This document shows, in pieces, positions 1-64,000 of a stretch of DNA of 64,000 nucleotides (position 1 is its first letter; the number at the start of each line of letters is the position of its first letter). The stretch is from an uncultured Gammaproteobacteria bacterium (lineage in GTDB: Bacteria > Patescibacteriota > Microgenomatia > UBA10105 > UBA927). The notes beneath the pieces were generated by a model. The model did not search any database. It was not told where the DNA came from and worked only from the letters and a program-made list of their open reading frames with translations. The stretch covers positions 772,801-836,800 of the forward strand of contig CAYGFH010000001.1 in assembly GCA_964349125.1 (NCBI GenBank), in the 5' to 3' direction. A program made the translations under genes and the position numbers.

Positions 1-21
1 GAATCACACCCAACATTATCC

Positions 22-1512
22 GTGATAAACCCAAAGGATGATCATAAAGAGGTTGCAGCAGCGATCGTTGTGATGCTAAGACCAATTTTTCAGCAGTACG
101 GGCATATGTCAGAACCCTTATCTCGTAAACTTCTATGTGTGCTCGCGGCTGATATTAGTGCCCATGACGAGCTTACCCATTTTGACGCGATTCTTTCAGA
201 TACGGAAAAAATTTTGGCACCGGGATTGCCAGAAGATGAATTGTATGCCCGGTATAAAAACGGTACCCTTAACAGGGTAAGCATTCTACCACAACAGTGG
301 CTTACGATTGTGGCACTCAAACATCAGGATATGCGCTCAGTATATGAGAAAAAACTGACTGAAAAAAATGCGGTGTATGACACGGCAGAATTTGGTGCAT
401 ACGGACTTGGACAAGAGCTGGAACATCACTTTGCGACACTGCTTGAAAGGATGAAACGCGATGATTCTCCAGGATTTGATCCTAGCTATGAAAGTAAAAA
501 GCACGAAATACACACTACTCTTATCAGATTTGCGTCGATTTTTAACACATCGGACACGTCTGAAATGGTTATACCTGGAAGAGCAGTTTCCTATGCAAGA
601 AAATTGAACGTACCTGTGAATTTCAGTCTGCCGATCGTCAGTAAAAAGGACAGGCGAGAGGCTCTATGGGAGGTGCATCCGAATAATTTTAATGTATCTG
701 CTCATATGAGAACTGTTGCAGAATTCGCATCTTTCGCGCGTATGATTATGGGATCAAAATTTAAGGACACAGATGGGCTTATTGAATTATATAGACATAC
801 TGTTTTATATCATTTCGCACAGTCAGAAAAAACTGTTGCGGCGCTTATACAAGGAGAAGCGGGATTAATCGAGTTTGATAAGTCTACTCTAGAAAGGGCA
901 AAAATTCTGGCGGAAAAGGCATTTAAAAAAAGTAAAAATGGGGCTTTGTATGAACGTTTTGAAGATGATATAGCGCAAGCCTCCACAATTCAGGAGATTA
1001 TAAAAATAGTTGACCATATACCCGAGAATACACTCGGAATATTATATAAAGGACGATTTATTCAACGGCTGGCACATATTTACAAGCAAACACAGCAGAC
1101 AAAAGAGCAGCTTGAGCGTAAAGATGGACCGGATGATCATAAAAAACAGCATGGGGCGAGTGTATATGTGTACGGATCAGAATACGTTAATATGGTAGCA
1201 TCTGATTTTATTTATTTTTGGGATCAGATATGCGCGATATTCGGTATGAGCAAAGAAGAATCAGACATCTGTAGAAACGATATGATATCTGATACTCCAT
1301 TTAGTCAATTACAAAAAAAATACCCAATGCTTCCAATTCCAGGATATGATTCTTTAGGGCATTTATCTGACGCGAAAGTATTAAATAAGAATAATCCCTT
1401 CGTGAACGTATATCATGAGCAACAGCGCTTAAAAGATGACGAGTATATCCAAGACTGGGTAGATAATCACATGCCATTGGAGGAGCGATACAGTCTTCTG
1501 ATTACTCACTAA
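22..1512 (+). CDS. hypothetical protein (496 aa), no recognisable motif
   Basis: Long ORF. Low-complexity-free globular sequence. No motif recognised by eye. Confidence 0.5.
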   Translation: MINPKDDHKEVAAAIVVMLRPIFQQYGHMSEPLSRKLLCVLAADISAHDELTHFDAILSDTEKILAPGLPEDELYARYKNGTLNRVSILPQQWLTIVALKHQDMRSVYEKKLTEKNAVYDTAEFGAYGLGQELEHHFATLLERMKRDDSPGFDPSYESKKHEIHTTLIRFASIFNTSDTSEMVIPGRAVSYARKLNVPVNFSLPIVSKKDRREALWEVHPNNFNVSAHMRTVAEFASFARMIMGSKFKDTDGLIELYRHTVLYHFAQSEKTVAALIQGEAGLIEFDKSTLERAKILAEKAFKKSKNGALYERFEDDIAQASTIQEIIKIVDHIPENTLGILYKGRFIQRLAHIYKQTQQTKEQLERKDGPDDHKKQHGASVYVYGSEYVNMVASDFIYFWDQICAIFGMSKEESDICRNDMISDTPFSQLQKKYPMLPIPGYDSLGHLSDAKVLNKNNPFVNVYHEQQRLKDDEYIQDWVDNHMPLEERYSLLITH

Positions 1513-2071
1513 ACTCTACGGGATTGTATGAGAAAGGGATTTTGAGGTCCGCATACTGAATCATAGGCTCTATGTGTTTCTGATGGTTTTTCTCAACAGT
1601 AATTGACCAGGATAATGTATCGATATCACTTCTGCCTTTTTGGACATCTCGAATCATGCGTCGGGCTACTCTGATTTCCCGTGGAGTATCGATATAAATT
1701 TTAAGATTACCTATTTCCCGAAGCGGAGAGTGGAACGCAAAAATACCTGGAATCACAATAAATTTCTGTTCTGGCTTCATCTGAATAACTTGTGTTCCAA
1801 CCCGATCACTGGTGACCATATCGTATACGGGGATTGTGACAGGATTTCCTGTTTTGAGCTCTGTAACAGCCCTGGCAACATCGGCGATATCAACAGACTC
1901 AGGCGCATCGAAGTCATATGAGCCATCCGGCTGTTTGATCATCTTGTCTTTCCCTATATAAAAATGATCCATTTCCAAAATAAATGCATGGGAAAACATT
2001 TTTGCAAACACAGATTTCCCTGAACAAGATCCACCGCAGATAAGAATGACCGATACAGTTGAATTATCCAT
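1502..2071 (-). CDS. udk: uridine kinase
   Basis: P-loop GGSCSGKS. Colinear blocks resemble E. coli Udk (PVYDMVTSDR, YIDTPREIRVARRMIRDV, QYADLKIP). Confidence 0.85.
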   Translation of the reverse strand: MDNSTVSVILICGGSCSGKSVFAKMFSHAFILEMDHFYIGKDKMIKQPDGSYDFDAPESVDIADVARAVTELKTGNPVTIPVYDMVTSDRVGTQVIQMKPEQKFIVIPGIFAFHSPLREIGNLKIYIDTPREIRVARRMIRDVQKGRSDIDTLSWSITVEKNHQKHIEPMIQYADLKIPFSYNPVEFSE

Positions 2072-2165
2072 ATGTACAAAACTGTAACACGAAATGTGTT
2101 GAAATCAAATAAGTGAGTTCACAAATGGCAAAAATTTTCCTACCTGACATTTTTCGCATTTTTGT

Positions 2166-2194
2166 TTGACAAAGTAAAAACTTTTTAGTAGTAT
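2166..2194 (+). promoter_or_regulatory. sigma70-like promoter TTGACA-17-TAGTAT upstream of pyrH
   Basis: TTGACA at 2166-2171, 17-nt spacer, TAGTAT at 2189-2194. About 50 nt before the pyrH ATG. Confidence 0.4.
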
Positions 2195-2244
2195 ACACAG
2201 AAGTGGCGTTGTGACGGGAAATGTTGTAATAAACATAACATCAT

Positions 2245-2949
2245 ATGACTCTTAAAGGCGACGTTGTAGTACTCTCTCTCGGTGGATCACTTGTTGTTCC
2301 CAATGGTGGTATTGATACAGATTTTCTTATTAAATTTAATACATTTATTCGAAACCAAATCTCCTCAAGAAAGAGGAGATTTTTTATAACGGTGGGTGGT
2401 GGTGGAACCACACGACATTATCAGAAAGCTGCACATACAGTTCGAACAGAACACATAGATGACGTTGATCTGGACTGGTTGGGTCTTCATGCCACCCGTT
2501 TGAACGCACAACTGGTTCGAACTATTTTCCGTGACATAGCTGATGCACGTGTGATTAAACACTATGAAGTTATTCTAAAAATAGACGCACCGGTGGCAAT
2601 CGCGGCAGGATGGAAACCAGGTTGGAGCACAGATTACTGTGCAGTTACACTCTGTCAGGACTACGGTATTACACAGGCAATTAACTTAACAAATATAGAT
2701 CATGTGTACAGCGCTGACCCACGAACGAACCCAAAGGCAAAACCTCTCACAGACCTCACATGGGAAACATACAGATCAATGGTAGGGGATAAATGGGTAC
2801 CGGGAATGAATGCTCCATTTGATCCGATTGCATCGAAATTGGCACAGGATCTCAACGTTACCGTAAAAATATTGAACGGTAAAAATCTGGATAATCTTGC
2901 AAAGGCACTCGACGGCGAAGAATTTGAAGGAACGACAATACGAAATTAA
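2245..2949 (+). CDS. pyrH: UMP kinase (amino-acid kinase family)
   Basis: GGS...GID..FL, VGGGGTTRHY, D.LG..ATRLNA and AAGWKPGWSTD blocks are colinear with bacterial PyrH. Adjacent to udk. Confidence 0.8.
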   Translation: MTLKGDVVVLSLGGSLVVPNGGIDTDFLIKFNTFIRNQISSRKRRFFITVGGGGTTRHYQKAAHTVRTEHIDDVDLDWLGLHATRLNAQLVRTIFRDIADARVIKHYEVILKIDAPVAIAAGWKPGWSTDYCAVTLCQDYGITQAINLTNIDHVYSADPRTNPKAKPLTDLTWETYRSMVGDKWVPGMNAPFDPIASKLAQDLNVTVKILNGKNLDNLAKALDGEEFEGTTIRN

Positions 2950-3018
2950 TACACTAGGCATATTCACTCTCAATTCCCTGTAATAATTTCACACGAATTC
3001 GTATGGTAGAATAGGCCG

Positions 3019-4089
3019 ATGATACTTGAACGCTTGCGTCTTTCTCATTTCCGAAGTTACGAAAAGCGTATATTTGAATTTTCCCGTAATACGACACTTA
3101 TCATAGGAAAAAACACCGCCGGTAAAACAAATATCATTGAGGCAATTTGGCTACTTGCAGTAGGGAAAAGCTTTAGAGCCGAGCACGATAAAGAAACAAT
3201 TGGCTGGGATGGAGAACTTGCTGTTATCCACGGTGATATCTCCGTTGGTGGTGATCAGGTACAGCTTGAATTATTTATCACTAACGGGATTGTACACGGG
3301 CAGCGCGCTCCGACGAAAAAGTACATGGTAAACGGTATTTCAAAACGACAGACTGATTTTGTGGGGACCGTCCGGGTCGTATTGTTTTGGCCTGAGCATC
3401 TGGAGCTCATTACAGATAGTCCCGGTGTGCGAAGAAGATATCTGGATAGTGTGTTGGTACAGGTGGATTATGAGTATCGAAGGAATTTGCTTTCATATGA
3501 AAAGGGATTACGGCAGCGAAACTCTCTACTGGACGCAATTTCTGAAGGAAAAGCAAACAGAAATCAGCTGCTATTCTGGAATCAACTGCTTATAAAAACA
3601 GGGAACTATATCACCCAGAAGCGTATGGAGTTTATTGATTTTGTGAACGCATACACGGTATCAGGAATTGCCAACAGAATTGAGTACGATAAAAGTATTA
3701 TTTCAATTGCCAGGTTAGAGCAGTATAAGCTTGAAGAAGTCGCAGCAGGATCCACGCTCGTCGGTCCCCATCGTGACGACTTTATAGTTCACAAACGGCA
3801 GGCGACCGGGCAGGATGCTGAGAAATATATACAGCTGAGCAAATATGGTAGTCGTGGGGAACAGCGGTTGGGAGTGCTATGGATGAAATTATCAGAGCTC
3901 TCCTACATTCAGGAGAAAACAGGAGTCAGACCAATTTTGCTTCTTGATGACATCTTTTCGGAATTAGACGAGCAGCATAAAGAACTGGTGATTGATGTTA
4001 TAGGAAAGCAGCAGACTATTATGACCAGTGCAGAAGAGGATATACTGGAAATGTTCGGGAAAGATGCCGTTTCGGTACTGCGACTATGA
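3019..4089 (+). CDS. recF: DNA replication/repair protein RecF
   Basis: N-terminal L.L.HFRSY...GKN.AGKTNIIEAIWLL..GKSFR Walker A/RecF signature. C-terminal LLLDDIFSELD signature. Confidence 0.9.
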   Translation: MILERLRLSHFRSYEKRIFEFSRNTTLIIGKNTAGKTNIIEAIWLLAVGKSFRAEHDKETIGWDGELAVIHGDISVGGDQVQLELFITNGIVHGQRAPTKKYMVNGISKRQTDFVGTVRVVLFWPEHLELITDSPGVRRRYLDSVLVQVDYEYRRNLLSYEKGLRQRNSLLDAISEGKANRNQLLFWNQLLIKTGNYITQKRMEFIDFVNAYTVSGIANRIEYDKSIISIARLEQYKLEEVAAGSTLVGPHRDDFIVHKRQATGQDAEKYIQLSKYGSRGEQRLGVLWMKLSELSYIQEKTGVRPILLLDDIFSELDEQHKELVIDVIGKQQTIMTSAEEDILEMFGKDAVSVLRL

Positions 4090-4913
4090 AAAAAATATCC
4101 AAAGAGGACATAGCATCAATTCACACGCCGGTGTCGACAAGTCATAAAGGTCAAAACGGCAGATTATTGCTCATCGGGGGGAGCAAACTATTTCACGCAG
4201 CGAGTCTTTGGTCACTGACTGTAGCCTCTCGACTTGTAGACCTGGTCCATTTCTCAAGCGTAGAAGAGAATAATGAATTGGTAAAATTGGCAAAGCAGGA
4301 ATTTAGAAATGGCATCGTTATCGCAAGATCAGACATCGAATCATATATTGAGGAAGATGACAGCATATTAATCGGTCCTGGAATGACCAGAGACAGTGAA
4401 ACGAGTGAGTTAACCAATAAACTGCTTCGTGCATACCCGAAGAAACAGTGGATAATAGATGCGGGTGCGCTTCAGATGTTGGATATTAACCTCATTCCTC
4501 CCAGAGCGATCCTCACACCGCACAAGGGTGAATTTGATCAGCTATGTGAACGCGCAAATATCACAATAGGAGAATCAGGCGACGAAGATACCGTTGCCAC
4601 ACTGGCGCTGAAATGCCATTGTATTGTCCTTCGTAAAGGACTCGTGGATATAGCGTCTGATGGAAAAGAGATATATATGATTGAGGGAGGGAATGCGGGT
4701 ATGACAAAAGGTGGAACAGGGGATGTCCTTGCAGGCCTTATCGCTGCGCTTTCCTGTACAAACGCTCCTATGCTTTCTGTGACTGCCGGTAGTTATATAA
4801 ATAAATATGCCGGGGACATGTTATTCGAGAGGGTAGGGCCTTTTTTTAATGCGTCCGATCTTGCATCTCAGATACCTATAGCACTGAATACGGTCTTGTT
4901 TGGTCCCAAGTAA
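4086..4913 (+). CDS. nnrD: ADP-dependent NAD(P)H-hydrate dehydratase (YjeF C-terminal domain)
   Basis: HKGQNGRLLLIGGS and GGTGDVLAGLIAAL motifs. ATGA overlap with recF. Confidence 0.8.
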   Translation: MKKISKEDIASIHTPVSTSHKGQNGRLLLIGGSKLFHAASLWSLTVASRLVDLVHFSSVEENNELVKLAKQEFRNGIVIARSDIESYIEEDDSILIGPGMTRDSETSELTNKLLRAYPKKQWIIDAGALQMLDINLIPPRAILTPHKGEFDQLCERANITIGESGDEDTVATLALKCHCIVLRKGLVDIASDGKEIYMIEGGNAGMTKGGTGDVLAGLIAALSCTNAPMLSVTAGSYINKYAGDMLFERVGPFFNASDLASQIPIALNTVLFGPK

Positions 4914-5213
4914 TTATTTTTCGAGGCGTTCAATAAGCTTGGATAAATTTATGGTTACCATAACTGCAATTGCGGTCACGATGACTGCGTAAATAACAAG
5001 CGAGACAAGTCCGCTACCTTGAGAGAGATATGGTTTAATATATGTCGTCACAAGCTCCTGTATGGCACTGTTCCACGCAAGCGCAGCCACCAATCCAAAC
5101 CCGCTGGTGGCGAGTGTGAGTATTTGTTTGAGCACCGCAATTGTTACTTTTTGTTTGACTTGCTTTTTTGTCACCATGCGGTTATTATACGGGTATTGTG
5201 CGGGAAAAGTCAA
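4914..5213 (-). CDS. small two-TM membrane protein, unknown function
   Basis: 99-aa ORF with two hydrophobic helices. The real start is probably at M13. Confidence 0.45.
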   Translation of the reverse strand: MTFPAQYPYNNRMVTKKQVKQKVTIAVLKQILTLATSGFGLVAALAWNSAIQELVTTYIKPYLSQGSGLVSLVIYAVIVTAIAVMVTINLSKLIERLEK

Positions 5214-5306
5214 ATGTTCTGATTAGTAATACCTTCCCTGCGAAGACGTTCAGGGTATAGTTCGGTCTACGAAAATTTCGAAGGTTCAATTTAGCACGAT
5301 CTTATT

Positions 5307-6350
5307 ATGTATCAACCAAACTTCACCATAACAAATAAAATACTCAAATACATCGGTATTATCGAAGCTGCCAAAGAGGTGATAGAAAATGCGCCCCTTG
5401 TTCCTGCATGGGAGGCAAAATTTCGCGAGGATGCTATGGTTCGCACAGTTCATCACGGCACGCATATCGAAGGAAATGAATTGACAATACATGAAGCTGA
5501 GAAGGTGTTGGCCGGAGCGAAAATTGTCGGTAGGGAACGAGATATTCAGGAGGTACTCAATTACCGTAATGTGTTGAAATTCATAGAAGCATACGAAAAA
5601 AAAGATTTAAGTGATGAGATGATGAAACATATCCATGCATTGACGGTACATAGGATACTACCGGATGATGCCGTTGGCATATTCAGAAAGACGCAGGTAG
5701 TGGTTAGGAATAGTCAGACTGGGGAAATCACATTTCGTCCGCCACCGTCAATAGAAGTACCATTTTTGGTCAGCTCATTTCTTGAGTGGCTAAATCAAAC
5801 AAGTTCAGACGAGCTGCATGTTGTACTGAAGTCCGGAATCGCCCATTATGAAACGGTGAGAATTCATCCCTTTTTGGATGGGAACGGTAGAGTGGCACGG
5901 GCAATAGCCACTATGGTATTAACAAAAGCCGGGTATGACATAAAGAGATTTTTTTCTCTGGAGGAACATTACGATAGGGAGCCGGTGGCGTATTATGAAT
6001 CTCTGCAGCAAGTAGGGAAGATGAATGGCAACCTTACTCCGTGGTTGGAATATTTTACTGAAGGACTCGCGATAGAGCTGACTCGGATAAAAGAAAAAGT
6101 TAAATCACTATCCACAGACCTGAAAATGAAGAAATCATTGGGTGGGCAGCAGATGACTCTTACTGAACGGCAAATAAAGATCGTGGAATTTATCCAAGAA
6201 AACGGATTTTTACAGAATAAGGCGTTTTTTGAATTGTTTCCGATGATCTCGGAGGATACCGTACTTCGTGAATTGAAGGACCTGATGAAAAAAGGTATAG
6301 TGAAAAAAGAAGGAACGACAAAGGGTGTACGGTATATACTAAAAAACTAA
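5307..6350 (+). CDS. Fic/Doc family protein with C-terminal winged-helix domain
   Basis: Fic motif HPFLDGNGRVARA. Confidence 0.85.
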   Translation: MYQPNFTITNKILKYIGIIEAAKEVIENAPLVPAWEAKFREDAMVRTVHHGTHIEGNELTIHEAEKVLAGAKIVGRERDIQEVLNYRNVLKFIEAYEKKDLSDEMMKHIHALTVHRILPDDAVGIFRKTQVVVRNSQTGEITFRPPPSIEVPFLVSSFLEWLNQTSSDELHVVLKSGIAHYETVRIHPFLDGNGRVARAIATMVLTKAGYDIKRFFSLEEHYDREPVAYYESLQQVGKMNGNLTPWLEYFTEGLAIELTRIKEKVKSLSTDLKMKKSLGGQQMTLTERQIKIVEFIQENGFLQNKAFFELFPMISEDTVLRELKDLMKKGIVKKEGTTKGVRYILKN

Positions 6351-6448
6351 TTTTCAAGCCAATGACCAAGTGACAAACACACGTATACATGAAGCCGATT
6401 GATTATTTGGGCGTAGTGTTTGGAAGTTGAGATTTACTTGTATCATAT

Positions 6449-6628
6449 ATGGACAGTGCTGGAATAACATATGCTTTCTTAGTCATCCCTTCGTTTTTTG
6501 CGCTTATAGTCGTTATACAGGGTATTGAGAAAATTACTAAACGTGACCCTGAAGGCTATGTTGCTCTTGGATTTGGCATAGTATTTTTTATACTTATCCT
6601 GGCTGCATATTTTCTGTTTATACGATGA
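6449..6628 (+). CDS. small predicted membrane protein (59 aa), below ORF-track cutoff
   Basis: ATG at 6449, TGA at 6626. Two hydrophobic segments (FLVIPSFFALIVVI and ALGFGIVFFILILAAYFLF). Confidence 0.3.
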   Translation: MDSAGITYAFLVIPSFFALIVVIQGIEKITKRDPEGYVALGFGIVFFILILAAYFLFIR

Positions 6629-6743
6629 GTGTAAGAATTACGAGGTCCCTTCTGTTTGGAACCGCGCAATGTCAGATGCATACTCGTATAAATGATATCC
6701 GGTTCGTTGTGTATGATTCGCTCCCCGTACTGAAAAACAGTAT

Positions 6744-8495
6744 ATGAAATTTTCTGAATTGGCCATATACATGCAGCGCATAGAGGAAACACCGTCACGT
6801 AATGAAATGACGGACATTCTATCGCGTCTGTTTGCCGAGGCGAAACCAGATGAAGTAGGGGATATTTGTTATCTATTACAAGGGCGAGTGGCTCCGCAGT
6901 ATGAAGCAACTGAGTTTGGCATCGCAGATAAAATGATGATTCGTGCCATCGCTCAGGCATATGATGTGGATACGGACAAAGTAACAGATGAGTTTAAGCA
7001 AACGGGGGATTTGGGAATAGCAGCTCAGCATATCCTTGCCACAGGTCACCATACGAAACATGCGGACAAGAAATTAGACGTCAGCCATGTCTTTGAACGG
7101 TTACAGATCCTTGCACATACATCTGGAGTAGGATCCCAAGATGAAAAAATATCTGTTGTGTCACAATTGCTTACCAGCAGTGATCCTCTCTCGGTTCGGT
7201 ATTTGGTGCGAATTCCTCTTGATAAGTTACGACTGGGATTTTCAGATATGACAATTCTGGACAGTTTCTCGTGGATGCTTTCAGGAACTAAATCTCATCG
7301 CGCTGAACTCGAGCGTGCCTATAACGTGAGGCCTGATATTGCATTTATAGCCCAGGCGATTAAAAAACATGGGATATCTGGCGTATCTCATGTGCATGCA
7401 AAGGTCGGTGCCCCGATTTTAGCCGCACTGTGTCAGAGAATCCCCACCGCGGATGAAATGATAGAAAAGATGGGAGAGGTTGCTGTGGAGCCAAAATATG
7501 ATGGAGTACGGGTTCAAATACACTATAAAAAATCAGGCTCAACAACGCATGCTATAGAGGTGAAAGCATTTTCCAGAAATCTGGAAAATACCACGGCTAT
7601 GTATCCTGAATTATCAGGATTGCCTGCAGAACTTCATGCAGATGAAGTTATATTGGATGCCGAGGCGATAGGTATTGATCCCAAAAGCGGTAAATTAGCG
7701 TCATTTCAAGAAACTATGACCCGAAAACGAAAGCACGATATTGCTGAAATGTCGACCCGTTTGCCGCTGCGATTTTTTGTTTTTGATATTTTGTACAAGG
7801 ATGGGACAGATTTATTACAGGTACCGCTTTCAGAGAGGAATAACATACTTACAAAGACCGTATTACCTAAAACGTTACTATCAATCTCTCCTCATATTGT
7901 AACCCGTAACCCTCAAGAATTGAGGGAGTATCATGATGCCCAATTAGAGAAAGGCCTGGAGGGCGTGGTGGTAAAAAAATGGGATAGTGGCTATGAACCG
8001 GGCAGAAAAAATTATTCCTGGGTTAAGTTCAAGGAAGAAGAAGGCAAAACTGGTAAGCTCACAGACACAATTGATGCGGTAATAATGGGATACTCACGTG
8101 GAGAGGGGAAACGGTCAGGTTTTGGCATCGGTATGTTTTTGGTTGGGGTACGGTCTGAAGAAGGGTTTCTCACTGTGACAAAAATCGGTACGGGTGTGAC
8201 GGATGAAATGTGGAAATCACTGAACACATCACTTGCGTCCATACAGGTGAAAACGCAGCCAAAAGAGTATCTGTCTGTGAACAAACTCTTTACACCAGAT
8301 GTGTGGGTTGCCCCCAAAGTGGTGGTTGAAATCGCCGGAGATGATTTAACAAAATCTTCAACTCATGGAGCTGGTATTGCTGTACGGTTTCCGAGATTGG
8401 TACGGCTTCGCACCGACAAATCTCCCGATCAAGTAACTACTGTTGAAGAGCTATCCACTATGTTTGCGAATCAAAGTAATCTTCAGGGTAGGTAG
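6744..8495 (+). CDS. lig: ATP-dependent DNA ligase (archaeal/eukaryotic Lig type)
   Basis: Adenylation motif EPKYDGVRVQIH (KxDGxR). Matching N-terminal DNA-binding domain and OB-fold layout. Confidence 0.85.
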   Translation: MKFSELAIYMQRIEETPSRNEMTDILSRLFAEAKPDEVGDICYLLQGRVAPQYEATEFGIADKMMIRAIAQAYDVDTDKVTDEFKQTGDLGIAAQHILATGHHTKHADKKLDVSHVFERLQILAHTSGVGSQDEKISVVSQLLTSSDPLSVRYLVRIPLDKLRLGFSDMTILDSFSWMLSGTKSHRAELERAYNVRPDIAFIAQAIKKHGISGVSHVHAKVGAPILAALCQRIPTADEMIEKMGEVAVEPKYDGVRVQIHYKKSGSTTHAIEVKAFSRNLENTTAMYPELSGLPAELHADEVILDAEAIGIDPKSGKLASFQETMTRKRKHDIAEMSTRLPLRFFVFDILYKDGTDLLQVPLSERNNILTKTVLPKTLLSISPHIVTRNPQELREYHDAQLEKGLEGVVVKKWDSGYEPGRKNYSWVKFKEEEGKTGKLTDTIDAVIMGYSRGEGKRSGFGIGMFLVGVRSEEGFLTVTKIGTGVTDEMWKSLNTSLASIQVKTQPKEYLSVNKLFTPDVWVAPKVVVEIAGDDLTKSSTHGAGIAVRFPRLVRLRTDKSPDQVTTVEELSTMFANQSNLQGR

Positions 8496-8553
8496 TTTTG
8501 AATTATCCTTTCCATATGCGCTATAATTCAAGTAGTCCTGTGAGGATACGTAT

Positions 8554-9732
8554 ATGAATATAGCGATCATTTCCGGAACATTCCTGCCTCAAATAAATGG
8601 CGTATTAAGCTATGTTCTAGATACGGCCACAGAGCTTGCTCATCGTGGTCATTCTGTGACCGTATTTGCCCCGGCACCGGCAAAAAATACCCCGTACAAT
8701 ACATCAGGCTATCCATTTTCTATTGAGCTTCTCCCATCTATTCCTGCAGTTGTGTATCCGGATTTGAGAATCACAAAACCCACGCTCTACCAATTTACAA
8801 AAATATTCAAAGAGAGATCCATAGATATCGTGCATATCAATGAGCCCTATCCGATTGCGATTGAAGCTATGATAGCCGCAAAACTATTAAAAATTCCTGT
8901 CGTATTGACATTTCACACATTTTATCTGGATAAGGATTTTTTGAAGCACTTTAGATTTAACACCATGATAGAATTCCTTAAATCACCGCTGACCAAACTA
9001 AATATTAATTTTCATAATTATGCTGATTTGATAATCTGTCCTTCACTTTCAGGACAAAAAGAACTTGTGTCACATGGGTTAACCTCACCTAGTGTTATTA
9101 TTCATAACGGCATAAATGACGCGCTTGTCAGAAAAGATAGGGCAAAAACACGGGAGAACGTGAGAAGACGTTATGGCATTGATATTTCCTCACCTGTTGG
9201 CATGTTTGTAGGAAGATTATCATTGGAAAAAAGCATTGATGTACTGATACGTTCATGGAGTATTGTTACGCAAAAAAATCCGGCAGCCCGACTTGTGATT
9301 ATTGGGTATGGACCAATGGAACAGTCACTTCGACAATTAACCAAAAAAATGAAACTTACTAGCTCGATAATTTTTGCAGGGAGAGTACTCAGACATGAAT
9401 TACTGACTCAGGGAATATATACGATGGCAGATGTATATGTCTCAGCAAGCAAAATCGAAAATCAATCAATGTCTATGATAGAGGCAATGGCCTATGGATT
9501 ACCCATAGTTGCTACAAACAAACGGGGGGTGTCTGAGCTTGTAGATAATACAAATGGTATTCCTGTGTCTCCCGGGTATCGCCCTCTGGCAAAAGGAATC
9601 CTTGCATTGTTTCAGGATGAGAAACGCAGGGAACAGCTATCACACGCATCTGTGCTGAAATCCAAACGACATCTTACGTCCCACACCATAGGCGTGCTGG
9701 AACATGAGTATCAGCAGCTTATTCACAGGTAA
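8554..9732 (+). CDS. glycosyltransferase family 4 (GT-B)
   Basis: N-terminal IAIISGTF.P..NGV pattern. C-terminal EGFG/E..A.G.P-like GT1/GT4 block (SMIEAMAYGLPIV). Confidence 0.75.
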   Translation: MNIAIISGTFLPQINGVLSYVLDTATELAHRGHSVTVFAPAPAKNTPYNTSGYPFSIELLPSIPAVVYPDLRITKPTLYQFTKIFKERSIDIVHINEPYPIAIEAMIAAKLLKIPVVLTFHTFYLDKDFLKHFRFNTMIEFLKSPLTKLNINFHNYADLIICPSLSGQKELVSHGLTSPSVIIHNGINDALVRKDRAKTRENVRRRYGIDISSPVGMFVGRLSLEKSIDVLIRSWSIVTQKNPAARLVIIGYGPMEQSLRQLTKKMKLTSSIIFAGRVLRHELLTQGIYTMADVYVSASKIENQSMSMIEAMAYGLPIVATNKRGVSELVDNTNGIPVSPGYRPLAKGILALFQDEKRREQLSHASVLKSKRHLTSHTIGVLEHEYQQLIHR

Positions 9733-9747
9733 CGAAAACAAGCACGT

Positions 9748-10512
9748 ATGAAGACAATACTAGATGCTCGTTTCACGAGTCGACAGATTCCTGATGTATC
9801 CATACGGTATCGCAAAGTCGGGGCCGGAAAGAAACTACTGTTTCTTCATGGTACTTGGGTGGATCCATTTATATTCTCCGAATTGTTTACTACCCTCTCC
9901 AAAGAATATGAACTATTGATTCCTGATATTCCTCCGTTCGGGCGTTCCCGATTGGACTCAATGTTGACTTTGGAACAGTACGCTGTGTTGTTTGATGAAA
10001 TGTTGGAGTCACTTGGTTGGGATTCTGTAGTGGTTGTCGGTCATTCATTCGGCGGAGGAATTGCCTTGCATTTGGCGGCAGTAAGCCCCAAAATTCGTCG
10101 AGTTGTCGTATGTAATTCGATTGGCTTGCCGTTCAGGCGGCCGGAAATACTCGGAAAGTATCCCAAAATGGTATACCGGGCGCTCCGTAACCTTTCTAAA
10201 GAACATGACAGCACGATTCTCCGGAGGCTATTAATTGATGTAGGACGCGTGCTGCTGCATAATCCGATACCACCGATAGTGCAAACCATAACACAATGCC
10301 TATGCGAAGAGAAAATAATACTTCAAAAAATTTCTGCGCCAGTTTATATCATTTGGGGAAAACAGGATGAAATATTGCCGTTGTCCTATATAGAAAAAAT
10401 TCAATCACTTGTGCCTCGTGTGCACGTCAACTATATAACCGGGCACCACAATTGGTGCCTTGTCGATCAGAAACGGGCAGGCGATCTCATCAGGGAGTCT
10501 CTTGACAGCTAA
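9748..10512 (+). CDS. alpha/beta hydrolase
   Basis: Nucleophile elbow VVGHSFGGGIAL. HG-like motif LHGTWVD. Confidence 0.7.
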   Translation: MKTILDARFTSRQIPDVSIRYRKVGAGKKLLFLHGTWVDPFIFSELFTTLSKEYELLIPDIPPFGRSRLDSMLTLEQYAVLFDEMLESLGWDSVVVVGHSFGGGIALHLAAVSPKIRRVVVCNSIGLPFRRPEILGKYPKMVYRALRNLSKEHDSTILRRLLIDVGRVLLHNPIPPIVQTITQCLCEEKIILQKISAPVYIIWGKQDEILPLSYIEKIQSLVPRVHVNYITGHHNWCLVDQKRAGDLIRESLDS

Positions 10513-10587
10513 CGCTTTGGCTTCGGGTATTGACTGCATTTTTTCATGCATGATAATGTGAATATAGAATAGGAGGTGAATATATAA

Positions 10588-10917
10588 ATGGCAGAAACCA
10601 AAGGAAATGAAAATTTAATGGCAGCAGCATCCTATCTACTCGGATTTATTACGGGTGTGATATTTTTACTTGTTGAAAAACAAAGTAAATTCGTGCGATT
10701 TCATGCAATGCAATCAACAGTGTTGTTTGGTGGCATTTTTATCATAAATATCGCGCTTGGATTTATCCCAATTTTGGGGTGGCTTGCTGGGCTACTTTTA
10801 TCGCTCACAGCATTTATCTTGTGGATTGTATGTATGTGGAAAGCATTCCAGGGAGAAATGTATAAAGCACCAGTTGTTGGAGATATTGCAGAAAAACAAT
10901 TGGCAAAAATGAAGTAG
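10588..10917 (+). CDS. DUF4870-like small membrane protein
   Basis: AAASYL..FITG...L..K...FVRFHA.QS signature. Strong RBS AGGAGGTG. Confidence 0.6.
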   Translation: MAETKGNENLMAAASYLLGFITGVIFLLVEKQSKFVRFHAMQSTVLFGGIFIINIALGFIPILGWLAGLLLSLTAFILWIVCMWKAFQGEMYKAPVVGDIAEKQLAKMK

Positions 10918-11100
10918 CAAAACACACGTGATAGAACCATGATACGTTCGAGTACTCATCATGCGCCTGTCACGTGTTGTCGTTTATTTCAGATTAACAG
11001 GGTGTTTTTATGGTATATATAGTCGTCTAAAATAGGGACAGTGCGATTTTGTATCTATACTAGGCATATGTGGTACTATTAATCGAAAGGTAGGTGTCAT

Positions 11101-11691
11101 ATGAAAATGATCGTAGGACTCGGAAATCCAGGGGTAGACTATGAAGATACGCGCCATAATATAGGATTTATGGTGATAGATAAATTAGCACGGGAAATAG
11201 GTCGTGATGGCCTAGCTTGGAAGCAGGATGATAAACGAATGGCCTACGTGGCAAAAATAGGTGATGTACTGCTGGTAAAGCCCGTTACCTTTATGAATAA
11301 TTCCGGCGAAGCGGTCAAAAAACTCATGGATTTTTATAAAATCGATTCATCTGATATTTGGGTCATCCACGACGATCTTGATCTGCCAATCGGAAAAATC
11401 CGTATCCGTGAAAGAGGCGGAACGGCAGGTCATAATGGTGTCGAATCGATTATGAATCATGTGGGAACCGATAAATTTTTGCGATTTAGACTAGGAATTG
11501 GGAGAGGCAAGGAAGATATAAAAAAAGGCACAGATCAAAATATGGGTCACAGAAATGTCGTGACGTTCGTGTTGTCACGGTTTACTCAGTCAGAGGCGGG
11601 GGCGCTAAAAAAGTTAATTAAGTATGCCGTTGAAGCAGTACGGATCGCCCTGGTTGAGGGAATAGATAAGACTATGAATAGGTTTAATTAA
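11101..11691 (+). CDS. pth: peptidyl-tRNA hydrolase
   Basis: IVGLGNPG..Y..TRHNIGF N-terminal signature. Confidence 0.9.
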   Translation: MKMIVGLGNPGVDYEDTRHNIGFMVIDKLAREIGRDGLAWKQDDKRMAYVAKIGDVLLVKPVTFMNNSGEAVKKLMDFYKIDSSDIWVIHDDLDLPIGKIRIRERGGTAGHNGVESIMNHVGTDKFLRFRLGIGRGKEDIKKGTDQNMGHRNVVTFVLSRFTQSEAGALKKLIKYAVEAVRIALVEGIDKTMNRFN

Positions 11692-11830
11692 CAATCGGAT
11701 TGTCATCCCGACTTGATCGGGGGCCAATTTTCTCATGGGTCCTTTTACATTAGATTCTCGCCTTGGTTCGATAAGCTCACCATCCTGGTGTATCGAAGGA
11801 TCTCGGGACTGTCAGGAATAGCTAAATAGT

Positions 11831-12112
11831 ATGCAAAAAAAATCATCTGATATACAAAGCATTGGTCAAATATTGCTGAAATTCAATCCGGTTGAAGACA
11901 AATACATATCTAGGGAATTTCAGTCATACGGTATTTATCTCTCGGAACAACTGGGGGATTATAAACATAAATCGCTCTATATACGGCTTGCGAAAACCGT
12001 CCCCAGAGCCGTTCTGGAAAAAGCGATGTCATTCGTGAAAGATGCCAATGCCAACAGCAAACCGAAGTTGTTTATGTGGAAAATGAAAAAATTGAAAAAT
12101 GGAGAAGAGTGA
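11831..12112 (+). CDS. hypothetical protein
   Basis: ORF only. Lys-rich. Confidence 0.4.
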   Translation: MQKKSSDIQSIGQILLKFNPVEDKYISREFQSYGIYLSEQLGDYKHKSLYIRLAKTVPRAVLEKAMSFVKDANANSKPKLFMWKMKKLKNGEE

Positions 12113-12632
12113 TGTATCACGGATAATTTTACAATATTCAATTTACAAATTACAATTGATACACATGACTATAGAAAAGATACGGGAAATTATCAGGCGA
12201 AAACCAACGTTCTTCATTATTGCTTCATTGATTTACCTCCTTGCTGTCGCAGTACTGAAATGGACTATTCAGCCGACTATCGATACGATTCTGTTTATAG
12301 TAGGTGGTCTGATAGGTGTATTCTTTCTGGATATTGCTGAAGTATTCTTTAATTTAAATCCATCTCCATTCCGAGGAATAGTCTTTTTTGCGGCATTCGT
12401 CGTTGTCTGCTTCTTTATTGTGACGTCGTCAGGAAGTGCGCTTGCTGGTGGGCTGGTATTGTCTTTATATCTCACGATCGTGTTATGGCAAATAGGGCAA
12501 TGGAGGTTGTCGGGTGATCTCTCAAGTTGGTATTCGATGATTGCTGTCCCTGTCGATTTGCTCACGCAAAAACGTATCCTGATTATCACTGTCGCTGTAT
12601 TTTTCTTTTTAACATTTTTATTTGTCAGATAA
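12099..12632 (+). CDS. hypothetical polytopic membrane protein
   Basis: Four or five hydrophobic helices. Confidence 0.5.
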   Translation: MEKSDVSRIILQYSIYKLQLIHMTIEKIREIIRRKPTFFIIASLIYLLAVAVLKWTIQPTIDTILFIVGGLIGVFFLDIAEVFFNLNPSPFRGIVFFAAFVVVCFFIVTSSGSALAGGLVLSLYLTIVLWQIGQWRLSGDLSSWYSMIAVPVDLLTQKRILIITVAVFFFLTFLFVR

Positions 12633-12644
12633 CACGGTTCATAC

Positions 12645-13142
12645 ATGAAAATATTACCCGGATCACCGTTGTGGAACTATCTCTCTGAACCAAAGCGAGT
12701 ATTGGCAGGGGATGGGAGTTTTCTTATTCAGGATAGCATGAACCACATCGATCAGGAGCCAACAGATTACTCGTATCTTGTCTTCCCATTTGCAAAATTA
12801 TATGAGGGATTCTTAAAAGATTTATTCCTGGATTTAGATATCATAGAGCGCAGAGACTATGAGAGCGATCATTACCGGATAGGAAAAGCATTGAGCCCAA
12901 ACTTAGCACGAAAACTGGGACGACGTAGCGCCTACTTGCAGATTGAGAATCGGTTCGGAAAAGACTTAGCCACCAGACTTTGGCACACATGGAAAAATGG
13001 ACGTAACTTGGTATTCCACTATTTCCCTCATAATTACAGGGCGCTAACGTTGGAGCAGGCGAAGCGGCTTGTGGAGCAACTTGTAGAGACAATGGATCAG
13101 GCGGTGAGAGACACGCAGGTTATTCGTGGAAATAGAGATTGA
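12645..13142 (+). CDS. hypothetical protein
   Basis: ORF of typical composition. No motif recognised. Confidence 0.5.
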   Translation: MKILPGSPLWNYLSEPKRVLAGDGSFLIQDSMNHIDQEPTDYSYLVFPFAKLYEGFLKDLFLDLDIIERRDYESDHYRIGKALSPNLARKLGRRSAYLQIENRFGKDLATRLWHTWKNGRNLVFHYFPHNYRALTLEQAKRLVEQLVETMDQAVRDTQVIRGNRD

Positions 13143-13182
13143 CACTACTTGCCATTGGCAGAGAAACCTATTATTGTAGTAA

Positions 13183-13860
13183 TTGATGGCAAAACAATCG
13201 AAAACAGTCCCACCGGAAGTACTCCCACTCGTTTCAGTGTATAGGACCTGGGCATGGGTTCTCTTAATTTGGAGCTTGTATCGATATTTTTTACGTCTAC
13301 CTGAATGGTTCGACGAATTTGTCGCAAAACCGCTCGTGTTTATCGGCCCTGTGCTTTGGTATTTGAAAAATAAAGAGCATCGCACTCTTGAGTCCGTAGG
13401 ACTCACCACAAAAAATATATTTAACAGTATCTATGTAGGTCTTGCATTTGGAATGATTTTTGCCATAGAGGGGATAGCCGCTCACGCGATGAAATATGGA
13501 AAGCTTGATGTGACTCCTATCGCAGCATTTAAAGAGTATGGATTTTTTCTGATTGTTGTGTCTCTTGCAACTGCCATCTCTGAAGAGATACTCAGCAGAG
13601 GCTTTGTGTTTAGTCGTATATATGAAAAAACAAAAAACTTGCCGTACAGCGCGTTCATGGGATCTATCCTTTTCATCCTGCTTCATGTCCCTATCCTGGT
13701 AACATCAAATCATTTGACCGGGACGACGCTTATCCTGTTTTTTGTCACTGATTTTGTATTGGCATTTGCAAACAGTATGTTATTTGCCTCTACGGGTTCT
13801 CTCATTGCTCCGATTTTGGTTCACGTGTTCTGGAATATGACCGTTGCTCTCTACCTGTAA
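13183..13860 (+). CDS. CPBP family intramembrane metalloprotease (CAAX protease-like)
   Basis: Motifs EEILSRGF, FILLHV and HVFWN (EExxxR / FxxxH / HxxxN). Confidence 0.75.
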   Translation: MMAKQSKTVPPEVLPLVSVYRTWAWVLLIWSLYRYFLRLPEWFDEFVAKPLVFIGPVLWYLKNKEHRTLESVGLTTKNIFNSIYVGLAFGMIFAIEGIAAHAMKYGKLDVTPIAAFKEYGFFLIVVSLATAISEEILSRGFVFSRIYEKTKNLPYSAFMGSILFILLHVPILVTSNHLTGTTLILFFVTDFVLAFANSMLFASTGSLIAPILVHVFWNMTVALYL

Positions 13861-13880
13861 CGTGCGTCACGCACGAGAAA

Positions 13881-13906
13881 CCCCGTCACGCGGACGGGGT
13901 TTTCTT
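13881..13906. terminator. bidirectional rho-independent terminator between convergent genes
   Basis: CCCCGTC-acgcg-GACGGGG stem followed by TTTTCTT. Confidence 0.7.
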
Positions 13907-13926
13907 CATCAAACATTCGCGAATGC

Positions 13927-14268
13927 TTAATATTCTTCTGACATACCCATCATTCCGACTCCTTTGCCGGATATAACAGAGCCACCTTCCATCATCATTT
14001 TGCCTTTATCCATGAGTTCCTTATCGTTATACTTCTTGCCTCTCTCTTCCATGATTCTTCCGGCGTCTTCCATCATCATTCCCTTTTCTTTCATCATAAC
14101 GGATGCTTCTTTGAGAGAAACCATCTGTGGTGATGCGGCACCTTTACCAATGTAATATCCTACCAGTCCGCCAAAAATTGCCATTACCAGAAGTACGGTG
14201 ACACTCATCGTATCAAATGGGGTTTTTTCTTTTGGCGCTATTCGTTTAACAGCTTTGCTTTTTGCCAT
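13927..14268 (-). CDS. membrane-anchored Met-rich protein
   Basis: N-terminal TM. Repeated Met clusters (MMKEKGMMMED, KGKMMMEGG, GVGMMGM). Confidence 0.5.
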   Translation of the reverse strand: MAKSKAVKRIAPKEKTPFDTMSVTVLLVMAIFGGLVGYYIGKGAASPQMVSLKEASVMMKEKGMMMEDAGRIMEERGKKYNDKELMDKGKMMMEGGSVISGKGVGMMGMSEEY

Positions 14269-14359
14269 GTTCGTGTCACCTCCTTCCTAAGAGCAGTAGT
14301 ATATAGATCATGATAGACTGTAAGAATAGTGATGCGCAAGTAGGATACAGGGATGCGGT

Positions 14360-14569
14360 ATGTGTATAAATATTCCACAAACTGTGGTACATATAGAAGA
14401 TAAGAAAGCAACAATGTCGGACGGACGAATAGTTCGGATATCCTTGGTGCCTGACGTTCAGGTAGGGGATTGTTTGGAAGTGTATGGTGACATTGCACTT
14501 GCTAAATTAGATAATGTACATCACACGCATACAGGTGTACCCAAGTATAAAAAAAGGAGAACAACATGA
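14360..14569 (+). CDS. hypC: hydrogenase maturation factor HypC/HupF family
   Basis: Starts MCINIP (MC[LI].[IV]P). VGD..LVH-like block VGDCLEVYGDIA. Confidence 0.7.
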   Translation: MCINIPQTVVHIEDKKATMSDGRIVRISLVPDVQVGDCLEVYGDIALAKLDNVHHTHTGVPKYKKRRTT

Positions 14570-15453
14570 AAAAAGGAATTCAATTGGCCATATTAACAGC
14601 GGGGATTTCAGGCGTATCCATATTTGCAAATGGCATATTCGTTAGTCGCACGGATCCACTCGTGTTTGCGTTTGTCCGCAACGTTGTCGTACTTGTATTC
14701 TTAAGTATTTGGATGGGTATCAGCTCACAGGTCTCACATGTACGGGCATTAACCGCGAAACAGTGGGGGATGTTGGTTCTGATAGGCGTAGTTGGAGGCG
14801 GAATTCCCTTTGCACTTTTTTTCAGGGGATTAGCTGAAATTGGTGCAGTGAATGGGAATATTATACAAAAAACACTGTTTATATGGGTCGCACTTATGGC
14901 GGTACCGTTACTGGGCGAGAGAATACATCGGATGCAAAGCATAGGATATGCGTTGCTACTCGCCGGTATGTTTTATTTTGGCGGCGGAATCGCTGTAGTT
15001 CCTAAAACGGGAACCTGGCTTGTCCTTGGCGCAACAGTGTTATGGGCAGTTGAACAGATTATCGCTAAGCGTACCCTGACCCATGTTCCTCCTGTCATCG
15101 TTGCCTGGGGAAGAATGTTGTTTGGTGTCCCTATGCTTTTCGCCGCAATTGGTGTTCTTGGGAAAATTGGTCTATTGAGTCAACAGCCTACGTACGCAGT
15201 TGTACCACTCACGGTGAGTGCTGTACTTCTCACTCTGTATATGACCACGTGGTATAGCGCTCTAAAAACAGCTCCTGCAGTGCTTGTTTCATCGGTTTTG
15301 GTATCAGCGCCTGTGGTTACAGCGCTGTTAACACGATTTGTGCTTCAAAAACCCTTTAAGGAGGGTCAAATGGTATCTCTCACATTGCTCGTGGTTGGCG
15401 TGCTCTTCATCCTTGGTGAGTACATAAAACGATCAAAAACAAAACAGGCATGA
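14566..15453 (+). CDS. EamA/DMT family transporter
   Basis: Ten TM helices with a duplicated EamA-like architecture. Confidence 0.65.
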   Translation: MKKGIQLAILTAGISGVSIFANGIFVSRTDPLVFAFVRNVVVLVFLSIWMGISSQVSHVRALTAKQWGMLVLIGVVGGGIPFALFFRGLAEIGAVNGNIIQKTLFIWVALMAVPLLGERIHRMQSIGYALLLAGMFYFGGGIAVVPKTGTWLVLGATVLWAVEQIIAKRTLTHVPPVIVAWGRMLFGVPMLFAAIGVLGKIGLLSQQPTYAVVPLTVSAVLLTLYMTTWYSALKTAPAVLVSSVLVSAPVVTALLTRFVLQKPFKEGQMVSLTLLVVGVLFILGEYIKRSKTKQA

Positions 15454-16190
15454 ATGCTGACGCTGGCATTGTCATGTGCAGCAAGTACGCGTTTGCTCCG
15501 AATATATATCATTACTGTGGTCCCGAAAAACAGTCTGATTTACTCGGATATGTACAGGAAGGACACTCCGATAAGGGACTTGTCGAGATACTTTCACAGT
15601 TTGAGACACTGTATAACTACCTCGTGCTCATCGCATCAGAAAATCATATACCCAATCCATTTGACGCACGTGTGGTAGAGGCGTATTGGTTGGGAAATCA
15701 GTTAACCACGAAAGTAAAAACATCCTCACTGCTACGGATGGTGGACGAAGAATTACTGATTCTGAAAAAGCTACCCATAGGTGCATTTCCACATATTGCA
15801 CAGTCGCTTGTGAGTCACGGACTACCTACCCATACTGACCACGTAGTATCTGTTTTTATCCGCACCGGGCACCATGCCATTGCCCATACAATATCTACGA
15901 TGGATCAATGCCGTATTAGCTGGGGAAAAGTGGTACAAAAAACAGAAGAACAATCAATGACCCACGATCAATGGATAGTAAAAATGCGACATCTGGAATA
16001 TAAGGGAGAAAAACTGTCTCTTGGTGTCCCCATTGAAACAATTGTAACTGGTACTGGTATATCGCTCCAACCTGGGGATTGGGTAAGTACTCATTGGGGA
16101 TATATATGTGACAAACTAACACCCTCCCAAGTACGAAATGTAGCTGTGTACACACGGCGAGCGCTCATGTATGCTGCAAATCAGATATGA
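15450..16190 (+). CDS. hypothetical protein, possibly hydrogenase-associated
   Basis: Lies between hypC/eamA and the endopeptidase gene. No motif recognised. Confidence 0.45.
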   Translation: MNADAGIVMCSKYAFAPNIYHYCGPEKQSDLLGYVQEGHSDKGLVEILSQFETLYNYLVLIASENHIPNPFDARVVEAYWLGNQLTTKVKTSSLLRMVDEELLILKKLPIGAFPHIAQSLVSHGLPTHTDHVVSVFIRTGHHAIAHTISTMDQCRISWGKVVQKTEEQSMTHDQWIVKMRHLEYKGEKLSLGVPIETIVTGTGISLQPGDWVSTHWGYICDKLTPSQVRNVAVYTRRALMYAANQI

Positions 16191-16576
16191 GTATCTATTG
16201 TTTTGGAAACACAATTGATTCCGGTGATTATATCCCTGTGCAGCTGATTCCTATACTCCGAAAAGAATTTCCTGCGGTATCGGTCATACATTTGGATCCA
16301 TCAGAGAATTTTATACCCGAACATGCAAGCGTGCTCATCGATTCTGTAGAGGGTGCTTCTACTGTACAGATGTTTTCGGATATAGATGCATTTGTCATTA
16401 CCAAAAGTGTGTCCGTACATGATTACGATCTGGGTCTCCATCTTCAACTCTTAAAAAAACTTCATAAACTGCCGAAAATACGTATTATCGCAGTACCCAG
16501 ATATTCCTCAATTATGCAGGTGAGGAATGAAGTGATAGCCCTGCTACGCAGCATTCTACATGAGGAAGGTAAATAG
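16187..16576 (+). CDS. hydrogenase maturation endopeptidase (HyaD/HycI family)
   Basis: Blocks CFGN..D.GDYIP, IDSVEG, DIDAFVI and SVHDYDLGLHLQLL are colinear with HybD/HycI. Confidence 0.6.
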   Translation: MSIYCFGNTIDSGDYIPVQLIPILRKEFPAVSVIHLDPSENFIPEHASVLIDSVEGASTVQMFSDIDAFVITKSVSVHDYDLGLHLQLLKKLHKLPKIRIIAVPRYSSIMQVRNEVIALLRSILHEEGK

Positions 16577-17812
16577 CAAAGTCAGAAGCGACGCGATAGA
16601 TATACAGACTGTTCCCAGTATGGCAATATTTTTTTGAAATGGCTTGTTTGCATGTTCGCCCATGATATCTTTACTGTTGGTCAGACGGATAAGGTAATAG
16701 AAGATAAACGGCAACATCATAGCATTAAACCCCTGTGAGAACACCGCTAAGCTTAATAACGATACTGAGGGGATAAGCACAATCACGCCTGCAATAATGA
16801 GTTGTACAACAAAGATGGTATAGAAGGCGCGACCGCGATTAAACGAGGCATCCAAGCTTCCTGTGAGGCCGAAGAATTCCGCAAACGCATACGCTGTGGA
16901 AAGCGTCACTGTAATAATACCCATAAATCCGGCATTTAATACGCCAATTGCAAATAATATCATTGCTATATCTCCTGCAAACGGCTTGATGGCAAGGGCG
17001 GCCTGCTCGCTGGATACCATAGGTATATTATGTGTGAACAGTGTGGCGGCAGTGGCCACGATCATAAAAAATGAAAAAAAGTTCGTGATAAACGCTCCAA
17101 TATATGTTTCAATCTGGGAGTATTTCAATCTGTTCGTTTCTATTTTCTTGTCAAACGCGAAACTGCTGATAAAAAACTGTCCCCAGGGCGTAATTGTGGT
17201 TCCCAATACACCGAGCCCGATCATGATGTAGTTACGCAGATAGTCTGCGGTTATCGGAACGCCGTGGGGGACGATGAGGTTCGAAATTGCAGTTCCCCAA
17301 TCAGGTTTTGCTTTGAAAGCAGATATGATATATGCGATGTAAAATACGCTCACAACGAGCATAATGTTTTGGTTCACTTTATAATTCCCTTTTATAACAA
17401 CGATAAACGCTATACAAATAAGTGTAATAATGCTGACAAAAACCGGAATGTGAAATAATGTGCTCAGAATCTTTACCGCAGCCACATTGACTACAATTGT
17501 TCCCAAATTTGCCAAAAAAAGGCACGCAAAAATAAATATTGATACTTTAATGCCGTAATGTTCCCGTATGAGATCTCCAAGGCCTTTTCTCGTCACTATA
17601 GCAAGGCGAATACCCATTTCTTGGGTAATACCCAAAAGAAATGTAATGATGAATAGTACAAAGAGAATAGGGTACCCGAGTGTTGCACCGGCAGCTTGGT
17701 ATGTGGCCACGCCAGCCGCATCATTGTCAGCCATTGCTGTGATTGTCGCGGGGCCAAACACCGCGAGAAATAATAAAAATCGACGTTTGAAGAGTTTAAT
17801 AACTGGGTTCAT
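16556..17812 (-). CDS. mntH: Nramp family divalent metal transporter (MntH-like)
   Basis: GPATITAMADNDAAGVATYQAAGA matches the Nramp DPGN-region signature. About 11 TM helices. Confidence 0.75.
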   Translation of the reverse strand: MNPVIKLFKRRFLLFLAVFGPATITAMADNDAAGVATYQAAGATLGYPILFVLFIITFLLGITQEMGIRLAIVTRKGLGDLIREHYGIKVSIFIFACLFLANLGTIVVNVAAVKILSTLFHIPVFVSIITLICIAFIVVIKGNYKVNQNIMLVVSVFYIAYIISAFKAKPDWGTAISNLIVPHGVPITADYLRNYIMIGLGVLGTTITPWGQFFISSFAFDKKIETNRLKYSQIETYIGAFITNFFSFFMIVATAATLFTHNIPMVSSEQAALAIKPFAGDIAMILFAIGVLNAGFMGIITVTLSTAYAFAEFFGLTGSLDASFNRGRAFYTIFVVQLIIAGVIVLIPSVSLLSLAVFSQGFNAMMLPFIFYYLIRLTNSKDIMGEHANKPFQKNIAILGTVCISIASLLTLLFTFLM

Positions 17813-19020
17813 TGTATTTTTTTAAGGACAATTTCTGATACGTCATCTATCGTAATAATTCCCAATACTTTTTTTTCTCTATTTATCACAGGGATTGCAG
17901 ATATATTATATTTCAATAATTTATAGATGATCACTTCGACAGGGGTAGTAAGCAGGGCAACAATCGGCTCAGGCAACATAAATTTATACACAATGGCATC
18001 AGAATCCTGCATAAGCAGTTCGTGAGGGCTGAACACTCCGACTAATTGGTCATCCCTGTTCAAGACATATATAGCGCTAAATGAGGAGAAATCGTGAGTT
18101 TGTTTCTTTATTTCGCGAATGACTTCTTTTGCGGTGAAATTGCTTGGGACAGCAAAAAATTCACTGGTCATAAGCTTTCCGACCGGTGTTCTTGAGAATG
18201 TCATGAGTTGGTGAAGCTCCTGTTGTTTCTCTGTGGGTAGACGTTTCATGATTTTATCCCGTTTATTGCGGTCTAGCGCCAACAGGATATCAACAGCCTC
18301 ATCAGGATCAATGCAGTCTATTAGCTCAGCTCCTTTGGCGTGATCAAATCGTTGAAATACTTCTACCTGGTAATTCACTGTGAGACTTTCCAATACTTCC
18401 GCTGCTTTTTTAAGGTCCAGCGTGCTCACAAACTTATGGACATTATGAGCGTTTGTCATTTCAAGATAATCAGCCAGATCTTCTTCATGAATTTTTGCCA
18501 GCTTTTCGTCACGCTGTTTGATTTTGATCTGCCCGTGTTCTAGTTCGAGATTGAGCACATCACCCCACGATAACAACTGCATGGGCATGGGTGAATTCAA
18601 CAGTATTGCGAGACGTTGGATAACCCTCTCAATGCCTAATCGTCGCAGTATGCCCAGTATGCCAATGTCGATTCCTGAAATGGTAAGAAGCGGTTGATCC
18701 TGGATAACCACATCATTCACACGGACAACTTTATTTCCAACAAGATCGATTATTTGTTGATCAAGCAGAGTTTTTACAGCTGAAAGCTCATTGGTGGTTG
18801 TTTGCTGATGAAGAACGGGTTTTGTAATAGCTATGTGGTGATTCACGCGCCGTAAACTTGCTATACCGATGGTGTGTCTCGAATTATTTGCGTGAGTGAC
18901 GACTATTTTTGTAATCCGTGGAGTCTCCTCGTTTAGAAAAATGATATCTGACAAACGGCCATGTGGATGGTTGTTTTCTGAATGCACCGCTTTGCCAATA
19001 AGTTCTGAAAGAAATAACAT
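17809..19020 (-). CDS. cytosolic PRC-barrel + MgtE N-terminal + CBS-pair protein, no TM domain
   Basis: PRC-like N-terminus, MgtE_N helical domain and a tandem CBS pair (IYVLNRDDQLVGVFS, IPVINREKKVLGIITIDDV). Stop TGA overlaps the mntH ATG. Confidence 0.7.
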   Translation of the reverse strand: MLFLSELIGKAVHSENNHPHGRLSDIIFLNEETPRITKIVVTHANNSRHTIGIASLRRVNHHIAITKPVLHQQTTTNELSAVKTLLDQQIIDLVGNKVVRVNDVVIQDQPLLTISGIDIGILGILRRLGIERVIQRLAILLNSPMPMQLLSWGDVLNLELEHGQIKIKQRDEKLAKIHEEDLADYLEMTNAHNVHKFVSTLDLKKAAEVLESLTVNYQVEVFQRFDHAKGAELIDCIDPDEAVDILLALDRNKRDKIMKRLPTEKQQELHQLMTFSRTPVGKLMTSEFFAVPSNFTAKEVIREIKKQTHDFSSFSAIYVLNRDDQLVGVFSPHELLMQDSDAIVYKFMLPEPIVALLTTPVEVIIYKLLKYNISAIPVINREKKVLGIITIDDVSEIVLKKIQ

Positions 19021-19130
19021 GGCTCAAATCTCCCATACAGTTTACCCACATTCATTGTAGTTCTTCTTTTTTAGAAAGGGCAAGGGGGGAATAGAATGAA
19101 GTGTGCATCTCAGGTGCACAAATCACAACT

Positions 19131-20423
19131 TTAATTGTGAATTTTCAGTTTTAGGAAGTGTGTGGCACAGGACATGCACGGGTCATATGCACGGATAATT
19201 TTTTGAATCTCCAGCTCCAACTCTTCTTTGGTGAGACCCGTATTCTTTGACACCCAATCGGCAATAGCGATCTCAATGCCAATTTGATTTTGTCCCGTTG
19301 GAACGATAACTTTTGAATTTTTCACTTTCCCATCCACAGTCATTTCCACACGGTGAAAGAGCGTGCCACGGGGAGCTTCTATGATACCGATGCCGGTTGC
19401 TTCTTTTGGTGTATATGCCACCGGTGTCTCAGGCGTGCCAGTATATTGATGAATAAGCTCAATACTCGCATCTATGCTGTGAAGCATCTCTATAGCTTGA
19501 GCGAGATTATTGTGATAGATGTTTGTAGACGGAAACAGTGAGAGTGCAGAAGCCGCATCACGTTTTGTGTGATCATGGAGTGCATTTTTATTTAAGTTTA
19601 TCCGAGCAAGCGCTCCCACAAAATGAACATGGCCATCAAATAGATATCCGGTTGCATGAGAATAGGGGATATCCTGAGGATTCAAATGGGATTGGAATGC
19701 TTCAGGTGGAATCTTCACACCATCACTTGAAACAACTGTGCCATCTAAAAATGAAAAATCATCATTTATGGATGCGAGAAATTTGAGCTCCTGGTGGAGC
19801 GTAAACGTACAACGCTCAAATACTGAAATAAGGCGGAGTATCCTGGAGCGAATGTCCTCTAATTCAGGAAGAAGTGCCATGAGGCTTTCTTTTTTCGGGA
19901 TTTCATTGAACCCACCGACAGCGAGTAGTGGCGCATGGACTGCCCGTCCACCGGAAAGAACGCTGAGCTTATTCCCGACCTCTTTAACGGCAAAACAGTC
20001 ATGCACAAGCGCGTGCTCTTCTTCGTTTGTCTCATCGAAAGCAAGTATGGATTCCCGATTGTATAAGTCAGGAAGGACAAATACGTACAGATGGAGTCCA
20101 TGGTCCCTGATCATGAGTCCATAGTTGAGTAATTTCCGAAGTAAAGACGTCTGTGCGGAAGGAAGAATGGATAGACCATGTTCAACCGATGCGATACTTG
20201 CAAGTAAATGTGCATTGCTGCATGTGCCACAAATACGTGCCAGAAGGTGGGGAAGATTGGTCGCCGTTTTTCCTCTCACCGCCTCTTCAAAGAATCTCTG
20301 CATTTCCACAATTCCAAAGTGGCATTCTTCCAACACCCCGTTACGTATTTTTATATCCACTGAGGCTGTACCTTCTATTTTGGTTATTTCTTCAATTGTG
20401 AGATCTAGATTTTGATTGTGCAT
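19131..20423 (-). CDS. [NiFe]-hydrogenase large subunit, probably cytoplasmic group 3-like
   Basis: N-terminal RICGTCSNAH and C-terminal DPCMSCATH nickel-binding motifs. Start taken at MHNQ, 4 nt after the small-subunit stop; the ORF track extends it to 20537. Confidence 0.85.
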   Translation of the reverse strand: MHNQNLDLTIEEITKIEGTASVDIKIRNGVLEECHFGIVEMQRFFEEAVRGKTATNLPHLLARICGTCSNAHLLASIASVEHGLSILPSAQTSLLRKLLNYGLMIRDHGLHLYVFVLPDLYNRESILAFDETNEEEHALVHDCFAVKEVGNKLSVLSGGRAVHAPLLAVGGFNEIPKKESLMALLPELEDIRSRILRLISVFERCTFTLHQELKFLASINDDFSFLDGTVVSSDGVKIPPEAFQSHLNPQDIPYSHATGYLFDGHVHFVGALARINLNKNALHDHTKRDAASALSLFPSTNIYHNNLAQAIEMLHSIDASIELIHQYTGTPETPVAYTPKEATGIGIIEAPRGTLFHRVEMTVDGKVKNSKVIVPTGQNQIGIEIAIADWVSKNTGLTKEELELEIQKIIRAYDPCMSCATHFLKLKIHN

Positions 20424-20427
20424 AGAT

Positions 20428-20955
20428 TTAGGGAGCAGGGCGTAGGGGAGAGGGGGTAGCTGTTCCTGATCCCTCTTTGGATACGATACCAAACTCAACA
20501 AGGTATTTGTCCAACAGATCCAGAAATGGTTTCTCATTCATAGGGCACCCATTTACCTCGTCGTCAACAGTGACAACTTGACGAAGAAATTTTACCCGTT
20601 CAGCCTGTTTGAACCGAAGTAGTAGCGATGCTATTTCCTCTTTGGTGGGTGCATCAAATCTGTTTCTCTGACCACTCGGGAGGGCGCTACATGCGCACGA
20701 GCCAATGGCAACAAGCTTTGTCGCGAGGCTTCGAATCTTTTTTAATTTTTCTTCATGCTCGGCTGACATAATCGCGCCTTCAACAAACGCCACATCCATG
20801 GGTTCCCATTTGTTTGTATTTTGAAGTACTTTGGCGTGAATAAAATCTATATTCCGTTTCCATGACTCCCACCTTGTGTTCATGAGTTCTGTAAATACAA
20901 TTGTAGAGTCTTCACAGCAGGTAAACGTGAACCATCCGACACGAAGTTTTTTCAT
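20428..20955 (-). CDS. [NiFe]-hydrogenase small subunit (short, no Tat signal)
   Basis: FTFTCCEDS and GSCACS Fe-S cluster Cys motifs. 175 aa. No RRxF twin-arginine motif. Confidence 0.8.
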   Translation of the reverse strand: MKKLRVGWFTFTCCEDSTIVFTELMNTRWESWKRNIDFIHAKVLQNTNKWEPMDVAFVEGAIMSAEHEEKLKKIRSLATKLVAIGSCACSALPSGQRNRFDAPTKEEIASLLLRFKQAERVKFLRQVVTVDDEVNGCPMNEKPFLDLLDKYLVEFGIVSKEGSGTATPSPLRPAP

Positions 20956-21037
20956 AGGTACATATTGTTATTCTCGCGAACGCGGTATTCTATTTATAAT
21001 TCTGATCCCAGTCTGGTCAGGGATTTAGAAAAATGCA

Positions 21038-21664
21038 TTATTTCGCATTTGCCACAGCTGCATCAACCTCTCGAGTTAGATCATCAAAGCTTGAAAGGTT
21101 GAGTTTTTTCCCATTTAAAAAGAATGTGGGTGTCGAATTAACACCAAATCGCGTGCCATCCGCCTGATCATTTGCGACGCGGTTTGTTAGGGCACTCGAT
21201 TTCATATCTGCCTCAAATTTTGCGGCATCAAGGGAGAGCTGTTTTGCGAGATCAGTAAATATGGTATCAGAAAATTTTTCCTGACTTGCGAATAATTGCT
21301 CATACATTTCCCAAAATTTCCCTTGTGCTCCTGCAGATTCTGCCGCTTGAGCAGCTTTCCTTGCGAACGGATGTTGGTCAAGAGGGAAGTGACGATACAC
21401 AAATAACATACTGTCTTTATGTTTTGCCAGAATTGCATCGACGGTTGGTTTTACTGCCAGACAGGCGGGGCACTGAAAGTCCGAAAACTCCACAAGTACT
21501 ACGTTCGCAGAAGGGTTGCCCTTTACGTACGAGTCTTTTGACATTACTTCTTCTGATGTGAACGTCGGTGCCGGTTTTGTAAGTACAACAGATGCTATGC
21601 CAATAATAACGACACTGATGGCAATGATCCCAAAAAAAAGTTTGGATTCGTTAGTTAGTTTCAT
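21038..21664 (-). CDS. DsbA-like thiol:disulfide oxidoreductase, membrane-anchored
   Basis: N-terminal TM. CPAC active site (FSDFQCPACL). Confidence 0.75.
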   Translation of the reverse strand: MKLTNESKLFFGIIAISVVIIGIASVVLTKPAPTFTSEEVMSKDSYVKGNPSANVVLVEFSDFQCPACLAVKPTVDAILAKHKDSMLFVYRHFPLDQHPFARKAAQAAESAGAQGKFWEMYEQLFASQEKFSDTIFTDLAKQLSLDAAKFEADMKSSALTNRVANDQADGTRFGVNSTPTFFLNGKKLNLSSFDDLTREVDAAVANAK

Positions 21665-21696
21665 AGGAATACAAAGAGTGATTTATACTTCACTCA

Positions 21697-22173
21697 CTAT
21701 ACGGTATATGGCTTTCTCTGTAAATAACTTTTTACAATCAGACTCCAAATAATACACATATTTAATGCTGAGATAGTGCACCATGTACATATACCGTTGA
21801 TAACGAAAATTTCTGTATAGGTAAACCAGGCAACAAACAAAACGCCAAATGAGGACATGCTCACCATAACGGTAGATACCAATCTTGATGCTTTTTTTGA
21901 AAGACTGATAGTGTTAAGAAAACTACAAACTGCCAACACTGTGTACCCAATTAATCCAACAGCGGGTACCGGGAAGAAACCAAATACGTAGCTTTCCGGA
22001 GCCTTTCGTACAGCTTCGCATCCGCCGGAATTTATACAGTAGATACCTGTCTCTCGTATGAAGCTTTGCGTGACATATACTGCTATGGCAATACCAACAA
22101 GTGACAGGATAAATATTATACGATTGTTGTTTGCAGAGCCTGCTGCCTTCATTAATTCATATCGTACGCTCAT
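21697..22173 (-). CDS. vitamin K epoxide reductase (VKOR) family protein
   Basis: Four-TM protein with GGCEAV loop cysteines and a TWCTIS CxxC-type motif. Paired with the DsbA-like gene. Confidence 0.65.
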   Translation of the reverse strand: MSVRYELMKAAGSANNNRIIFILSLVGIAIAVYVTQSFIRETGIYCINSGGCEAVRKAPESYVFGFFPVPAVGLIGYTVLAVCSFLNTISLSKKASRLVSTVMVSMSSFGVLFVAWFTYTEIFVINGICTWCTISALNMCIIWSLIVKSYLQRKPYTV

Positions 22174-22217
22174 CGAGTTTCAAAAACAGTACGTTGCGAT
22201 ACAACCAAGAAGAAATA

Positions 22218-23234
22218 TTACTGACAACTCTGAGCTGCTGATGACACTGCACTACAATACGAGGCTGTTGTCGGTAGACTACAGCTTGGGTAAGGTCCTC
22301 CCACTGCTGAACAGGAAGTCCCTCTCGTAAGTGTTGTTGAACATGTACATCCAACTGCTCCGCACGCCGCTGATGAAGCAAGGTATCCTGTTACTGTGTT
22401 TGCCGCACAGGTTGTTCCTGAGCAATAATCATTGGTAAGTTGAGTTGAAGAGCAGGAGTAGTCTCTGATCGTTCCACAGGTTGTGTTAGAGCTTGAGCAG
22501 TTATAATCATAGCTTCCATCTCCACGATGAGATGCACTACAGTAGGCGGAAGATGGATATGCATTTGCGTTACTGTCATAACAATCAGTGTACGGGAGCG
22601 AACTTGCCTGACACGTTCCAGTATGTCCTGCTGCAAGACTGAAATATGCATCACCATCAGAGTTAGTACCACAAATTCCGCTCAAACACGTGTTATCTGC
22701 TGAGCAAGCTCCACCGTTTGCTGTTAAACAAGTATTTGTTGCGGAATGTGCACCGGAGTCACAATCAGTAGCAGTGAATGATTTCATCAATGAAAATCTC
22801 CTCTTACCACTTGCTGTAGATGCTGTGGCGGTAAGGGAATCTGCCCAACCATCTGCATCTGAGTCTGTTGCATACAGGGGGCCATTGGGTTTCGTCGCGC
22901 CGCCGGTGTCTATATAAATAAAGCCTCCGGTAAGATTTATCGAACCTGCTGCAAGCGTCCCTCCTGAGTTTACTGTAATATTTGCACCAGGGCCGACTGT
23001 CAGCACTGCAGTGTTTGTCGTCGAAATTTCTAAGTTATTTGCCTGATCAGCTCCGTTTGCTGTATTTTCTGCGATAGTCAGATCGCAATTTGATATTGAC
23101 GCATCTCCAATTGCCGGTATCCCTGTGCATGCCACTGCATACACCGTGCGAGGAGACGATAACACGATACAACCTATGAGCAAAACCACCAGTTGAATCA
23201 TTACTCGTGAAATTCTGACAGACGATTGTTCCAT
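22218..23234 (-). CDS. secreted Cys-rich, Ser/Thr-rich protein (beta-helix-like N-terminus)
   Basis: Signal peptide. About 30 Cys in Gly/Ser/Thr-rich repeats. Confidence 0.55.
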   Translation of the reverse strand: MEQSSVRISRVMIQLVVLLIGCIVLSSPRTVYAVACTGIPAIGDASISNCDLTIAENTANGADQANNLEISTTNTAVLTVGPGANITVNSGGTLAAGSINLTGGFIYIDTGGATKPNGPLYATDSDADGWADSLTATASTASGKRRFSLMKSFTATDCDSGAHSATNTCLTANGGACSADNTCLSGICGTNSDGDAYFSLAAGHTGTCQASSLPYTDCYDSNANAYPSSAYCSASHRGDGSYDYNCSSSNTTCGTIRDYSCSSTQLTNDYCSGTTCAANTVTGYLASSAACGAVGCTCSTTLTRGTSCSAVGGPYPSCSLPTTASYCSAVSSAAQSCQ

Positions 23235-23242
23235 ACTATGGA

Positions 23243-23836
23243 TCAGGATCTAGGCGACACGCGTACAACCGTGTTGCCTTTGGAATTTGTTGCCGAAACA
23301 GTAAGGGTATAGCGATATAAGACAGAGTCTGTTAGTGTGAGCTCGGTGGACCATATTTGAGAATTCCTTTCCATACCATCTTTGGTGAATGTTAACTCTA
23401 TCTGCTTCGAATCAGCGTCCAATGCTCCAACCACTTTTGCATCACCAACGGTATCCATGATCACCGCTGAAAACTTTACTTTTTGGCCTTTTTTTGCATC
23501 AAGGGGATCAAATATCACTCGTTGAATAACCGGACCTGCACTTTTTGGATGCGAAACGGTATAGTCACCTTTTCCGGCATGTAATGGAATAGGTGTGGGT
23601 GAGGGTTGTGCAACCGTGGGTTTCGGCATTTCTGTAATCTCATTTTTCGGTTGTATATTTTTGGAGTTGGGAAATTGCGTCAAATAATATCTGTACCCTA
23701 ACACTCCGATAACCATTGAAAATATGCACATCACTATTGTAAACACGGGTGATGCGGTTGCGGCTACTTGTGTTTGCGTTTCTGCGGATATTGGAGCTTT
23801 TGTTGGTGTTGACTCGACAGGTGTTCTCATAGGCAA
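23243..23836 (-). CDS. membrane-anchored hypothetical protein
   Basis: N-terminal Pro/Thr-rich segment, one TM, then a beta-rich C-terminal domain. Confidence 0.5.
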   Translation of the reverse strand: MPMRTPVESTPTKAPISAETQTQVAATASPVFTIVMCIFSMVIGVLGYRYYLTQFPNSKNIQPKNEITEMPKPTVAQPSPTPIPLHAGKGDYTVSHPKSAGPVIQRVIFDPLDAKKGQKVKFSAVIMDTVGDAKVVGALDADSKQIELTFTKDGMERNSQIWSTELTLTDSVLYRYTLTVSATNSKGNTVVRVSPRS

Positions 23837-24044
23837 TTTATACGGAATTAAAAATTAATACATCACATATACATGCCTCTTTATAATAGAGTACATGTAT
23901 ACTCACTACTAACTATATATATACCTGAGATTGTATTGCAAGCACCTATTTATATAGGATGTTTTGCATATCGCCCGTGTATTTTTATACACGTGTTAGA
24001 TATATTACATAAAAAGAGTAAAAATTGTGTATACTTCACTGTAG

Positions 24045-24695
24045 ATGAACACACAATTGACAATCGATGCGCAACTAGAGAGCTTTTTTGATCGGTTTAC
24101 AAAGCTGCAATATAAAAAAGGGGAAATAATTATTCGAGCTGGTGACCCACCTTCAGGGGCACTGTACCTGAAATCAGGTCTTGTTCGTATGAGTTTCGCG
24201 ACAGACTCGGGGGATATGCTCGTGCTTCATGTGTTCAAAAAAGGAGCAATTTTTCCATTGCCATGGATTATCAATGATGAACCAAATCGATATTATTTCG
24301 AAGCATTGACTCCCACCGAAATTTGGAGGGCTTCACGTGAAGAAGTTCAACAGCTATTCCATGATTCTCCAGCAGTTGAACACGATATGTTGATAAAAAT
24401 GCTAAGAGGGTTGAGTGGGCTCATGAAAAGAATGGAATTTCTAGTGTTTGACAGCGCGTACAAAAAAACTATTTTGTTACTGCTTTACTATATAAAGAAT
24501 TTCAGTGATGAAAATATAAAAGGCAAATTACTTATCCCGCTTACACATCGTGAAATTGCGGCATGGATTGGTACGACGAGGGAAACTGCTAGTCTACAAA
24601 TAGAAACACTCAAAAAAAAGAAATTGATTGAATACCATAGGAGATATATTCTTATACCTGACAGTGCCCTGTTGGAAAAGGAAATGACGCAGTAA
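24045..24695 (+). CDS. Crp/Fnr family transcriptional regulator
   Basis: cNMP-binding-like beta-roll. C-terminal HTH REIAAWIGTTRETASLQIETLKK. Confidence 0.8.
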   Translation: MNTQLTIDAQLESFFDRFTKLQYKKGEIIIRAGDPPSGALYLKSGLVRMSFATDSGDMLVLHVFKKGAIFPLPWIINDEPNRYYFEALTPTEIWRASREEVQQLFHDSPAVEHDMLIKMLRGLSGLMKRMEFLVFDSAYKKTILLLLYYIKNFSDENIKGKLLIPLTHREIAAWIGTTRETASLQIETLKKKKLIEYHRRYILIPDSALLEKEMTQ

Positions 24696-24705
24696 TCTCG
24701 TCAGA

Positions 24706-25083
24706 TTAAGCTGGAAATGTATACAGTTTCTGCGTAAAATGTACAATTTTGTTTGACCGTACGTGTATTCCTTCGAGTTTCAGTAACGATATTTTATGTT
24801 TTATATGAATGCCATGAGTATCCCCAATAAATCCACCTATTGAGCCGTCGGATGCAACAACACGGTGACACGGTATTCTCAAATTTTGATCTGTGCATGT
24901 CATAAATGAACGAGGATTATGTCTCATAAACTGACCAACAGCCCTGTATGCGTTTGTTCCGGCTGCTTTGGCGAGCTCTTTGTACGTTGTGACCATACCT
25001 TCAGGTACACGCTGAAGTAGTGTATATATTTTCAGTTGTAATGGTGTCATTGTCTGGGTAGTCATGCCATTACGGGATGACAT
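24706..25083 (-). CDS. ogt: methylated-DNA-protein-cysteine methyltransferase (DNA-binding domain)
   Basis: Active-site motif IPCHRVV. Confidence 0.75.
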   Translation of the reverse strand: MSSRNGMTTQTMTPLQLKIYTLLQRVPEGMVTTYKELAKAAGTNAYRAVGQFMRHNPRSFMTCTDQNLRIPCHRVVASDGSIGGFIGDTHGIHIKHKISLLKLEGIHVRSNKIVHFTQKLYTFPA

Positions 25084-25187
25084 GAGCGTATCTATGACAG
25101 TATTCTACACCAATATAACAGTGTAACGCACTTTACAAATTGAAGTTACTCTGATACGGTAAATGGTACCTTAAAGGAGGTGTATGT

Positions 25188-25619
25188 ATGAAAAATATGA
25201 TGGTTATTCTTCTGGTAATCGCCGTGCTCGGTGGAGGATATTATGCGCTCAGTGGCAAAAAATCTGACTCAATGGCTCCTGCTACTGATTCTATGATGGA
25301 AAAAGCTCCTGAATCGACCGGTGCGGTGATGCAGGTCGGTGAAGTGAAGGAGTTTGCCGTTGATAGTTTTGAAATGGGCTTTTCACTCAAGACTTTAACC
25401 GTAAAAAAAGGTGATACGGTGAAAATTACGCTAACAAATTCCGGTAAATATACGCATGATTGGGTAGTGGATGAATTCAGTGCCAGAACCAAAGTCATAA
25501 AAAATGGAGAAACCGACAGCATAACATTTGTAGCTGACAAAACCGGCTCATTTGAATACTATTGCAGTGTCATGACGCACCGACAGCAGGGGATGGTTGG
25601 CAAGTTGATAGTCGAATAA
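25188..25619 (+). CDS. cupredoxin-like (type-1 copper) domain protein, membrane-anchored
   Basis: N-terminal TM. His...Cys-x-x-x-x-His...Met ligand pattern (YTHDW, YYCSVMTHRQQGM). Confidence 0.6.
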   Translation: MKNMMVILLVIAVLGGGYYALSGKKSDSMAPATDSMMEKAPESTGAVMQVGEVKEFAVDSFEMGFSLKTLTVKKGDTVKITLTNSGKYTHDWVVDEFSARTKVIKNGETDSITFVADKTGSFEYYCSVMTHRQQGMVGKLIVE

Positions 25620-25658
25620 TACGACTTAGCCAAAACGAACATACAGAAAAACAATAAA

Positions 25659-25687
25659 ACGCTCTCGAAAGAGGGCGTTTTTTTTGC
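25659..25687 (+). terminator. rho-independent terminator after cupredoxin gene
   Basis: CGCTCTC-gaaa-GAGGGCG stem followed by a 9-T tract. Confidence 0.75.
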
Positions 25688-25791
25688 CGTGTGTAGACTA
25701 AATTCTGTCGGGAGAATGCCGGTGTGAAGCATACCGAAGGCAGACCCATTCTCACACATACAATAGTGTTGATGGGTGTAGGAACGGAGTA

Positions 25792-25947
25792 TTAAACAAA
25801 ACGGCGGACAGCCGTATTGGGATCTGCAGAATCAGCTGATGCTGTCGTATCGTTTGCTTCGTCGGTATCCAATGAGATTTCTTCCACGATAAATTTTCGT
25901 TGTTCTGCATCGTAATACATAATGCGTGCTCCATTTGTACGGTTCAT
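25792..25947 (-). CDS. small acidic protein (51 aa) with strong RBS, below ORF-track cutoff
   Basis: AAAGGAGGTG lies 7 nt upstream of the ATG at 25947. TAA at 25792-25794. Confidence 0.35.
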   Translation of the reverse strand: MNRTNGARIMYYDAEQRKFIVEEISLDTDEANDTTASADSADPNTAVRRFV

Positions 25948-25968
25948 ATATTCACCTCCTTTCTGCCC

Positions 25969-25994
25969 AAAAAAAACTCCCTGTTTTGAGGGAG
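25969..25994 (-). terminator. intrinsic terminator-like hairpin plus U8 in the 5' leader of the small ORF (minus strand)
   Basis: CTCCCT-caaaac-AGGGAG then TTTTTTTT on the minus strand, directly 5' of the RBS. Confidence 0.55.
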
Positions 25995-26113
25995 TGTTCG
26001 ATTCGCTCGCGTAGTTTGTTGTTTACGCCGTCGAACAATCCCTCATTCGAAGGGATGTCTGTTTGACGATTGTAATGCAAAAAAATGCGCGCGAATTCAT
26101 AGCTTCTAAAAAG

Positions 26114-26142
26114 AGTATAGTCCGCACTATCGTGTTAGTCAA
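26114..26142 (-). promoter_or_regulatory. minus-strand promoter TTGACT-17-TATACT (divergent from csoR)
   Basis: Reverse-strand TTGACT (26137-26142) and TATACT (26114-26119). Confidence 0.45.
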
Positions 26143-26165
26143 GTGTAATGAACAGAACACACCAC

Positions 26166-26195
26166 TTGACATCTTACCTATACCCATGGTATAGG
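26166..26195 (+). promoter_or_regulatory. csoR promoter (TTGACA, extended -10 TGgTATAGG)
   Basis: TTGACA at 26166-26171, 18-nt spacer, TATAGG at 26190-26195. The ATG lies 8 nt further on, so the transcript is near-leaderless. Confidence 0.5.
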
Positions 26196-26197
26196 TA
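26175..26197 (+). promoter_or_regulatory. putative CsoR operator: perfect 10-bp inverted repeat TACCTATACC-cat-GGTATAGGTA
   Basis: Perfect palindrome overlapping the -10 region. Its TACC...GGTA ends resemble known CsoR boxes. Confidence 0.6.
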
Positions 26198-26202
26198 TAC
26201 GT

Positions 26203-26490
26203 ATGGCAATAAAACAAAATGCATCTCATAAACAATCAACAATAATTAGCTTCAAAAAAGCACGGTCACTGCTGGATACCATTATATCTATGGTGGAGCA
26301 AGACGAATATTGTGTCGGCATTATGCAACAGAATCTTGCGGCCATTGGACTACTTAAATCAGCGCATGAACAGGTGATGAAAGATCATTTGGAAACATGC
26401 TTTGTTGAGGGTGTACAAAAGGGTGGGGCAAAAAAACAAAAAGAACTTATCGAAGAGCTGCAGACATTAATGAAACTATACAATAAATAA
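26203..26490 (+). CDS. csoR: CsoR/RcnR family metal-sensing transcriptional repressor
   Basis: DUF156 fold. Ligand residues Cys (DEYC), His (KDH) and Cys (ETC) are in the expected positions. Confidence 0.8.
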   Translation: MAIKQNASHKQSTIISFKKARSLLDTIISMVEQDEYCVGIMQQNLAAIGLLKSAHEQVMKDHLETCFVEGVQKGGAKKQKELIEELQTLMKLYNK

Positions 26491-26510
26491 ATGGTTACTA
26501 AAGGAGGAAT

Positions 26511-27077
26511 ATGAAACAACATGTCCACATAGTATATGTAGCAGTAGCACTGATAGTTGGGATTGCAATAGGGTTTAGTGTGACGCCGGAGTATGCACAG
26601 ATGAAATCTGAGAAGCAAAGTCCCATGATGAGTATCGGCAGAGCTGATAAATATGTCGATCTCCGGTTTATTGACGGGATGATTGCACATCACCAGGCGG
26701 CTATCTATCTAGCGCAACAGGCGAAAGAACATTCAAAACGATCTGATATTCAGGCGCTTGCAAGTACCATTATCGCCGTTGACACGGAAGGAATTGAAAA
26801 ACTATATACCCTAAAGAAAACATGGTTTGGCAATACAAAAAAAATCTCCCAATTTACGAAAGTTCAGCTGGGATCGGCGGATGACCAGTTTGATCTGCGT
26901 TTTATAAACGCACTGGAAGCGCATCATGAGGAGGCGATAGACGTTGCAAAAGAGATGCAAACGAAGTCAACCAGAAGCGAGGTGCTCACCCTTGCGGGTG
27001 ATGTTATCGCAGGGCTGTCGGCTGGCATTAAAACATTGACGGAGTGGAGAGGAGACTGGTATGGAATCAACAAATAA
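26511..27077 (+). CDS. DUF305 domain protein (CopM-like periplasmic copper-binding)
   Basis: Duplicated DLRFI..MI.HH..AI motifs. N-terminal TM. Confidence 0.75.
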   Translation: MKQHVHIVYVAVALIVGIAIGFSVTPEYAQMKSEKQSPMMSIGRADKYVDLRFIDGMIAHHQAAIYLAQQAKEHSKRSDIQALASTIIAVDTEGIEKLYTLKKTWFGNTKKISQFTKVQLGSADDQFDLRFINALEAHHEEAIDVAKEMQTKSTRSEVLTLAGDVIAGLSAGIKTLTEWRGDWYGINK

Positions 27078-29358
27078 GCAAAGAGTGTTACCTGTTCGCG
27101 GCATGCACTGTGCAAGCTGTGCAAACATCATTACCAAGCGCCTGAAAAAAGTCCAAGGGGTTTCAGATGTGTCAGTAAATTTTGCAACAGAAAAGGCGTC
27201 TGTAACATATGATTCCGAGCACGCATCAGTCGCGTCTTTGAATGAATCTATTGCTCCCCTCGGCTATTCACTGGTAGATGAGACAGTGAAGGAAACGGCT
27301 TCCAAAGGTTCCGGAAATACTACGGTAGACCATGCGCATCACGCACAAACAGACGAAGATATGGATCGTGCATACAATGAAATGCAGCAGACATTACCAT
27401 TCTCTTTACTTGTATTTGCGGCAATGTTATGGGAAATCTCATCGTCAGTATTTCCCGGGGTTCCTCCTGTGCCTGTTCCCATGACGTTTTTTACGTTGAT
27501 ACTGGCAGTTATCTCCTCGGGAATTTTGTTTGGTCCGGGATTTCAATTTATTTCAGCTATCGGCAAGTTTCTTACCTATAAAGTTGCAAACATGGATACG
27601 CTGATCGGAATTGGAACGCTTGTTGCCTACGTGTACTCTATGATTCGTATTGTGTTTCCTCAAACGCTCACCTCGTTGAGATTTGATGAAACGGTGTATT
27701 TTGATGTCGTTGTGGTTGTCATCGGGTTTATTAAATTGGGCAAATATCTGGAAATTCGTTCAAAACGAAGAACCGGTGAAGCACTGAAAAAACTAATGCA
27801 GCTTCAGGCAAAGACCGCCGTTGTAAAGCGGGGCTCCGTTGAGCTGGAGCTTCCCATTGAGCAGGTGAACGTTGGCGATATTGTGTTGGTGAAGCCGGGA
27901 AGCTCAATTCCTCTTGATGGTGATGTAGTGTCCGGGGAATCATCCGTTGACGAATCCATGGTGACAGGAGAGTCGCTTCCAGTGGATGTTTCGAAAGGAT
28001 CGCATGTCATAGGATCGACTATGAATATGCAGGGCGCACTCACTGTCCGAGTCACGCGGGCTGTTGCTGATACCGTGCTTTCCCGTATTATGACTATGGT
28101 ATCCGAGGCGCAGGGGTCTAAAGCTGCCATAGAAAAGATCGTCGACAAGGTATCCGGAGTATTTGTTCCGACAGTGCTAATTGTTGCTGCGTTTTCTGCA
28201 CTCGTATGGATTGTTATCGGTTCGGTGTATATAACGCTATCCCAATCTATTGTATTTGCAATTACCTCTGTAGTGGGGATTCTGGTGATAGCCTGTCCGT
28301 GTGCGTTAGGATTGGCAACACCGACGGCAATTATCGTTGCGGTGGGCCGTGCGGCTGGTTTGGGAATTCTTATAAAAGACGCTGATAGTCTGGAGAAGCT
28401 GCACAGTGTAACTGCTGTTGTGATGGATAAAACGGGCACCATAACGCACGGGAAGCCGGCAATCACAGATATCGTGCCAAACGGGAAAACAGGCGCTCAA
28501 TCGCTCATGCGGATACTCGCGTCACTTGAAGCACTCTCAGAGCATCCGCTTGCCAATGCAATAACAGCATATGCGAAGGAACATATAATTACTATTGCTC
28601 CGGTGAAGTCATTTAAAGCCGTAGGTGGACGGGGTGTGCATGGTGACATTGATGGAATTCGGTATATTGCAGGGAATGCCGCGTATATGAGCGAATCAGG
28701 TGTGATTGGTGCATCCGTCGACAGCAGTGCCTATACCAATCAGGGTAAGACACCACTCTTTGTCGCCAAAGGCAAAACGTTTTTGGGTGTTGTGTATGTC
28801 GCAGACAGCGTGAAGCCCGATGCTGCTTTGTCTGTTTCAACACTCAAAAAGCTTGGTATTGAAGTGATAATGGCAACAGGAGATGAAAAGCGTACCGCAG
28901 AGTATATTGCACAACAGGTCGGCATTTCCAGAGTCGAAGCACATGTGGATCCCCAGAAAAAATTTGATATTGTCAAAGCTCTTCAAAAAGAAGGACATAT
29001 TGTTGCGATGGTTGGGGATGGAATAAATGATGCGCCGGCGATTGCAGCTGCTGACATAGGTATTGCCATGAGTACCGGCACTGACGTGGCGATCAGCACG
29101 GCGAATATTACTCTCTTGCATGGCGACATAGCAAAATTGACCCATGCTATCGCATTGTCGAAAAAAACAATGCAAATTATAAAAGAAAATCTCTTTTGGG
29201 CGTTTATTTACAATATCGTTGGAATTCCGCTTGCAGCAGGTGTGCTCTATCCGTTCACCGGAGTCTTTTTAAGCCCGGCGTTTGCGGGGCTTGCTATGGC
29301 GGGAAGCAGCGTGTCGGTTGTAACAAATTCTCTGAGACTAAAGAAAATTAGGATATAA
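27061..29358 (+). CDS. copA: copper-translocating P1B-type ATPase
   Basis: N-terminal HMA GMHCASC. CPC motif, DKTGT, GDGINDAP. Confidence 0.9.
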   Translation: MESTNKQRVLPVRGMHCASCANIITKRLKKVQGVSDVSVNFATEKASVTYDSEHASVASLNESIAPLGYSLVDETVKETASKGSGNTTVDHAHHAQTDEDMDRAYNEMQQTLPFSLLVFAAMLWEISSSVFPGVPPVPVPMTFFTLILAVISSGILFGPGFQFISAIGKFLTYKVANMDTLIGIGTLVAYVYSMIRIVFPQTLTSLRFDETVYFDVVVVVIGFIKLGKYLEIRSKRRTGEALKKLMQLQAKTAVVKRGSVELELPIEQVNVGDIVLVKPGSSIPLDGDVVSGESSVDESMVTGESLPVDVSKGSHVIGSTMNMQGALTVRVTRAVADTVLSRIMTMVSEAQGSKAAIEKIVDKVSGVFVPTVLIVAAFSALVWIVIGSVYITLSQSIVFAITSVVGILVIACPCALGLATPTAIIVAVGRAAGLGILIKDADSLEKLHSVTAVVMDKTGTITHGKPAITDIVPNGKTGAQSLMRILASLEALSEHPLANAITAYAKEHIITIAPVKSFKAVGGRGVHGDIDGIRYIAGNAAYMSESGVIGASVDSSAYTNQGKTPLFVAKGKTFLGVVYVADSVKPDAALSVSTLKKLGIEVIMATGDEKRTAEYIAQQVGISRVEAHVDPQKKFDIVKALQKEGHIVAMVGDGINDAPAIAAADIGIAMSTGTDVAISTANITLLHGDIAKLTHAIALSKKTMQIIKENLFWAFIYNIVGIPLAAGVLYPFTGVFLSPAFAGLAMAGSSVSVVTNSLRLKKIRI

Positions 29359-29365
29359 TAGATAT

Positions 29366-30397
29366 ATGAACACTATTTGGCTTGCGTTTTTAGCTGGATT
29401 GACAACCGGAGGTATTTCTTGCCTTGCTGTGCAAGGGGGGCTACTGACATCGTCATTGGCCGCTCAGGGTGAAGCATCTGCAGAAGTGTCAGCATCCACC
29501 CGTTTTTCCCGTTTTCAATTTGTTTCAATGTTTTTGCTCGCAAAGTTATTTGCCTACTCTGTGCTTGGGTTTGTGCTTGGATCTATCGGGTCAACCCTGA
29601 CATTATCGCCAAAATTGCTTGGCAGCGTGCAGATAGTTGTCGGCCTGTTTATGCTGGCAACTGCAGCGAGACTGCTCGATATTCATCCAATTTTCCGGTA
29701 TGCCGTTATCCAACCGCCTAAATGGGTGTATCGACTGCTCAAGCGTCAAAGCGTCAATGCGTCAGTGATTACGCCAGCTCTACTTGGGGTGTTAACCGTA
29801 TTAATGCCCTGTGGCGTTACTCAGGCGACCATGGCTGTGGCAGTGGCCAGTGGTGACGCGGTGTTGGGGGCTGCAATTATGGGTGCGTTTGTCCTGGGTA
29901 CCAGCCCTCTATTTTTCGCATTGGGTGCCTCTATTGTAGAGCTCTTACAGAGGCGCTCATTCGTATTTGTCGCCGCGAGTATCGTTGCACTATTTGGTGT
30001 CGTTTCAATAAATGGTGGATTAGGGCTTCGTGGTTCTATATTTACACTGCAGAATTTCTATAAAGCAGCAACCACAGATGTCAGCGTACGCTCAAACAGT
30101 GGAACAATGCCTGTTATGACCCCCGACGGATTTCAGGATGTAAAAATTACAGTCGCAGATTTCGGATACACTGCCTCGTCAAACACATTGAAGGTTGGTA
30201 TTCCTGTGCGGGTAACGCTTGCAACAAAAAGAACTCAAGGGTGTGCCAGGGCGTTTACAGTGCCGGACTATGGAATTTCCAGAATACTTCCTGAAACCGG
30301 GGAGGAAGTCGTTGAATTTACGCCTAAAAAAACGGGGAGACTCGCGTATAGCTGTAGTATGGGCATGTATACGGGGGAGTTTACGGTGATTAATTAG
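29366..30397 (+). CDS. DsbD_2/CcdA-like transmembrane domain fused to C-terminal cupredoxin-like domain
   Basis: AFLAGLTTGGISC and LMPCG TM cysteines. C-terminal Y.CSMGMY ligand-like pattern. Confidence 0.55.
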   Translation: MNTIWLAFLAGLTTGGISCLAVQGGLLTSSLAAQGEASAEVSASTRFSRFQFVSMFLLAKLFAYSVLGFVLGSIGSTLTLSPKLLGSVQIVVGLFMLATAARLLDIHPIFRYAVIQPPKWVYRLLKRQSVNASVITPALLGVLTVLMPCGVTQATMAVAVASGDAVLGAAIMGAFVLGTSPLFFALGASIVELLQRRSFVFVAASIVALFGVVSINGGLGLRGSIFTLQNFYKAATTDVSVRSNSGTMPVMTPDGFQDVKITVADFGYTASSNTLKVGIPVRVTLATKRTQGCARAFTVPDYGISRILPETGEEVVEFTPKKTGRLAYSCSMGMYTGEFTVIN

Positions 30398-30431
30398 GGA
30401 GTAAGATGTAGAAAGTAGGGGGTAGATCAAT

Positions 30432-30635
30432 ATGAAAAAGAAAACATACACGGTCGAAGGCATGCATTGCACGAGTTGTGCAATGGTAATTGAATCAGAT
30501 CTTGAAGATGGCGGTGTGAAGGCTGTGTGCAGCTACGCCAAACAGCGCTTAGATGTAGAGTATGATGAGCTTGCAGTGTCAGACGATCAGATTCGCGAGA
30601 TTGTAAAAAAAAGCGGCTATTCTCTCAGTGAATAG
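30432..30635 (+). CDS. copZ: copper chaperone CopZ (HMA domain)
   Basis: GMHCTSC motif. 67 aa. Confidence 0.8.
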   Translation: MKKKTYTVEGMHCTSCAMVIESDLEDGGVKAVCSYAKQRLDVEYDELAVSDDQIREIVKKSGYSLSE

Positions 30636-30718
30636 GGGATGAGCCTGAAAGAAATATTGCTTGTAATTCGTATAAACCAGTGCTACAGTAGAAAATCCTT
30701 GAAGGGGGAAATATACAT

Positions 30719-31042
30719 ATGACAGACATAAACATAACCGATGCAAATTTTGAGAGTGACGTGCTCAAATCCGATAAACCGGTATTAGTGGATTTTTGGG
30801 CAGTGTGGTGCGGACCGTGCCAGGTACAAGGCCCGATTGTTGATGAGATTGCAAAAGAGTTTGCAGGAAAAGCTGTTGTGGGGAAAATGAATGTGGATGA
30901 AAATCCATCTGTCCCACAACAATTTGGCATTATGAGTATTCCTACCCTTATGATTTTCAAAGGCGGAAAAGTGGCGAAGCAATTTGTCGGCGTGCAATCA
31001 AAGGCAACACTGGTCGCGGAGCTTACTAAACTGGTAAGTTAA
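30719..31042 (+). CDS. trxA: thioredoxin
   Basis: WCGPC active site. Confidence 0.9.
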   Translation: MTDINITDANFESDVLKSDKPVLVDFWAVWCGPCQVQGPIVDEIAKEFAGKAVVGKMNVDENPSVPQQFGIMSIPTLMIFKGGKVAKQFVGVQSKATLVAELTKLVS

Positions 31043-31127
31043 GGGATTGTTGTCATTGCGAGCGAAGCGTGGCAATCTATCCGAGATTGCTTCATCGAAG
31101 ACTTCTGGCAATGACATGGAGATATGT

Positions 31128-32048
31128 ATGAATGACGTAATAATCATAGGTTCAGGTCCGGCAGGCTATACAGCTGCGCTGTATACCTCTCGCGCGTTTC
31201 TAAAGACACTGATGCTGACCGGTGTGCAACAAGGCGGGCAGTTGACCACGACCACAGAAATAGAAAATTTCCCCGGCTTTCCCAAAGGCATACTCGGTCC
31301 ACAGCTCATGGTGGATATGAAGGCTCAGGTGGAGCGTTTTGGAACGGAAATTGAAACGGCTACGGTGACCGGTGTAGTCAAAGATGAAGCGCGAGGTGTT
31401 TTTATTGTCACTGCTGATGGAAAAACATACGATGGAAAAACCGTAATAGTCGCCACGGGTGCATCTGCTATGTACTTAGGTCTTCCTTCCGAGGAAAAGC
31501 TGAAAGGAAAAGGGGTTTCCGCCTGTGCTACGTGCGACGGATTTTTCTTCAGAGGAAAAGAAGTGGTCGTACTTGGAGGAGGAGATACCGCAATGGAGGA
31601 AGCCAATTTTCTGACCACATTTGCCACAAAAGTAACCCTTATTCACAGGCGTGATGAATTTCGCGCAAGTCCCATCATGGTTGATCGGGTAAAAAAGAAT
31701 CCAAAAATCTCACTACTTCTGAATAAAACAGTAGAAGAAATGGTAGGGGAACAGTCTGTCACCGGGATTCGACTGAAGGATGTGAAAACCGGAGAATCCA
31801 TGGTGTATCCGACCCAGGGTATTTTTCTGGCTATTGGCCACAAACCAAGTACTGAATTTTTGAAAGGTGTTGTTGATCTCGATGAAAAAGGATACGTCAC
31901 CATCAAAAGCCATACGGAGACATCTATCCCAGGGATATTTGCAGCAGGGGACTGCGTGGATCACCGGTACCGCCAGGCAATTGTTGCAGCGGGTCAGGGT
32001 TGTATGGCCGCGCTAGATGCACAAAAATACTTGGAAGAGCTTACATAA
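31128..32048 (+). CDS. trxB: thioredoxin-disulfide reductase
   Basis: GSGPAGYTAA FAD-binding site. CATC redox-active site. Start moved to MNDVIIIGSG; the track ORF begins 27 codons earlier. Confidence 0.85.
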   Translation: MNDVIIIGSGPAGYTAALYTSRAFLKTLMLTGVQQGGQLTTTTEIENFPGFPKGILGPQLMVDMKAQVERFGTEIETATVTGVVKDEARGVFIVTADGKTYDGKTVIVATGASAMYLGLPSEEKLKGKGVSACATCDGFFFRGKEVVVLGGGDTAMEEANFLTTFATKVTLIHRRDEFRASPIMVDRVKKNPKISLLLNKTVEEMVGEQSVTGIRLKDVKTGESMVYPTQGIFLAIGHKPSTEFLKGVVDLDEKGYVTIKSHTETSIPGIFAAGDCVDHRYRQAIVAAGQGCMAALDAQKYLEELT

Positions 32049-32051
32049 TGT

Positions 32052-32762
32052 ATGGATAGGCCAAAACCGCAAAAATATCACGCTGTTATAGAGAAAAAAG
32101 AGCAACTGACGGAGTTTGTCTATCTTGTGACGTTCAAGCTCATATCTCCGACAGAGATTACGTTTCTCGCCGGACAAACATTTATGCTCAATGTTGCCCC
32201 GGGTATCAACAGAACAATGTCTATATCCTCGGCTCCTTCCGACAAACAAACCATTTTGATGTGTCATGATGTCTCTCCCGGCGGCCCCGGGAGCAAATGG
32301 ACACGTGCCCATGGCGTAGGGGACACCGCGACGTTTATGGCTCCTCTTGGGATGTTTATCTTGGATACGGAAAGTCATCGTAGAAAAGTACTTGTGGCTA
32401 CAGGTACTGGTATAGCGCCGTATCGGTCTATGCTATTGGATTATTTGTCTCATGACGGTACAGATGACATCACCTTGTATTGGGGAATGCGGCATGAAGA
32501 AGACTTGTATTGGATGAGTGAATTTCAGGAATTGTCGATCAAATACCCAAATTTTCGATTTGTCGTCTGCTTATCTCAGCCATCCTCGTCATGGCAGGGA
32601 GCAAAAGGGAGAGTGACAGAGCATGTGGTACAAGAGGAATTGAATATTGAGCGAAGTGATGTCTATCTCTGCGGAAATCAACATATGATTAAGGATATGG
32701 AGGGTCAGCTCAAAGAAAAGCAGGTTCCGATACATCAAATCTTCAGAGAGTTATACTTCTAG
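32052..32762 (+). CDS. ferredoxin-NADP reductase-like FAD/NAD(P)-binding oxidoreductase
   Basis: RxYS-like RTMSISS FAD motif. GTGIAP NAD(P)-binding motif. Confidence 0.7.
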   Translation: MDRPKPQKYHAVIEKKEQLTEFVYLVTFKLISPTEITFLAGQTFMLNVAPGINRTMSISSAPSDKQTILMCHDVSPGGPGSKWTRAHGVGDTATFMAPLGMFILDTESHRRKVLVATGTGIAPYRSMLLDYLSHDGTDDITLYWGMRHEEDLYWMSEFQELSIKYPNFRFVVCLSQPSSSWQGAKGRVTEHVVQEELNIERSDVYLCGNQHMIKDMEGQLKEKQVPIHQIFRELYF

Positions 32763-32878
32763 GCACATGGTTTTGGTTCACGCTTCCGACTACTACTATT
32801 GTCAACGCTTTGTCATGACAAGTATATGCAAAAGGCGTATGCTCTATATTTGTTAGCCGTATAAAGGAGAATCACACT

Positions 32879-34153
32879 ATGCAACACACCAACCCGTTTG
32901 AGAACGCAATCGCACAGCTCTCAAAAGCTGCAGCATTTTTAACTGACCCAAAAACAAAAGAAGTTGTTGAGACACTCAGAATTCCGCAGCGGATCCTCAA
33001 TGTATCAATTCCTGTGCGTATGGATGATGGAAGCCAGTGTCTATTTCAAGGGTATCGAGTACAGCATAACAATGCCCGGGGGCCGTACAAAGGCGGCATA
33101 CGCTTTCACCCCGATGTGAGTATGGATGAGGTAAAGGCATTGGCGCTCTGGATGGCTATGAAATGTGCGGTAGCTGATTTGCCGTTGGGTGGCGGGAAAG
33201 GTGGCGTGATTATTGACCCTAAAACACTCTCGGCAGGAGAGCTTGAGAGGTTAAGTCGTGGCTACTCGGCCGCAATTGCTGACTGTATAGGACCAGACAA
33301 AGATGTGCCAGCACCCGATGTGAATACCACGGGGCAAATCATGGGATGGATGGTGGATGAGTTTATTAATGCGTCAGAGCGTCAGGGCGTCATGGCCACA
33401 AATGAAGAAAAGATGAAACTACGTGGAACATTTACCGGAAAACGCATTGAAGATGGGGGAAGCGAAGGACGCGAAGAGGCTACAGGGTTAGGAGGGTTAT
33501 ACGTGTTGCAGGCGATATTGGAAGAAATGCGTCAGAGCGGCAAGGCGACTGAGCATCAAAAACTGACCGCAGCGGTGCAGGGGTTTGGAAATGTAGGCTA
33601 TAACGTGGCTAAATTCCTTGTCGAAGCAGGGATAACGGTGGTTGCCGTGTCTGACAGTAAGGGGGGAGTATATGTGGAAAGTGGCCTTGACCCTGTCAAA
33701 ACGCTTGAACAAAAGAAGCAAACAGGCACACTTGGTGGTGGAAAGACAATCTCGAATGCTGAGCTTTTGGAGCTTCCTGTTGATATCCTTGTCCCTTCGG
33801 CGCTGGAAAGCGTGATTACAAAAGAAAATGCATCCAATATCAAGGCGAAAGTAATTCTGGAAATGGCTAATGGGCCAACTACACCGGAAGCTGATGAAAT
33901 TCTCTATAAAAAAGGTGCTGTGGTCATTCCTGATATTTTGGCAAATTCGGGCGGTGTCACCGTTTCTTGCTTCGAATGGATGCAGAACCTGAAAAATGAG
34001 AAGTGGACGAAGGCGGATGTAAATGCAAAGCTCAAAACACAGATGGGCCTGTCAGCCAAAGACGTGTGGGATGCGGGAAAGAAATATTCCACCGACCTTC
34101 GCGTGGCTGCATTCATCGTCGCCCTTGAACGGATTGTGAAGGCAACGAAATAA
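32879..34153 (+). CDS. gdhA: Glu/Leu/Phe/Val dehydrogenase (glutamate dehydrogenase)
   Basis: Catalytic GGGKGG. Rossmann-fold GFGNVG. Confidence 0.9.
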   Translation: MQHTNPFENAIAQLSKAAAFLTDPKTKEVVETLRIPQRILNVSIPVRMDDGSQCLFQGYRVQHNNARGPYKGGIRFHPDVSMDEVKALALWMAMKCAVADLPLGGGKGGVIIDPKTLSAGELERLSRGYSAAIADCIGPDKDVPAPDVNTTGQIMGWMVDEFINASERQGVMATNEEKMKLRGTFTGKRIEDGGSEGREEATGLGGLYVLQAILEEMRQSGKATEHQKLTAAVQGFGNVGYNVAKFLVEAGITVVAVSDSKGGVYVESGLDPVKTLEQKKQTGTLGGGKTISNAELLELPVDILVPSALESVITKENASNIKAKVILEMANGPTTPEADEILYKKGAVVIPDILANSGGVTVSCFEWMQNLKNEKWTKADVNAKLKTQMGLSAKDVWDAGKKYSTDLRVAAFIVALERIVKATK

Positions 34154-34239
34154 GCAGTGCATGTGCATGTGAGTGTGTCACGCTATAGTAGCAGTTTAAC
34201 TGCAAGGCAGTGTTCCTATATTTTATAACCCATAGTTTA

Positions 34240-34268
34240 TTGACTCAATACTTCTTTTCACGTATAAT
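34240..34268 (+). promoter_or_regulatory. consensus promoter TTGACT-17-TATAAT followed by ~175-nt structured leader
   Basis: TTGACT at 34240-34245 and TATAAT at 34263-34268. Downstream hairpins GCAAAT-c-ATTTGC and GAGGGTAGC...GCTGCCCTC. Confidence 0.55.
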
Positions 34269-34443
34269 CTCGTAGCTTATTTACTTTGGAGCAAATCATT
34301 TGCGACTTGCTTTTGTACAAAGAAATTAGCAATCGCTCATTTACATCTTGCAGATACACTTATTTGAGGGTAGCAATATGCTCGCATTATGCGGACAGAT
34401 GGCTGCCCTCAAGACAGTCAAATAACCTCGATAGGAGTGAAGA

Positions 34444-35232
34444 ATGGAATATAGTTATCTTTTGCCCGTGCTAGGCTCAATCGGCTTGATTCTGCTTAGC
34501 CTCAGTTTGCACGGACCCGTGCAGACAGAATCGGAGGTCATTATGGATGAAGGCGGGACATCCGTAATGTACTACCTAGTTCAAACTACCAAGTATGCAA
34601 ACACGGCGGTCTCGTTTGTGTTGATGGCGCTGATGACGCTATTGGTAGTTGATGTATATGTTCCTGGCATGCGTGCAATGGCAGATGCTTTTATCGGTCC
34701 GTATATATGGTGGATGGTATGGATTCCGGCGTTTAACGTCGCATCATCCGTTATTGTATGGGCGATATTTTTCGGCTATAGCGTGCGTCGATTTGGAACT
34801 CTCCGCCCTAATTATGAACATTGGGATGAGTTTCAGGAGCGTTCCCGGAGGACTACCAACACGACCTGGATCAACATTAATGGTCAAAATTGGAATCCGT
34901 TCCAACGCACACAGAAAGCATCGCTTTCGACGCGAGCATCAACCCGCACTTCTTCCAAAGCTAAAGGGAGTTCAAGATCAAGCAGTACCTTGTTTGTTCC
35001 CATGGCGTTGCCAAGCTCGAGGAGCACGACCTCACTTAAGCGGAGCTCCCGTTCCAGCTCATCATCCGGTGATAGCGACTGGGTGAAAATTCTGGCACAG
35101 TTGGGAATTTTCCTTCTGGCGATTCTCGTATTCATTGCCTACGGATTCCTTGCGTGGAAATTCAACGATGGAATCATGGATTTCTGGGACGAAGTGTTCG
35201 TGGAGGATGAATTCGCCATCGCGTCAGAATAA
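34444..35232 (+). CDS. membrane protein with Ser/Arg-rich low-complexity loop
   Basis: About five TM helices. RSSRSSSS low-complexity stretch. Confidence 0.5.
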   Translation: MEYSYLLPVLGSIGLILLSLSLHGPVQTESEVIMDEGGTSVMYYLVQTTKYANTAVSFVLMALMTLLVVDVYVPGMRAMADAFIGPYIWWMVWIPAFNVASSVIVWAIFFGYSVRRFGTLRPNYEHWDEFQERSRRTTNTTWININGQNWNPFQRTQKASLSTRASTRTSSKAKGSSRSSSTLFVPMALPSSRSTTSLKRSSRSSSSSGDSDWVKILAQLGIFLLAILVFIAYGFLAWKFNDGIMDFWDEVFVEDEFAIASE

Positions 35233-35435
35233 TGTACGAAAAAACGGTATCTGCAAGTTTTCCGCCAAATCCAGATGGCGTAGTTGTTTACTCATCATAA
35301 ATCACTGCGCTATCTGGTCCGTTTTAATACCTCATAGTATTGACTATATACTTACTTATTTGATATACTCTTGCAGTTTCTCATTTTAGTAAAAAAAGGT
35401 TTTTTGCAACCTATAATTTTCTTTGATTGGAAACA

Positions 35436-35459
35436 ATGCACATTTACAGTACAAGAGTA
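35436..35459 (+). repeat. partial copy (3' 24 nt, 2 mismatches) of the 316-bp repeat, upstream of gene A
   Basis: ATGCACATTTACAGTACAAGAGTA versus the repeat end ATGCACATTAACAGTTCAAGAGTA. Confidence 0.6.
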
Positions 35460-35642
35460 GTTTAAGTATCCATATACGTGGGACGCACTAGAGGTAGGAG
35501 AGCTTTTTCTCTTACGTTTGTGCGTCTCAATAATTCCATCTTTTTTACACCAGGAGGTGAACCGTTCCAAAAAGTAAGTTTGTATGTAGTACGTTCGTAT
35601 GCACCAAAAATTGATTCAACTAATAGAAAAGGAAAAAATCGT

Positions 35643-36326
35643 ATGGATACCGTAATTGCAAAAACACGTTTGATCGGTTTGGGCGTCATCAATGATGCAT
35701 TTGACTGGGCGATTGACTCCATCTTTGATCTGACGGTGCTTCGTCAGAAGGGGCGTGACCTGGACAAGGTCATCAAGCGCGTCAATCTCATTCAGGACGG
35801 CGTGAACGCCCGCGTTAACGATCTGAATAAGTGGCTCAAGAGTGCCCGCAGGCACGCCAAAGAATTGGATCGCGATATTACCACCATCCTCAAAGACGGG
35901 GATGAATCAAATGATAGCGATGCCGTCCTCCTGCAGGCTGAACTGACGCCTCTTTTGGAGGAAATCGAAAAGCGCGATGGCAAACTCCAGGAAGCAATTA
36001 AGTCGCGAGACGAAAATCAGGAAATGCTCGACTTCCTGGCTCTGCGCCTCAAGCAAGTGACCGATAAGGTCCGCGAACTGACCGAGACCAAGCAAGAGAC
36101 CAAAACGCTCGAAGAAGCGGCAACTGCTGTCGAAAGCACTGAAGATGTTCTTAAGGAAACCGACGGCTTCCAGAATATCGGAGCCCGCATTCTAGAGAAG
36201 AACGGTCGCGCACGCCAGCGTTATGAACGGGTCACTGCCTCTGTCCAGGAATTGAGTGGCAAGGATTCCACACTGGCTGCCGCTCGCGCTAAGATCGCCG
36301 CTCGCAAGGAAGGTCTCACGAAATAG
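35643..36326 (+). CDS. coiled-coil protein, tentatively PspA/IM30-like
   Basis: Almost entirely helical heptad-like sequence. RBS AAAAGGAAAAAA upstream of the internal ATG at 35643. C-terminal block loosely PspA-like. Confidence 0.45.
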   Translation: MDTVIAKTRLIGLGVINDAFDWAIDSIFDLTVLRQKGRDLDKVIKRVNLIQDGVNARVNDLNKWLKSARRHAKELDRDITTILKDGDESNDSDAVLLQAELTPLLEEIEKRDGKLQEAIKSRDENQEMLDFLALRLKQVTDKVRELTETKQETKTLEEAATAVESTEDVLKETDGFQNIGARILEKNGRARQRYERVTASVQELSGKDSTLAAARAKIAARKEGLTK

Positions 36327-36343
36327 TTTTGCATTTCCATTGT

Positions 36344-36659
36344 TTGGAACTACTCTTGAACGAAATGGATAGTTCGAGGATGCAAGCAATGTCCTCCGGA
36401 GGACATTGACGTCGTGAGACAGTCAGTGTTGGTGCCATTAAGGTACCTTGGGATACAGATGATTTGTGATGTGTCGAATTTTATCGACGCCCCATAGACC
36501 ATCCGTATTCCACCCTCTGCAAACTACGGATGTGTATCCGTACTGATGAGTCCAAAAGGACGAATTTGCAGAAAGAAAAGAATCAAGAAATTATGACACC
36601 ACTCCATAGTCGGGGAGTGCGGTCGTAATCGACTGATGCACATTAACAGTTCAAGAGTA
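36344..36659 (+). repeat. 316-bp structured intergenic repeat, copy 1
   Basis: Identical to 38116-38431. 11-bp terminal inverted repeat TACTCTTGAAC/GTTCAAGAGTA. Internal hairpins include CAATGTCCTCC|GGAGGACATTG and competing ATCCGTA/TACGGAT/ATCCGTA. Confidence 0.9.
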
Positions 36660-36802
36660 GTAATAGTAAAACTGGATATGGGTCGATACAAGAATATACT
36701 TCAATGTATGTCTTTGTATCGTCCCATTTTCAGTTGAAGATACGGATGAATATTCGACTTGTTCGAAGCACCGCTGGAATTATCAAAAAAACTACCCAGG
36801 AG

Positions 36803-38104
36803 ATGACCCCCATGAAAGATATCCGTGCTCGATTGTTGACGCTTTTTTTGCTATGTATCTTAGCAGCGTCTGTCGTCCCCACGAATGCCCGCGCGCAATC
36901 CGCGTGTGATAATGGCATTATCGTGGATGAGACCAATTCCCTCAATGTGCAGAAAGTCTGCGAGGCAATGAAGTTGCTGGCACAGAGAGGCGTGGTAGTC
37001 GGTCTGTTTATATCGGATGAACGGTTCGGTTCGGATGATGAGTGGTATGTGCGCGTTGATGATGTGCAGGTAGAGACTCAGGCACGGTTTCCCCAAGTCA
37101 TTGATAGTGTTGAGCGAATCGAACTGCATCAAAGCGGCTACTTTCTCTCAATAGGAGTTGTTGAGGGAGAAATGACTGCAACGCTTGACATCGGTGGAAC
37201 CTTCGGTTCAGATACACCGATTCATACCGCTGATAAGAACGTAAAACAACAGGTGCTTACGGCAATGACAAGTAATGATCCAACGGAAGGTATTGTTGGA
37301 GCGTTCACCGAGGCATACAACGTCGCATATCCTCCCGATCAACCGTTCTCCATGCCGACGTCACAGCCTACTGCAACGCCCCGTCCTCCCGTGGACATGA
37401 AACCCGTTCGAAACTTTTTTGCCGGGTTTGCGGTGTTGGTGATTTTTGCGGTCGCAGGTTGGCTGTTTATCCGCTTTGGCGTTCCTGTGCTTTCGGAACT
37501 CAACTACCTCAAGGTGCTCATAGACCGTACCGGTGAAATCGTTCGTCAGGCAAATCTAGTGCTCGCGGGCGACGAACCTGAAGGAACCCTCCTTTATAGC
37601 CGCATGGAGGCTAACGGTCTTCATGAATATGCAGATATCGAAACGGCGGCTGTCGAGGCAATCCGCAGGACAATGCGCAAAATCGAGCTTGTCATGAGCA
37701 ATCGCAAGATGCTTTTGGACAACGATAAAGAAGGTGTTCGCACTTTATCCTATCGGGAACGTGTTGAGCAGTTGGAGCTTATCTATCTTAAGCTCATAGG
37801 CACGAGCAATACCGTGCTTGAGATGACGGAGGCAGAAATCGCTGAGCTCCTCCACCCCATGATGGGATTCACTCAGGCGGAAGCTGAGACAGATCCGGAC
37901 GTCCGTGCACTCCAATCTCAATCTCGCTTGCTCGAAGGAAAACCCCTGACAGTGAAAATGCGATACACGGAAATTCGTAATGTCACTGAGGCAGGAATCC
38001 TCATCGATATTAAAAACCTGAAGGCACAGCTTGCTGAATTGCGCGACGCGAAAATAGAAGATCGTCCAGCGGTGAACGTCTTTACAAAACGCACGCGTAA
38101 ATAA
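36803..38104 (+). CDS. TPM-domain membrane protein (YgcG-like)
   Basis: Signal peptide, TPM-like block (IVDETNSL...VVVGLFISDE...RIELHQSGYFLSIGVVEG), one TM, then a cytoplasmic helical domain. Start moved to ATG 36803 after RBS CCAGGAG. Confidence 0.55.
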   Translation: MTPMKDIRARLLTLFLLCILAASVVPTNARAQSACDNGIIVDETNSLNVQKVCEAMKLLAQRGVVVGLFISDERFGSDDEWYVRVDDVQVETQARFPQVIDSVERIELHQSGYFLSIGVVEGEMTATLDIGGTFGSDTPIHTADKNVKQQVLTAMTSNDPTEGIVGAFTEAYNVAYPPDQPFSMPTSQPTATPRPPVDMKPVRNFFAGFAVLVIFAVAGWLFIRFGVPVLSELNYLKVLIDRTGEIVRQANLVLAGDEPEGTLLYSRMEANGLHEYADIETAAVEAIRRTMRKIELVMSNRKMLLDNDKEGVRTLSYRERVEQLELIYLKLIGTSNTVLEMTEAEIAELLHPMMGFTQAEAETDPDVRALQSQSRLLEGKPLTVKMRYTEIRNVTEAGILIDIKNLKAQLAELRDAKIEDRPAVNVFTKRTRK

Positions 38105-38115
38105 CAGCACTGCGC

Positions 38116-38431
38116 TTGGAACTACTCTTGAACGAAATGGATAGTTCGAGGATGCAAGCAATGTCCTCCGGAGGACATTGACGTCGTGAGACAGTCAGTG
38201 TTGGTGCCATTAAGGTACCTTGGGATACAGATGATTTGTGATGTGTCGAATTTTATCGACGCCCCATAGACCATCCGTATTCCACCCTCTGCAAACTACG
38301 GATGTGTATCCGTACTGATGAGTCCAAAAGGACGAATTTGCAGAAAGAAAAGAATCAAGAAATTATGACACCACTCCATAGTCGGGGAGTGCGGTCGTAA
38401 TCGACTGATGCACATTAACAGTTCAAGAGTA
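38116..38431 (+). repeat. 316-bp structured intergenic repeat, copy 2
   Basis: Identical to copy 1 as read by eye. Confidence 0.9.
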
Positions 38432-38642
38432 TACATGTTGGTGATTGGACTACAAAATAGGAACAGAAAGTTTCATTTTTTTCTGGGCCTGTTAGTAGTC
38501 CAATATCAAATCCATTCTATTTCCAAGACAAGGAGCATGATCACGACCAATAATCAAAGGGGCGGTTCGCACTTAATTAAGTAAGCCTGGTCAGCTGAAC
38601 AATGGTGATATTTGAAACAAAAAAATCAATGTGGAGCAGAAA

Positions 38643-39815
38643 ATGAATATCAGAAATATCAAAATCGTTCTAGGACTGGTAATTGCGCTTTTGCTGGTTG
38701 CTGCATGCGGTCCCACCCCGCCAATCGTAGGGTATGGTCAGATCGTTGCAAAGCGCAACTTGAATTATGACCAGTTCAAGCAGCCGACAAGCGAAAAATA
38801 CACCAATTATTTCTATGTCGGTAGTAACTTTTCTTCCATCCAAAGCGATAACTTGAAGGTGGATCTTACGGCGGCAGTTGTGTCAGATGCTCAAGTGGGT
38901 ATCTATACCACCGGCTTTGACGAAAATCAGGTGCCCATCGTTCAGTATCTGCCGAAGGGCGTTTACGACAAAATCCCGGACGAGTTCGTTCGAGTAGTCG
39001 GCGCCGCGATTGTTGACGGTCAACATATGGGCGTGTACTGCAACTATACGGAAGGGCAAGAGTCTTTCCTCATTTTGCCTCCCGGCGAACATCCATACCC
39101 AGATTATATGGTGACGCACTGGCCCGTGGGAGACCGGATGTACCGCACTGTGAGCGATGGCGCGTTCAATGCGTACAAAGGCGGAGACACAGGGCCCACA
39201 GGACCTGGTGGCGGAGCTGATTTGGTTGAGACCAAGATCGACAAAGCGGATCTCAAGGACACCGATTTGGACCTGACATACACTGTGGACGTCGTGTTCG
39301 CCTACGATATCATCCAGAAAAACGCAAAGGTGCTCTGCGACCTCGGAAGTCCCGAGAAGGCAATCCAGCAAATGGTTGCGACACCGATGCGCGGAAAAGG
39401 TCGCACCATCACAGGACAGTTCGGCATCGATGTGGACACTCCACAAAATATCGAGCTTCTGCAAGCCGCTCTCCGCGATATGCTCATTGCTGAGAATGTT
39501 GGACTTCCTGGTAATTTCAAACACGTATCGCTTCGAAGTTTGGAAATTGGAACCGCTGAATATCAAGCCGCCATTCAACAGAATGCGACTGACCTGGCGA
39601 CTGCTCAAGCGCGTGGCTTGCTTCTCGCTCAACTGCAAAGAAACGCAGAAGATGAGAACACGCTTAAGGAAACCATTGCGGAAGGTTGGGCAACGCAGAT
39701 GGAAGCGCTCGGTTGCACTGACTCATGGCAATGCCTTTGGGTTGTTCTGAATGCAACCGAAAATACGCCGTATTTCAATGGAAATGACCTTCAGCAGCCG
39801 CCTCAGGTTCCATAG
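38643..39815 (+). CDS. lipoprotein with C-terminal SPFH/band-7-like domain
   Basis: Lipobox LLVAAC. C-terminal V.V.FAYDI...LR...G...VSLRSLEI...A...A.A..A pattern typical of SPFH. RBS GGAG 6 nt before ATG 38643; the track uses GTG 38631. Confidence 0.5.
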   Translation: MNIRNIKIVLGLVIALLLVAACGPTPPIVGYGQIVAKRNLNYDQFKQPTSEKYTNYFYVGSNFSSIQSDNLKVDLTAAVVSDAQVGIYTTGFDENQVPIVQYLPKGVYDKIPDEFVRVVGAAIVDGQHMGVYCNYTEGQESFLILPPGEHPYPDYMVTHWPVGDRMYRTVSDGAFNAYKGGDTGPTGPGGGADLVETKIDKADLKDTDLDLTYTVDVVFAYDIIQKNAKVLCDLGSPEKAIQQMVATPMRGKGRTITGQFGIDVDTPQNIELLQAALRDMLIAENVGLPGNFKHVSLRSLEIGTAEYQAAIQQNATDLATAQARGLLLAQLQRNAEDENTLKETIAEGWATQMEALGCTDSWQCLWVVLNATENTPYFNGNDLQQPPQVP

Positions 39816-39820
39816 CCTGA

Positions 39821-39832
39821 ACACTCTTGAAC
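39821..39832 (+). repeat. isolated copy of repeat terminal motif ACACTCTTGAAC downstream of gene C
   Basis: Matches the 5' inverted-repeat end of the 316-bp element. Confidence 0.45.
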
Positions 39833-40058
39833 TTTAACAATTGAATAATAGGGAATTGGGGACTCTCGAAAAGAGTGTCGTTCAATTTGATGCTGCCGCA
39901 TCTGAGATCTAGAGATTAATTAGTTAGGTGCCTTTGTGCGCCCTGCCAAATTTCTTTAGATCTTCCCTTGTTCGTTTGAGTTTCGATTATATAAATCGAG
40001 ACTGAAATGAGCAGGGGATGGTAATTATGCGTAAGGCAAATATGTTGATTTTACTGTG

Positions 40059-40088
40059 TTGACAAGATAGTGGGATTGCCAGTACAAT
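40059..40088 (+). promoter_or_regulatory. consensus promoter TTGACA-18-TACAAT
   Basis: TTGACA at 40059-40064 and TACAAT at 40083-40088. Confidence 0.6.
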
Positions 40089-40239
40089 ACATCTTTGCCC
40101 TAGATGCAAGGTGCAAATGTCAATCAAGTTTCCAAGATTGACTATATTTTTCATGAGAAGCAATAAACTATATACATATAATCACTTAAAGGAGATTGTT
40201 GTGTAGCCGTTTTTCTTCTCGTCGAAAGACGAATTGTAA

Positions 40240-40261
40240 CCCCGCATCTGGCGGGGTTTTT
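40240..40261 (+). terminator. rho-independent terminator-like hairpin
   Basis: CCCCGC-atctg-GCGGGG followed by TTTTT. Confidence 0.65.
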
Positions 40262-40266
40262 AGTAG

Positions 40267-40326
40267 GTCGCTGCTTTTTCTGATTCAGAGAAGAAAAGCA
40301 AGCGAATCACTATCCCCGAAGGGGAT
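40267..40326 (+). repeat. two-hairpin module upstream of the rRNA operon (direct repeat of 44472-44527)
   Basis: GTCGCTGCTTTTTCTGATTCAGAGAAGAAAAG...ATCCCCGAAGGGGAT closely resembles the downstream copy. Confidence 0.6.
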
Positions 40327-40365
40327 TTCAACAGAAATCATTCGCACATTACATTGATCTGAAAT

Positions 40366-40441
40366 TGGGCCCGAAGTTTACCTGGTTGAACGCTTCATTT
40401 GCAATGAAGAGGTAGTCGGTTCGAGTCCGATCGGGTCCACC
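40366..40441 (+). tRNA. tRNA-Ala (anticodon UGC), CCA encoded
   Basis: Full cloverleaf folded by hand. Acceptor GGGCCCG/CGGGTCC with G3:U70, D-arm GTTT/GAAC, anticodon loop TTTGCAA, T-loop TTCGAGT, A73, CCA. Confidence 0.9.
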
Positions 40442-40689
40442 ACGTAACGTCCGAAAGAGCGGACCATGTGGCAAGCCGCAGACAAGAAAGTTCTCGTTTC
40501 GAGACCAGTTACTTCTCTAAGTAACTGATCTCGCGACAAGAGCGCGTTTTGCTCATTAACATTTTGTAAATGACCTTTATATACATGCAGGTGAAATTCC
40601 TGGTATATGAAGTATTGTTATGTAATTAATAAGTAGTTGCATCGTAAGGGATAATCGATTTGATTCTCTTACATGTAAACCCCGATTTA

Positions 40690-40706
40690 ATCGGGGGAAA
40701 ATTTCG
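40690..40706 (+). other. hairpin CCCCGATTTAATCGGGG in the tRNA-23S spacer (partner-like hairpin at 44110-44126)
   Basis: Near-identical hairpins CCCCGATT(T/A)ATATCGGGG flank the 23S 5' and 3' ends, suggesting processing sites. Confidence 0.5.
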
Positions 40707-40764
40707 TAAAATGAACAATGGCCATCCCGCCGCCGAGGCGAGGATGGATCTTTTGTTCTCTGCA

Positions 40765-44095
<3,331 letters not shown>

Positions 44096-44325
44096 AACAA
44101 AGGTTTGATCCCCGATTATATCGGGGTGAAACTCTGTTCAGATACGAATTTTCTGTGTAGGAGCCATTTTGGTTATCCCTTACGGAGCAATTACTTGAGT
44201 GTGTGATGTCATTTACAAAATTTATATGAAGATCTCTGAAGGTATCCCGTTTCACGGGATAGTTCACAGTATGCTTTTTCTCTAGGAATCGAAAAAGCAA
44301 CTGTTCACTAACCGCTTTAGAGTCT

Positions 44326-44443
44326 TCCAGTCTTTTGAGCGACGTGGTACCACCCGATCCCTTTCCGAACTCGGAAGTGAAACGCGTTAGCGCCGACAAT
44401 ACTTGATTCGCGAGAATCTGGGAATATAGGTCAAGGCTGGGGG
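44326..44443 (+). rRNA. 5S ribosomal RNA
   Basis: CCGAACTCGGAAGTGAAACGCGTTAGCGCCGA loop C/helix III consensus. Helix I CCAGTCTT/AAGGCTGG. Confidence 0.8.
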
Positions 44444-44471
44444 ACTGTAAAGCGGTTTTTTTGTGGATTCG

Positions 44472-44527
44472 TCGCTCTTTTGATTCCGAGAAAAAGAGCG
44501 TACGAGACACGATCCCCGCAGGGGATA
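44472..44527 (+). repeat. two-hairpin module downstream of 5S (direct repeat of 40267-40326)
   Basis: GTCGCTCTTTTGATTCCGAGAAAAAGAGCG...ATCCCCGCAGGGGAT. Confidence 0.6.
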
Positions 44528-44809
44528 CTTTGGTGTATAGCAAATTCCGATTTGTGAATTTAATTGCCGATCAATCCCGCGCGGGCGCTCTTTGCGACGT
44601 GTACGAATAGTACTGAAAAGTCGCAAAAGAAGATGCATTGGAGTGTTTTGAATATCGAAATTCTTTCCTATACACGATTAATAAAACTCGTACACAAATT
44701 TTCTTACTTGTAAGTGTCAAAGAAATACTAGTAGATAATCGTTAATTGCTTAATGCGGTAATAATTGATATAATTACGTCTATTCTCAATGAAAGGTTGG
44801 TTCATATAA

Positions 44810-45997
44810 ATGGCACATAAAAAGAAAACAGTTCAACAAACAGCAGAAAGCTTAGAGGTCGTCCAAACAGCAAAAACAGCTGAAAAGGCAGTAAAAAAAT
44901 CTTCAAAATCAGATACAGTCCTCACAACGATGGATGAGCTTATTGCTCAGGTTGGATATACCCTGAAAGGTATCCGAAAAGGAGATGTTGTAGAGGGAAA
45001 AATTACCCGCGTAACTCCTAAGGAAATTACCATCGATATTGGTGGAAAAACCGAAGGTGTTGTCATTGACCGTGAACTTGAAAACTATAGAGACATGCTT
45101 ATGGCTCTCAACGTTGGGGACACTGTCGTATGTCAGGTGATCGTAGCTGAAAACGACCGAGGACAGTCAGTACTTTCACTCCGACGGAGTATTTTTGAAA
45201 AGCGCTGGGAAACACTCGCCACGATTCAAAAAGCAGGCGATCCAGTGGAAGTTATCTTCAAAGAGCCGGTCCGTGGAGGTATTTTGGTCGACTATGGTGG
45301 CCTTCGCGGCTATATTCCACAGTCGCAGCTTGATAGTTCGCTCAGTAAACAGCTGGACAAGATTTCAGGCCGACGCGTGATGGTAAAAGTTGTTGAAGTG
45401 GATAAAGAGACAAACAGACTCGTATTCTCACAAAGATCAGTCACAGAAGGCGCATCGCTTGCAAAACAGAAAGAACTCTTGAGTTCTCTTACCGTAGGGG
45501 AATCCATACAGGCGGTGATTACCGGTGTCGTACCATTTGGTGCGTTTGCCAAGCTGACTGTTGAGAAAGATGGACAAAGCCATGAAATCGAAGGCTTAGT
45601 GCACATTTCCGAAATCGCGTGGGAAAAAGTCGAAGATCCTGGTCAATATCTGAAGACAGGTGATTCTGTAAAAGTGAAGATTATCGGTGTTGATGAAGCG
45701 ACAGGAAAACTGACATTGTCACTCAAGCAACTGCTTCCGGATCCATGGGAGCATGTTTTGGACATGTTCGAAAAAGATACAACTGTAAAGGGTGTGGTAT
45801 CCAGAGTATCTCCCTACGGGATATTTGTGACACTCTCACCGGGCGTAGAGGGGCTTATCCATATAAGCAAAGTAACACCGGGAAGTGAACCAAAACCGAA
45901 AGAAGAAATCAGTTGTCTGATAGAAGATATACAACCGGATAAACGAAAAATTAGTCTTTCTATGTCATTGACTGAAAAGCCAATGGGATACAGATAA
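44810..45997 (+). CDS. rpsA: 30S ribosomal protein S1 (four S1 domains)
   Basis: Repeated S1 motifs (G..V.G.V..V...G.FV.L..G..GL.HISE). Confidence 0.85.
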   Translation: MAHKKKTVQQTAESLEVVQTAKTAEKAVKKSSKSDTVLTTMDELIAQVGYTLKGIRKGDVVEGKITRVTPKEITIDIGGKTEGVVIDRELENYRDMLMALNVGDTVVCQVIVAENDRGQSVLSLRRSIFEKRWETLATIQKAGDPVEVIFKEPVRGGILVDYGGLRGYIPQSQLDSSLSKQLDKISGRRVMVKVVEVDKETNRLVFSQRSVTEGASLAKQKELLSSLTVGESIQAVITGVVPFGAFAKLTVEKDGQSHEIEGLVHISEIAWEKVEDPGQYLKTGDSVKVKIIGVDEATGKLTLSLKQLLPDPWEHVLDMFEKDTTVKGVVSRVSPYGIFVTLSPGVEGLIHISKVTPGSEPKPKEEISCLIEDIQPDKRKISLSMSLTEKPMGYR

Positions 45998-46002
45998 TCT
46001 GT

Positions 46003-46398
46003 ATGTACTGCTTGCCCTATGCAGTTGGTGTTTCTCCAGCGCTTGGTATTCGGGGAATGATTGCAGTGTCCCGCATCAGAAAAGGCTCTGTTATAGAACG
46101 ATGCCCGGTTATTCTAGTCCCTAAAAAAGAACAAATTCACCTGTTTAAAACAAAGGTGCGCAACTACTATTTCGATTGGACAAATAAGGATTGTGCAGTG
46201 GTCTTGGGGTACGGCAGCCTGGTAAATCACTCGTTTACACCGAATGCGTATTACCGTTGGGATTACAAAGCAAAACATCTTACCTACGTAGCCCTCAAAG
46301 ATATACAGGAAGGCGAGGAAGTTACCATTAATTATAATGGTGATCCTGCTGACATGACACCGCTAGATTCTGGTCTAGTGAGTTCGAAAAGCTATTAA
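46003..46398 (+). CDS. SET-domain protein (putative lysine methyltransferase)
   Basis: GYGSLVNHSFTPNA (NHSC.PN-like) and EEVTINY (ELT..Y-like) motifs. Confidence 0.65.
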   Translation: MYCLPYAVGVSPALGIRGMIAVSRIRKGSVIERCPVILVPKKEQIHLFKTKVRNYYFDWTNKDCAVVLGYGSLVNHSFTPNAYYRWDYKAKHLTYVALKDIQEGEEVTINYNGDPADMTPLDSGLVSSKSY

Positions 46399-46432
46399 TT
46401 TGCTTTCAAGAGAAATGGTGTAGAATAGCCTC

Positions 46433-47740
46433 ATGAAGTTACGTTCCTCGTTTGTCTGTCAACAGTGTGGTTTTGAGACGCCGCAATGGTACGGAAAGTG
46501 CCCGTCGTGTGATGCGTGGAACAGTCTGATCGAGACGGTAAAAGCTTCAGAAAACAAAGGTGTCAATACGACAAAGCATCAGGGGATAACCGGAGCTGCA
46601 CCGCAAAAACTTTCCGAAGTAAAGCATATAGAAAAAAACAGAGTGAAAAGCGGATACGAAGAATTTGATCGGGTGATGGGAGGAGGCATTGTTCCCGGGA
46701 GTGTAACACTGTTGGCAGGGGACCCCGGTATAGGGAAATCCACATTGCTGCTTCATGTCATAGGTGAGGTTGGAGGGTTATATGTATCGGGAGAAGAATC
46801 TGCAGAACAGATAAAACTGAGGGCAAAACGTCTCGGAATTACCGGTGACAATATTATTGTCTTGCCTGAAACAAATGTCTCCTCGATTACGGCAGCCATC
46901 TCGGCTGGTGCTTCTCTCCCTCTTGTAATTATTGATTCAATTCAGACGCTTGTATCATCTGATTTGGATGGAATGGCAGGATCTGTGGGACAAATACGAC
47001 ACTGTGCTGAGGTATTGGTATCAGCCGCAAAATCACAGGGAATTCCCATCATTATCATAGGTCACGTGACGAAAGAAGGTACCATCGCCGGTCCTAAAGT
47101 GTTAGAGCACATGGTTGACACGGTGTTGTACTTCGAGGGAGAGCGGTTTGCCAATGCCCGGATCCTTCGGACTTTGAAAAATCGGTTTGGTGCGGTGGAA
47201 GAGATAGGAATATTTGAGATGATCGAAAATGGACTAAAAGAAATAGACAATCCATCAGCCCTATTTCTTCAAGATAGAGTAATAAATGTACCTGGTAGTA
47301 TTGTTACCGTGATTATGGAGGGAACACGCCCAATGCTTGTTGAAATCCAAGCTCTGGTTGTTTCTACACAGTTACCTATACCGCGGAGAGTAGGGAATGG
47401 TGTGAATTATAATAGATTGCAACTGCTTGTTGCGATACTACAGAAGCGCTTAAACCTTCCATTGGGAACGTGTGATATTTTTGTCAATGTCAGCGGTGGT
47501 ATGAAGATAGATGAACCTGCAGCCGATCTTGCAATATGTATGGCAGTTGTATCCTCATTCAAAAATAAAGCGATGGATTCAAAAACAGCGGTGTTTGGAG
47601 AAGTCGGCTTACTAGGTGAAGTCAGGTCAGTCGGATCATTGGATAGGCGAGAAAAGGAAGCCAAGCGCTTAGGATTTGGCACAGTGTTGAATCCTAAGAT
47701 TGTGAAAAATATAAAACAGGCATACGAATCAATTCGCTAA
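46433..47740 (+). CDS. radA: DNA repair protein RadA/Sms
   Basis: N-terminal C4 zinc finger (CQQCGF...CPSC). Walker A GDPGIGKST. KNRFG motif. Lon-like C-terminus. Confidence 0.9.
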   Translation: MKLRSSFVCQQCGFETPQWYGKCPSCDAWNSLIETVKASENKGVNTTKHQGITGAAPQKLSEVKHIEKNRVKSGYEEFDRVMGGGIVPGSVTLLAGDPGIGKSTLLLHVIGEVGGLYVSGEESAEQIKLRAKRLGITGDNIIVLPETNVSSITAAISAGASLPLVIIDSIQTLVSSDLDGMAGSVGQIRHCAEVLVSAAKSQGIPIIIIGHVTKEGTIAGPKVLEHMVDTVLYFEGERFANARILRTLKNRFGAVEEIGIFEMIENGLKEIDNPSALFLQDRVINVPGSIVTVIMEGTRPMLVEIQALVVSTQLPIPRRVGNGVNYNRLQLLVAILQKRLNLPLGTCDIFVNVSGGMKIDEPAADLAICMAVVSSFKNKAMDSKTAVFGEVGLLGEVRSVGSLDRREKEAKRLGFGTVLNPKIVKNIKQAYESIR

Positions 47741-47778
47741 TTTCAGCAATTTCCCTGCGGATATATGCTACAATTGCT

Positions 47779-48657
47779 GTGATGAAAAAGCAGGGAAAAG
47801 ACACAGAAAAAAATAGCAAAGTAGCGGTTCCAACTGCATCAAAGGAAACTCAGACTGATGTGGCTCAAAAAGCCGCAACAGCCGTTATTGCAGACATTGC
47901 CAAACCGTCATCGGGTTTTACGAAAGCACTGGCTGCAGAGATTGTCAAAGGGCTCACATCCTTCCGATTTTCACCATTTCGCTTCAGACATGAAGCTGAC
48001 CCAAGCACAGTTCCAGAAAAAGTGCCTGATTTGGGTGAACATCCGATACTGGTGGATACCAGTGTCCTTATCGATGGCAGAATTTTACCTATTGTAAACA
48101 GCGGATTTTTGACAGGTACGCTCCTAATCCCTCAATTTGTACTCGGCGAAGTACAACATATCGCCGATAGCAGTGACTCTCTGAGGCGTTCCAAGGGGCG
48201 ACGAGGTCTTGAGGTAGTCAGCAAGCTCAAGTGGCAAAAGGTAAACAAGCTGGTAAAGGTAAAAGTGATAGATGATGATCTCTCCGTTGTAAAAGAAGTG
48301 GATCATAAACTTGTCGCGTTGGCGAAAAAATGGAAATCGGTTCCGGGTGGGGAGAGTATCCGCTTGTTGACAGTAGATTTTAACCTCGCGCAGATCGCAC
48401 GTGCACAAAATGTAGCCATATTAAACGTATTTGATCTGGCACAGGCATTGAAACTAACATTAATGCCAGGAGAAGAGCTCACAATCAAAATCACCCATGA
48501 GGGGAAAGAACGGGAGCAGGGGGTTGGGTATCTGGGTGATGGAACTATGGTTGTGGTGGATGACGCAAAAAGTAAAATAGGATCGGAACTTTCCGTTGTT
48601 GTGACAAAGATTCATCAAACTCCTGCAGGTCAGCTGTTTTTCGCTCGCCTTCGTTAA
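47779..48657 (+). CDS. PIN + TRAM domain protein (YacL-like)
   Basis: PIN block ILVDTSVLIDGRI...LLIPQFVLGE. C-terminal TRAM-like beta domain. Conserved radA neighbourhood. Confidence 0.7.
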   Translation: MMKKQGKDTEKNSKVAVPTASKETQTDVAQKAATAVIADIAKPSSGFTKALAAEIVKGLTSFRFSPFRFRHEADPSTVPEKVPDLGEHPILVDTSVLIDGRILPIVNSGFLTGTLLIPQFVLGEVQHIADSSDSLRRSKGRRGLEVVSKLKWQKVNKLVKVKVIDDDLSVVKEVDHKLVALAKKWKSVPGGESIRLLTVDFNLAQIARAQNVAILNVFDLAQALKLTLMPGEELTIKITHEGKEREQGVGYLGDGTMVVVDDAKSKIGSELSVVVTKIHQTPAGQLFFARLR

Positions 48658-48754
48658 CTCATCTGCGGTGTAAAGCCACGTAACTATTCTGCAATTCCCC
48701 GTACGGATTTCGCTCTGAACATTTCATACACAGCCCTTTTGCCCGTATACATAG

Positions 48755-48774
48755 TTATCCAAAAGTTATCCACA
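48755..48774 (+). promoter_or_regulatory. two tandem DnaA-box-like 9-mers (TTATCCAAA, TTATCCACA) before an AT-rich tract
   Basis: TTATCCACA is a perfect DnaA box consensus. Only two boxes were found. Confidence 0.3.
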
Positions 48775-48837
48775 ATTATTTTTAATATTTATTTGGGTTG
48801 TTGTATCGGTCTATTTAACAATTAAAAAACTATAAGC

Positions 48838-49110
48838 TTGCCGTTTTTACAAAGGAAAAATCCTATGGGACTTGACATGAAGTTTTTCACGTGTTTGAAT
48901 GAATGTATGGTTTATCAACCGCAAGCACACAAGGGTTCTGAAGGCTTCCTAGAAGCGTTCAGTCGTGGTTTAGCGTCCCTCTTGGGTAGAGGGAGAGTAA
49001 TACGGCAGTCACCACTGGCCAAGGAGCGCATACGCTTCGAAAAAGAGGTGCACGAACAGTTCGTGAAGTTGAAAGAAAAGGGCATCAGTATTCCGGTATT
49101 TACGCTGTAA
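48838..49110 (+). CDS. hypothetical small protein
   Basis: RBS AAAGGAAAAA. No recognisable motif. Confidence 0.35.
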   Translation: MPFLQRKNPMGLDMKFFTCLNECMVYQPQAHKGSEGFLEAFSRGLASLLGRGRVIRQSPLAKERIRFEKEVHEQFVKLKEKGISIPVFTL

Positions 49111-49572
49111 GCATCGTTGTCATTCTTGCGAAGGCGAGAATCGGGATACGAACAAGTGTGGGTTTCTTGGGCAGGAATCCAGATTAGTGTTTAACATTCA
49201 GGTTGCATTCAGCAACCTGGATGTAGCATCTGTTTGATTGTAGAAAAAATAATTCAGATCCTCGGGCATGACCCGAGGATGACATGTTTTTGACACCAAT
49301 AAAAAAGCATCATTACCGCTAGCAATTGGGTTTGGGTTTAGCTACGAGTAATAATGCCTTTTATAATTTGGAGATGCTCTAATTGGGCAAAAAGAACATT
49401 TCCTATCTGTTGAATGTATCAGCCCTCTTTTTGCGTGTCAAATTAATATCTGAAGCTAATTTTCTGCGTTTGGATTGTCGCAGAAGCAAAAAAACATCTT
49501 CTCTTTCTTCTGTTCTCGGTTTGTTTTTTTTCCATAATTTTCTCTGACAATATCTTCCTCGGTTTTCGCGTG

Positions 49573-49601
49573 TTGACAACTGTATATATTGGGATTACAA
49601 T
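49573..49601 (+). promoter_or_regulatory. consensus promoter TTGACA-17-TACAAT inside a long noncoding region
   Basis: TTGACA at 49573-49578 and TACAAT at 49596-49601. The 8-bp inverted repeat TTGGGATT/AATCCCAA overlaps the -10. Confidence 0.55.
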
Positions 49602-49952
49602 CCCAACACAGTAATCTAAATACAATGTATTGAGTATGTTATTTGAACGAATGAATGTATTTAGATTGTCATGCATGATATACTTTGTGTGGCACTTGAA
49701 ATATTAGCGTATTGATTTCGAGTGTAAATGGATAGTATGTTGGTCACGTAAAAATCGCGAAGCGAATCACGGGATAAAGCATGCTTGAAACGCTAACGCA
49801 CCGAGTGTCAAGTTTTGTATGGGGGATAGTTTGTTGGGCAGGCGAGCTATCTCCCATAGAGGATTTGACCCGGTGCGTTTTACATTTCGAGCTTGTCTCC
49901 CAAAGAGAGTGCGTTTTTTGTGGCGAAAGTGCCTGTATCAATTGGCACATGA

Positions 49953-51713
49953 CTACTGATGCGTGCGTCCTTCACAGAGGGATTTGAACGAGAAAATAGC
50001 ATACTGTTTATTAGCTGACGTATACGATGGGGTATAGTTTCTCAGAAAATACGCCAACTCTATATCCGGAAGGTTTGTGTCGTTGCGCACATCCTCAACT
50101 GTTACATAGGAGATAGAATACTTTTTCATCAGATCACAGCGTTGTTTTTCATCCCGAGTCTCATACATGATATCCATGATAGGCATGCGATTTTCTTTAT
50201 ATCCTGCGCTCCATGCAAAGTATGGCCATCCCAAAAAGACCGGCCGACCGGCTAGAGAAGCAGGGTGATACAGATAATTGCTGTTTAAAAATACATCACC
50301 CGGACTGGTATGTGTCGCTATCCACGTAGCCGTTGGATGCACATCGGACAGTGTTCCTTTTGCGTCGTTGTATATCACAAAAAAATCAATAATTCCTGTG
50401 AGAGTCAATACTATAATCATGCACCCAGAAGCGAATACTCCCACTGATTGCATAATCACACTTCTCTTTTTTAGGATGGCACTCATGATTGATACAATAA
50501 CATGGGCGCTCAACATATTTCCAAAAATAAGGAAGAAGTTGAAGAATTTATGATTTGCAGATGCCTCTATAGAGAATTTAACAAGATTTGGCAGGATAAA
50601 TAGCGGGATCATCGGTAGCACGAATAGCCGTGATCGTTTTGGAATCAGGAAAAATCCAACAGGAATAAGTATGAGGTGCAGCCCTATATTTTGCCACCAG
50701 TACGAGATCATATGCAGTGTTTTTTGAATGATCGTTGCCTGTTTTTGCAGTTCATTGTGAATGGTATATCCCGGATACCACTCAAGAGGGCTCCCACTGC
50801 CTCTAACCGCGAGAAGCTGTGGGATGATGAGCTCGAGAGCGAGCACACCGGTAAAAAACAGAAATATGCGAAGTGTAGGGAAACAAAAGAAGTATATGCT
50901 CATAAAAACAGCGCAAATTAACAAGGCTGGTTGATGGAAAAAAGGAAACATGCCAAGCGTTATTCCCCAGAATATCGCCCAGGGAATTTGTTTCTTCCAG
51001 TGGATATCGATGAGACGCAGTGTGGTGATGATAAACAGTAACACTATCGCGAAAGCAGCCGCCAGATGGCGCTGATTGGTGTAAATATTTAGGTTCCAAA
51101 ATGCAGTGATCTCACCGGGACCCCACGGGGCGAATGCCGGAAAATCTTTGGCATGCACAATGTCGGTCACGGTATCTATGGTGATCGGGTGCAATGTAAA
51201 AAAGCGGATGAATCCAAATGACCCATTAAACAGGAAAAACACCAGTGCGAGCACAGCGGTAAATTTAGAGTGAGTAAACCTCCATGTTAAGTAATAAATA
51301 CTTAACAAAAGAAGTACAAAACCTGCGATACTGGGTAAATTAAGTGCCCAATCAATTCGCATGCCCAGACGTTCAAAAATGCCTACTATCATATAGAAGA
51401 GAAAGTGATATCTGATAGGCTCTCCGGGGAAAATCGGATACTGCACGTTCAGGTTGAAAAATCGATCCAAATTGTCGCCCATAGAAAATGAGCGTATGAG
51501 CGGGATATGGGCGCCAAAATCGCTCCAGAGCTTGTATGCGATGCGGATATCGTGGGTCTTTGCATCGTACGAAAACGTATGAAACATGAGCCATGATGCA
51601 AAGGTAATGCAAAGGACGATGATGAAGATATCAAAGAAGGGGAGTGTGAGTTTTTTCGATGCCCATATGCGTTTCATGATCTCTATTGTTTCATTGTGTG
51701 CTGTCTGATGCAA
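49953..51713 (-). CDS. polytopic membrane protein, putative GT-C-type glycosyltransferase
   Basis: More than 12 TM helices with a large C-terminal extracytoplasmic domain. Clustered with PMT-like and YYY proteins. Confidence 0.55.
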   Translation of the reverse strand: MHQTAHNETIEIMKRIWASKKLTLPFFDIFIIVLCITFASWLMFHTFSYDAKTHDIRIAYKLWSDFGAHIPLIRSFSMGDNLDRFFNLNVQYPIFPGEPIRYHFLFYMIVGIFERLGMRIDWALNLPSIAGFVLLLLSIYYLTWRFTHSKFTAVLALVFFLFNGSFGFIRFFTLHPITIDTVTDIVHAKDFPAFAPWGPGEITAFWNLNIYTNQRHLAAAFAIVLLFIITTLRLIDIHWKKQIPWAIFWGITLGMFPFFHQPALLICAVFMSIYFFCFPTLRIFLFFTGVLALELIIPQLLAVRGSGSPLEWYPGYTIHNELQKQATIIQKTLHMISYWWQNIGLHLILIPVGFFLIPKRSRLFVLPMIPLFILPNLVKFSIEASANHKFFNFFLIFGNMLSAHVIVSIMSAILKKRSVIMQSVGVFASGCMIIVLTLTGIIDFFVIYNDAKGTLSDVHPTATWIATHTSPGDVFLNSNYLYHPASLAGRPVFLGWPYFAWSAGYKENRMPIMDIMYETRDEKQRCDLMKKYSISYVTVEDVRNDTNLPDIELAYFLRNYTPSYTSANKQYAIFSFKSLCEGRTHQ

Positions 51714-52932
51714 GAATTGCTCCAGCAGCTTTTATTCCTAGCTCAACTGCATAATTCGTGCCTCTATCCCAAGGGACAATACTATCCATATTTGCAAGAA
51801 ACACATTGGGGATAGGTGATTCTAGTGACGGAGCTTTTTTGGAGTAATTAACCTGATGAACAGGTTGAGCATAGGGAGCGGTGAATAGATATGATTTCGT
51901 AAATCGTAAATCGTAAATCGTTAATCGCGATAATTTGGATATATAGGGCATGAACTCTTTTAACAGTTGTTGTTTTGTCATTGTCAAATACCGGTGTCCG
52001 TTCGGCAGATAATTGCCAATATAGGTAATATGGTTGCCTCCATAATGTTTTTTATCCATAAAATTTGTATGGGCGACGATTGCCAGAAATGGAAATGTGC
52101 GGTCGAGAACTGAGAGCCAATATACAGAATCAAGAATCGGTTTTTTCGTTTCCAGAATAAGCACCTGCGCATGAAGATGGGGGATAGTGAGCGATGCTGG
52201 TTTTGCGATACCTGGGAATATTTTTTCAGCAATAGGCGTGGGCGTGGTTACGAGTGTTCTGTCGAATCTTGTATCGATTGACGTTACTGTGGTACCAGTT
52301 TTAATTATTCCACCCCGTTTTTTAATTTCCGAGACAATCGCATCAACGAATGTCTGGAATCCACCATCAAAATACACAAGTGAGGGCGTCCGTTTGTGAA
52401 TACGTGCCCAGAGCCAAGACGCAGCGATTGCGTTATCTAAATCGCCGAACTTACCAGCCATCAGTGGCTCCCAAATTGTCTCCCATGCCCTTAGTCCACC
52501 CCAGCGGATAAAAAATTCTTTTGCAGTAATCCCTTCAAGTGTTTGCCAAAATGGATATAGTTTGCAAAACGCCACGATTAAGCCAGTACGAAGTTTATCA
52601 GAAATAGAAAGGCCATTGAATTTTAATAAGTGCATGGGACTATCAAATTGATGAAACTCGCCACGCCAGTAATTTGATGTGTTTGGACGTTTTGTTATAA
52701 GTTTGTCGCCGATGCCCAATTCATGAGCCAGTGAGAGGATCGCCACATCATTGGTAAACATATGATGATATGCGCCTTCCAAGTGCCACTGCCAATCCTT
52801 CTGCCTGAATCCGTATGCAAGTCCTCCGAGATACGATTCTCGTTCAAACACGGTCACTGTATGTCCGGATTTGGTCAGGGTGTACGCAGCGGTTAGCCCT
52901 GTAATGCCCCCGCCAATGATTGCGATTTTCAT
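51691..52932 (-). CDS. FAD-dependent oxidoreductase (amine-oxidase/PPOX-like, Glf-like not excluded)
   Basis: N-terminal IAIIGGGITGLTAA...VTVFERESYLGG dinucleotide fold. C-terminal GTNYAVELGIKAAG motif. Confidence 0.65.
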   Translation of the reverse strand: MKIAIIGGGITGLTAAYTLTKSGHTVTVFERESYLGGLAYGFRQKDWQWHLEGAYHHMFTNDVAILSLAHELGIGDKLITKRPNTSNYWRGEFHQFDSPMHLLKFNGLSISDKLRTGLIVAFCKLYPFWQTLEGITAKEFFIRWGGLRAWETIWEPLMAGKFGDLDNAIAASWLWARIHKRTPSLVYFDGGFQTFVDAIVSEIKKRGGIIKTGTTVTSIDTRFDRTLVTTPTPIAEKIFPGIAKPASLTIPHLHAQVLILETKKPILDSVYWLSVLDRTFPFLAIVAHTNFMDKKHYGGNHITYIGNYLPNGHRYLTMTKQQLLKEFMPYISKLSRLTIYDLRFTKSYLFTAPYAQPVHQVNYSKKAPSLESPIPNVFLANMDSIVPWDRGTNYAVELGIKAAGAILASDSTQ

Positions 52933-54644
52933 TGGGTTATTATAGCATCGTCTGGTAATGAACTGTTTTCATAAAAAAATCCTAACGTTTCACCAGTCTC
53001 GTTATCAAAATATTCGTATGTAAATGTTGGAAGTGCCTCTCTAATGGTTACAATTTCTTCTTTGCTGGGGTTTATTAGTAAAAAGGGCTGACCTTGATAC
53101 TTATCAAATAGTTGTGATTTTTCGATAGTAGTAAATATGTATTGATTATTTGTGCGAAAGAATAGCTCTTTTCCTAAATGAAAAATTGGATACGCTCCTA
53201 TAAGCACTTCAGTATGTTTGGGTATGACTTCTTGAATTCGATTGGCTAGCTTTGTGCTATAGGGATAGTCTTGAAGATCGTTTAATATCATTTTATTAAG
53301 ATGATAGTTGTTATTAATTATGAATACCATAAATCCAATACCAATGACTAATCGTTTTATCCATATTCGATTAAATGATAGAGCTTTGGAGAGCGCAAAA
53401 AGCCCGAGCGTAATTGTGAAAGCTAGGAGAGGAAACATGACAGCTAACCGATGGAATGCGGGGGGTTGAACAGTTAAAGAATATCCTATTATGACAGCGC
53501 TTATGGTAAACAAAATGTATACAAAGGGTACCTTTTTTTTACAATATTTAACTAATATCCAAAACCCTAACATAAAGAGAATAAAAGTATAAGGTTCCAT
53601 CAAGGCTTGTTTTCCAAAATAATATCCATCTGTTCCGCCAATGCCTGGGAGGAACAACGCAAGTAATGATTGTGATATTTGTACACCAAGAGCTGTACTA
53701 GGTGAGAGGATATTCTCTGCCCCTTGTTGGTATATGCCTTGACTGCTTGTAAATGTGCTTACAGTGCTGATTCGATCATAAAAATATGGAAACACAAATA
53801 TATTGTGAATAATAAATGGAAGTAAAATAATCGCAAACACCGTGTATAAGATTTTAAGTGAATATATGTGGATTTGTGATTTGTTAATTACATACTGGTA
53901 AAAAATGAACAAAATGCTTAGCGGAAGCGTGATATAGGAAGCGGTATAAAAGAGGAAAGATAATCCTAAATAGACGCCAGCTAGAATTGCATGCGCATGG
54001 TGTGCATTGTTCCTGTGGATAAAATGATACAAAAACGCAATGACACAGAGTGCACTGCTGGCAACATGCATATTTAATGTTGACATGTAAAAATTGCTTG
54101 AGGAAAAAATAAAAATAAGTGATGCGATAGCTGCAAAATTTGAGGATATGAGCCGTTTAGAAAGTATATAAAGATAGAATACTATGGCGATATTATACCA
54201 AGCAGTTGAAAATCGAACGGATAACAGTGACGTAGATAATAGTGATAATATCTGTTTTTGAATAAGAAAATATGGGATAGGATATGCTGCTATAGAGCTT
54301 GTTGGGTAGCCATTAAACCAATCAATGTGTTGCATCGCTGGTAGTGTGACAGAGGCATGTGCAAGAACAAATTCATCTCGGTGATAATGGTCAGGTAATG
54401 AATTTACAAACAATGGGATCATGATGATAAGTCCCGAAAACATAAGTACAATTCCCACATCTCTTTTATCTAACGGAAAAAGTGGCTCGATTGATTTTTG
54501 GTTCCAAAAATATGAAATGGTGAGACTTAGTGCGATGAGCCAGGAGAATAGCCCAAACAAATTTACCGATCTTGTGAGTATTTGGGCAATCGTAATTGAC
54601 AGGAGAACAAAGATAAGAAATAGATACACTAGATTCTTTCGCAT
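52929..54644 (-). CDS. GT-C fold membrane glycosyltransferase (PMT/ArnT family 39/83-like)
   Basis: About 14 TM helices. First-loop acidic motif HYHRDEF. ATGA overlap with the upstream gene. Confidence 0.55.
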   Translation of the reverse strand: MRKNLVYLFLIFVLLSITIAQILTRSVNLFGLFSWLIALSLTISYFWNQKSIEPLFPLDKRDVGIVLMFSGLIIMIPLFVNSLPDHYHRDEFVLAHASVTLPAMQHIDWFNGYPTSSIAAYPIPYFLIQKQILSLLSTSLLSVRFSTAWYNIAIVFYLYILSKRLISSNFAAIASLIFIFSSSNFYMSTLNMHVASSALCVIAFLYHFIHRNNAHHAHAILAGVYLGLSFLFYTASYITLPLSILFIFYQYVINKSQIHIYSLKILYTVFAIILLPFIIHNIFVFPYFYDRISTVSTFTSSQGIYQQGAENILSPSTALGVQISQSLLALFLPGIGGTDGYYFGKQALMEPYTFILFMLGFWILVKYCKKKVPFVYILFTISAVIIGYSLTVQPPAFHRLAVMFPLLAFTITLGLFALSKALSFNRIWIKRLVIGIGFMVFIINNNYHLNKMILNDLQDYPYSTKLANRIQEVIPKHTEVLIGAYPIFHLGKELFFRTNNQYIFTTIEKSQLFDKYQGQPFLLINPSKEEIVTIREALPTFTYEYFDNETGETLGFFYENSSLPDDAIITQ

Positions 54645-54672
54645 ATGAAATACTAATTATTCTACTGGATAA

Positions 54673-56982
54673 TTGATCAGCGTTCGGTATAATCATTTCA
54701 TGGGAACTGATTTTTGGATAGTTGTCAAATGGTGGGTGGCTTTATTTCTCATTGGTTCAGTGTCCTTTCCGCTCACAAAAAAACTGTTTTCCTCATGGTA
54801 TGACCGCGGATATATGTTTACCAAGGCCGTTGGTATGGCTTTTGTCACATATATTGTGTACATCGCAGCAATGGCGCGAGTATTGCCGTTCACCTTCGAA
54901 TCAATAGTATTGGCGATGATTACTGTATTTTTCTTTGGATTACTCGTGCATGTGTTTACAAGTAGGGAAGTGGAGGGGAGAAGGGATACGCGGATGGGTA
55001 CATTGTTGAAATATCCAAAAGCATTCATGCACCATGCTCCCCAAAAAATGCGCTTGGTGATGATTCTGATACTTGAAGAACTCTTTTTTTTCGGGCTGCT
55101 ACTTTTTTGGTCGTGGGTAAAAGGGCATGAGCCCTCGATCCATGGACTGGAAAAATTTATGGATTTTGGATTCATGCAAACAATTCTCAACAGCAGATAT
55201 TTCCCGGCGCCGGATATGTGGTATGCAGGATATCCGATAAATTACTATTACTTCGGTCATACGGTTGTTGCGGTATTGACAAAATTTTCCAATATTTCAC
55301 TCATCTACACGTTTAATCTTATGCTCGCTACACTGTTTGCGCTATGCGTCACACAGAGCTTTAGTATCGGTGTACATATTCTGCAGTGGGGGATGCCAAA
55401 GCTTCGCATTGGCATGGTGATTGCTGGCGCTATCCTCATAGCATTCCTCGTATCTCTCGGGGGAAACATGCAAACCATTTATGCGTTTACCAAAGGGTAT
55501 ACAGGTGAAAACGTACAACCATTTTGGCATTTGCTGTGGACTCCCGGAGAATTTATAGGAAAATTGCCGGAGGGATTGGAGCGGTACTGGTATGCGAATG
55601 CCACGAGATTCATACCCTATACAATTCATGAATTTCCAAGCTACTCGTTTGTTGTATCCGATGTGCATGGGCATGTCATGAGCATACCATTCGTGCTTCT
55701 TGCAATCGCGTTGCTTTTGGCACTATTTTTATCTGATGGAAAATCACTCAACACGCAGAGATCTGATGCACAGAGCCTCCGGTATGTGTTGTATGGGCTG
55801 CTCGTATCTATCCTTCTGATGACAAATGCTCTCGATGGGCCGATTTATTTAGGGTTATTCCTCGTTCTGTATAGCGTATTCCACTGGAAATATATACGCG
55901 CATTTGGCAAACACTGGAAGTATATTGTGTTGACTGCAGGATCTGTATGTATTGCGGCAGTGCTGGGAAGTATTCCCTTTATGAGTAAATTTTCTTCGTT
56001 TGTCTCAGGTATTGCGCTCAATTGTCCGCCCGCGTTTTTGGCGAATCAAAAAATAGGCCCCCTCCTTTTTGAAGAAATTGAAAAGTGTCAGCGATCTCCT
56101 GTCTGGATGATGTGGTTACTGTGGGGATTTTTCATCTATTCAGGCATATTCTTATTTGCATGGTATGCCAAGCATCATATGCAAAAGAAAGCAGAGGAAA
56201 AACCTCACACATTGGTACTGGTATTTGCAGTGTTTTTCGTTATTTCCATTGCCCTTATCATTTTTCCTGAGATTTTTTACTTCAAGGATATTTATCCCCA
56301 ACACTTCAGAAGTAACACCATGTTTAAGCTGGGGTATCAGGCATTTATCATGTTTTCAATTATTTCAGGATACTCGATCATGTATGCGGTGAACGCGATA
56401 CGAGAGAAACTCACACGTAAGAATAGATATGTCCTATGGGTATTCTTATTACTGTTACTCCCTCAATTATTTCTTGTGTCTATTTACCCGATATTCAGCG
56501 TTCGTTCATACTTTAACAGTTTGCTGACCTATAAAGGCCTCGATGGAATTCAGTGGATTGCGGAGCAGTATCCTGATGATTATGCAGGGATTTTATGGCT
56601 TAAAGGTCAATTGAGTATGGAGATTCCCACCGCAGATTCACTCCCAGTTATTGTAGAGGCAGATGGGGATAGCTACACCGATCATGCACGGTATAGTGCA
56701 TTTACAGGCGTACCGACTGTGATCGGTTGGCCTGTACATGAATGGTTGTGGCGTGGTTCTTACGATGTCGTTGCTCCTCGGCGGGAGGAAGTGCGTGTTA
56801 TTTACGAGTCTGATAGTTATGAGGAAACACGGGAAATTCTTCAGAAGTATGGGGTTAAATACATAGTGGTCGGAGGGATGGAACGTGAAAAATTTACTCA
56901 ACTCAATATCACAAAGCTTGAAGATATGGGCAGACCTGCGTTCACAATCGGTGAGTTAACGATCTATGAGATCACTGACTGA
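54673..56982 (+). CDS. DUF2298 (Chlor_Arch_YYY) family membrane protein
   Basis: Diagnostic GYPINYYYFGH motif. About 20 TM helices. Large C-terminal soluble domain. Confidence 0.7.
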   Translation: MISVRYNHFMGTDFWIVVKWWVALFLIGSVSFPLTKKLFSSWYDRGYMFTKAVGMAFVTYIVYIAAMARVLPFTFESIVLAMITVFFFGLLVHVFTSREVEGRRDTRMGTLLKYPKAFMHHAPQKMRLVMILILEELFFFGLLLFWSWVKGHEPSIHGLEKFMDFGFMQTILNSRYFPAPDMWYAGYPINYYYFGHTVVAVLTKFSNISLIYTFNLMLATLFALCVTQSFSIGVHILQWGMPKLRIGMVIAGAILIAFLVSLGGNMQTIYAFTKGYTGENVQPFWHLLWTPGEFIGKLPEGLERYWYANATRFIPYTIHEFPSYSFVVSDVHGHVMSIPFVLLAIALLLALFLSDGKSLNTQRSDAQSLRYVLYGLLVSILLMTNALDGPIYLGLFLVLYSVFHWKYIRAFGKHWKYIVLTAGSVCIAAVLGSIPFMSKFSSFVSGIALNCPPAFLANQKIGPLLFEEIEKCQRSPVWMMWLLWGFFIYSGIFLFAWYAKHHMQKKAEEKPHTLVLVFAVFFVISIALIIFPEIFYFKDIYPQHFRSNTMFKLGYQAFIMFSIISGYSIMYAVNAIREKLTRKNRYVLWVFLLLLLPQLFLVSIYPIFSVRSYFNSLLTYKGLDGIQWIAEQYPDDYAGILWLKGQLSMEIPTADSLPVIVEADGDSYTDHARYSAFTGVPTVIGWPVHEWLWRGSYDVVAPRREEVRVIYESDSYEETREILQKYGVKYIVVGGMEREKFTQLNITKLEDMGRPAFTIGELTIYEITD

Positions 56983-57065
56983 TGCTCCCTTTGTCCTTGA
57001 CAAGTGTGCATAAATACCATTAACTAGAAGATATACAGCACTTATCATACAGGGCTTATTTTTTT

Positions 57066-58157
57066 ATGAAGCGAGACTCATACCGATTTTTAGCGTACAT
57101 ACTCATTATTGCTGTATGTTCTTTGAGTATGTTTCCGTTTTCTTCGATTGTTCAAGCAGGCACATTGACTCCAGCGAAGGTAACTATTTCGGATTCACGG
57201 GCAGGGAATGCCTCCACGACCTATGATTTTGCATTCACTACGTCAGTAACTACATCCATAAAACAACTGAATGTTGTGTTTTGTACCACGGCATCAGGAG
57301 CATGTTCGACACCGACCGGGATAGATACGACAGGAGCAACAAGAGCGAGTGATAACGTTGCAGGAACAGGGAGAACTGATGATTTCACAGGAAACGGAAC
57401 ACTATCAACGGTGATCACGACTCCCGCATCACAAGCCACACAGGCCGTAACTGTATCCTACACAGGGATAACCAATCCGACGACCACCAACACTACATTT
57501 TTTGCACGCATAACCACATACTCTGACACCGGGTCAACGGTGATTGATACGGCTTCCGTCGCGTTTGCTATTCTCACAAGTACGTCAATCGCTGTAAGTG
57601 CCTCTGTTGATTCCACATTTACGTTTTCGGTTGCGGCAGCCAATTCAGGAAGCGTGAATGGTGCATCGATTGATATAACAACTTCTACTGCAAACACCAT
57701 TCCATTCGGCACGCTCTCGTCAGGAGTGCCGAAAGTAGCAGCTCATGATCTCTCTGTGGTATCAAACGCATTAGGGGGATACACTATTACCGTAAAAGCG
57801 TTAGCAGATCCACCGCTTGTTGATGCCTCTAATAATATTGATAAGTTTAGCGGTACTAATGACACTCCAACGACCTGGTCGTCACCGGCCGGATCATCGG
57901 CGAATGTAAACACAGGGTTTTTCGGATACACGACGAACGATGCATCACTTGGGACCGGAACAGCAACCCGATTTACGGGCTCCGGAGGCAATAAATGGGC
58001 CGGGACAACAACGTCACCGCTTGAAGTGGCATATAGTGCCGTAGGGGTATCGTCTGCGGAAGTAACTCGTGTCGGATGGCAAGCTGAAGTAAACGGACTC
58101 CAGCCAGCCGGTGCATATACAGGCACTGTCGTGTTGGTGGCAACACCAACGTATTGA
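57066..58157 (+). CDS. secreted Thr/Ser-rich surface protein, WxL-like C-terminal domain (paralog 1)
   Basis: Signal/TM, T/S-rich region, C-terminal GYTTND...RFT...GW.AEV...AGAYTGTVVLVATPTY block shared by three paralogs. Resemblance to WxL is tentative. Confidence 0.5.
   Translation: MKRDSYRFLAYILIIAVCSLSMFPFSSIVQAGTLTPAKVTISDSRAGNASTTYDFAFTTSVTTSIKQLNVVFCTTASGACSTPTGIDTTGATRASDNVAGTGRTDDFTGNGTLSTVITTPASQATQAVTVSYTGITNPTTTNTTFFARITTYSDTGSTVIDTASVAFAILTSTSIAVSASVDSTFTFSVAAANSGSVNGASIDITTSTANTIPFGTLSSGVPKVAAHDLSVVSNALGGYTITVKALADPPLVDASNNIDKFSGTNDTPTTWSSPAGSSANVNTGFFGYTTNDASLGTGTATRFTGSGGNKWAGTTTSPLEVAYSAVGVSSAEVTRVGWQAEVNGLQPAGAYTGTVVLVATPTY
57150..57460 (+). repeat. 311-bp segment identical between paralog 1 and paralog 2 (other copy 59213-59523)
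   Basis: Nucleotide identity as read by eye across the N-terminal coding halves. Antisense ORFs 57221-57439 and 59284-59502 have identical translations. Confidence 0.85.
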
Positions 58158-59083
58158 TCTTTATGAAACACTTTGTGTATACGTATCGTAATCTCCTGAC
58201 TTTTTTACTGTTGCTGGTGTCCGGAGGATTTTTCGTTGTCCGTTTGGGGATCGCACAGAATGCGGCAAGTTCGCAAACATTGGAAATTTCCCCTCCCAGC
58301 CAGGAAATAAAAGTTGATCCCGGTCAAACAGTAAAGATAAAGGCAAAGATCCGCAATCGTAGCGGAGAATCGCTCTCTATACTCGCACGAATAGAGGATT
58401 TTACTGCGTCAGGGGAGGGCGGACAGGTAGCACTTATAGAAAAAGGGCCGTATGCAATTTCTTCCTGGACTATCATTGATCAGCCGGCATTTACATTAAA
58501 GTCTGGAGAAACAAAAGAGATTGTGGCAACTGCATCTGTTCCTGTCGGTCTTGCCGGCGGGCGATATGGATCATTTGTTTTTTCTGCCGGAGGAGGGCAG
58601 GCAGGGGCTGGCACTGCTGCTGTATCGCAGGAAGTCGCCTCATTGTTTTTACTTCGTATTTCCGGACCAGTTTCAGAGGTGTTAACCGCTGATGCGTTTA
58701 CTATGCCATCGTTTGTCGAATTTGGCCCGGTGCCTATGACCGTAAAGTTCTCCAATACTGGAAACGTACATGTCAGGCCAAACGGACTAATTAATGTCCG
58801 AAATATGTTCGGAAAAACTGCTGCGGACGTGCTGTTTAAAGGGGAAAATGTATTTCCAGGAGCATCCCGCTCTCAAACAGTTACTCTCGATAAAACATGG
58901 CTATTCGGGCCGTATACAGCTCAGGCAGTGTTAACATATGGAAGTAAAAATGAATCTCTGACGATTACCTCTACCTTTTTTGCATTCCCACTGCGGATTG
59001 CAGTGGTATTGGGTATCGTTCTTGGTGTATTGTATATGATGAGACGCCGGTTGAAAAAAGCACTCAAGGCACTCGTGGGATAA
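58154..59083 (+). CDS. DUF916/DUF3324-like cell-surface protein with C-terminal membrane anchor (CscA-like)
   Basis: LEISPPSQEIKVDPGQTVKIKAKIRNRSGESL...IEDF block resembles DUF916. C-terminal TM followed by MMRRRLKKALK. Confidence 0.5.
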   Translation: MIFMKHFVYTYRNLLTFLLLLVSGGFFVVRLGIAQNAASSQTLEISPPSQEIKVDPGQTVKIKAKIRNRSGESLSILARIEDFTASGEGGQVALIEKGPYAISSWTIIDQPAFTLKSGETKEIVATASVPVGLAGGRYGSFVFSAGGGQAGAGTAAVSQEVASLFLLRISGPVSEVLTADAFTMPSFVEFGPVPMTVKFSNTGNVHVRPNGLINVRNMFGKTAADVLFKGENVFPGASRSQTVTLDKTWLFGPYTAQAVLTYGSKNESLTITSTFFAFPLRIAVVLGIVLGVLYMMRRRLKKALKALVG

Positions 59084-59092
59084 TCAATCAGT

Positions 59093-60220
59093 ATGAAGTA
59101 TTCTGCCAAAACTATTCATAAAAAAATCCACCATACTAAGAAAGTAAGCGCTATTGGTGTGCTTATTGTGTTGCTTGTGAGCGTACCCTTATTCGCTCAG
59201 CTATCCACGAAAGTTCAAGCAGGCACATTGACTCCAGCGAAGGTAACTATTTCGGATTCACGGGCAGGGAATGCCTCCACGACCTATGATTTTGCATTCA
59301 CTACGTCAGTAACTACATCCATAAAACAACTGAATGTTGTGTTTTGTACCACGGCATCAGGAGCATGTTCGACACCGACCGGGATAGATACGACAGGAGC
59401 AACAAGAGCGAGTGATAACGTTGCAGGAACAGGGAGAACTGATGATTTCACAGGAAACGGAACACTATCAACGGTGATCACGACTCCCGCATCACAAGCC
59501 ACACAGGCCGTAACTGTATCCTATACAGGTATTACAAATCCTACGACGACAGATTCTACCTTTTTTGCCCGCGTGACAACATATTCTGACACCGGGTCAA
59601 CGGTGATTGATTCAGCGTCTGTCGCATTTGCCATTTTAACCACAACATCTATAGCCGTTACCGCATCGGTAGCATCAACGTTTACGTTTTCTGTTGCTGC
59701 GGTGACAACAGGATTGGTCAACGGGGCGACAATCGACGTGACAAGTACCACCGCAAACACTATTCCATTTGGAACACTGTCATCTGCAACACCTAAAATA
59801 GCTTCTCATGATCTTACAGTCACGACAAATGCAGCGAATGGATACACTGTCACGGTCAAAGCGGCTGCAGATCCGCCACTTGTTGACAGTACGAATAATA
59901 TAGATAAATTCAGTGGTACGAACGCAACACCCACAACTTGGTCGTCACCAGCGGGTTCTAGTGCGAGCGTAAACACTGGATTTTTTGGATACACGACAAA
60001 CGATGCAACGCTTGGTACCGGGACAGCCGATCGGTTTACGAGTTCAGGAGGTAATAAATGGTCAGGTACAACCACATCGCCGCTTGAAGTGGCGTATAGT
60101 GCGACAGGTATCGGCTCTTCTGAAGTTACGCGGATAGGATGGCAAGCCGAGGTGAATGGATTGCAGCCGGCAGGAGCCTACACTGGCACAGTCGTTTTAG
60201 TCGCGACGCCGACTTATTAA
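59093..60220 (+). CDS. secreted Thr/Ser-rich surface protein, WxL-like (paralog 2)
   Basis: Same architecture and C-terminal block as 57066-58157. First 311 bp of the mature region are identical. Confidence 0.5.
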   Translation: MKYSAKTIHKKIHHTKKVSAIGVLIVLLVSVPLFAQLSTKVQAGTLTPAKVTISDSRAGNASTTYDFAFTTSVTTSIKQLNVVFCTTASGACSTPTGIDTTGATRASDNVAGTGRTDDFTGNGTLSTVITTPASQATQAVTVSYTGITNPTTTDSTFFARVTTYSDTGSTVIDSASVAFAILTTTSIAVTASVASTFTFSVAAVTTGLVNGATIDVTSTTANTIPFGTLSSATPKIASHDLTVTTNAANGYTVTVKAAADPPLVDSTNNIDKFSGTNATPTTWSSPAGSSASVNTGFFGYTTNDATLGTGTADRFTSSGGNKWSGTTTSPLEVAYSATGIGSSEVTRIGWQAEVNGLQPAGAYTGTVVLVATPTY

Positions 60221-60238
60221 TATATCTTCGTTTTCAGT

Positions 60239-60661
60239 ATGAATATGCCGCAACGTGCGCTCTATATACTCTTTGGCATCGCAATCGGATATGTGTTTCA
60301 TGATTTGGCTTATGACAGCAGTCAAAGCATTCTCAAAAGAATACATTTTATATCCAATAAATCCACGTCACAAACGGTACTCGGTGATGTGTCTGCCGAT
60401 CAGTTCATCACGTCTGTTGTGTACACCGGTAATCGATTTGAGCCTAGGACTGTACGAGTGCGGAAAGGAAACTATGTGGTTATTACTAACAGGAGTAACA
60501 CATCGCTCATGTGGTTGGTATCAGACATGCCTGGCGTTATGACGACACGCGGATATGCCGAAGGTGAACAATTCCAGTTCACATCCGGGCAGGTAGGGTC
60601 GTTCACTGTGTCTAATAAGCTGCTTCCTCAGTCAACACTTCGCATTACCGTGGATGAGTAA
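60239..60661 (+). CDS. membrane-anchored beta-rich hypothetical protein
   Basis: N-terminal TM. No recognised motif. Confidence 0.45.
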   Translation: MNMPQRALYILFGIAIGYVFHDLAYDSSQSILKRIHFISNKSTSQTVLGDVSADQFITSVVYTGNRFEPRTVRVRKGNYVVITNRSNTSLMWLVSDMPGVMTTRGYAEGEQFQFTSGQVGSFTVSNKLLPQSTLRITVDE

Positions 60662-60822
60662 TATGCCACTTTACGCTTGAATTCACAGCTGTCTTTGCGG
60701 GAATAATTTCTCGAGACAAACTGAGTAACAACACAATTTTTGGTTAAAATAATAAGCACTCATATTAGAATTCTGATATGTGTAAAAAAAATCTAACACA
60801 TATACCGCACATTATGTGCAGC

Positions 60823-60855
60823 AGTTAGTGTATAGATTATATCTATACACTAACT
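60823..60855. promoter_or_regulatory. 33-bp perfect palindrome (15-bp arms AGTTAGTGTATAGAT / ATCTATACACTAACT)
   Basis: Lies in a convergent intergenic region, next to a 13-nt palindrome GCACATTATGTGC at 60807-60819. Confidence 0.45.
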
Positions 60856-60890
60856 CGCAGGGAAGGTAGTCAGAAACTTTTGCAACAATG

Positions 60891-62246
60891 CTATGCGTCT
60901 TTATTATATTTATGAATGATCCGAAGTATTGTTCTATCTGAGACAGAAAGCTGTAACTGTTCTTTTATTTGCTTTGTCGTTAGATTCTTTTTTGAATAGA
61001 GCATACGTATGTGTCGAATGGTCTCCATGGATACAGATGACGTTCTGGTGTGGTGTGGGCGGGTTGATTTACGTGTTAGTGTTGCGTATTCAGGTAAAGA
61101 TACTGCCCTGTCTCTCCATCTATAAATTGTGGATCGATGTATGCCCAATAGAGTGGCCGTCTTTATCACCGAGCCATTCTGAGATTTCAACGTATCTATA
61201 ATCTGTTGGGGGGTCACACGAGACAAACCCTCAACAGATGACACCGCTCGGTTCTCTGGTGCTATTTGCACTGCACTCAAATCTTCAACAGGGGCGCTGT
61301 TGGATATACGTTCTTCTATAGAAGAATTTGATGATATTAATAGCTTGAATGCCTTGTATATATTTCGGCGTTTACGGATTATCCAAAGTGCCATACCTAT
61401 GAATAGAAGAGAGGAAATAAATATTCTATATGGGAAGATAACGAGGAGTGTAGTTTTAGTAATAGTTTCGCCATTTTCTATTCGAGATTTTATTGTTGCC
61501 TTATAAATGCCCCATTTGCTGTTTTGTATTGTAAATACGGTCTTCCAGGATCTGGATTTACCAGGTAATATTGTTTTCTCATCCAGTTCTGCTGCATCTG
61601 ATTGTCCCCACAACGGAGTTATTGTGAGCGTTGGTTTCGTTGAAAAATAATGAAGTGAATTATTCGTTATTCGCACAGTGCTAGTAATAGGCCCATGTTC
61701 GTATATCAGTTTTTCAAATTGAAACTGGGATATTACAGCCTTGTTCTTCTGAGATTCCTGTATGCCTATGTTTGCAAGCGTGACGACTCCTATTTTTGAC
61801 CCTATTGTTCCGTTGGGGTAGAGAGGCGTAAAGTATATGATCGCATAATACCCTCCTATAGGGACAGTGGAGGGAATAGCAATTTTGACGAAGAATTCGT
61901 GTGATTGACGGGCTGGAATAATGACATCAGGCTCCTCAATGGTAATCCATCGGGCAAGCGGCGAAATCTCAATAGTCGGATCAGGTGTGAACCCGGATAT
62001 CTCATCGGATGAGTCAAATCCCTCTATTGTTGCGCGTAACGGCATAGGTGCGTCTGTAAGGTTCTCAATAGAGATAGGGTAGAGATGCTTTGCACCAGGT
62101 TGCAGTTGTATTTTTAATATGACGGGTGACACGCGAAGTGATGAGGAAATAAAATTAAGCCCGGAAGCCTGCACAAGAGAGATCGGCCTGAGAAGTAGGC
62201 TCGCCAGCAACATGATAAAAAATGATGTATTTAGTATTATTTTCAT
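60891..62246 (-). CDS. DUF916-like extracellular domain + TM + cytoplasmic tandem HTH tail
   Basis: Signal peptide. LRVSPVILKIQLQPGAKHLYPISIENL (DUF916-like). TM FISSLLFIGMALWIIRKRR. C-terminal HTHs IHRSTIYRW and SDRTILRIIHKY. Confidence 0.55.
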   Translation of the reverse strand: MKIILNTSFFIMLLASLLLRPISLVQASGLNFISSSLRVSPVILKIQLQPGAKHLYPISIENLTDAPMPLRATIEGFDSSDEISGFTPDPTIEISPLARWITIEEPDVIIPARQSHEFFVKIAIPSTVPIGGYYAIIYFTPLYPNGTIGSKIGVVTLANIGIQESQKNKAVISQFQFEKLIYEHGPITSTVRITNNSLHYFSTKPTLTITPLWGQSDAAELDEKTILPGKSRSWKTVFTIQNSKWGIYKATIKSRIENGETITKTTLLVIFPYRIFISSLLFIGMALWIIRKRRNIYKAFKLLISSNSSIEERISNSAPVEDLSAVQIAPENRAVSSVEGLSRVTPQQIIDTLKSQNGSVIKTATLLGIHRSTIYRWRDRAVSLPEYATLTRKSTRPHHTRTSSVSMETIRHIRMLYSKKNLTTKQIKEQLQLSVSDRTILRIIHKYNKDA

Positions 62247-62260
62247 ATAGTTTTCACTAT

Positions 62261-63337
62261 TTAATATATGGGAACAACAACGTAGATAACGGTGTTGGTG
62301 TATGCTCCTGCCGGTGTGGTGGCGTCTCCTGTGACGCGATATGAAATATTGAATTGTTCGTTGACAACCGGATTGTTTTCTACAATATCTGTGTGATCCG
62401 CGACGGGGTCACCGGGAGTTGCTGTTGAAAACCCAGCATACTTCGGTCCGCCAAGCGTAAACCTATCGGCTGCGCCCCCGGCGAGTGACGTATCGTTGGT
62501 GGTGTATCCGAACCCAGTACCAGTCCATGCTGTGGGTGATCCGTTTGTCCCTGCGTAATCGACGATAGTATTGGATTCAAACGTGAGTGGGCCAGTTTCG
62601 CGGCCATACACTGTATACCCGTTGTATGCATTTGTGGAAGTTGTAAGTGTCGTAGTTTTACTGCTGTCGGTATAAGAATTTGAAGAGTCCAATGTGTTAA
62701 ATGTGAGTGTTTCGGAGGAGATACCAAACGTTAATGAAGGGACAGATGTTGTGGCGCTTGATGTCGGTCCAAATCGAGATTCAGTAAAGTTGCCCCATTT
62801 ACTCTTGACCTTTATTTTATATGTTGTATTTTGTTTTAATCCTCTGACAAACTCACCTGTCGCGCCGCCCCAGTTGCCATATGTTTGCCAATCTTCCTGT
62901 CCAAGAGTTATGTCTATCGTGTTGTCGTCCTGAACAAACCGTGTCGTTGTAAAGTCGTCATCTGAAATAGCGATAGCGTACAGTGCATCTGCAGGTCCGG
63001 CACCATTTGTGATAATAAATTTTAATCTATCGTAATTTATTGCCGGGTTAGTGAATATGGGAGCTGGAGGGGTATTTGCCTGTAACGTTTCTATAAGTCC
63101 GCCGTTTACTGAATAATTTGTTGATGCAGGATTTCCAAATTCCAATCCTCCTACATAACCAAACAGAGAGAAATTGTCCGAGCTGCCTGAGTCAATACCT
63201 CCTGAACCGAAGTCATACTGAGTCAGTTCAAAGTTCGTGCTTGTTGGTCCGGCAATGACTTTCGTTGAAGTAATCAAAAAAAACGATACGAACAGACTGC
63301 ACGTAATTGAGAATCCAAAAATATTTTTCATACGCAT
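62261..63337 (-). CDS. secreted surface protein, WxL-like C-terminal block (paralog 3)
   Basis: TAWTGTGFGYTTNDTSLAGGAADRFT and AGAYTNTVIYVVVPIY align with the other two paralogs. Confidence 0.5.
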   Translation of the reverse strand: MRMKNIFGFSITCSLFVSFFLITSTKVIAGPTSTNFELTQYDFGSGGIDSGSSDNFSLFGYVGGLEFGNPASTNYSVNGGLIETLQANTPPAPIFTNPAINYDRLKFIITNGAGPADALYAIAISDDDFTTTRFVQDDNTIDITLGQEDWQTYGNWGGATGEFVRGLKQNTTYKIKVKSKWGNFTESRFGPTSSATTSVPSLTFGISSETLTFNTLDSSNSYTDSSKTTTLTTSTNAYNGYTVYGRETGPLTFESNTIVDYAGTNGSPTAWTGTGFGYTTNDTSLAGGAADRFTLGGPKYAGFSTATPGDPVADHTDIVENNPVVNEQFNISYRVTGDATTPAGAYTNTVIYVVVPIY

Positions 63338-63463
63338 GTGTATTCATCACAGTATCATATACATTTGCGACATTCAATACTATAAATTACTGCGATGTGG
63401 CAAATGTATATGTCATACCCAATTCGGAAGAAATGAACACACATGGGTGAAGTCTGAGAGGTA

Positions 63464-63883
63464 TTAGTATGGGAGTGTGAACGCTCTGGTGCCGAAGAGG
63501 AAGGGGAAGTATTCGAACGTACAGATTATGGGAGTTTGAGATCTGTCACAGACTATGTTTGTTATGGCCTGTTCAAGTGTTAAATGTGCACTTGTGGTCG
63601 TTATAACAAGCTTTGCTGCTGACTTCATGAGCGGTTCATCAACATACATGATATCTATAGTGCTTGTGAAGATAGTTTGAAGGAACTCACGGGCGATGGA
63701 ATGGCTCATGTGCGTCGCGATACGTTCATAGGTAGACATGATTGTGGAAGGTGACGTGTAGAGATGGTATCCTTCCTGCGCAAAAAATCGAAAATATGCC
63801 CCGGCCATCTGGTGTTTGCTATCTGAACGGTCTATGAACGCGTACATTGCCGATTGTGTAATATATACTTTCTTGCTACCCAT
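63464..63883 (-). CDS. hypothetical protein
   Basis: ORF only. Confidence 0.4.
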   Translation of the reverse strand: MGSKKVYITQSAMYAFIDRSDSKHQMAGAYFRFFAQEGYHLYTSPSTIMSTYERIATHMSHSIAREFLQTIFTSTIDIMYVDEPLMKSAAKLVITTTSAHLTLEQAITNIVCDRSQTPIICTFEYFPFLFGTRAFTLPY

Positions 63884-64000
63884 AGGATTACCTAGTTGGA
63901 ATACTGATACTCATTCCCACACCTTCCAGCTTCCAGAATGGATCACTCAGCGAAAATTGGTGCTCATCTTCTTTGTGTGTGTGCGTTTGGCGCTTTGACT

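Follow-up and report, generated by a model that had tools for sequence, protein, structure and literature searches.

How does a [NiFe] hydrogenase that has been cut down to two subunits and one iron-sulfur cluster pass on its electrons and acquire its metal center? The question is raised by a 64-kb stretch of patescibacterial DNA (hereafter the window; Table 1) encoding a member of an enzyme family found widely among ultra-small bacteria and archaea, with more than 587 related stretches among genome representatives. The prevailing view is that a group 3 enzyme depends on built-in diaphorase or F420 modules and that all known [NiFe] hydrogenases require HypC, HypD, HypE, and HypF for assembly of the Fe(CN)2(CO) center. 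A first, sequence-only reading of this DNA described a minimal two-subunit cytoplasmic [NiFe] hydrogenase, and the present analysis supports that description and relates the enzyme to group 3b: both motifs of the catalytic site are present, both structural genes are intact, and the small subunit is free of a Tat motif.

Table 1. Positions in the window of the hydrogenase genes, their helper operon, and a neighboring gene.
Feature	Position	Strand	Length	Basis
HypC-type chaperone	14360-14569	plus	69 aa	Pfam HupF_HypC (PF01455), 34.7 bits vs cutoff 28.5
EamA/DMT-family membrane transporter	14566-15453	plus	295 aa	Pfam EamA, 116.6 bits
DUF6390 protein	15450-16190	plus	246 aa	Pfam PF19927, 161.8 bits vs 25, residues 4-242
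Compact HycI/HybD-type maturation endopeptidase (putative)	16187-16576	plus	129 aa	Family-level HycI matches, triad
Hydrogenase large subunit	19131-20423	minus	430 aa	Pfam NiFeSe_Hases
Hydrogenase small subunit	20428-20955	minus	175 aa	Pfam Oxidored_q6, 52.9 bits
DsbA-like neighbor gene	21038-21664			Pfam

The large subunit scores 112.5 bits with Pfam NiFeSe_Hases (PF00374; cutoff 25.8) and carries the L1 motif ARICGTCSNAH at residues 62-72 and the L2 motif DPCMSCATH at residues 414-422, the latter followed by an 8-residue C-terminal tail, FLKLKIHN. Its mechanical open reading frame reaches 20537, but translation truly begins with the ATG at 20423, 4 nt past the small-subunit stop, since the relatives in the alignment, with a single exception, begin MH and a length of 430 aa was also obtained by independent gene calling. 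In an alignment with 13 diverse relatives, C65, C68, C416, and C419 are invariant, as are E17-G18 and P351-R352-G353, and the nickel-iron site of the catalytic subunit is, as read from its residues, complete. The invariance of all catalytic residues across relatives of 53-84% identity indicates that the large subunit is under purifying selection. This bears on the reading of the genes as a relic that is decaying or without catalytic function, much like the Ehr proteins of CPR bacteria, whose metal ligands have been lost. A very reduced host genome and the absence of HypDEF nearby would suit such decay, yet the structural genes, which the sequence-only reading had considered might be pseudogenes, have intact reading frames, the four metal-binding cysteines and the catalytic Glu and Arg hold down to 53% identity, and a dedicated protease and chaperone are kept in most loci, all of which makes a relic highly improbable.

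The best NCBIfam matches of the large subunit are the sulfhydrogenase alpha models ShyA/HydA, far under their cutoffs (225.8 vs 700), and its closest solved relatives are the alpha subunit of Pyrococcus furiosus sulfhydrogenase 1 (SH1; 184.6 bits, full length) and HyhL of Thermococcus kodakarensis, whereas group 3c and 3d enzymes are matched more weakly (133 and 108 bits). Compared with these group 3b enzymes (SH1 and T. kodakarensis Hyh; PDB 9nez, 9e15, 5yxy), the large subunit can be aligned over its full length, both kinds of enzyme are cytoplasmic, and in both a short tail extends past DPCxxCxxH (VVRL in P. furiosus). Such family and structure matches would also fit an ordinary group 3b sulfhydrogenase, with genes for the beta and gamma (diaphorase) subunits at another place in the genome. 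A group 3b heterotetramer, however, has beta and gamma subunits encoded in the operon, none of which were found in the window, and a delta subunit of about 240-260 aa with three [4Fe-4S] clusters, to which the 175-aa small subunit does not correspond in length.

It is the small subunit that sets the enzyme apart. Its only Pfam match is Oxidored_q6, and its alignment with the SH1 delta subunit (256-261 aa) spans residues 2-151 of the latter, the N-terminal two-thirds, where the protein ends, so that the ~100-residue medial and distal cluster region of the P. furiosus protein is missing. The first cluster motif, SCYGC in the P. furiosus/T. kodakarensis type, is here the family signature CCEDS (C13, C14, E15, D16), and the other cluster ligands are C87 and C137, the latter within GCP. 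All of 70 relatives have C13, C87, and C137, and 93% of them have C14, while 68 of the 70 lack any cysteine after GCP, from which the absence of the medial and distal clusters follows. The small subunit thus retains the proximal [4Fe-4S] cluster only, with CCEDS replacing the usual CxxC, its tandem cysteines recalling the CC motif of NuoB. A single proximal [4Fe-4S] cluster is also found in HoxY (group 3d; PDB 5xf9, 189 aa) and in the NuoB-type subunits of group 4 enzymes and complex I, which hand electrons straight to a partner module; similarity to HoxY is weak (28 bits), and neither HoxFU nor membrane modules are present here. The protein begins MKKLRVGWFTF, and no twin-arginine motif was found in its N-terminus (MKKLRVGWFTFTCCEDS), where the cluster motif starts at residue 13. 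The earlier description of a 175-aa small subunit lacking a Tat signal therefore stands, and the enzyme is a cytoplasmic heterodimer.

The truncation also weighs against the ordinary group 3b enzyme. The small subunit ends where the medial and distal cluster region of the P. furiosus delta subunit starts and holds no further cysteines, and without these clusters electrons cannot be relayed to a beta subunit by the known path. Small subunits are short in 82 of 82 related loci (family median 165 aa), and gene clustering of the same loci yielded no conserved beta/gamma-like family next to the enzyme in any of them, which answers the concern of the sequence-only reading that partner subunits might lie in an operon fragment. 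An ordinary group 3b sulfhydrogenase is accordingly a very poor candidate, and the published analysis of Jaffe et al. (2020; PMC7304191) came to the same view.

The kind of enzyme is not new, and its sequence features agree with those of hyd2, a CPR-specific clade of group 3b-related hydrogenases. For this clade, the same paper (Jaffe et al., 2020, BMC Biol, PMC7304191) reports a truncated small subunit with a mean of 164 aa, a hypC-like gene nearby, uncertain beta and gamma subunits, and a PF07992 flavoprotein near some loci, and leaves the function of hyd2 open. The present locus has in common with it the patescibacterial host, the group 3b-related large subunit, the truncated small subunit, and the nearby hypC, is likewise without clear beta or gamma subunits, and differs in nothing essential; the match rests on these shared features, our own tree being a neighbor-joining tree of the relatives' large subunits. 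The searchable text and supplements of PMC7304191 describe neither the module of EamA, DUF6390, and protease nor the alternative accessory sets and DPANN members discussed below, and the literature yielded nothing relevant on DUF6390, on HypC-HydE/HydG in CPR bacteria, or on later hyd2 work. The locus is best explained, and with good likelihood, as a hyd2-type hydrogenase, a CPR/DPANN-specific offshoot of group 3b, with a dedicated helper operon and a separate electron partner.

A separate ferredoxin or flavoprotein probably serves as that partner. No partner gene adjoins the enzyme in the window, and no diaphorase gene was found across its 64 kb; Pfam scans of the main window ORFs, mostly of at least 100 aa, found no ferredoxin, no sulfhydrogenase beta or gamma subunit, and no Hyp protein except HypC, in agreement with the earlier claim that diaphorase and other partner subunits are absent nearby. 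The nearest candidates lie about 10 kb away, at 30719-32762, and comprise a thioredoxin, a thioredoxin reductase, and an FNR-like reductase. Related loci are more informative: a 4Fe-4S ferredoxin is present in about 11 relatives and a ~415-aa flavoprotein resembling ferredoxin-NAD+ reductase in about nine, the two mostly occurring together and adjoining the small subunit, and in one locus (L074) the small subunit itself is part of a fusion with a thioredoxin-reductase-like flavoprotein. These carriers narrow the partner problem to ferredoxins or flavoproteins. The single cluster would give its electrons directly to a soluble partner encoded apart from the enzyme (a ferredoxin, an NAD(P)-linked flavoprotein, or both), and the enzyme would then serve either to dispose of fermentative reductant as H2 or to reduce a pyridine nucleotide or thiol carrier with H2. 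The adjacent gene that the sequence-only reading called DsbA-like is so by Pfam but does not belong to the system: DsbA occurs in 12 and VKOR in 11 of the 82 related loci, both lineage-specific, and they were rejected as functional partners and regarded as incidental neighbors.

The helper operon (14360-16576) encodes HypC, an EamA transporter, a DUF6390 protein, and a 129-aa protein; it is dedicated to the hydrogenase and translationally coupled, the EamA start overlapping the hypC stop by 4 nt. Its gene order is conserved across 80 loci that come from DPANN archaea and from many classes of Patescibacteria; about 73 of these have the 129-aa protein (75 in the count of 82 related loci) and 51 have DUF6390, and the transporter stands beside the hydrogenase in 54-55 of 82. 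The helper operon and the structural genes are separated in this lineage by two inserted genes, one for an Nramp and one for an MgtE_N/CBS protein. The hypC gene noted by the sequence-only reading encodes a protein that scores above the Pfam gathering threshold and has the N-terminal MC (MCINIP), with Tyr (EVYG) at the position of the conserved His51 of the VHxG motif. This His is missing from the stand-alone HypC of DUF6390 loci and kept in HypD/E loci, and is retained in L053, L068, and L081. The conserved operon may explain how such stripped-down enzymes acquire their metal center.

The 129-aa protein, previously read as a HycI/HyaD-like protease, finds its support at the level of the family. 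The window protein itself scores 12.9 bits against Pfam HycI (PF01750), under the gathering threshold of 23, while 22 of 38 family members match HycI (best E 3.8e-5), no other Pfam family is matched by more than one of the 38, and the sole PDB match of the family is the hydrogenase-2 maturation peptidase. Across the family G7, D37-P38, D52, and H78 do not vary, and conservation of N8 and D14 is at least 90%; D14, D52, and H78 align with D16, D62, and H90 of E. coli HycI, which we take from HycI/HybD structures to be the metal-binding triad. An hhalign comparison of the family with E. coli HycI alone gave a probability of 1.9%, and a single-sequence AlphaFold2 model of the window protein was unusable (pLDDT 45.8), so the assignment draws on the per-member Pfam matches and the triad alignment. 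These support a putative divergent HycI-type endopeptidase, which presumably removes the 8-residue tail of the large subunit.

For the DUF6390 protein, the profile check that had been proposed for this reading frame revealed two domains, a helical N-domain (residues ~1-135) and a HypC-like OB-fold domain (~154-243). Its top three PDB profile matches are all HypC, the hhalign match to E. coli HypC (E 6.5e-5) covers the His51 motif, the AlphaFold2 model is confident (pLDDT 92.1, pTM 0.91), and Foldseek matches are OB folds only, including HypC 2z1c_B. Conserved residues occur in both domains, C23-G-P, H128, C154, and H215-W being invariant and C10, H131, and C220 nearly so. The C-terminal domain shares the OB fold of HypC/HybG/HupF, and its motifs C154-RISWGKV and GDWVSxHWG align with MCLAVPGKV and GDWVIVHTG of HypC; the cysteine, however, is internal in DUF6390 and N-terminal in HypC, and, unlike in HypC, a 150-residue helical Cys/His domain without a solved relative precedes it. 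This N-domain is a new helical Cys/His domain, and the idea of a miniature HypD or HypA was dropped, as DUF6390 has no detectable similarity to the E. coli proteins. DUF6390 is fused to EamA in L027, L076, and P0363 and elsewhere to five kinds of DNA-binding domain (XRE, PadR, GntR, ArsR, and MarR), fusions that point to a ligand-binding module, and it is paired with HypC outside CPR bacteria as well. Even on a cautious view, this places DUF6390 for the first time in a functional setting, that of hydrogenase maturation or metal sensing.

In the maturation scheme that we favor, HypC would deliver the iron group to the enzyme and the protease would trim the tail once nickel is inserted, while DUF6390, coupled to the transporter, would be a Cys/His module that binds a ligand or metal and serves to supply or sense the cofactor metal. 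HypD, HypE, and HypF, if present, would be encoded elsewhere in the genome. Hyp genes are often unlinked from hydrogenase structural genes, and a six-frame phmmer search of the 64-kb window with E. coli HypA-F found no HypA, HypB, HypD, HypE, or HypF, as the sequence-only reading had stated for the window.

Related loci raise a bolder possibility. The same minimal hydrogenase is accompanied by HypC-HypD-HypE plus HypF in L030, L053, and L088, by a HypC-HydE fusion plus HydG in L078 and L079, and in other loci, the one in the window included, by HypC-EamA-DUF6390, so that the transporter and the HypC-like protein usually stand where relatives carry HypDEF or HydE/HydG. HydE and HydG are maturases of [FeFe] hydrogenases, apparently recruited here to a [NiFe] enzyme. 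That the third of these sets constitutes a HypDEF-independent route to Fe(CN)2(CO) appears rather unlikely to us, and we are equally doubtful that the hypC-EamA-DUF6390-protease operon, as one of three interchangeable accessory sets, is itself the source of this group, for example through a DMT transporter that could import a precursor onto the HypC-like receptor domain of DUF6390. Several observations nonetheless speak for it. No HypD/E/F was found in the 51 DUF6390-bearing loci, and HypD/E or HydE/G occur in 0 of 51 of these against 4 of 29 others (Fisher p = 0.015), although this exclusivity is counted at the level of loci that are phylogenetically non-independent, p rises to 0.07 once 5-kb flanks are required, and unlinked Hyp genes would escape the count. 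In the neighbor-joining tree of large subunits, the HypDEF and HydE/G loci named above are nested among DUF6390 loci. DUF6390 holds the Cys and His positions of HypC while the adjacent stand-alone HypC has lost its His, and HypB occurs alongside DUF6390 in L048, which implies that DUF6390 is not simply a substitute for nickel insertion. DUF6390 is also on the contig of none of the best 120 CPR/DPANN HypE proteins, an insensitive comparison given more than 7,997 matches. Against this route, the fusions of DUF6390 to DNA-binding domains suit a sensor better than a biosynthetic scaffold, and the chemistry of CN/CO ligand synthesis or import is not readable from sequences. If it were true, the textbook pathway would change, and a much smaller gene set would serve for [NiFe] hydrogenases in other hosts.

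Two minor observations concern variants of the DUF6390 loci. In L034, L041, and L042 the place of DUF6390 is taken by a 252-261-aa protein with no detectable relation to it and no Pfam match. In L090, a GntR-DUF6390 gene is followed downstream by an ABC importer that is PhnS2/Fbp/Thi-like, by matches far under their cutoffs.

The hydrogenase of this locus is encoded by a small-subunit gene followed 4 nt downstream by the large-subunit gene (see table), and the sequence-only reading of an enzyme with both nickel-binding motifs is borne out: the large subunit contains RICGTCSNAH and DPCMSCATH, and its metal-binding cysteines C65, C68, C416 and C419, together with E17-G18 and P351-R352-G353, are invariant across 13 relatives (53-84% identity). 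The identity and integrity of the enzyme are clear. An extension of the large-subunit ORF to 20537 is an artefact of a mechanical ORF call, since all but one of the aligned relatives begin MH and an independent gene call from the identical public contig has a length of 430 aa. The short small subunit begins MKKLRVGWFTF and, as first described, carries no twin-arginine (Tat) signal.

Features of the hydrogenase locus, its surroundings and related loci. Positions are those of the window, or follow a locus number (L) and count within that related locus; P numbers are DUF6390-family proteins.
Feature	Position	Strand	Remarks
hypC, EamA, DUF6390 and 129-aa genes	14360-16576	plus	successive 4-nt overlaps
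Nramp transporter and soluble MgtE_N + CBS + PRC-barrel protein	16556-19020	minus	418 and 403 aa; 4-nt overlap
Hydrogenase large subunit	19131-20423	minus	430 aa; Pfam NiFeSe_Hases, 112.5 bits
Hydrogenase small subunit	20428-20955	minus	175 aa; Pfam Oxidored_q6 the sole match
Two apparently secreted proteins	22218-23836	minus	338 aa (very Cys/Thr/Ser-rich) and 197 aa
Copper-handling cluster	25188-30397
Thioredoxin, thioredoxin reductase, FNR-like reductase	30719-32762
Four ORFs	34444-39815		no Pfam match
23S and 5S rRNA genes	40759-44442		group I intron 43453-43722
EamA (N-terminal)-DUF6390 (C-terminal) single proteins	L027:11726-13405; L076:11633-13324		559-563 aa
DUF6390-DNA-binding-domain fusions	P0400, P0401, P0426, P0431, P0474, P0484; L090:1468-2499; L092:342-1852
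HypC-HydE fusion and full HydG	L078:6796-9425; L079:1049-3666		fusion 418-419 aa
Protein between protease and EamA (DUF6390 position)	L034:3411-4193; L041:11651-12406; L042, same position		252-261 aa
Small subunit fused to thioredoxin-reductase-like flavoprotein	L074:6276-7796		506 aa

The best family and structure matches of the large subunit are group 3b sulfhydrogenase alpha subunits; it aligns end to end with P. furiosus SH1 alpha (184.6 bits) and scores 182.6 bits with T. kodakarensis HyhL, 133 with group 3c and 108 with group 3d. The small subunit covers residues 2-151 of P. furiosus delta (256-261 aa). Among 70 relatives C13, C87 and C137 are invariant, C14 occurs in 93% and E15/D16 in 99%, the family-specific CCEDS standing where P. 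furiosus has SCYGC. Since the delta alignment ends at residue 151 and 68 of the 70 lack any cysteine beyond the GCP motif, the small subunit can bind only the proximal [4Fe-4S] cluster, in principle like HoxY and NuoB-type small subunits. Group-3b-related enzymes of CPR bacteria have been divided into hyd1, whose full-length small subunit is accompanied by beta and gamma subunits, and hyd2, in which the small subunit is consistently truncated (mean 164 aa), a hypC-like family lies nearby, clear beta/gamma subunits are absent, PF07992 flavoproteins are occasional and "function remains uncertain" (Jaffe et al., 2020; PMC7304191). The window locus, from a Patescibacteria (Gottesmanbacteria-like) genome, agrees with hyd2 on every listed point and belongs to this published kind, so the find itself is not new; literature searches found no later papers that deal with hyd2, with DUF6390 or with its accessory genes.

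Scanning genome representatives with a large-subunit alignment gave more than 587 related stretches, the best 80 of which, from many Patescibacteria classes and DPANN archaea, were compared together with two loci found earlier that duplicate two of the 80. The small subunit is present, and short, in all 82 loci, the 129-aa protein in 75, EamA in 54-55, DUF6390 in 53 and HypC in at least 32. The common order is small subunit, large subunit and then, convergently, the 129-aa gene, DUF6390, EamA and hypC, a conserved six-gene module of two subunits and four accessory genes. The Nramp and MgtE_N/CBS pair that separates the large subunit from the accessory operon in the window, and likewise in four other related loci, is confined to this lineage (6-8 of the 82 loci) and may serve metal supply. 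The DsbA-like neighbour noted earlier is real but not part of the system: DsbA occurs in only 12 of 82 loci and VKOR in 11, and their position beside the hydrogenase is incidental. Just past VKOR/DsbA lie the genes for the two apparently secreted proteins, which could be substrates of this disulfide-forming pair; the 338-aa protein had no family match in a Pfam scan, and neither had any among precomputed Pfam hits.

The DUF6390 family (844 representative clusters) contains a HypC-like domain. AlphaFold2 predicts the structure with confidence (pLDDT 92.1, pTM 0.91): residues 1-135 form a helical domain and residues 157-223 a beta-barrel, which a terminal helix follows. HypC provides all three top PDB profile matches, in which C154-RISWGKV pairs with the HypC N-terminal MCLAVPGKV and GDWVSxHWG with GDWVIVHTG; hhalign matches E. 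coli HypC across the His motif at E 6.5e-5, and Foldseek returns OB folds only, among them HypC 2z1c_B (TM 0.57 on target). No solved relative of the helical domain was found, nor any similarity of DUF6390 to HypD or HypA. C23-G-P, H128, C154 and H215-W are invariant and C10, H131 and C220 nearly so. The canonical HypC His is lost in stand-alone HypC adjoining DUF6390, whereas HypC of HypD/E-type loci keeps it. Fusions of EamA to DUF6390 (in L027, L076 and P0363) tie the two window genes functionally, and together their products would act in cofactor supply or sensing. DUF6390 is also fused to XRE, PadR, GntR, ArsR and MarR DNA-binding domains, and its fusions follow the pattern of a putative ligand- or metal-binding module. 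Outside CPR, a DUF6390-MarR protein comes after a hypC gene, and another contig, one with a hydrogenase small subunit, has a GntR-DUF6390 protein ahead of an ABC importer.

The suspected HycI/HyaD-like protease near the hydrogenase was likewise upheld. Pfam HycI is matched by 22 of 38 members of the 129-aa family (best E 3.8e-5), among which no other Pfam family matched more than once; the sole PDB match of the family profile is a hydrogenase-2 maturation peptidase; and E. coli HycI D16, D62 and H90 align exactly with D14, D52 and H78. From these sequence comparisons we conclude that the protein is a putative compact HycI/HybD-type endopeptidase. G7, D37-P38, D52 and H78 are invariant in the family, and N8 and D14 at least 90% conserved. 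The likely substrate is the conserved 8-residue large-subunit tail, FLKLKIHN, in place of the 4-residue VVRL of the P. furiosus alpha subunit.

Loci without DUF6390 carry other accessory sets. HypC-HypD-HypE lies beside the same short small subunit in L030, L053 and L088 (with HypF in L030 and L088), and a HypC-HydE fusion and full HydG stand directly upstream of it in L078 and L079. The fusion (TIGR03956, 267 bits vs 254.6; TIGR00074, 60.8 vs 48) and HydG (566 bits vs 312) exceed the NCBIfam cutoffs, with HydE and HydG above the equivalog cutoffs for [FeFe]-hydrogenase maturases, which suggests tyrosine-derived CO/CN supply for a [NiFe] enzyme; literature searches found no paper on HypC-HydE/HydG beside a hyd2-type [NiFe] hydrogenase. 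Six loci have a 166-181-aa mini-version that keeps the HypC-like end, and the 252-261-aa protein in the DUF6390 position has no Pfam match and no detectable DUF6390 similarity. The accessory-set types are intermixed in a neighbour-joining tree of large subunits. HypD/E or HydE/G accompany DUF6390 in 0 of 51 loci vs 4 of 29 loci without it (Fisher p = 0.015, or 0.07 with 5-kb flanks, at the level of non-independent loci), and HypB occurs alongside DUF6390 once (L048). This is suggestive, not proof, that the DUF6390 set may be functionally equivalent to the HypD/E or HydE/G sets.

As for the electron partner, about 9 loci have, adjacent or close to the small subunit, a ~415-aa flavoprotein with the architecture of a ferredoxin-NAD+ reductase, accompanied in most of them by a single-cluster ferredoxin (about 11 loci overall), and in an Aenigmatarchaeota locus the small subunit is itself fused to a flavoprotein. 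The window hydrogenase has neither neighbour, and searches of the rest of the 64-kb window yielded no ferredoxin, no further Hyp protein and no beta/gamma diaphorase subunit, in keeping with the earlier observation that diaphorase subunits and hypDEF are missing. The candidates that lie closest are thioredoxin, a thioredoxin reductase that is bona fide by its score (408 bits vs 343), and the FNR-like reductase. Electrons may pass directly from the small subunit to a soluble ferredoxin or flavoprotein. Overall, the original observation was correct and its cautious interpretation is supported.

The window also holds a copper-handling cluster of a cupredoxin, a ~95-aa ORF (in the position of a CsoR-type metal repressor in relatives), a heavy-metal P-type ATPase and a cupredoxin-domain membrane protein that resembles DsbD, followed by the three redox genes and glutamate dehydrogenase; L001 and L002 likewise have cupredoxin, repressor and redox genes near the enzyme. 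No 16S rRNA gene was detected across the 64 kb, and a 5S rRNA gene comes after a 23S rRNA gene that contains a group I intron.

Follow-up and report, generated by a model that had tools for sequence, protein, structure and literature searches.

Hammerhead ribozymes are widespread in bacteria, where their biological role is largely unsettled. The closest described systems come from a 2011 report of hammerhead clusters flanking genes, which also included one variant with a U15.1-A16.1 pair (Perreault et al., PMC3088659). The published clusters, found in bacterial and prophage polycistronic transcripts, undergo self-cleavage in E. coli as well as in vitro, where they cut polycistronic RNAs of about 2 kb (PMC3088659). 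The natural U15.1-A16.1 hammerhead does self-cleave, if weakly, and in ribozymes that have been tested the same flip cuts activity by a factor of 10 or more (PMC3088659). We examined a locus of three genes (A, B, and C) in a 64,000-nt stretch of DNA, here called the window. Like the clusters of Perreault et al., it carries several coding-strand hammerheads between genes of what is probably one transcription unit, and the proposed role is again processing into gene-length mRNAs. Unlike them, it is chromosomal, adjoins tRNA-Ala-23S-5S, and has no phage genes nearby; its ribozyme is of type III with a flipped 15.1-16.1 pair and lies inside a multi-hairpin module of ∼300 to 340 nt whose copies are perfectly identical in each genome; and a long-range stem brackets every ORF. 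The gene-flanking hammerhead device is known in kind, and here it takes an unusually elaborate chromosomal form, in a clean and conserved case.

The genes lie on the + strand and are interleaved with a structured repeated spacer, a layout that the earlier note had recognized. Two 316-nt copies of the spacer, at positions 36344 to 36659 and 38116 to 38431, both read on the + strand, are 100% identical over their full length. The ORFs of genes A (35643 to 36326) and C (38643 to 39815) have the coordinates first given for them, and the spacer ends recur outside the two copies as described: the 3' 24 nt are found with 2 mismatches upstream of gene A (35436 to 35459), and the 5' end motif is found downstream of gene C (ACACTCTTGAAC, 39821 to 39832). 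The start of gene B, originally placed at 36803, is more likely at 36812 because an AGGAG lies 10 nt upstream and homologs of 430 to 431 aa begin with MKDIR. The central stretch between the two repeats is 1,456 nt long and encodes gene B.

The perfect identity of both copies might suggest an assembly duplication artefact, as the earlier note had cautioned. When tested against relatives and other assemblies, the repeat proved genuine, and this explanation is effectively refuted: the flanks differ on all four sides, the two-copy layout appears in three independently assembled lineages, each with lineage-specific sequence, and contigs of other, short-read assemblies of this organism end exactly k-1 bases inside the repeats, as a true repeat predicts. 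Lineages L033 and L085 each carry two identical 320-nt copies, positioned as in the window. The combination of perfect identity within each of these three lineages and a difference of ∼22% between lineages indicates concerted evolution of the two copies. Selection for function is insufficient as the sole explanation for the identity of all 316 nt, and gene conversion may keep the copies identical.

The key feature of the 316-nt repeat is a type III hammerhead ribozyme, which the first reading of the sequence overlooked and which is present in each copy. Both ribozymes lie on the + strand, the first (U15.1-A16.1) at 36517 to 36571, with predicted cleavage between C36524 and U36525, and the second at 38289 to 38343, with predicted cleavage between C38296 and U38297. 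An Rfam scan of the repeat at gathering thresholds gave no match; at relaxed thresholds, both copies matched RF00008 (42.3 bits; E value, 5.6e-07), below the gathering threshold of 48.5. A custom covariance model of the variant family scored the window ribozyme at 78.9 bits. The core segments CUGAUGA and GAA around the three-way junction show no variation in either copy or in 40 of 40 relatives. Helices I and II are closed by loops and helix III is open, which is the type III layout, with covariation in support. The pair beside the cleavage site is flipped to U15.1-A16.1 (triplet AAC) in place of A15.1-U16.1, with pairing retained, and the cleaved nucleotide, H17, is C in the window (i.e., not G). 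The U15.1-A16.1 variant of Perreault et al. shares this flip of the most conserved pair and cleavage 3' of an NAH triplet, and the NHH rule, in the form in which PMC3884650 cites it (Kore et al. 1998), permits A at 16.1. By likeness to that weakly cleaving natural variant (PMC3088659), the flipped-core ribozyme is predicted to cleave itself.

U15.1-A16.1 is a rare, low-activity core variant in PMC3088659; here, it is represented by at least 40 distinct, covarying sequences, most of them from CPR-type bacteria, on which the lineage is centered. The flipped 15.1-16.1 pair was found in every family member retrieved, the variant core is retained in all six related lineages, and A16.1 is invariant in 40 distinct GAA-U ribozymes. 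Across these 40, helices are 93.6% paired (26 to 40% in slid controls), and compensatory change occurs at 12 pairs in 199 cells, a count that none of 500 shuffles reached. Pairing reaches 98.9% in helix I and 84.6% in helix III; helix II of this set was fixed by the search pattern. Among parsed hits, H17 was C in 50, A in 5, U in 3, and G in 1 (58 of 59 not G). The flipped-core ribozymes are placed between same-strand ORFs, frequently 17 to 34 nt ahead of the next start codon, and are frequently clustered. A supposedly essential pair, A15.1-U16.1, is flipped across a whole natural ribozyme lineage, which bears on structure-function rules for the ribozyme and on search models that overlook variants of this kind.

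The flip was absent from 67 parsed ribozymes of viral contigs, which had been retrieved with the canonical pattern, and the single viral match to the flipped pattern was found on parsing not to be a ribozyme. About 17 of the 41 genome matches to the core pattern were likewise not ribozymes. Ten of these, from Ruminococcus or Oscillospiraceae, fall within a single conserved coding sequence; the remainder look like chance matches, of which ∼20 were calculated for the core pattern. A family-specific metagenome scan with helix III in the pattern gave no matches.

In this locus family, the ribozyme is embedded in a larger conserved module, which in the window comprises a 5' arm, four hairpins, the hammerhead, a 3' hairpin, and a 3' arm. 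Spacer copy 1 folds with a minimum free energy of −121.9 kcal/mol (z, −8.46), and all four homologs folded singly (window, L033, L008, and L009) are stable (z, −4.5 to −8.5) and adopt one common architecture. Pairing in the helices outside the ribozyme is 85.7%, compared to about 40% when slid, and these helices contain 24 compensatory pairs, compared to 4 to 9 in slid controls, in a whole-module analysis of five sequences with the structure taken from that same alignment. A structured tail past gene C (39840 to 40040, + strand) has several hairpins (z, −6.76) and no ribozyme.

Some of these properties would suit a ribozyme that is a weak or inactive relic within a module that acts otherwise, for instance, as a protein-binding scaffold, as a regulator of transcription or translation, or as a substrate for host RNase at the arm stems. 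A ribozyme with the flipped core should cleave slowly, the module has about 250 structured and conserved nucleotides apart from the ribozyme, and CGGAGG has an alternative partner in CCUCUG, with a pairing that overlaps helix III. The core of the arms, moreover, is nearly invariant in sequence across lineages, which would also fit a protein-binding site. However, an invariant catalytic core, helices I and III that covary across 40 variants, and an H17 that avoids G are not how a relic would be maintained, and flipped and canonical cores are mixed within clusters of one lineage. We therefore consider the relic explanation unlikely.

Long-range pairing of flanks is familiar from the RNase III processing stems of rRNA operons and phage T7 early mRNAs and from the 5'-3' fold-back pairing of hok mRNA, and intercistronic cleavage in such RNAs leaves stabilizing end hairpins. 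The locus studied here would resemble these RNAs in both respects. The 11-bp terminal inverted repeats of the earlier note are real as a motif pair, TACTCTTGAAC / GTTCAAGAGTA, which ends each spacer; rather than the termini of an element, they are better read as stems that bracket the ORFs, and the arms are also found alone outside the spacers. In a search of the 64-kb window, GTTCAAGAGTA (up to 1 mismatch) has 7 sites where 1.03 are expected, a number matched in none of 100 shuffles, and six of the seven fall within the A-B-C locus.

All arms lie on the + strand. The 5' untranslated region (5'UTR) arm of gene A (35436 to 35466; core GUACAAGAGUAGUU) resembles the spacer 3' end, has an equivalent in L033 and L085, and complements the arm that follows gene A, which is the 5' arm of spacer 1 (36348 to 36361; AACUACUCUUGAAC); the resulting stem has 14 pairs (−18.5 kcal/mol). 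For gene B, the 3' arm of spacer 1 (36649 to 36662; GUUCAAGAGUAGU) forms 13 perfect pairs with 38120 to 38133. Gene C lies between the 3' arm of spacer 2 (38421 to 38431; GUUCAAGAGUA, extended by an upstream AUUAAC) and a 3'UTR arm (39821 to 39839; ACACUCUUGAACUUUAAC) that is conserved in L008, L009, L010, L033, and L207. Bracket stems were found in 12 of 12 genes from six lineages (−15.9 to −20.7 kcal/mol), and none of 200 shuffles reached the perfect 12- to 13-bp stems. Single-spacer relatives pair over 11 to 13 bp across the gene but over only about 7 bp within the spacer. Compensatory changes replace A-U with G-C in L207 and G-C with C-G in L010. Unlike RNase III stems, these stems are only 12 to 16 bp long, and the predicted cleavage is autocatalytic and falls outside the stem, about 90 to 170 nt from the arms.

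An 11-nt inverted motif that flanks every gene and every spacer, with a sequence conserved across lineages and two perfectly identical copies, could also be the mark of an element acting at the DNA level: a MITE-like transposon, as the earlier note had suggested among other options, integron-like cassettes, or invertible, shufflon-like segments recombining at the inverted repeats. The evidence makes any of these very improbable. The flanks (...CCATTGT/TTGG... and ...GAGTA/TACATG...) share no target-site duplication, and at 316 nt the element far exceeds the length of an attC site (about 57 to 141 bp), both points having been seen from the start. There are only two copies in the 64-kb window, and in the L033 MAG the copies are confined to one contig and one locus. 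Six lineages share syntenic positions, every independent assembly shows the genes in one orientation, and the surrounding 10 kb or so contains no recombinase, integrase, or transposase. Further, the arms of L085 differ by a G.U wobble, which would be tolerated in an RNA helix but amounts to a mismatch at the DNA level.

An RNA-level cis-element, one option raised when the repeat was first described, is favored by the evidence. On sequence grounds, the 316-nt repeat is probably an intercistronic RNA processing module that cuts the A-B-C RNA into bracketed single-gene mRNAs. A strong promoter-like site upstream of gene A (35340 to 35369, + strand; TTGACT-18-TATACT with TG) matches the consensus and may be the start of a single transcript covering A, B, and C. 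Neither within nor after the spacers was any strong promoter-like site seen, and the + strand showed no terminator-like hairpins between the three genes. Sites past the spacers are weak only (9 of 12), including those at 36673 to 36700 and 38525 to 38554, which could give rise to independent transcripts.

With a hammerhead in each spacer, the three-gene transcript is probably cut into single-gene messages. The spacer would fold into its multi-hairpin form, and cleavage after C36524 and C38296, as predicted from sequence, structure, and covariation, would release these mRNAs. At the start of each downstream mRNA, a flush hairpin (helix I) would carry the 5'-OH, and another long hairpin would come next; each upstream mRNA would have four hairpins at its 3' end and terminate in a 2',3'-cyclic phosphate. 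Ends of either kind, the 5'-OH hairpin and the hairpin with a 2',3'-cyclic phosphate, are expected to resist end-dependent RNases. The arms GUUCAAGAGUA (5'UTR) and UACUCUUGAAC (3'UTR) would close each mRNA as a panhandle and bring its structured ends together, so that the structured halves and bracket stems could jointly protect the ends. Ribozymes, end caps, and ORF stems thus appear joined as an mRNA processing and stabilizing cassette in an operon for membrane-scaffold-like proteins. Its likely purpose would be to give three membrane-associated products, a coiled-coil protein, a TPM-like protein, and an SPFH-like scaffold, their own stability and expression levels.

The two cleavage sites also delimit a 1,772-nt RNA, made up of gene B and one permuted spacer, whose ends re-form a complete module and ribozyme. 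Ligation of this RNA, by a reverse hammerhead reaction or an RtcB-type ligase, would yield a circular mRNA or a retrozyme-like and possibly mobile unit. RtcB-type ligases accept 5'-OH and 2',3'-cyclic phosphate ends. Because the two ribozymes are identical, the helix III strands of the two copies match at 7 of 7 positions, and the 13-bp bracket stem holds the ends together; bracket stem and re-formed helix III might thereby align the 5'-OH and 2',3'-cyclic phosphate for ligation. The architecture is like that of plant retrozymes, in which direct repeats (∼320 to 350 bp across the two systems) each carry a type III hammerhead and double self-cleavage, here predicted, yields an RNA able to rebuild the ribozyme from its two ends (Cervera et al. 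2016, PMC4918200). Retrozymes also carry PBS (tRNA-Met) and polypurine tract boxes. Unlike retrozymes, which have a noncoding center of 600 to 1000 bp, 4-bp target-site duplications, and many dispersed copies, the unit in the window is bacterial, has a coding center, lacks such duplications at its repeats and a nearby reverse transcriptase, and occupies a single syntenic locus.

Across lineages, the spacer and gene B are 74 to 79% identical where identity is only about 40% for genes A and C, which could be counted in favor of a mobile unit. Lateral transfer of the spacer-B unit was first suspected, the similarity of the spacer being discordant with that of gene C, 23S, and tRNA. A third lineage weakened this suspicion, as the divergence of gene B is comparable to that of a neighboring housekeeping-type gene. 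A neighboring membrane protein is 69% identical across lineages, similar to gene B, making lateral transfer unnecessary; genes A and C simply evolve fast. Moreover, genes A and C are bracketed by stems yet have one ribozyme each, so the stems are not solely for circularization. Helix III strands do not match in most other two-ribozyme clusters, and Perreault et al. sought circular or spliced products of clustered hammerheads and found none (PMC3088659). A circular mRNA or retrozyme-like unit is thus a doubtful explanation of the locus, and we give slightly less credence still to the specific proposal that a 1,772-nt circular RNA, excised by the two identical ribozymes, is the form in which gene B is expressed or propagated. 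If true, this would mean a new mode of gene expression in bacteria, with a naturally occurring circular mRNA that ribozymes produce, and a prokaryotic, protein-coding counterpart of retrozymes.

Sequence searches of Pfam, NCBIfam, and PDB assigned no family to the products of genes A, B, or C. Gene A encodes a 227-aa coiled-coil protein. Gene B (36812 to 38104) encodes 430 aa with a signal peptide, an N-terminal TPM-like domain (weak), a transmembrane helix, and a helical C-terminal part, and gene C encodes a 390-aa lipoprotein-like, SPFH/Band-7-like protein. The SPFH fold matches of gene C (E values down to 8e-07) and the weak TPM fold match of gene B are leads only because they come from low-confidence AlphaFold models (pLDDT, 50 and 47). 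The SPFH lead is backed by PF01145, found on the L033 and L207 homologs of gene C. Gene B itself is 74 to 78% identical in two other lineages.

The two copies of the 316-nt spacer among genes A, B, and C (36344-36659 and 38116-38431) matched over all 316 nt, as the earlier note had read by eye, and its finding of the repeat's 3' end upstream of gene A (35436-35459, two mismatches) and of the 5' motif downstream of gene C (ACACTCTTGAAC at 39821-39832) held as well. Allowing up to one mismatch, we counted 7 occurrences of the 11-mer GTTCAAGAGTA in the window, compared with an expectation of 1.03; all but one of them lay within the A-B-C locus. For gene B, the most probable start is 36812, not 36803 as annotated from the sequence. 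An assembly duplication, raised earlier as a possible cause of the repeat, is scarcely credible, since in other assemblies of the same organism gene B was found only on 1.5- to 1.7-kb contigs ending k-1 bases inside the repeats, and the two-copy layout was also present in two other lineages.

Folding and an Rfam scan had been suggested as checks on the unit. The fold (-121.9 kcal/mol; z, -8.46) was far more stable than shuffled controls and was predicted to be multibranched, with a closing stem, four hairpins, a hammerhead, and a 3' hairpin. At gathering thresholds, Rfam reported no match inside the repeats, only tRNA-Ala, 23S rRNA, and 5S rRNA downstream. Relaxed thresholds revealed a type III hammerhead (RF00008) in both copies, at 36517-36571 and 38289-38343, each scoring 42.3 bits (E, 5.6e-07; gathering score, 48.5). 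Each consists of helix III (CUGCAAA / UUUGCAG), a predicted cleaved nucleotide (C36524 in copy 1, C38296 in copy 2), helix I (UACGGAU-GUGU-AUCCGUA), and the core with helix II (CUGAUGA, GUCC-AAAA-GGAC, GAA). The sole departure from consensus is the flip of core pair A15.1-U16.1 to U15.1-A16.1, so that the cleavage triplet is AAC. The description of a structured spacer repeated between ORFs thus stands, but its content is more specific: judged from sequence, the repeat is a putative self-cleaving-ribozyme intercistronic module with ORF-bracketing stems. A conserved alternative pairing, CGGAGG/CCUCUG (36397-36403 with 36514-36519; columns 55-60 with 184-189 of alignment A3), overlaps the 5' strand of helix III and could compete with ribozyme folding, possibly as a switch.

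We ran the pattern CUGAUGA-GUCC-loop-GGAC-GAAU over public genome, metagenome, and viral collections, which gave matches at 41 loci in genome contigs and 31 in metagenome contigs. Most matches with a 4-nt loop were complete type III hammerheads. About 17 genome matches, inside conserved coding sequence or chance-like, were rejected as ribozymes. Source MAGs were mainly Saccharibacteria, Shapirobacteria, Gottesmanbacteria, Woesebacteria, Dojkabacteria, Microgenomates, and Parcubacteria. In all 40 distinct 55-nt sequences of our alignment (A1; members prefiltered for at least 4 pairs in helix III and at least 5 in helix I), an invariant A stood opposite the required U; pairing was 93.6%, compared with 26 to 40% in slid controls, and compensatory change covered 12 pairs and 199 cells, a level reached by 0 of 500 shuffles. 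Of 59 parsed matches, 58 had C, A, or U as the cleaved nucleotide, H17. A covariance model built from A1 matched the 64-kb window only at the two repeat copies (78.9 bits each) and, in several other loci, revealed additional same-strand hammerheads 450 to 1,400 nt from the first, some with canonical A-U cores. In the CPR loci, ribozymes lie between same-strand ORFs, often 17 to 34 nt ahead of the next start codon.

The flipped-core variant is a real, selected family, and it documents a whole ribozyme lineage in which an "essential" core pair is flipped. One natural U15.1-A16.1 variant, with weak cleavage, was described by Perreault et al. 2011 (PMC3088659), and the NHH rule (PMC3884650) permits A at 16.1. 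That the ribozyme is a relic and the module serves another function seems unlikely. Our literature search found no paper that connects CPR or Patescibacteria with hammerheads. Viral contigs were rich in the same ribozyme body in its canonical GAAA form, which occurred there in clusters (at least 120 loci); all 67 parsed viral ribozymes with the canonical pattern were A-U, and the flipped pattern yielded zero true ribozymes in viral contigs. Six viral contigs (L117, L113, L094, L103, L144, and L152) carry 3 to 5 ribozymes each in clusters, with the 55-nt type III architecture and canonical cores. Gene-flanking hammerhead clusters also recur in other uncultured (metagenome) bacteria, as indicated by L064 (7555-8293), with two nonidentical hammerheads 684 nt apart and its own 13-bp bracketing stem (TGACAATCACAGC), and by L063 (5283-6632), with three consecutive hammerheads of mixed flipped and canonical cores. 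Five MAG records labeled "uncultured Gammaproteobacteria" (L013, L031, L033, L035, and L049) have ribozymes identical or nearly identical to those of Parcubacteria- or Woesebacteria-labeled MAGs, or share the CPR-like A-B-C locus, and these labels look unreliable.

Genes B and C were extremely rare (3 and 7 proteins, respectively, among 5.8 billion), and the locus family, as recovered, comprised six lineages including the window, all with the flipped ribozyme. The window, L033, and L085/L207 share the layout A-spacer-B-spacer-C-tRNA-Ala-23S; L008, L009, and L010 have one spacer only, upstream of C. In L009, H17 is U and helix I has a 22-nt insertion. Spacers were 100% identical within each two-copy lineage (316, 320, and 320 nt) but only 76.6 to 79.4% identical between these lineages, which indicates concerted evolution; the simplest mechanism would be gene conversion that stops at the nonhomologous flanks. 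The spacers of the window, L033, L008, and L009, folded individually, had a common architecture (z, -4.5 to -8.5). In a five-sequence alignment, a small sample from which the structure itself was taken, nonribozyme helices were 85.7% paired (about 40% when slid), with 24 compensatory pairs (4 to 9 in slid controls). The window spacer was 77 to 79% similar to those of L033 and L085 and 60 to 66% to those of L008 and L009, whereas by gene C, 23S, and tRNA-Ala, L008 and L009 were nearer the window. The simplest reading of this discordance is stronger constraint in the two-copy state; alternatively, the spacer-B unit could have moved laterally. Proteins A and C are only ∼40% identical between lineages whose B is 74 to 78% identical.

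The 11-bp terminal inverted repeats reported previously exist as a motif but are better described as arms that bracket each ORF, with a GUUCAAGAGUA-like arm in the 5'UTR and a UACUCUUGAAC-like arm directly after the stop codon. Bracket pairing was found in 12 of 12 genes from six lineages (12 to 16 pairs; -15.9 to -20.7 kcal/mol), and perfect 12- to 13-bp stems joining the B-unit ends were reached in 0 of 200 shuffles. In single-spacer lineages, the spacer 5' end (CCCCUUGAAC) paired with the 3' arm over only ∼7 bp (-11 to -12 kcal/mol), which is close to background, compared with 11 to 13 bp (about -18 kcal/mol) for the arm that follows gene C. Because L085/L207 shows a compensatory A-U to G-C change (GUUCGAGAG upstream of C, CUCUCGAAC downstream), L010 a G-C to C-G change (CUUCAAGAG / CUCUUGAAG), and L085 a G.U wobble across gene B, we favor pairing of the arms as RNA, with a symmetric DNA site strictly still conceivable.

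Strong promoter-like sites were located upstream of A (35340-35369) and of tRNA-Ala/23S (40059-40088); those after spacers were weak only (9/12), and no plus-strand terminator-like hairpins were found between genes A, B, and C. We consider it probable that A-B-C are transcribed together as one RNA in which each spacer would fold and then self-cleave in vivo. The resulting mRNAs would carry 5'-OH hairpins at their 5' ends and multihairpin tails with a cyclic phosphate at their 3' ends, and the bracket arms would close every mRNA into a panhandle, presumably stabilizing it. What the analysis shows is the sequence, structure, conservation, and covariation behind this proposed mechanism. A circular gene B mRNA or retrozyme-like unit is possible because the two ribozymes are identical (helix III matches 7/7); it is nonetheless improbable, given that A and C are bracketed too with one ribozyme each, that ribozymes in most other clusters do not match, and that circles were not seen by Perreault et al. 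(PMC3088659). These authors reported that single genes in polycistronic prophage RNAs are flanked by clustered hammerheads, with cleavage in vitro, and our module is an elaborated version of such clusters. The locus is a clean system for testing the role of bacterial hammerheads and, together with the flipped-core lineage, is of moderate to high interest.

Neighboring genes were ordinary chromosomal ones (copper ATPase, DsbD-like, thioredoxin-reductase-like, GDH, S1 protein, RadA, and PIN-TRAM), and no recombinase or transposase was found within ∼10 kb; a DNA-level mobile or invertible element is very unlikely. The only mobile-element-like signal among ∼25 window ORFs scanned with Pfam was a minus-strand ORF (60891-62246) ∼21 kb away, with several HTH domains and a faint transposase-type HTH match. 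Gene A encodes a coiled-coil protein. In low-confidence structure models, the gene B N-terminal domain weakly resembles TPM domains and gene C resembles SPFH/Band-7 scaffolds (prohibitin, stomatin, and HflK/C); PF01145 was found on the gene C homologs of L033 and L207. The tRNA-Ala (40367-40439; Rfam, gathering threshold), 23S (40759-44096; Rfam), and 5S genes are grouped at 40367-44442, with a group I intron inside the 23S gene (43453-43722; Rfam, 65.8 bits). No 16S rRNA gene was found in the 64-kb window and 16S is thus unlinked. Taken with the 23S intron, contig sizes of 746 to 840 kb, and the CPR labels of ribozyme relatives, this lack of 16S suggests that the source is probably a bacterium of the CPR/Patescibacteria type.

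Two further structures adjoin gene C. The region after its 3' arm (39840-40040), partly conserved in L008, L009, L010, and L207, has a strong predicted fold (-79 kcal/mol; z, -6.76) in which UCUUCCCUUGUUCGUUUGAG...GAGCAGGGGA forms a long hairpin; this region possibly caps the gene C mRNA at its 3' end. The gene C 5'UTR contains a conserved hairpin, UGGACUACAAAAUAGG...GUAGUCCAA (window, 38440-38500; L009, 420-480; L010, 138-200), with apparent compensatory changes between lineages when compared by eye (ACUAC/GUAGU versus ACUGC/GCAGU).

Follow-up and report, generated by a model that had tools for sequence, protein, structure and literature searches.

Three co-directional genes, here called A, B and C, follow one another on the plus strand of the window, by which we mean the whole 64,000-nucleotide stretch of DNA analysed. 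The initial annotation read them as a candidate envelope-stress module made up of a PspA-like protein, a TPM-domain protein and an SPFH-like lipoprotein, each gene apparently having its own copy of a structured leader. This raises the question of whether the three proteins belong to families that act together at a stressed membrane, and of what the repeated structured RNA is doing between their genes.

Gene order, host and promoter of the locus

Genes A (35643..36326), B (36812..38104) and C (38643..39815) are found at the coordinates first annotated. Their starts are fixed by Shine-Dalgarno sequences and by homologues, against which the mechanically called ORF starts (35478, 36704 and 38631) proved too early and were rejected. 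The host of the locus is a Saccharibacteria (CPR) bacterium. Conservation of the gene neighbourhood, proposed as a check in the initial annotation, holds in the relatives: the order GDH – TM262 – A – B – C (– tRNA-Ala – 23S) is found again in L005, the shared order in L006 and L007 runs up to B, where both contigs stop, and part of the GDH – TM262 – A – B – C order is present in L009. By lineage, TM262–A–B–C is kept in two related Saccharibacteria lineages, and a third retains C together with its spacer. Furthermore, P0014, a PspA homologue of the subfamily of A, adjoins a bona fide TPM protein in the unrelated contig L030. At the level of sequence comparison, this PspA–TPM adjacency and the recurring order indicate that the co-localisation of A, B and C is not a matter of chance.

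The upstream neighbour TM262 (34444..35232, plus strand), recognised by synteny, is a multi-pass membrane protein of 262 aa with a Ser/Arg-rich loop. It lies directly 5′ of A in all three relatives that cover the position (L005, L006 and L007), with 68–74% amino acid identity, and matches nothing in Pfam, NCBIfam or PADLOC. TM262 has a promoter-like site of its own at 34240–34268, and it may belong to the module with A, B and C. A sigma-70-like promoter (TTGACT-18-TATACT, extended TG; 35340..35369, plus strand) stands upstream of A; it scores 10 of 12 in a consensus scan that by itself does not exceed the chance count, and its −35 box, spacing and −10 box are kept in L005 and L007. No convincing intrinsic terminator was found between A, B and C. 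Weak promoter-like sites occur before B and before C, so that these two genes may be transcribed separately.

Structured spacers and their predicted hammerhead ribozymes

Two copies of a structured repeat, each 316 nt long and on the plus strand, stand between the genes: copy 1 (36344..36659) lies in the A–B spacer, upstream of B, and copy 2 (38116..38431) in the B–C spacer, upstream of C. The two are 100% identical, over a tool-reported 300 nt that was extended to 316 nt by reading the sequence. Both are present at the same positions in L005, L007 and L006, copy 1 of L006 having a divergent 5′ half. Within a genome the copies are 100% identical (three assemblies), and between genomes the identity is about 78%. 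The 316-nt repeat folds with a minimum free energy of −127.6 kcal/mol (z −8.5), and the consensus fold from four lineages contains 17 compensatory pairs. Its ends, ACTACTCTTGAAC and GTTCAAGAGTAGT, pair into a 13-nt terminal helix, which has 12 bp when the four sequences are folded to a consensus and which closes a multi-branch fold enclosing a hammerhead motif.

The claim that each gene has its own structured leader therefore needs to be narrowed, since only B and C are preceded by full 316-nt copies and A has a mere 33-nt fragment. This fragment, which corresponds to the 3′ end of the repeat (family D2), lies in the 5′ UTR of A (35436..35468, plus strand), and a motif search gave 7 matches against 1.3 expected. 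The fragment holds GTACAAGAGTAGT, whose complement opens copy 1 on the other side of A, and is kept in L005 and L007; the resulting duplex of the A ends reaches −20.9 kcal/mol, as against −12.0 ± 3.2 kcal/mol for shuffles. A fragment of the 5′ end of the repeat, ACACTCTTGAACTTTAAC, stands directly past the stop codon of C (about 39821..39841, plus strand) and is kept in L005 and L009. Ahead of C, the 3′ end of copy 2 has the complementary sequence. Duplexes of the two range from −17.9 to −28.2 kcal/mol, and those of shuffles lie at about −11 ± 3 kcal/mol. Complementary ends are found in every cistron of every genome examined.

Each full copy carries, as judged from sequence and covariation, a type III hammerhead fold, in which loops cap stems I and II while stem III is left open. 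Hammerhead 1 (36517..36571) and hammerhead 2 (38289..38343), both on the plus strand, match RF00008 with E 6e-7 and 42.3 bits (42.3–42.7 bits over all copies scored), below the gathering score of 48.5, and a covariance model of our own places hammerhead 1 at 84 bits. Cleavage is predicted at C36524|U36525 and at C38296|U38297, and the RNA between these two sites, 1772 nt long, carries gene B. The presence of a hammerhead in the repeated “leader” had gone unrecognised in the initial annotation. In common with RF00008, the motif shows a three-way junction, loops on stems I and II, an open stem III, the core CUGAUGA...GAA and the H17 cleavage position. It departs from that family in that the 15.1–16.1 pair is swapped to U15.1–A16.1 in every copy; because 15.2–16.2 is U–A as well, the cleavage triplet is AAH and not NUH.

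Comparison of 11 CPR sequences supports the fold. The core is complete and invariant in 11 of 11, H17 is C, U or A and never G, 95.5% of the cells are paired, and 11 pairs have changed on both sides, with compensatory changes at 5 of the 7 pairs of stem III and 6 of the 7 of stem I. None of 500 shuffles reached the observed values, and slid controls were 26–40% paired. Stem II and GAATT were prescribed by the search pattern, so that independent covariation evidence comes only from stems I and III. In L009, where 22 nt have been inserted into the loop of stem I, the stem itself is intact.

It is conceivable, though unlikely, that the hammerhead is a relic with little or no activity, and that the spacers work as protein-recognised processing or stabilising structures or as transcriptional insulators. 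The cistron-bracketing helices of 12–16 bp could, for example, serve as RNase III sites, much as the stems on either side of 16S and 23S rRNA do. Such helices are also present where the ribozyme is absent, before A and after C, an rRNA operon lies directly downstream of the locus, and the U15.1–A16.1 swap reportedly lowers hammerhead activity at least ten-fold (PMC3088659); all three points sit well with a relic. On the other hand, an invariant catalytic core together with compensating stems I and III across distant CPR lineages is a pattern that only selection on the hammerhead fold itself would be expected to leave. The avoidance of G at H17 and the presence in other CPR genomes of solitary copies of the motif, lacking the large element, also speak against a relic. 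Natural hammerheads with U15.1–A16.1 do self-cleave, if weakly, and cutting of polycistronic RNAs has been demonstrated for gene-flanking hammerheads (Perreault et al., 2011; PMC3088659).

Family assignments of the three proteins

A direct Pfam scan of A, B and C, a check suggested in the initial annotation, is blank; the proposed families hold up once deeper searches are made. A is a predicted cytoplasmic protein of about 227 aa whose family matches are of the helical or coiled-coil type. Taken by itself it has no PF04012 match at E ≤ 1, profiles of its clade match no PspA structures, and a direct hhalign comparison with E. coli PspA yields a probability of 0.2–0.3%, that is, no match. A phmmer search with A through 1.84 billion representatives returned 53 matches, nearly all of about 230 aa and aligned end to end, and PF04012 is matched by 39 of 49 A relatives, with P0012, P0014, P0016, P0017 and P0018 above its gathering threshold (33.9 bits). 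Three of these connect A to the family by end-to-end phmmer alignments: P0012 (E 3e-13 to A, 34.3 bits on PF04012), P0014 (E 9e-9, 48.5 bits) and P0016 (E 2e-8, 53.5 bits). The A family profile, moreover, matches the Vipp1/PspA chains 6zvr, 8qbw and 4whe over the full length (E 1e-11), and E. coli PspA with 93% probability in hhalign. We assign A, by transitive homology, as a divergent, fast-evolving PspA/IM30 protein of the ESCRT-III superfamily, linked via intermediate sequences only. The family first suggested for A therefore stands, and the likeness, which had been placed at the C-terminus, spans the whole length.

B consists of a signal peptide (ARA|Q), a TPM-like ectodomain (residues ~32–175) in which Cys32 and Cys50 are conserved in the alignment of homologues, a Pro-rich linker, one membrane helix (~200–222) and, on the cytoplasmic side, a tail of some 200 aa that forms a conserved helical domain (223–430). 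The signal peptide-TPM-TM-tail layout described in the initial annotation is seen in sequence and alignment; it is YgcG/YdjH-like, and the same layout is present in the bona fide TPM neighbour of P0014, a protein of 747 aa (signal peptide – TPM – membrane helix – cytoplasmic tail) matching PF04536 at 33 bits. B and its orthologs gave no TPM or other Pfam profile match, and a PDB sequence profile search with B returned no match at all. The AF2 model of B has low confidence (mean pLDDT 47), reaching 58–78 only in the ectodomain, where the element order is β-α-β-α-β-β-α-α. With this ectodomain model, TPM structures make up 7 of the 8 top Foldseek matches, among them 4oa3, 2lt2, 6adq_J, 2kw7, 5anp and 7tbr; these matches are weak (E 0.018–0.4, TM-score about 0.5) and cover whole targets. 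We hold with moderate confidence that the ectodomain is TPM-like.

C carries the lipobox LLVAAC, whose cysteine is kept at its position in all full-length homologues. Beyond it come a beta-rich region in the N-terminal part, then an SPFH/Band-7 domain and a long helix of coiled-coil type, with further conserved cysteines. The C protein of the window has no PF01145 match in the direct Pfam scan, its homologue P0002 reaches 19.8 bits on Band_7 (threshold 23.6), and the syntenic ortholog in L005 passes that threshold with 44.5 bits. Structure prediction gave a C model with a pLDDT of only 50, and the top 36 Foldseek matches of this model in the PDB are all SPFH proteins, namely prohibitin, HflK/C, stomatin, erlin, flotillin and QmcA (E down to 8e-7, probability 1.00, 250–300 columns aligned). 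The proposed SPFH/band-7-like lipoprotein is borne out by these results, and C is probably extracytoplasmic.

Could A, B and C be neighbours by descent only, with “envelope stress” over-reading three weak similarities? No protein of the window passes a Pfam threshold by itself, and A and C evolve fast (39–61% identity), as such a reading would have it. We nevertheless judge it highly improbable, given three independent assignments that all lead to families whose genetic and physical links with one another are established, the conserved gene order, the PspA–TPM adjacency met again in a distant contig, and RNA elements common to A, B and C. The initial annotation linked all three families to membrane remodelling or stress. 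Because the three assignments survive testing, an envelope or membrane-stress role for A, B and C can reasonably be inferred.

Known systems and a possible mechanism

The trio had initially been regarded as not matching any described system. This view must be given up, as the pspA-ydjGHI operon of Bacillus subtilis combines PspA with the TPM protein YdjH and the SPFH protein YdjI (PMC8581546; PMC11237479), YdjH anchors PspA and YdjI there (PMC8581546), and PspA–TPM and PspA–Band-7 associations have been catalogued (PMC8581546; PMC11237479). As in pspA-ydjGHI and in the neighbourhoods of Ravi et al. (2024), the PspA gene comes first, genes for a TPM membrane protein and for an SPFH/Band-7 protein follow in the same direction, and here too the former of these two is the candidate membrane anchor of PspA. 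There are also differences. The locus is without a YdjG-like zinc-ribbon membrane protein (TM262 has no family match); the conserved helical domain of about 200 aa on the cytoplasmic side of B belongs to no known family; A, B and C are too divergent for direct profile matches, and their host belongs to the CPR; and ribozyme-bearing structured spacers separate the cistrons. YdjI is soluble and cytoplasmic with a C-terminal zinc finger, whereas C is predicted to be secreted as a lipoprotein and has an additional beta-rich region at its N-terminus. Being extracellular, C could not bind PspA directly, unlike YdjI.

For the RNA, a close parallel is provided by the clustered hammerheads of prophages, several of which flank single genes in one orientation within a co-directional block, and for which cutting of a long transcript into gene-length mRNAs has been proposed (Perreault et al., 2011; PMC3088659). 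The U15.1–A16.1 core variant is shared as well; theirs still cleaves, and cleavage is predicted here. In contrast to the prophage clusters, the present locus is chromosomal and syntenic and is not a prophage, its ribozymes sit inside a much larger conserved fold of 316 nt, the two copies are identical within each of three assemblies, and short element fragments give each mRNA complementary ends. The possibility that a selfish mobile element of MITE-like or retrozyme-like kind inserted twice and gave rise to the repeat, with no role in A-B-C expression, is very remote: 13-nt terminal inverted repeats, identical copies and assemblies that break at the repeat would suit such an element, but the same two positions are occupied in L005, L007 and L006 (with the divergent 5′ half of copy 1 in L006), copies differ by about 22% between genomes and yet are identical within one, a genome-wide pattern scan of the L005 genome (L019) found only these two copies, the 64 kb here likewise hold only two, conserved partial fragments lie beside A and C, and the viral contigs searched contain no match. 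In RiboJ-type synthetic insulators, a self-cleaving hammerhead placed just 5′ of the ribosome-binding site leaves a defined, hairpin-capped 5′-OH mRNA end. The elements here differ from these in being natural, in lying between operon genes and in standing 240–300 nt upstream of the start codons.

The explanation that we favour, and hold to be fairly probable, is a PspA-type membrane-stress operon of Saccharibacteria whose transcript is predicted to be cut by hammerheads into three end-protected mRNAs. A, B and C would be transcribed from the single conserved promoter upstream of A, and the two hammerheads, in their identical 316-nt spacers, would cut the transcript after C36524 and after C38296 into three mRNAs. 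Each mRNA would still be flanked by structured halves or fragments of the spacers, and its 5′ and 3′ ends would be complementary (GTTCAAGAGTAGT, ACTACTCTTGAAC), which may protect it from exonucleases and allow its level to be set independently of the others. At the protein level, A would be the cytoplasmic, ESCRT-III-like effector that coats or repairs the inner membrane face, B, spanning the membrane, would likely recruit A as its anchor or adaptor, in the way that B. subtilis PspA is recruited by the TPM protein YdjH, and C would form an oligomeric SPFH scaffold on the outer face, beside the ectodomain of B. The trio is a divergent version of a known type of gene cluster, and what is new in this version is the RNA, in the form of identical spacers that bear ribozymes.

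Gene order and protein families

Three open reading frames, all in the same direction, were read in this region of the window: gene A (start 35643, 227 aa), gene B (start 36812, 430 aa) and gene C (start 38643, 390 aa). Their starts were placed from Shine-Dalgarno positions and homologue lengths, which also ruled out the longer readings of A (282 aa) and B (466 aa). On the 5' side lie a copper-homeostasis block, thioredoxin reductase, glutamate dehydrogenase (GDH) and a conserved 262-aa membrane protein (TM262), and on the 3' side tRNA-Ala, a 23S rRNA with a group I intron, and 5S rRNA. The copper-homeostasis block (25188-30397) comprises a cupredoxin, a DUF305 protein, a CopA-type P-type ATPase with an HMA domain and a DsbD_2–cupredoxin fusion. 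The rRNA operon (40367-44442) runs from tRNA-Ala(UGC) through 23S to 5S, its intron in 23S is 270 nt long (43453-43722; RF00028, 65.8 bits), and no 16S gene was found anywhere in the 64-kb window, including this operon. TM262 (34444-35232) is a multi-pass protein with a Ser/Arg-rich loop and no family hit; its placement directly 5' of the PspA gene is common to the window and the related contigs L005, L006 and L007, and it may be the module's fourth member.

L005 has the full order GDH–TM262–A–B–C–tRNA–23S, which is kept up to B in L006 and L007, where both contigs end, while L009 carries C with the spacer upstream of it. Relative to the window proteins, A shows 39-41% amino acid identity, B 74-78% and C 39-61%, and the housekeeping GDH 67-70%. 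Pfam, NCBIfam and PADLOC scans of the three proteins gave nothing, or for A coiled-coil noise only, which was sub-threshold in Pfam; a word-indexed homologue search recovered just 1-5 relatives per protein. A, B and C are narrow, fast-evolving genes.

An exhaustive HMMER search of 1.84 billion representatives with A returned 53 proteins at E ≤ 1e-3, almost all of 228-255 aa, with alignments that begin at residue 1-5 and end near residue 225. Such uniform size and full-length alignment argue for real homology, because a generic coiled-coil artefact would give long proteins of every size. PF04012 (PspA_IM30; threshold 33.9 bits) was matched by 39 of 49 of these proteins. P0012, which matches A at E 3e-13, scores 34.3 bits against this family, and the close matches P0014, P0016 and P0017 score 48.5, 53.5 and 48.2 bits. 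The A family profile matched Vipp1/PspA structures full length (E 1e-11) and, in hhalign, E. coli PspA at 93% probability, with a PspA sequence confirmed as PF04012 at 166 bits. Profiles built from the narrow clade of A matched neither the PDB nor E. coli PspA, so the PspA membership of A, proposed in the initial annotation and borne out here, rests on intermediate sequences.

For protein B, neither the Pfam scan nor a profile search against PDB sequences gave a hit. In the alignment, its signal peptide is followed by an ectodomain containing two conserved cysteines, then by a Pro-rich linker, a single membrane helix and a cytoplasmic part of ~200 aa that is almost invariant. Taken as a whole, its AF2 model is poor (pLDDT 47), but it is moderate over residues 35-175. 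A Foldseek search of the PDB with this model placed TPM-domain structures (BA42, BA41, PG_0361, Rhom172_1776 and a mycobacterial supercomplex subunit) at seven of the top eight hits, in matches that span the whole targets yet are weak (E 0.018-0.4, TM-score about 0.5). The PspA homologue P0014 has as its neighbour a 747-aa protein that carries a bona fide TPM domain in a B-like layout and whose mature N-terminus is similar to that of B (AQxxC..IxDET). The suggested TPM ectodomain of B is probable rather than proven. Pfam and PDB profile searches with C also gave nothing. Its lipobox cysteine is kept in all full-length homologues, its syntenic ortholog in L005 passes the Band_7 threshold (44.5 bits), and, from a low-confidence AF2 model (pLDDT 50), the top 36 Foldseek hits were all SPFH proteins (E down to 8e-7, 250-300 columns), in agreement with its earlier description as an SPFH/band-7-like lipoprotein.

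The pspA-ydjGHI operon of B. subtilis encodes PspA, YdjG, YdjH and the SPFH protein YdjI; YdjH and YdjG are required for membrane recruitment of PspA and YdjI, and YdjH interacts with both (PMC8581546). Ravi et al. refer to YdjH as a TPM-domain protein and catalogued PspA–TPM–Band-7 associations (PMC11237479). Modules of this kind are thus already known, and the trio is not, as first thought, an undescribed system. Its reading as a co-localised candidate module of membrane-stress type is supported. Chance co-localisation of the three proteins is unlikely because of the synteny with relatives and the known functional link. Unlike the B. subtilis operon, the window cluster lacks YdjG, its SPFH protein is an extracytoplasmic lipoprotein with an extra N-terminal region, and its TPM protein bears a new conserved cytoplasmic domain. 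The trio is a divergent member of the described module, with little new in its proteins. We infer that B forms a transmembrane link from the cytoplasmic A to the external C; since SPFH here lies outside the cell, the link to PspA that such modules share is probably the TPM membrane protein, not SPFH.

A duplicated spacer with a hammerhead motif

The most interesting feature of the locus is its pair of identical, ribozyme-bearing spacers, a new form of a known phenomenon. A perfect direct repeat, 316 nt as read, occupies the A–B and B–C spacers (36344-36659 and 38116-38431). The same arrangement occurs in L005 and L007, with 100% within-genome identity over the 300 nt that the tool reports, whereas identity between genomes is about 78%, which points to concerted evolution or selection for identity. 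The exception is copy 1 of L006, whose 5' half is of the L009 type, indicating that exchange between alleles occurs. When L006 (9520-9860) is set against L007 (3509-3870), the B protein is identical and the 5' halves of the A–B spacer differ, a difference which suggests recombination between spacer alleles; the stem III 5' strand of the L006 copy is one base shorter. Five further contigs (L001-L004 and L008) start or end inside the repeat. Metagenome assemblies of this organism repeatedly break there, so that the locus is commonly in pieces in public records.

Folding of the entire 335-nt region gives -127.6 kcal/mol (z -8.5), with the hammerhead junction intact inside a structure that is closed by a terminal helix of 13 nt per side. 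A four-lineage consensus fold, in which this helix has 12 bp, contains 17 compensatory pairs. Both copies match the Rfam type III hammerhead at 42.3 bits (E 6e-7), short of the gathering score of 48.5, and in both the catalytic core is complete, with U-A at 15.1-16.1. In the window, our own hammerhead covariance model, R1, has no match besides these two copies.

When one genome per species was scanned with a pattern, this U15.1-A16.1 variant appeared at 13 loci in MAGs of the CPR (Saccharibacteria, Parcubacteria and Gottesmanbacteria, though a few carry other labels). Two further hits, in a Butyrivibrio (L010) and an alphaproteobacterium (L022), lie inside coding sequence, lack stem I and were rejected as chance matches. 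Stems I and III show strong covariation in a set of 11 distinct sequences, with 95.5% of cells paired and 11 pairs changed on both sides; none of 500 shuffles reached the observed values, and slid controls gave 26-40% pairing. Stem II and GAATT were fixed by the search pattern, and those positions are not independent evidence. The cleavage-site residue is C, A or U in these sequences. At eight of the 12 other CPR loci (L011, L013-L016, L018, L020 and L024, from MAGs of the same three groups), the variant stands between co-directional genes, 7-25 nt 5' of the next start codon, with stem II GUCC/GGAC and loop 1 GUGU. This position would suit an element that sets the 5' ends of mRNAs, and the variant may represent a CPR-wide ribozyme class, intergenic or in 5' UTRs. 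L012 has a second, weaker hammerhead-like match (4290-4358; R1 25 bits, E 3e-4) just 5' of a glycosyltransferase-like ORF; in L011, L018 and L020 the strong copy lies 5' of an ORF homologous to that of L012, with the same N-terminal sequence. Metagenome scans with a B protein pattern and with a specific hammerhead DNA pattern were both without matches.

Proposed transcript processing and origin of the spacers

A predicted promoter 5' of A is conserved, and no convincing terminator was found between A, B and C. The A 5' UTR (35233-35642) is 81% identical across three genomes, against the 39-41% of protein A, and has no Rfam match; it carries a long hairpin that is conserved, GGGACGCAC...GTGCGTCTC, and, about 70 nt 5' of the start codon, an invariant CAGGAGGTGAACCGTT box. 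This UTR also includes a 33-nt copy of the 3' end of the repeat, and the stop codon of C is followed by a copy of the repeat's 5' end, both kept in relatives. By virtue of these fragments every cistron is bracketed by complementary ends, over 11-16 bp in every genome examined, with duplexes of -18 to -28 kcal/mol versus -11 to -15 ± 3 for shuffles, and each leader has its own long hairpin 3' of the bracket strand. The initial annotation had assigned each gene its own copy of the structured leader; this holds for B and C, which are preceded by full copies, but before A stands the 33-nt fragment only.

We propose that a single transcript would be made across A-B-C and cut after C36524 and after C38296, the predicted sites, to give three mRNAs with structured, mutually complementary ends. 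The main alternative is that the ribozyme is inactive and sits within RNase III-type processing stems. Prophage hammerheads that flank genes cut polycistronic RNAs, and a natural U15.1-A16.1 hammerhead variant does cleave, though slowly (PMC3088659). In a further reading of low probability, the weak U15.1-A16.1 core inside the large fold could make cleavage conditional, e.g., on stress or a ligand. It is a long shot, in our estimate, that the two identical spacers serve as a device for circular or panhandle mRNA. Cuts at both hammerheads would then release a 1772-nt RNA carrying gene B, with copy 1 supplying its 5' half-element and copy 2 its 3' half-element; the two halves would rebuild the complete ribozyme fold, setting the 5'-OH beside the 2',3'-cyclic-phosphate end, and either the ribozyme itself or an RtcB-type ligase could join the ends. 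The fit thus required between spacer halves would explain the 100% copy identity within most genomes examined.

As to origin, derivation of the repeat from a mobile element is unlikely because the window has just two copies, at orthologous sites, and a MITE was dropped on the same grounds. A scan of viral contigs for the ribozyme variant gave no match, which speaks against a phage origin. Integron cassettes with attC sites were rejected because of repeat ends that misfit GTTRRRY and a gene order fixed across species, and an assembly artefact as the source of the perfect repeat because of differing flanks and the same arrangement in independent assemblies.

The link of PspA, TPM and SPFH proteins, already known in Firmicutes, now extends to a Saccharibacterium that has this trio although it is an episymbiont whose genome measures about 1 Mb; the module is thus old and retained despite strong genome reduction. 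Natural bacterial hammerheads come mostly from prophages, and their function is unclear; the present locus offers a chromosomal, syntenic case with clear covariation, and its non-canonical core is conserved across several CPR phyla. With identical copies and complementary mRNA ends built in, it makes ribozyme-driven operon processing, and possibly mRNA circularisation, testable. Were cleavage conditional, as in the low-probability reading above, this would be a membrane-stress operon under ribozyme control.

Follow-up and report, generated by a model that had tools for sequence, protein, structure and literature searches.

A 316-nt structured RNA repeat with a flipped-pair hammerhead motif as a candidate self-cleaving processing module of a bacterial operon

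Introduction

Hammerhead ribozymes are common but, to our knowledge, what they do in bacterial cells is still largely unknown. At intercistronic processing sites with stabilising hairpins and at the processing stems of rRNA operons, cleavage leaves structured ends, and complementary sequences bracket the mature RNA. In the synthetic RiboJ insulator, the 5' UTR is defined by a ribozyme together with a hairpin.

The closest described relatives of the locus reported here are the type III hammerheads (Rfam family RF00008, clan CL00010), their clusters in bacterial genomes and the plant retrozymes. A natural hammerhead in which the 15.1-16.1 pair is flipped to U15.1-A16.1 self-cleaves weakly, that is, less efficiently than usual (Perreault et al. 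2011, PMC3088659); in tested ribozymes, the flipped pair lowered activity by at least 10-fold, and it is expected to disrupt the A15.1-G5 contact (PMC3088659). Hammerhead clusters that flank single genes are present in prophages (PMC3088659). In plant retrozymes, direct repeats of about 300-400 bp with type III hammerheads flank a central segment (PMC4918200).

Here, we describe a 316-nt repeat located between the genes of a bacterial operon. Hairpins in this repeat had been read in a first-pass annotation as a riboswitch or attenuator, or as a structured non-coding RNA. The element holding these 'switch-like' hairpins is, as judged from its sequence, a hammerhead with predicted cleavage within a folded RNA module of about 316 nt. 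A literature search for hammerheads in Patescibacteria returned nothing relevant.

Results

The repeat unit lies between the genes of a conserved operon

In the window, by which the whole 64-kb stretch of DNA analysed is meant, the unit is present once on each side of gene B (Table 1). Its designation as a repeat in the first-pass annotation was borne out by an exact recurrence of 36344-36659 at 38116-38431 (100% identity over 316 nt, a figure that derives partly from MAG assemblies). Tandem Repeats Finder returned no match at the locus, the unit not being a tandem repeat, and since proteins A, B and C are mutually non-paralogous, a simple tandem duplication of a unit together with a gene does not account for the array. 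No terminator-like site separating the three genes was found. No significant Pfam family was obtained for any of the three proteins, and a homologue search with protein A returned only protein A itself. A promoter-like site comparable to that upstream of the operon, TTGACT...TACAAT, is present in L003, one of the related loci. Another repeat pair in the window (57134/59197) was rejected as a paralogous gene pair unrelated to the 316-nt unit.

Table 1. Positions of the operon, of the repeat unit and of its predicted RNA elements in the window.
Feature	Position	Strand	Remarks
Promoter-like site TTGACT-18-TATACT, TG before -10 hexamer	35340..35369	+	Upstream of operon; consensus match only
Orphan 'tail' ATGCACATTTACAGTACAAGAGTAG	35436..35460	+	Gene A 5' UTR; homology to the unit's final ~27 nt
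Gene A	35643..36326	+	227-aa coiled-coil-like hypothetical protein; orthologues called in L001-L003
Unit copy 1	36344..36659	+	Structured RNA module between genes A and B; exact repeat, fold z = -8.46, covariation; covariance model R1, 353.8 bits
P1 5' strand 'head' CTACTCTTGAAC, copy 1	36350..36361	+	Pairs with 36649-36660; helix 1
5' domain	36373..36512	+	P3-P6; same helices in independent MFE folds of five lineages; compensatory changes in helices 2, 4-8
P3 hairpin	36373-36400	+	5' domain
Palindrome CAATGTCCTCC/GGAGGACATTG (joined)	36387-36408		22 nt, perfect in window
P4, GNRA loop	36402-36430	+	5' domain
P5	36431-36447	+	5' domain
P6, long hairpin	36449-36512	+	Tip is GTCGA...TCGAC; basal 3' strand holds upstream ATCCGTA
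GTCGA-ATTTTA-TCGAC	36473-36488		Conserved tip of P6
ATCCGTA, upstream	36501-36507		3' strand of P6 basal helix
Type III hammerhead, copy 1	36517..36571	+	RF00008; predicted cleavage after C36524 (position 17)
Stem III, copy 1	36517-36523/36565-36571	+	CTGCAAA/TTTGCAG
Stem I, copy 1	36525-36531/36536-36542	+	TACGGAT-gtgt-ATCCGTA, loop GUGU
TACGGAT	36525-36531		Stem I 5' strand
ATCCGTA, downstream	36536-36542		Stem I 3' strand
Core strands, copy 1	CTGATGA 36543-36549; GAA 36562-36564	+	Both intact
Stem II, copy 1	36550-36553/36558-36561	+	GTCC-AAAA-GGAC, loop AAAA
3' domain, long hairpin P7/P8	36582..36637	+	After A-rich linker 3' of hammerhead; helix 12 with both-side changes in 13/22 pairs
P1 3' strand 'tail' GTTCAAGAGTAG, copy 1	36649..36660	+	Fold, covariation, duplex energies
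Gene B	36812..38104	+	430-aa hypothetical membrane protein; one unit on each side
Unit copy 2	38116..38431	+	Between genes B and C; 100% identical to copy 1; covariance model R1, 339 bits
Type III hammerhead, copy 2	38289..38343	+	RF00008; predicted cleavage after C38296
Gene C	38631..39815	+	390-394-aa protein; L001 orthologue with precomputed Band_7 hit
Orphan 'head' GAACACTCTTGAAC	39819..39832	+	Directly 3' of gene C stop codon

Homologues of protein B fell into three clusters. The arrangement unit-gene B-unit, followed by gene C, tRNA-Ala and 23S rRNA, was found in two further species (L001; L002/L003) with a protein B identity of 78% and 74%, respectively, and diverged units were found upstream of gene C homologues of 54-67% identity in L033, L034 and L035 (partial). 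In each of the window, L001 and L003, the two unit copies match without a difference over 316-320 nt. Units of different genomes are 78-80% identical, a divergence similar to that of gene B DNA (75-77%). Short-read contigs end where identical repeats predict, and for the species of the window two independent datasets agree (L005-L007).

In L002, the upstream unit (9552-9852) has a divergent 5' half with a shortened P6 and is ~73-80% identical to other units over its whole length; upon comparison with the downstream unit (L002 11309-11620) and also with L003, its 3' half was found to be identical to the downstream unit. The independent Logan contig L004 ends exactly at the assembly-graph merge predicted from the L002 arrangement, and the contigs of L033 and L034 run unbroken through unit 2. 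The divergent half in L002/L004 and the unbroken assembly in L033/L034 imply that homogenisation of the unit copies is frequent, not universal; it is most simply explained by gene conversion. Local homogenisation of sequence is seen once more in this genome, in a ~370-nt tract (about 57150-57520 versus 59213-59583) that is essentially identical between the paralogous genes 57066-58157 and 59093-60220, which outside this tract are only ~75% identical.

Two further conserved elements were observed around gene C. A hairpin, GGACTACAAAATAGG...CCTGTTAGTAGTCC and equivalents, is located in the gene C 5' UTR, 3' of unit 2 (window 38445-38500, L034 ~400-470, L035 ~135-200), and a motif CCCTTGTTCGTTTGAG-hairpin-CTGAAATGAGCAGGG, for which no Rfam match was obtained, is positioned after gene C and before the rRNA promoter (window ~39965-40015, L001 ~13130-13190, L033 ~2565-2625).

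Each unit holds a type III hammerhead motif with a flipped core pair

An Rfam search of 36250-36800 with E-values up to 10 returned Hammerhead_3 (RF00008) alone and no other family. At relaxed thresholds, both copies matched with 42.3 bits (E = 6.6e-8 local, 7.7e-6 window-wide), which is below the gathering cut-off of 48.5 bits; scoring just under the Rfam threshold, such motifs stay unannotated. The core nucleotides C3 U4 G5 A6 N7 G8 A9 and G12 A13 A14 were all found to be present, with C3-A9 and G12-A14 intact and position 17 being C in the window, and the topology is that of an open stem III with loop-closed stems I and II. In place of A15.1-U16.1, the flipped pair U15.1-A16.1 (CGAAU...AAAC) is present in all copies. 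The cleavage triplet is AAC.

Conserved helices span the whole unit

The MFE of the unit on the + strand was -121.9 kcal/mol (z = -8.46), with none of 100 dinucleotide shuffles folding as well; the fold of the - strand gave z = -5.95. Separate folds of five lineages yielded P1, P3, P4, P5, the long P6, the hammerhead junction, the A-rich linker and the long P7/P8, and six lineages keep P1 and P3-P8 together with the hammerhead. When RNAalifold was run on plain MAFFT alignments, the hammerhead was mis-drawn and P6 was lost once divergent sequences had been added; therefore, a covariance model with a hand-corrected structure was built and the copies were realigned. In this alignment, which was fitted to the model and covers about six independent lineages with hammerhead stems invariant within them, standard pairs were found in 94.2% of 995 cells versus 34-45% with slid partners, and double changes in 34 of 101 pairs versus 5-14 when slid, figures which lean towards the structure and with which the independent folds agree. 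No shuffle reached the observed values. G-U pairs make up about 11% of the cells in the unit alignment; read on the opposite strand, these would be A-C, implying that the + strand is the functional one. We conclude that the unit in its entirety is a conserved RNA of several helices and that the region is non-random and structured.

The switch-like hairpins are parts of the hammerhead and of its surrounding fold

The palindrome, the GTCGA...TCGAC hairpin and the three 7-nt segments quoted in the first-pass annotation are all present where it had placed them. From the 7-nt segments, a riboswitch or attenuator had been proposed, in which TACGGAT would toggle between the upstream and the downstream ATCCGTA in mutually exclusive hairpins laid out as terminator and antiterminator. 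Both 7-nt complements do exist in the window, and L034 likewise has 7/7 (with one G-U). However, the downstream pairing in the window has a predicted probability of 0.94 versus 7e-10 for the upstream one, and enforcing the latter costs 13.4 kcal/mol. Across the lineages, the pairing probability of stem I is 0.67-0.96, and in five of them the upstream alternative has a predicted occupancy of at most 1e-6 and costs 7-29 kcal/mol to enforce. Complementarity of the upstream ATCCGTA to TACGGAT extends over 7, 6, 5, 5 and 7 of 7 positions in the window, L001, L003, L033 and L034, respectively, while the competing helices covary, as is evident at the base of P6 (AUACAGAU/AUCCGUAU in the window versus AUGUUGGU/GCCCGCAU in L003).

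Because the alternative pairing decays in relatives, falling to 5/7 pairs in L003 and L033, the terminator/antiterminator model was rejected by the criterion that the first-pass annotation had itself set. What had been taken for the central toggle forms, with its downstream partner, stem I of the hammerhead. No terminator-like stem with a U-run was found in or after the unit (36344-36812, + strand), and no riboswitch, aptamer or leader family matched in the Rfam search of 36250-36800. Toggling of TACGGAT as a riboswitch or attenuator is therefore scarcely credible, while the structured, non-random RNA of the first-pass annotation stands (z = -8.46).

The GTCGA...TCGAC hairpin was found to be conserved in relatives as the tip of P6. 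The 11-bp palindrome is perfect in the window and restricted to its lineage; L001 and L003 have an imperfect version, and L033 has none. Its left arm corresponds to the loop and 3' strand of P3, and its right arm to a short closing helix and the P4 5' strand; covariation is strong in P3 and P4 (helices 2 and 4), and the short closing helix shows one double change.

Hammerheads of the same type occur in candidate-phyla genomes

One genome per bacterial or archaeal species was scanned with the pattern CTGATGAGTCCNNNNGGACGAAT, yielding 25 loci, of which two (L013 and L032) were rejected as chance hits within GC-rich ORFs, one belongs to the sister genome of the window and the remainder are intergenic in MAGs. 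The L009 locus looks degenerate. The MAG titles at these loci comprise Saccharibacteria, Shapirobacteria, Woesebacteria, Gottesmanbacteria, Dojkabacteria, Parcubacteria and Microgenomates; a few are titled 'uncultured Gammaproteobacteria', and their sequences cluster with those bearing candidate-phyla titles. The flipped-pair hammerhead was thus found intergenically in about 20 Patescibacteria-type MAGs, and this rare core variant turns out, by its sequence pattern, to be widespread in candidate-phyla-type genomes. As the scan pattern fixed stem II and U15.1, stem II covariation is uninformative and the scan is silent on the frequency of the flipped versus the canonical pair.

A gap-free alignment of 21 hammerheads was made from the window, the sister genome L001 and 19 other MAG loci. 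Stem I was paired to 98.6% and stem III to 89.8%, together 95.5% versus 26-39% with slid partner columns, and double-sided changes were found in 12 of the 14 pairs of these two stems. Position 17 is C, A or U across the family and never G. The core positions are invariant in all 21 sequences, having been required by the scan pattern itself, and the conservation of loops I (GUGU) and II (AAAA) hints at a possible loop-loop contact. The covariation of the stems and the rule for position 17 are, at the level of sequence, the pattern of a functional ribozyme family.

Using nhmmer and model searches, only the ribozyme part of the 316-nt scaffold was detected at the other 23 hammerhead loci, implying that the scaffold is specific to the small lineage of the window. 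A metagenome scan with a DNA pattern that combines the unit head and the hammerhead core, and which parses correctly on the local loci, gave no match, and relatives of protein B were not found in a metagenome scan either. In viral contigs, the hammerhead pattern gave 0 hits, and thus no sign of a phage origin.

Two variant loci were observed. In the Saccharibacteria MAG L026, two hammerhead-like motifs (1227-1291 and ~1800-1860) lie ~560 nt apart, the second with the canonical A15.1-U16.1 pair and a U-U at 10.1/11.1; because the two motifs flank a short ORF, gene-flanking hammerheads occur elsewhere in these lineages, too. In the hammerhead of L034 (237-301), ~22 inserted nt fold into an additional hairpin within loop I, and the cleavage position is occupied by U; this is natural variation at sites where hammerheads tolerate it.

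The CPR-type relatives of the ribozyme argue against the 'Gammaproteobacteria' title of the nearest public genome. Downstream of the operon, 40367-44442 holds tRNA-Ala, 23S rRNA (40759-44096; low score for its length, with a group I intron at 43453-43722) and 5S rRNA, preceded by a strong promoter-like site, TTGACA-18-TACAAT, at 40059-40088; 16S rRNA was not found within the window. The genes at 6744-8495, 19131-20537 (- strand) and 44810-45997 include an ATP-dependent DNA ligase, a NiFe hydrogenase large subunit and a 4-domain S1 protein. With the ligase, the hydrogenase, the S1 protein and the divergent, intron-bearing 23S rRNA, that title fits poorly. A short tandem repeat, TCGTAAA x 4.4, was observed at 51897-51927.

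P1 half-sites bracket every cistron

The 10-mer ACTCTTGAAC of P1 and its complement GTTCAAGAGT have five exact sites in the 64 kb, all located in the A-B-C operon and in alternating order. In nhmmer searches, the orphan tail matched the 3' end of the unit in the window and in L002 and L003; three species conserve it, and its duplex with the unit heads has an energy of -18.5 kcal/mol. At the other end of the operon, exact ACTCTTGAAC follows gene C in the window, L001, L033 and L034. With the unit halves and these conserved orphan halves at the operon ends, every cistron has a tail upstream and a head downstream.

For the unit 2 tail, the duplex energies with two partners were compared. It forms 12 bp with the orphan head on the far side of gene C (-16.9 kcal/mol in L033 and -16.7 kcal/mol in L034) versus only 7 bp (-9.5 kcal/mol) with its own head in both loci; in L001, the values are -17.4 kcal/mol with the orphan head and -14.1 kcal/mol with its own, and in the window both energies are equal. 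The preference of the L033, L034 and L001 tails for the orphan head suggests selection on pairing across the cistron, beyond closure of the unit.

Discussion

The unit is probably a self-cleaving intercistronic processing and insulator module, which would cut the operon transcript into separate messages. As part of a polycistronic A-B-C transcript, the + strand module would fold co-transcriptionally, clamped by the 12-bp terminal stem P1, upon which the hammerhead would cut. Cleavage after C36524 and C38296 would give three mRNAs. Each upstream product would carry a 2',3'-cyclic phosphate and have its 3' end in the compact P3-P6 domain, and each downstream product would have a 5'-OH and start flush with the hairpin of stem I, after which come stem II and P7/P8; every message would thus obtain ends that are structured and resist nucleases, as well as a defined 5' UTR. 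Bacterial exonucleases and 5'-end-dependent RNases are hindered by structure at the 3' end and by hairpins flush with the 5' end. Three messages with independently protected ends and context-independent 5' UTRs would result, and with a tail upstream and a head downstream of each cistron, the processed mRNAs could pair their own 5' and 3' ends. After cleavage, P1 and stem III (~19 bp) would still join the products, which is awkward for a pure 'separator'.

An unlikely, though not negligible, alternative is that the unit is a structured non-coding RNA or protein-binding scaffold, with the hammerhead-like three-way junction being architectural and devoid of cleavage, and serves the adjoining cistrons as an element of stability, translation or localisation. 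This would accord with the disruption of the A15.1-G5 contact expected from the flipped 15.1-16.1 pair (PMC3088659), with the Rfam score under the threshold and with the fact that most of the conserved structure consists of non-hammerhead helices. However, no copy, and none of ~20 distant MAGs, shows a change at any of the 11 other core nucleotides, while the stems covary freely, and position 17 obeys the 'not G' rule; an invariant core with freely covarying stems is what selection on catalysis leaves behind, as opposed to selection on a junction alone. The DNA itself might instead be the element, either as a MITE-like sequence with 11-bp terminal inverted repeats or as direct repeats that excise or amplify gene B by recombination. 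Terminal inverted repeats of 11-12 bp are indeed present, the copies are 316-bp perfect direct repeats, and short-read contigs break at the units. Yet there are only two copies in the window and in the L001 genome, at orthologous positions in at least five lineages, and neither dispersed copies nor target-site duplications were seen. Helix-preserving double substitutions and G-U pairs on one strand furthermore point to selection at the RNA level, making a DNA element very improbable.

Self-cleavage could also serve the formation of a retrozyme-like circle, a reading to which we assign a low probability. Double cleavage would free the 1772-nt gene B RNA (36525-38296), the ends of which would re-form the unit, P1 and stem III rebuilding it around the nick, and sealing by the hammerhead or an RtcB-type ligase would give a circular, translatable mRNA. 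As in plant retrozymes, two identical direct repeats with type III hammerheads flank a central segment (PMC4918200); in addition, the repeat borders coincide exactly with P1, the permuted halves refold to the full unit by construction, and the unit copies evolve in concert in three lineages. On the other hand, genes A and C are likewise bracketed, yet they are unable to form a circle with a rebuilt ribozyme, and identical repeats are not universal, as the L033 and L034 contigs are unbroken through unit 2. Circular products of clustered bacterial hammerheads were sought and not detected by Perreault et al. (PMC3088659), and the locus has two copies per genome in fixed synteny with no target-site duplication seen. 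We favour the processing and insulator module. If the circle is real, gene B would be a chromosomal, protein-coding counterpart of retrozyme- and viroid-like circles, and if the P1 half-sites do pair head to tail, each operon mRNA would be a closed panhandle.

Comparison with known systems

With RF00008, the motif shares the three-helix junction, the CUGAUGA and GAA strands, the open stem III, the hairpin stems I and II, a cleavage nucleotide other than G and covarying stems I and III. It differs in that the near-invariant A15.1-U16.1 pair is flipped to U-A, in that its score is below the gathering cut-off and in that the ribozyme does not stand alone, being embedded in a conserved 316-nt multi-helix module. 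A natural clade, mostly of Patescibacteria-type MAGs, which keeps the 'forbidden' U15.1-A16.1 bears on the requirements of the catalytic core.

Like the clustered hammerheads of prophages and bacterial genomes (PMC3088659), several motifs would lie in one transcript and flank single genes, implying polycistronic processing. Unlike these clusters, the unit is located in a conserved chromosomal operon and not in a prophage, the repeats are long, identical and structured, and conserved P1 half-sites surround each cistron. The likeness to plant retrozymes (PMC4918200) consists in direct repeats of ~300-400 bp, each with a type III hammerhead, and in double cleavage, which would give a unit-length RNA with ends able to rebuild the ribozyme. 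The locus differs from them in having as its centre a conserved 430-aa protein gene and not a non-coding segment, in its bacterial host and in two copies at a fixed syntenic site in place of dispersed ones, with no target-site duplication or sign of retrotransposition at the unit.

At the sites of predicted cleavage, the RNA would cut itself in place of being cut by RNase III or RNase E. Compared with RiboJ, the module is much larger; structured ends and a defined 5' UTR would be alike. A ribozyme in a chromosomal operon, set in a large covarying scaffold with head and tail bracketing, offers a concrete model for ribozyme-based operon processing and mRNA end protection. The ribozyme and the kind of arrangement are known; new is their unusually elaborate form with a rare core variant.
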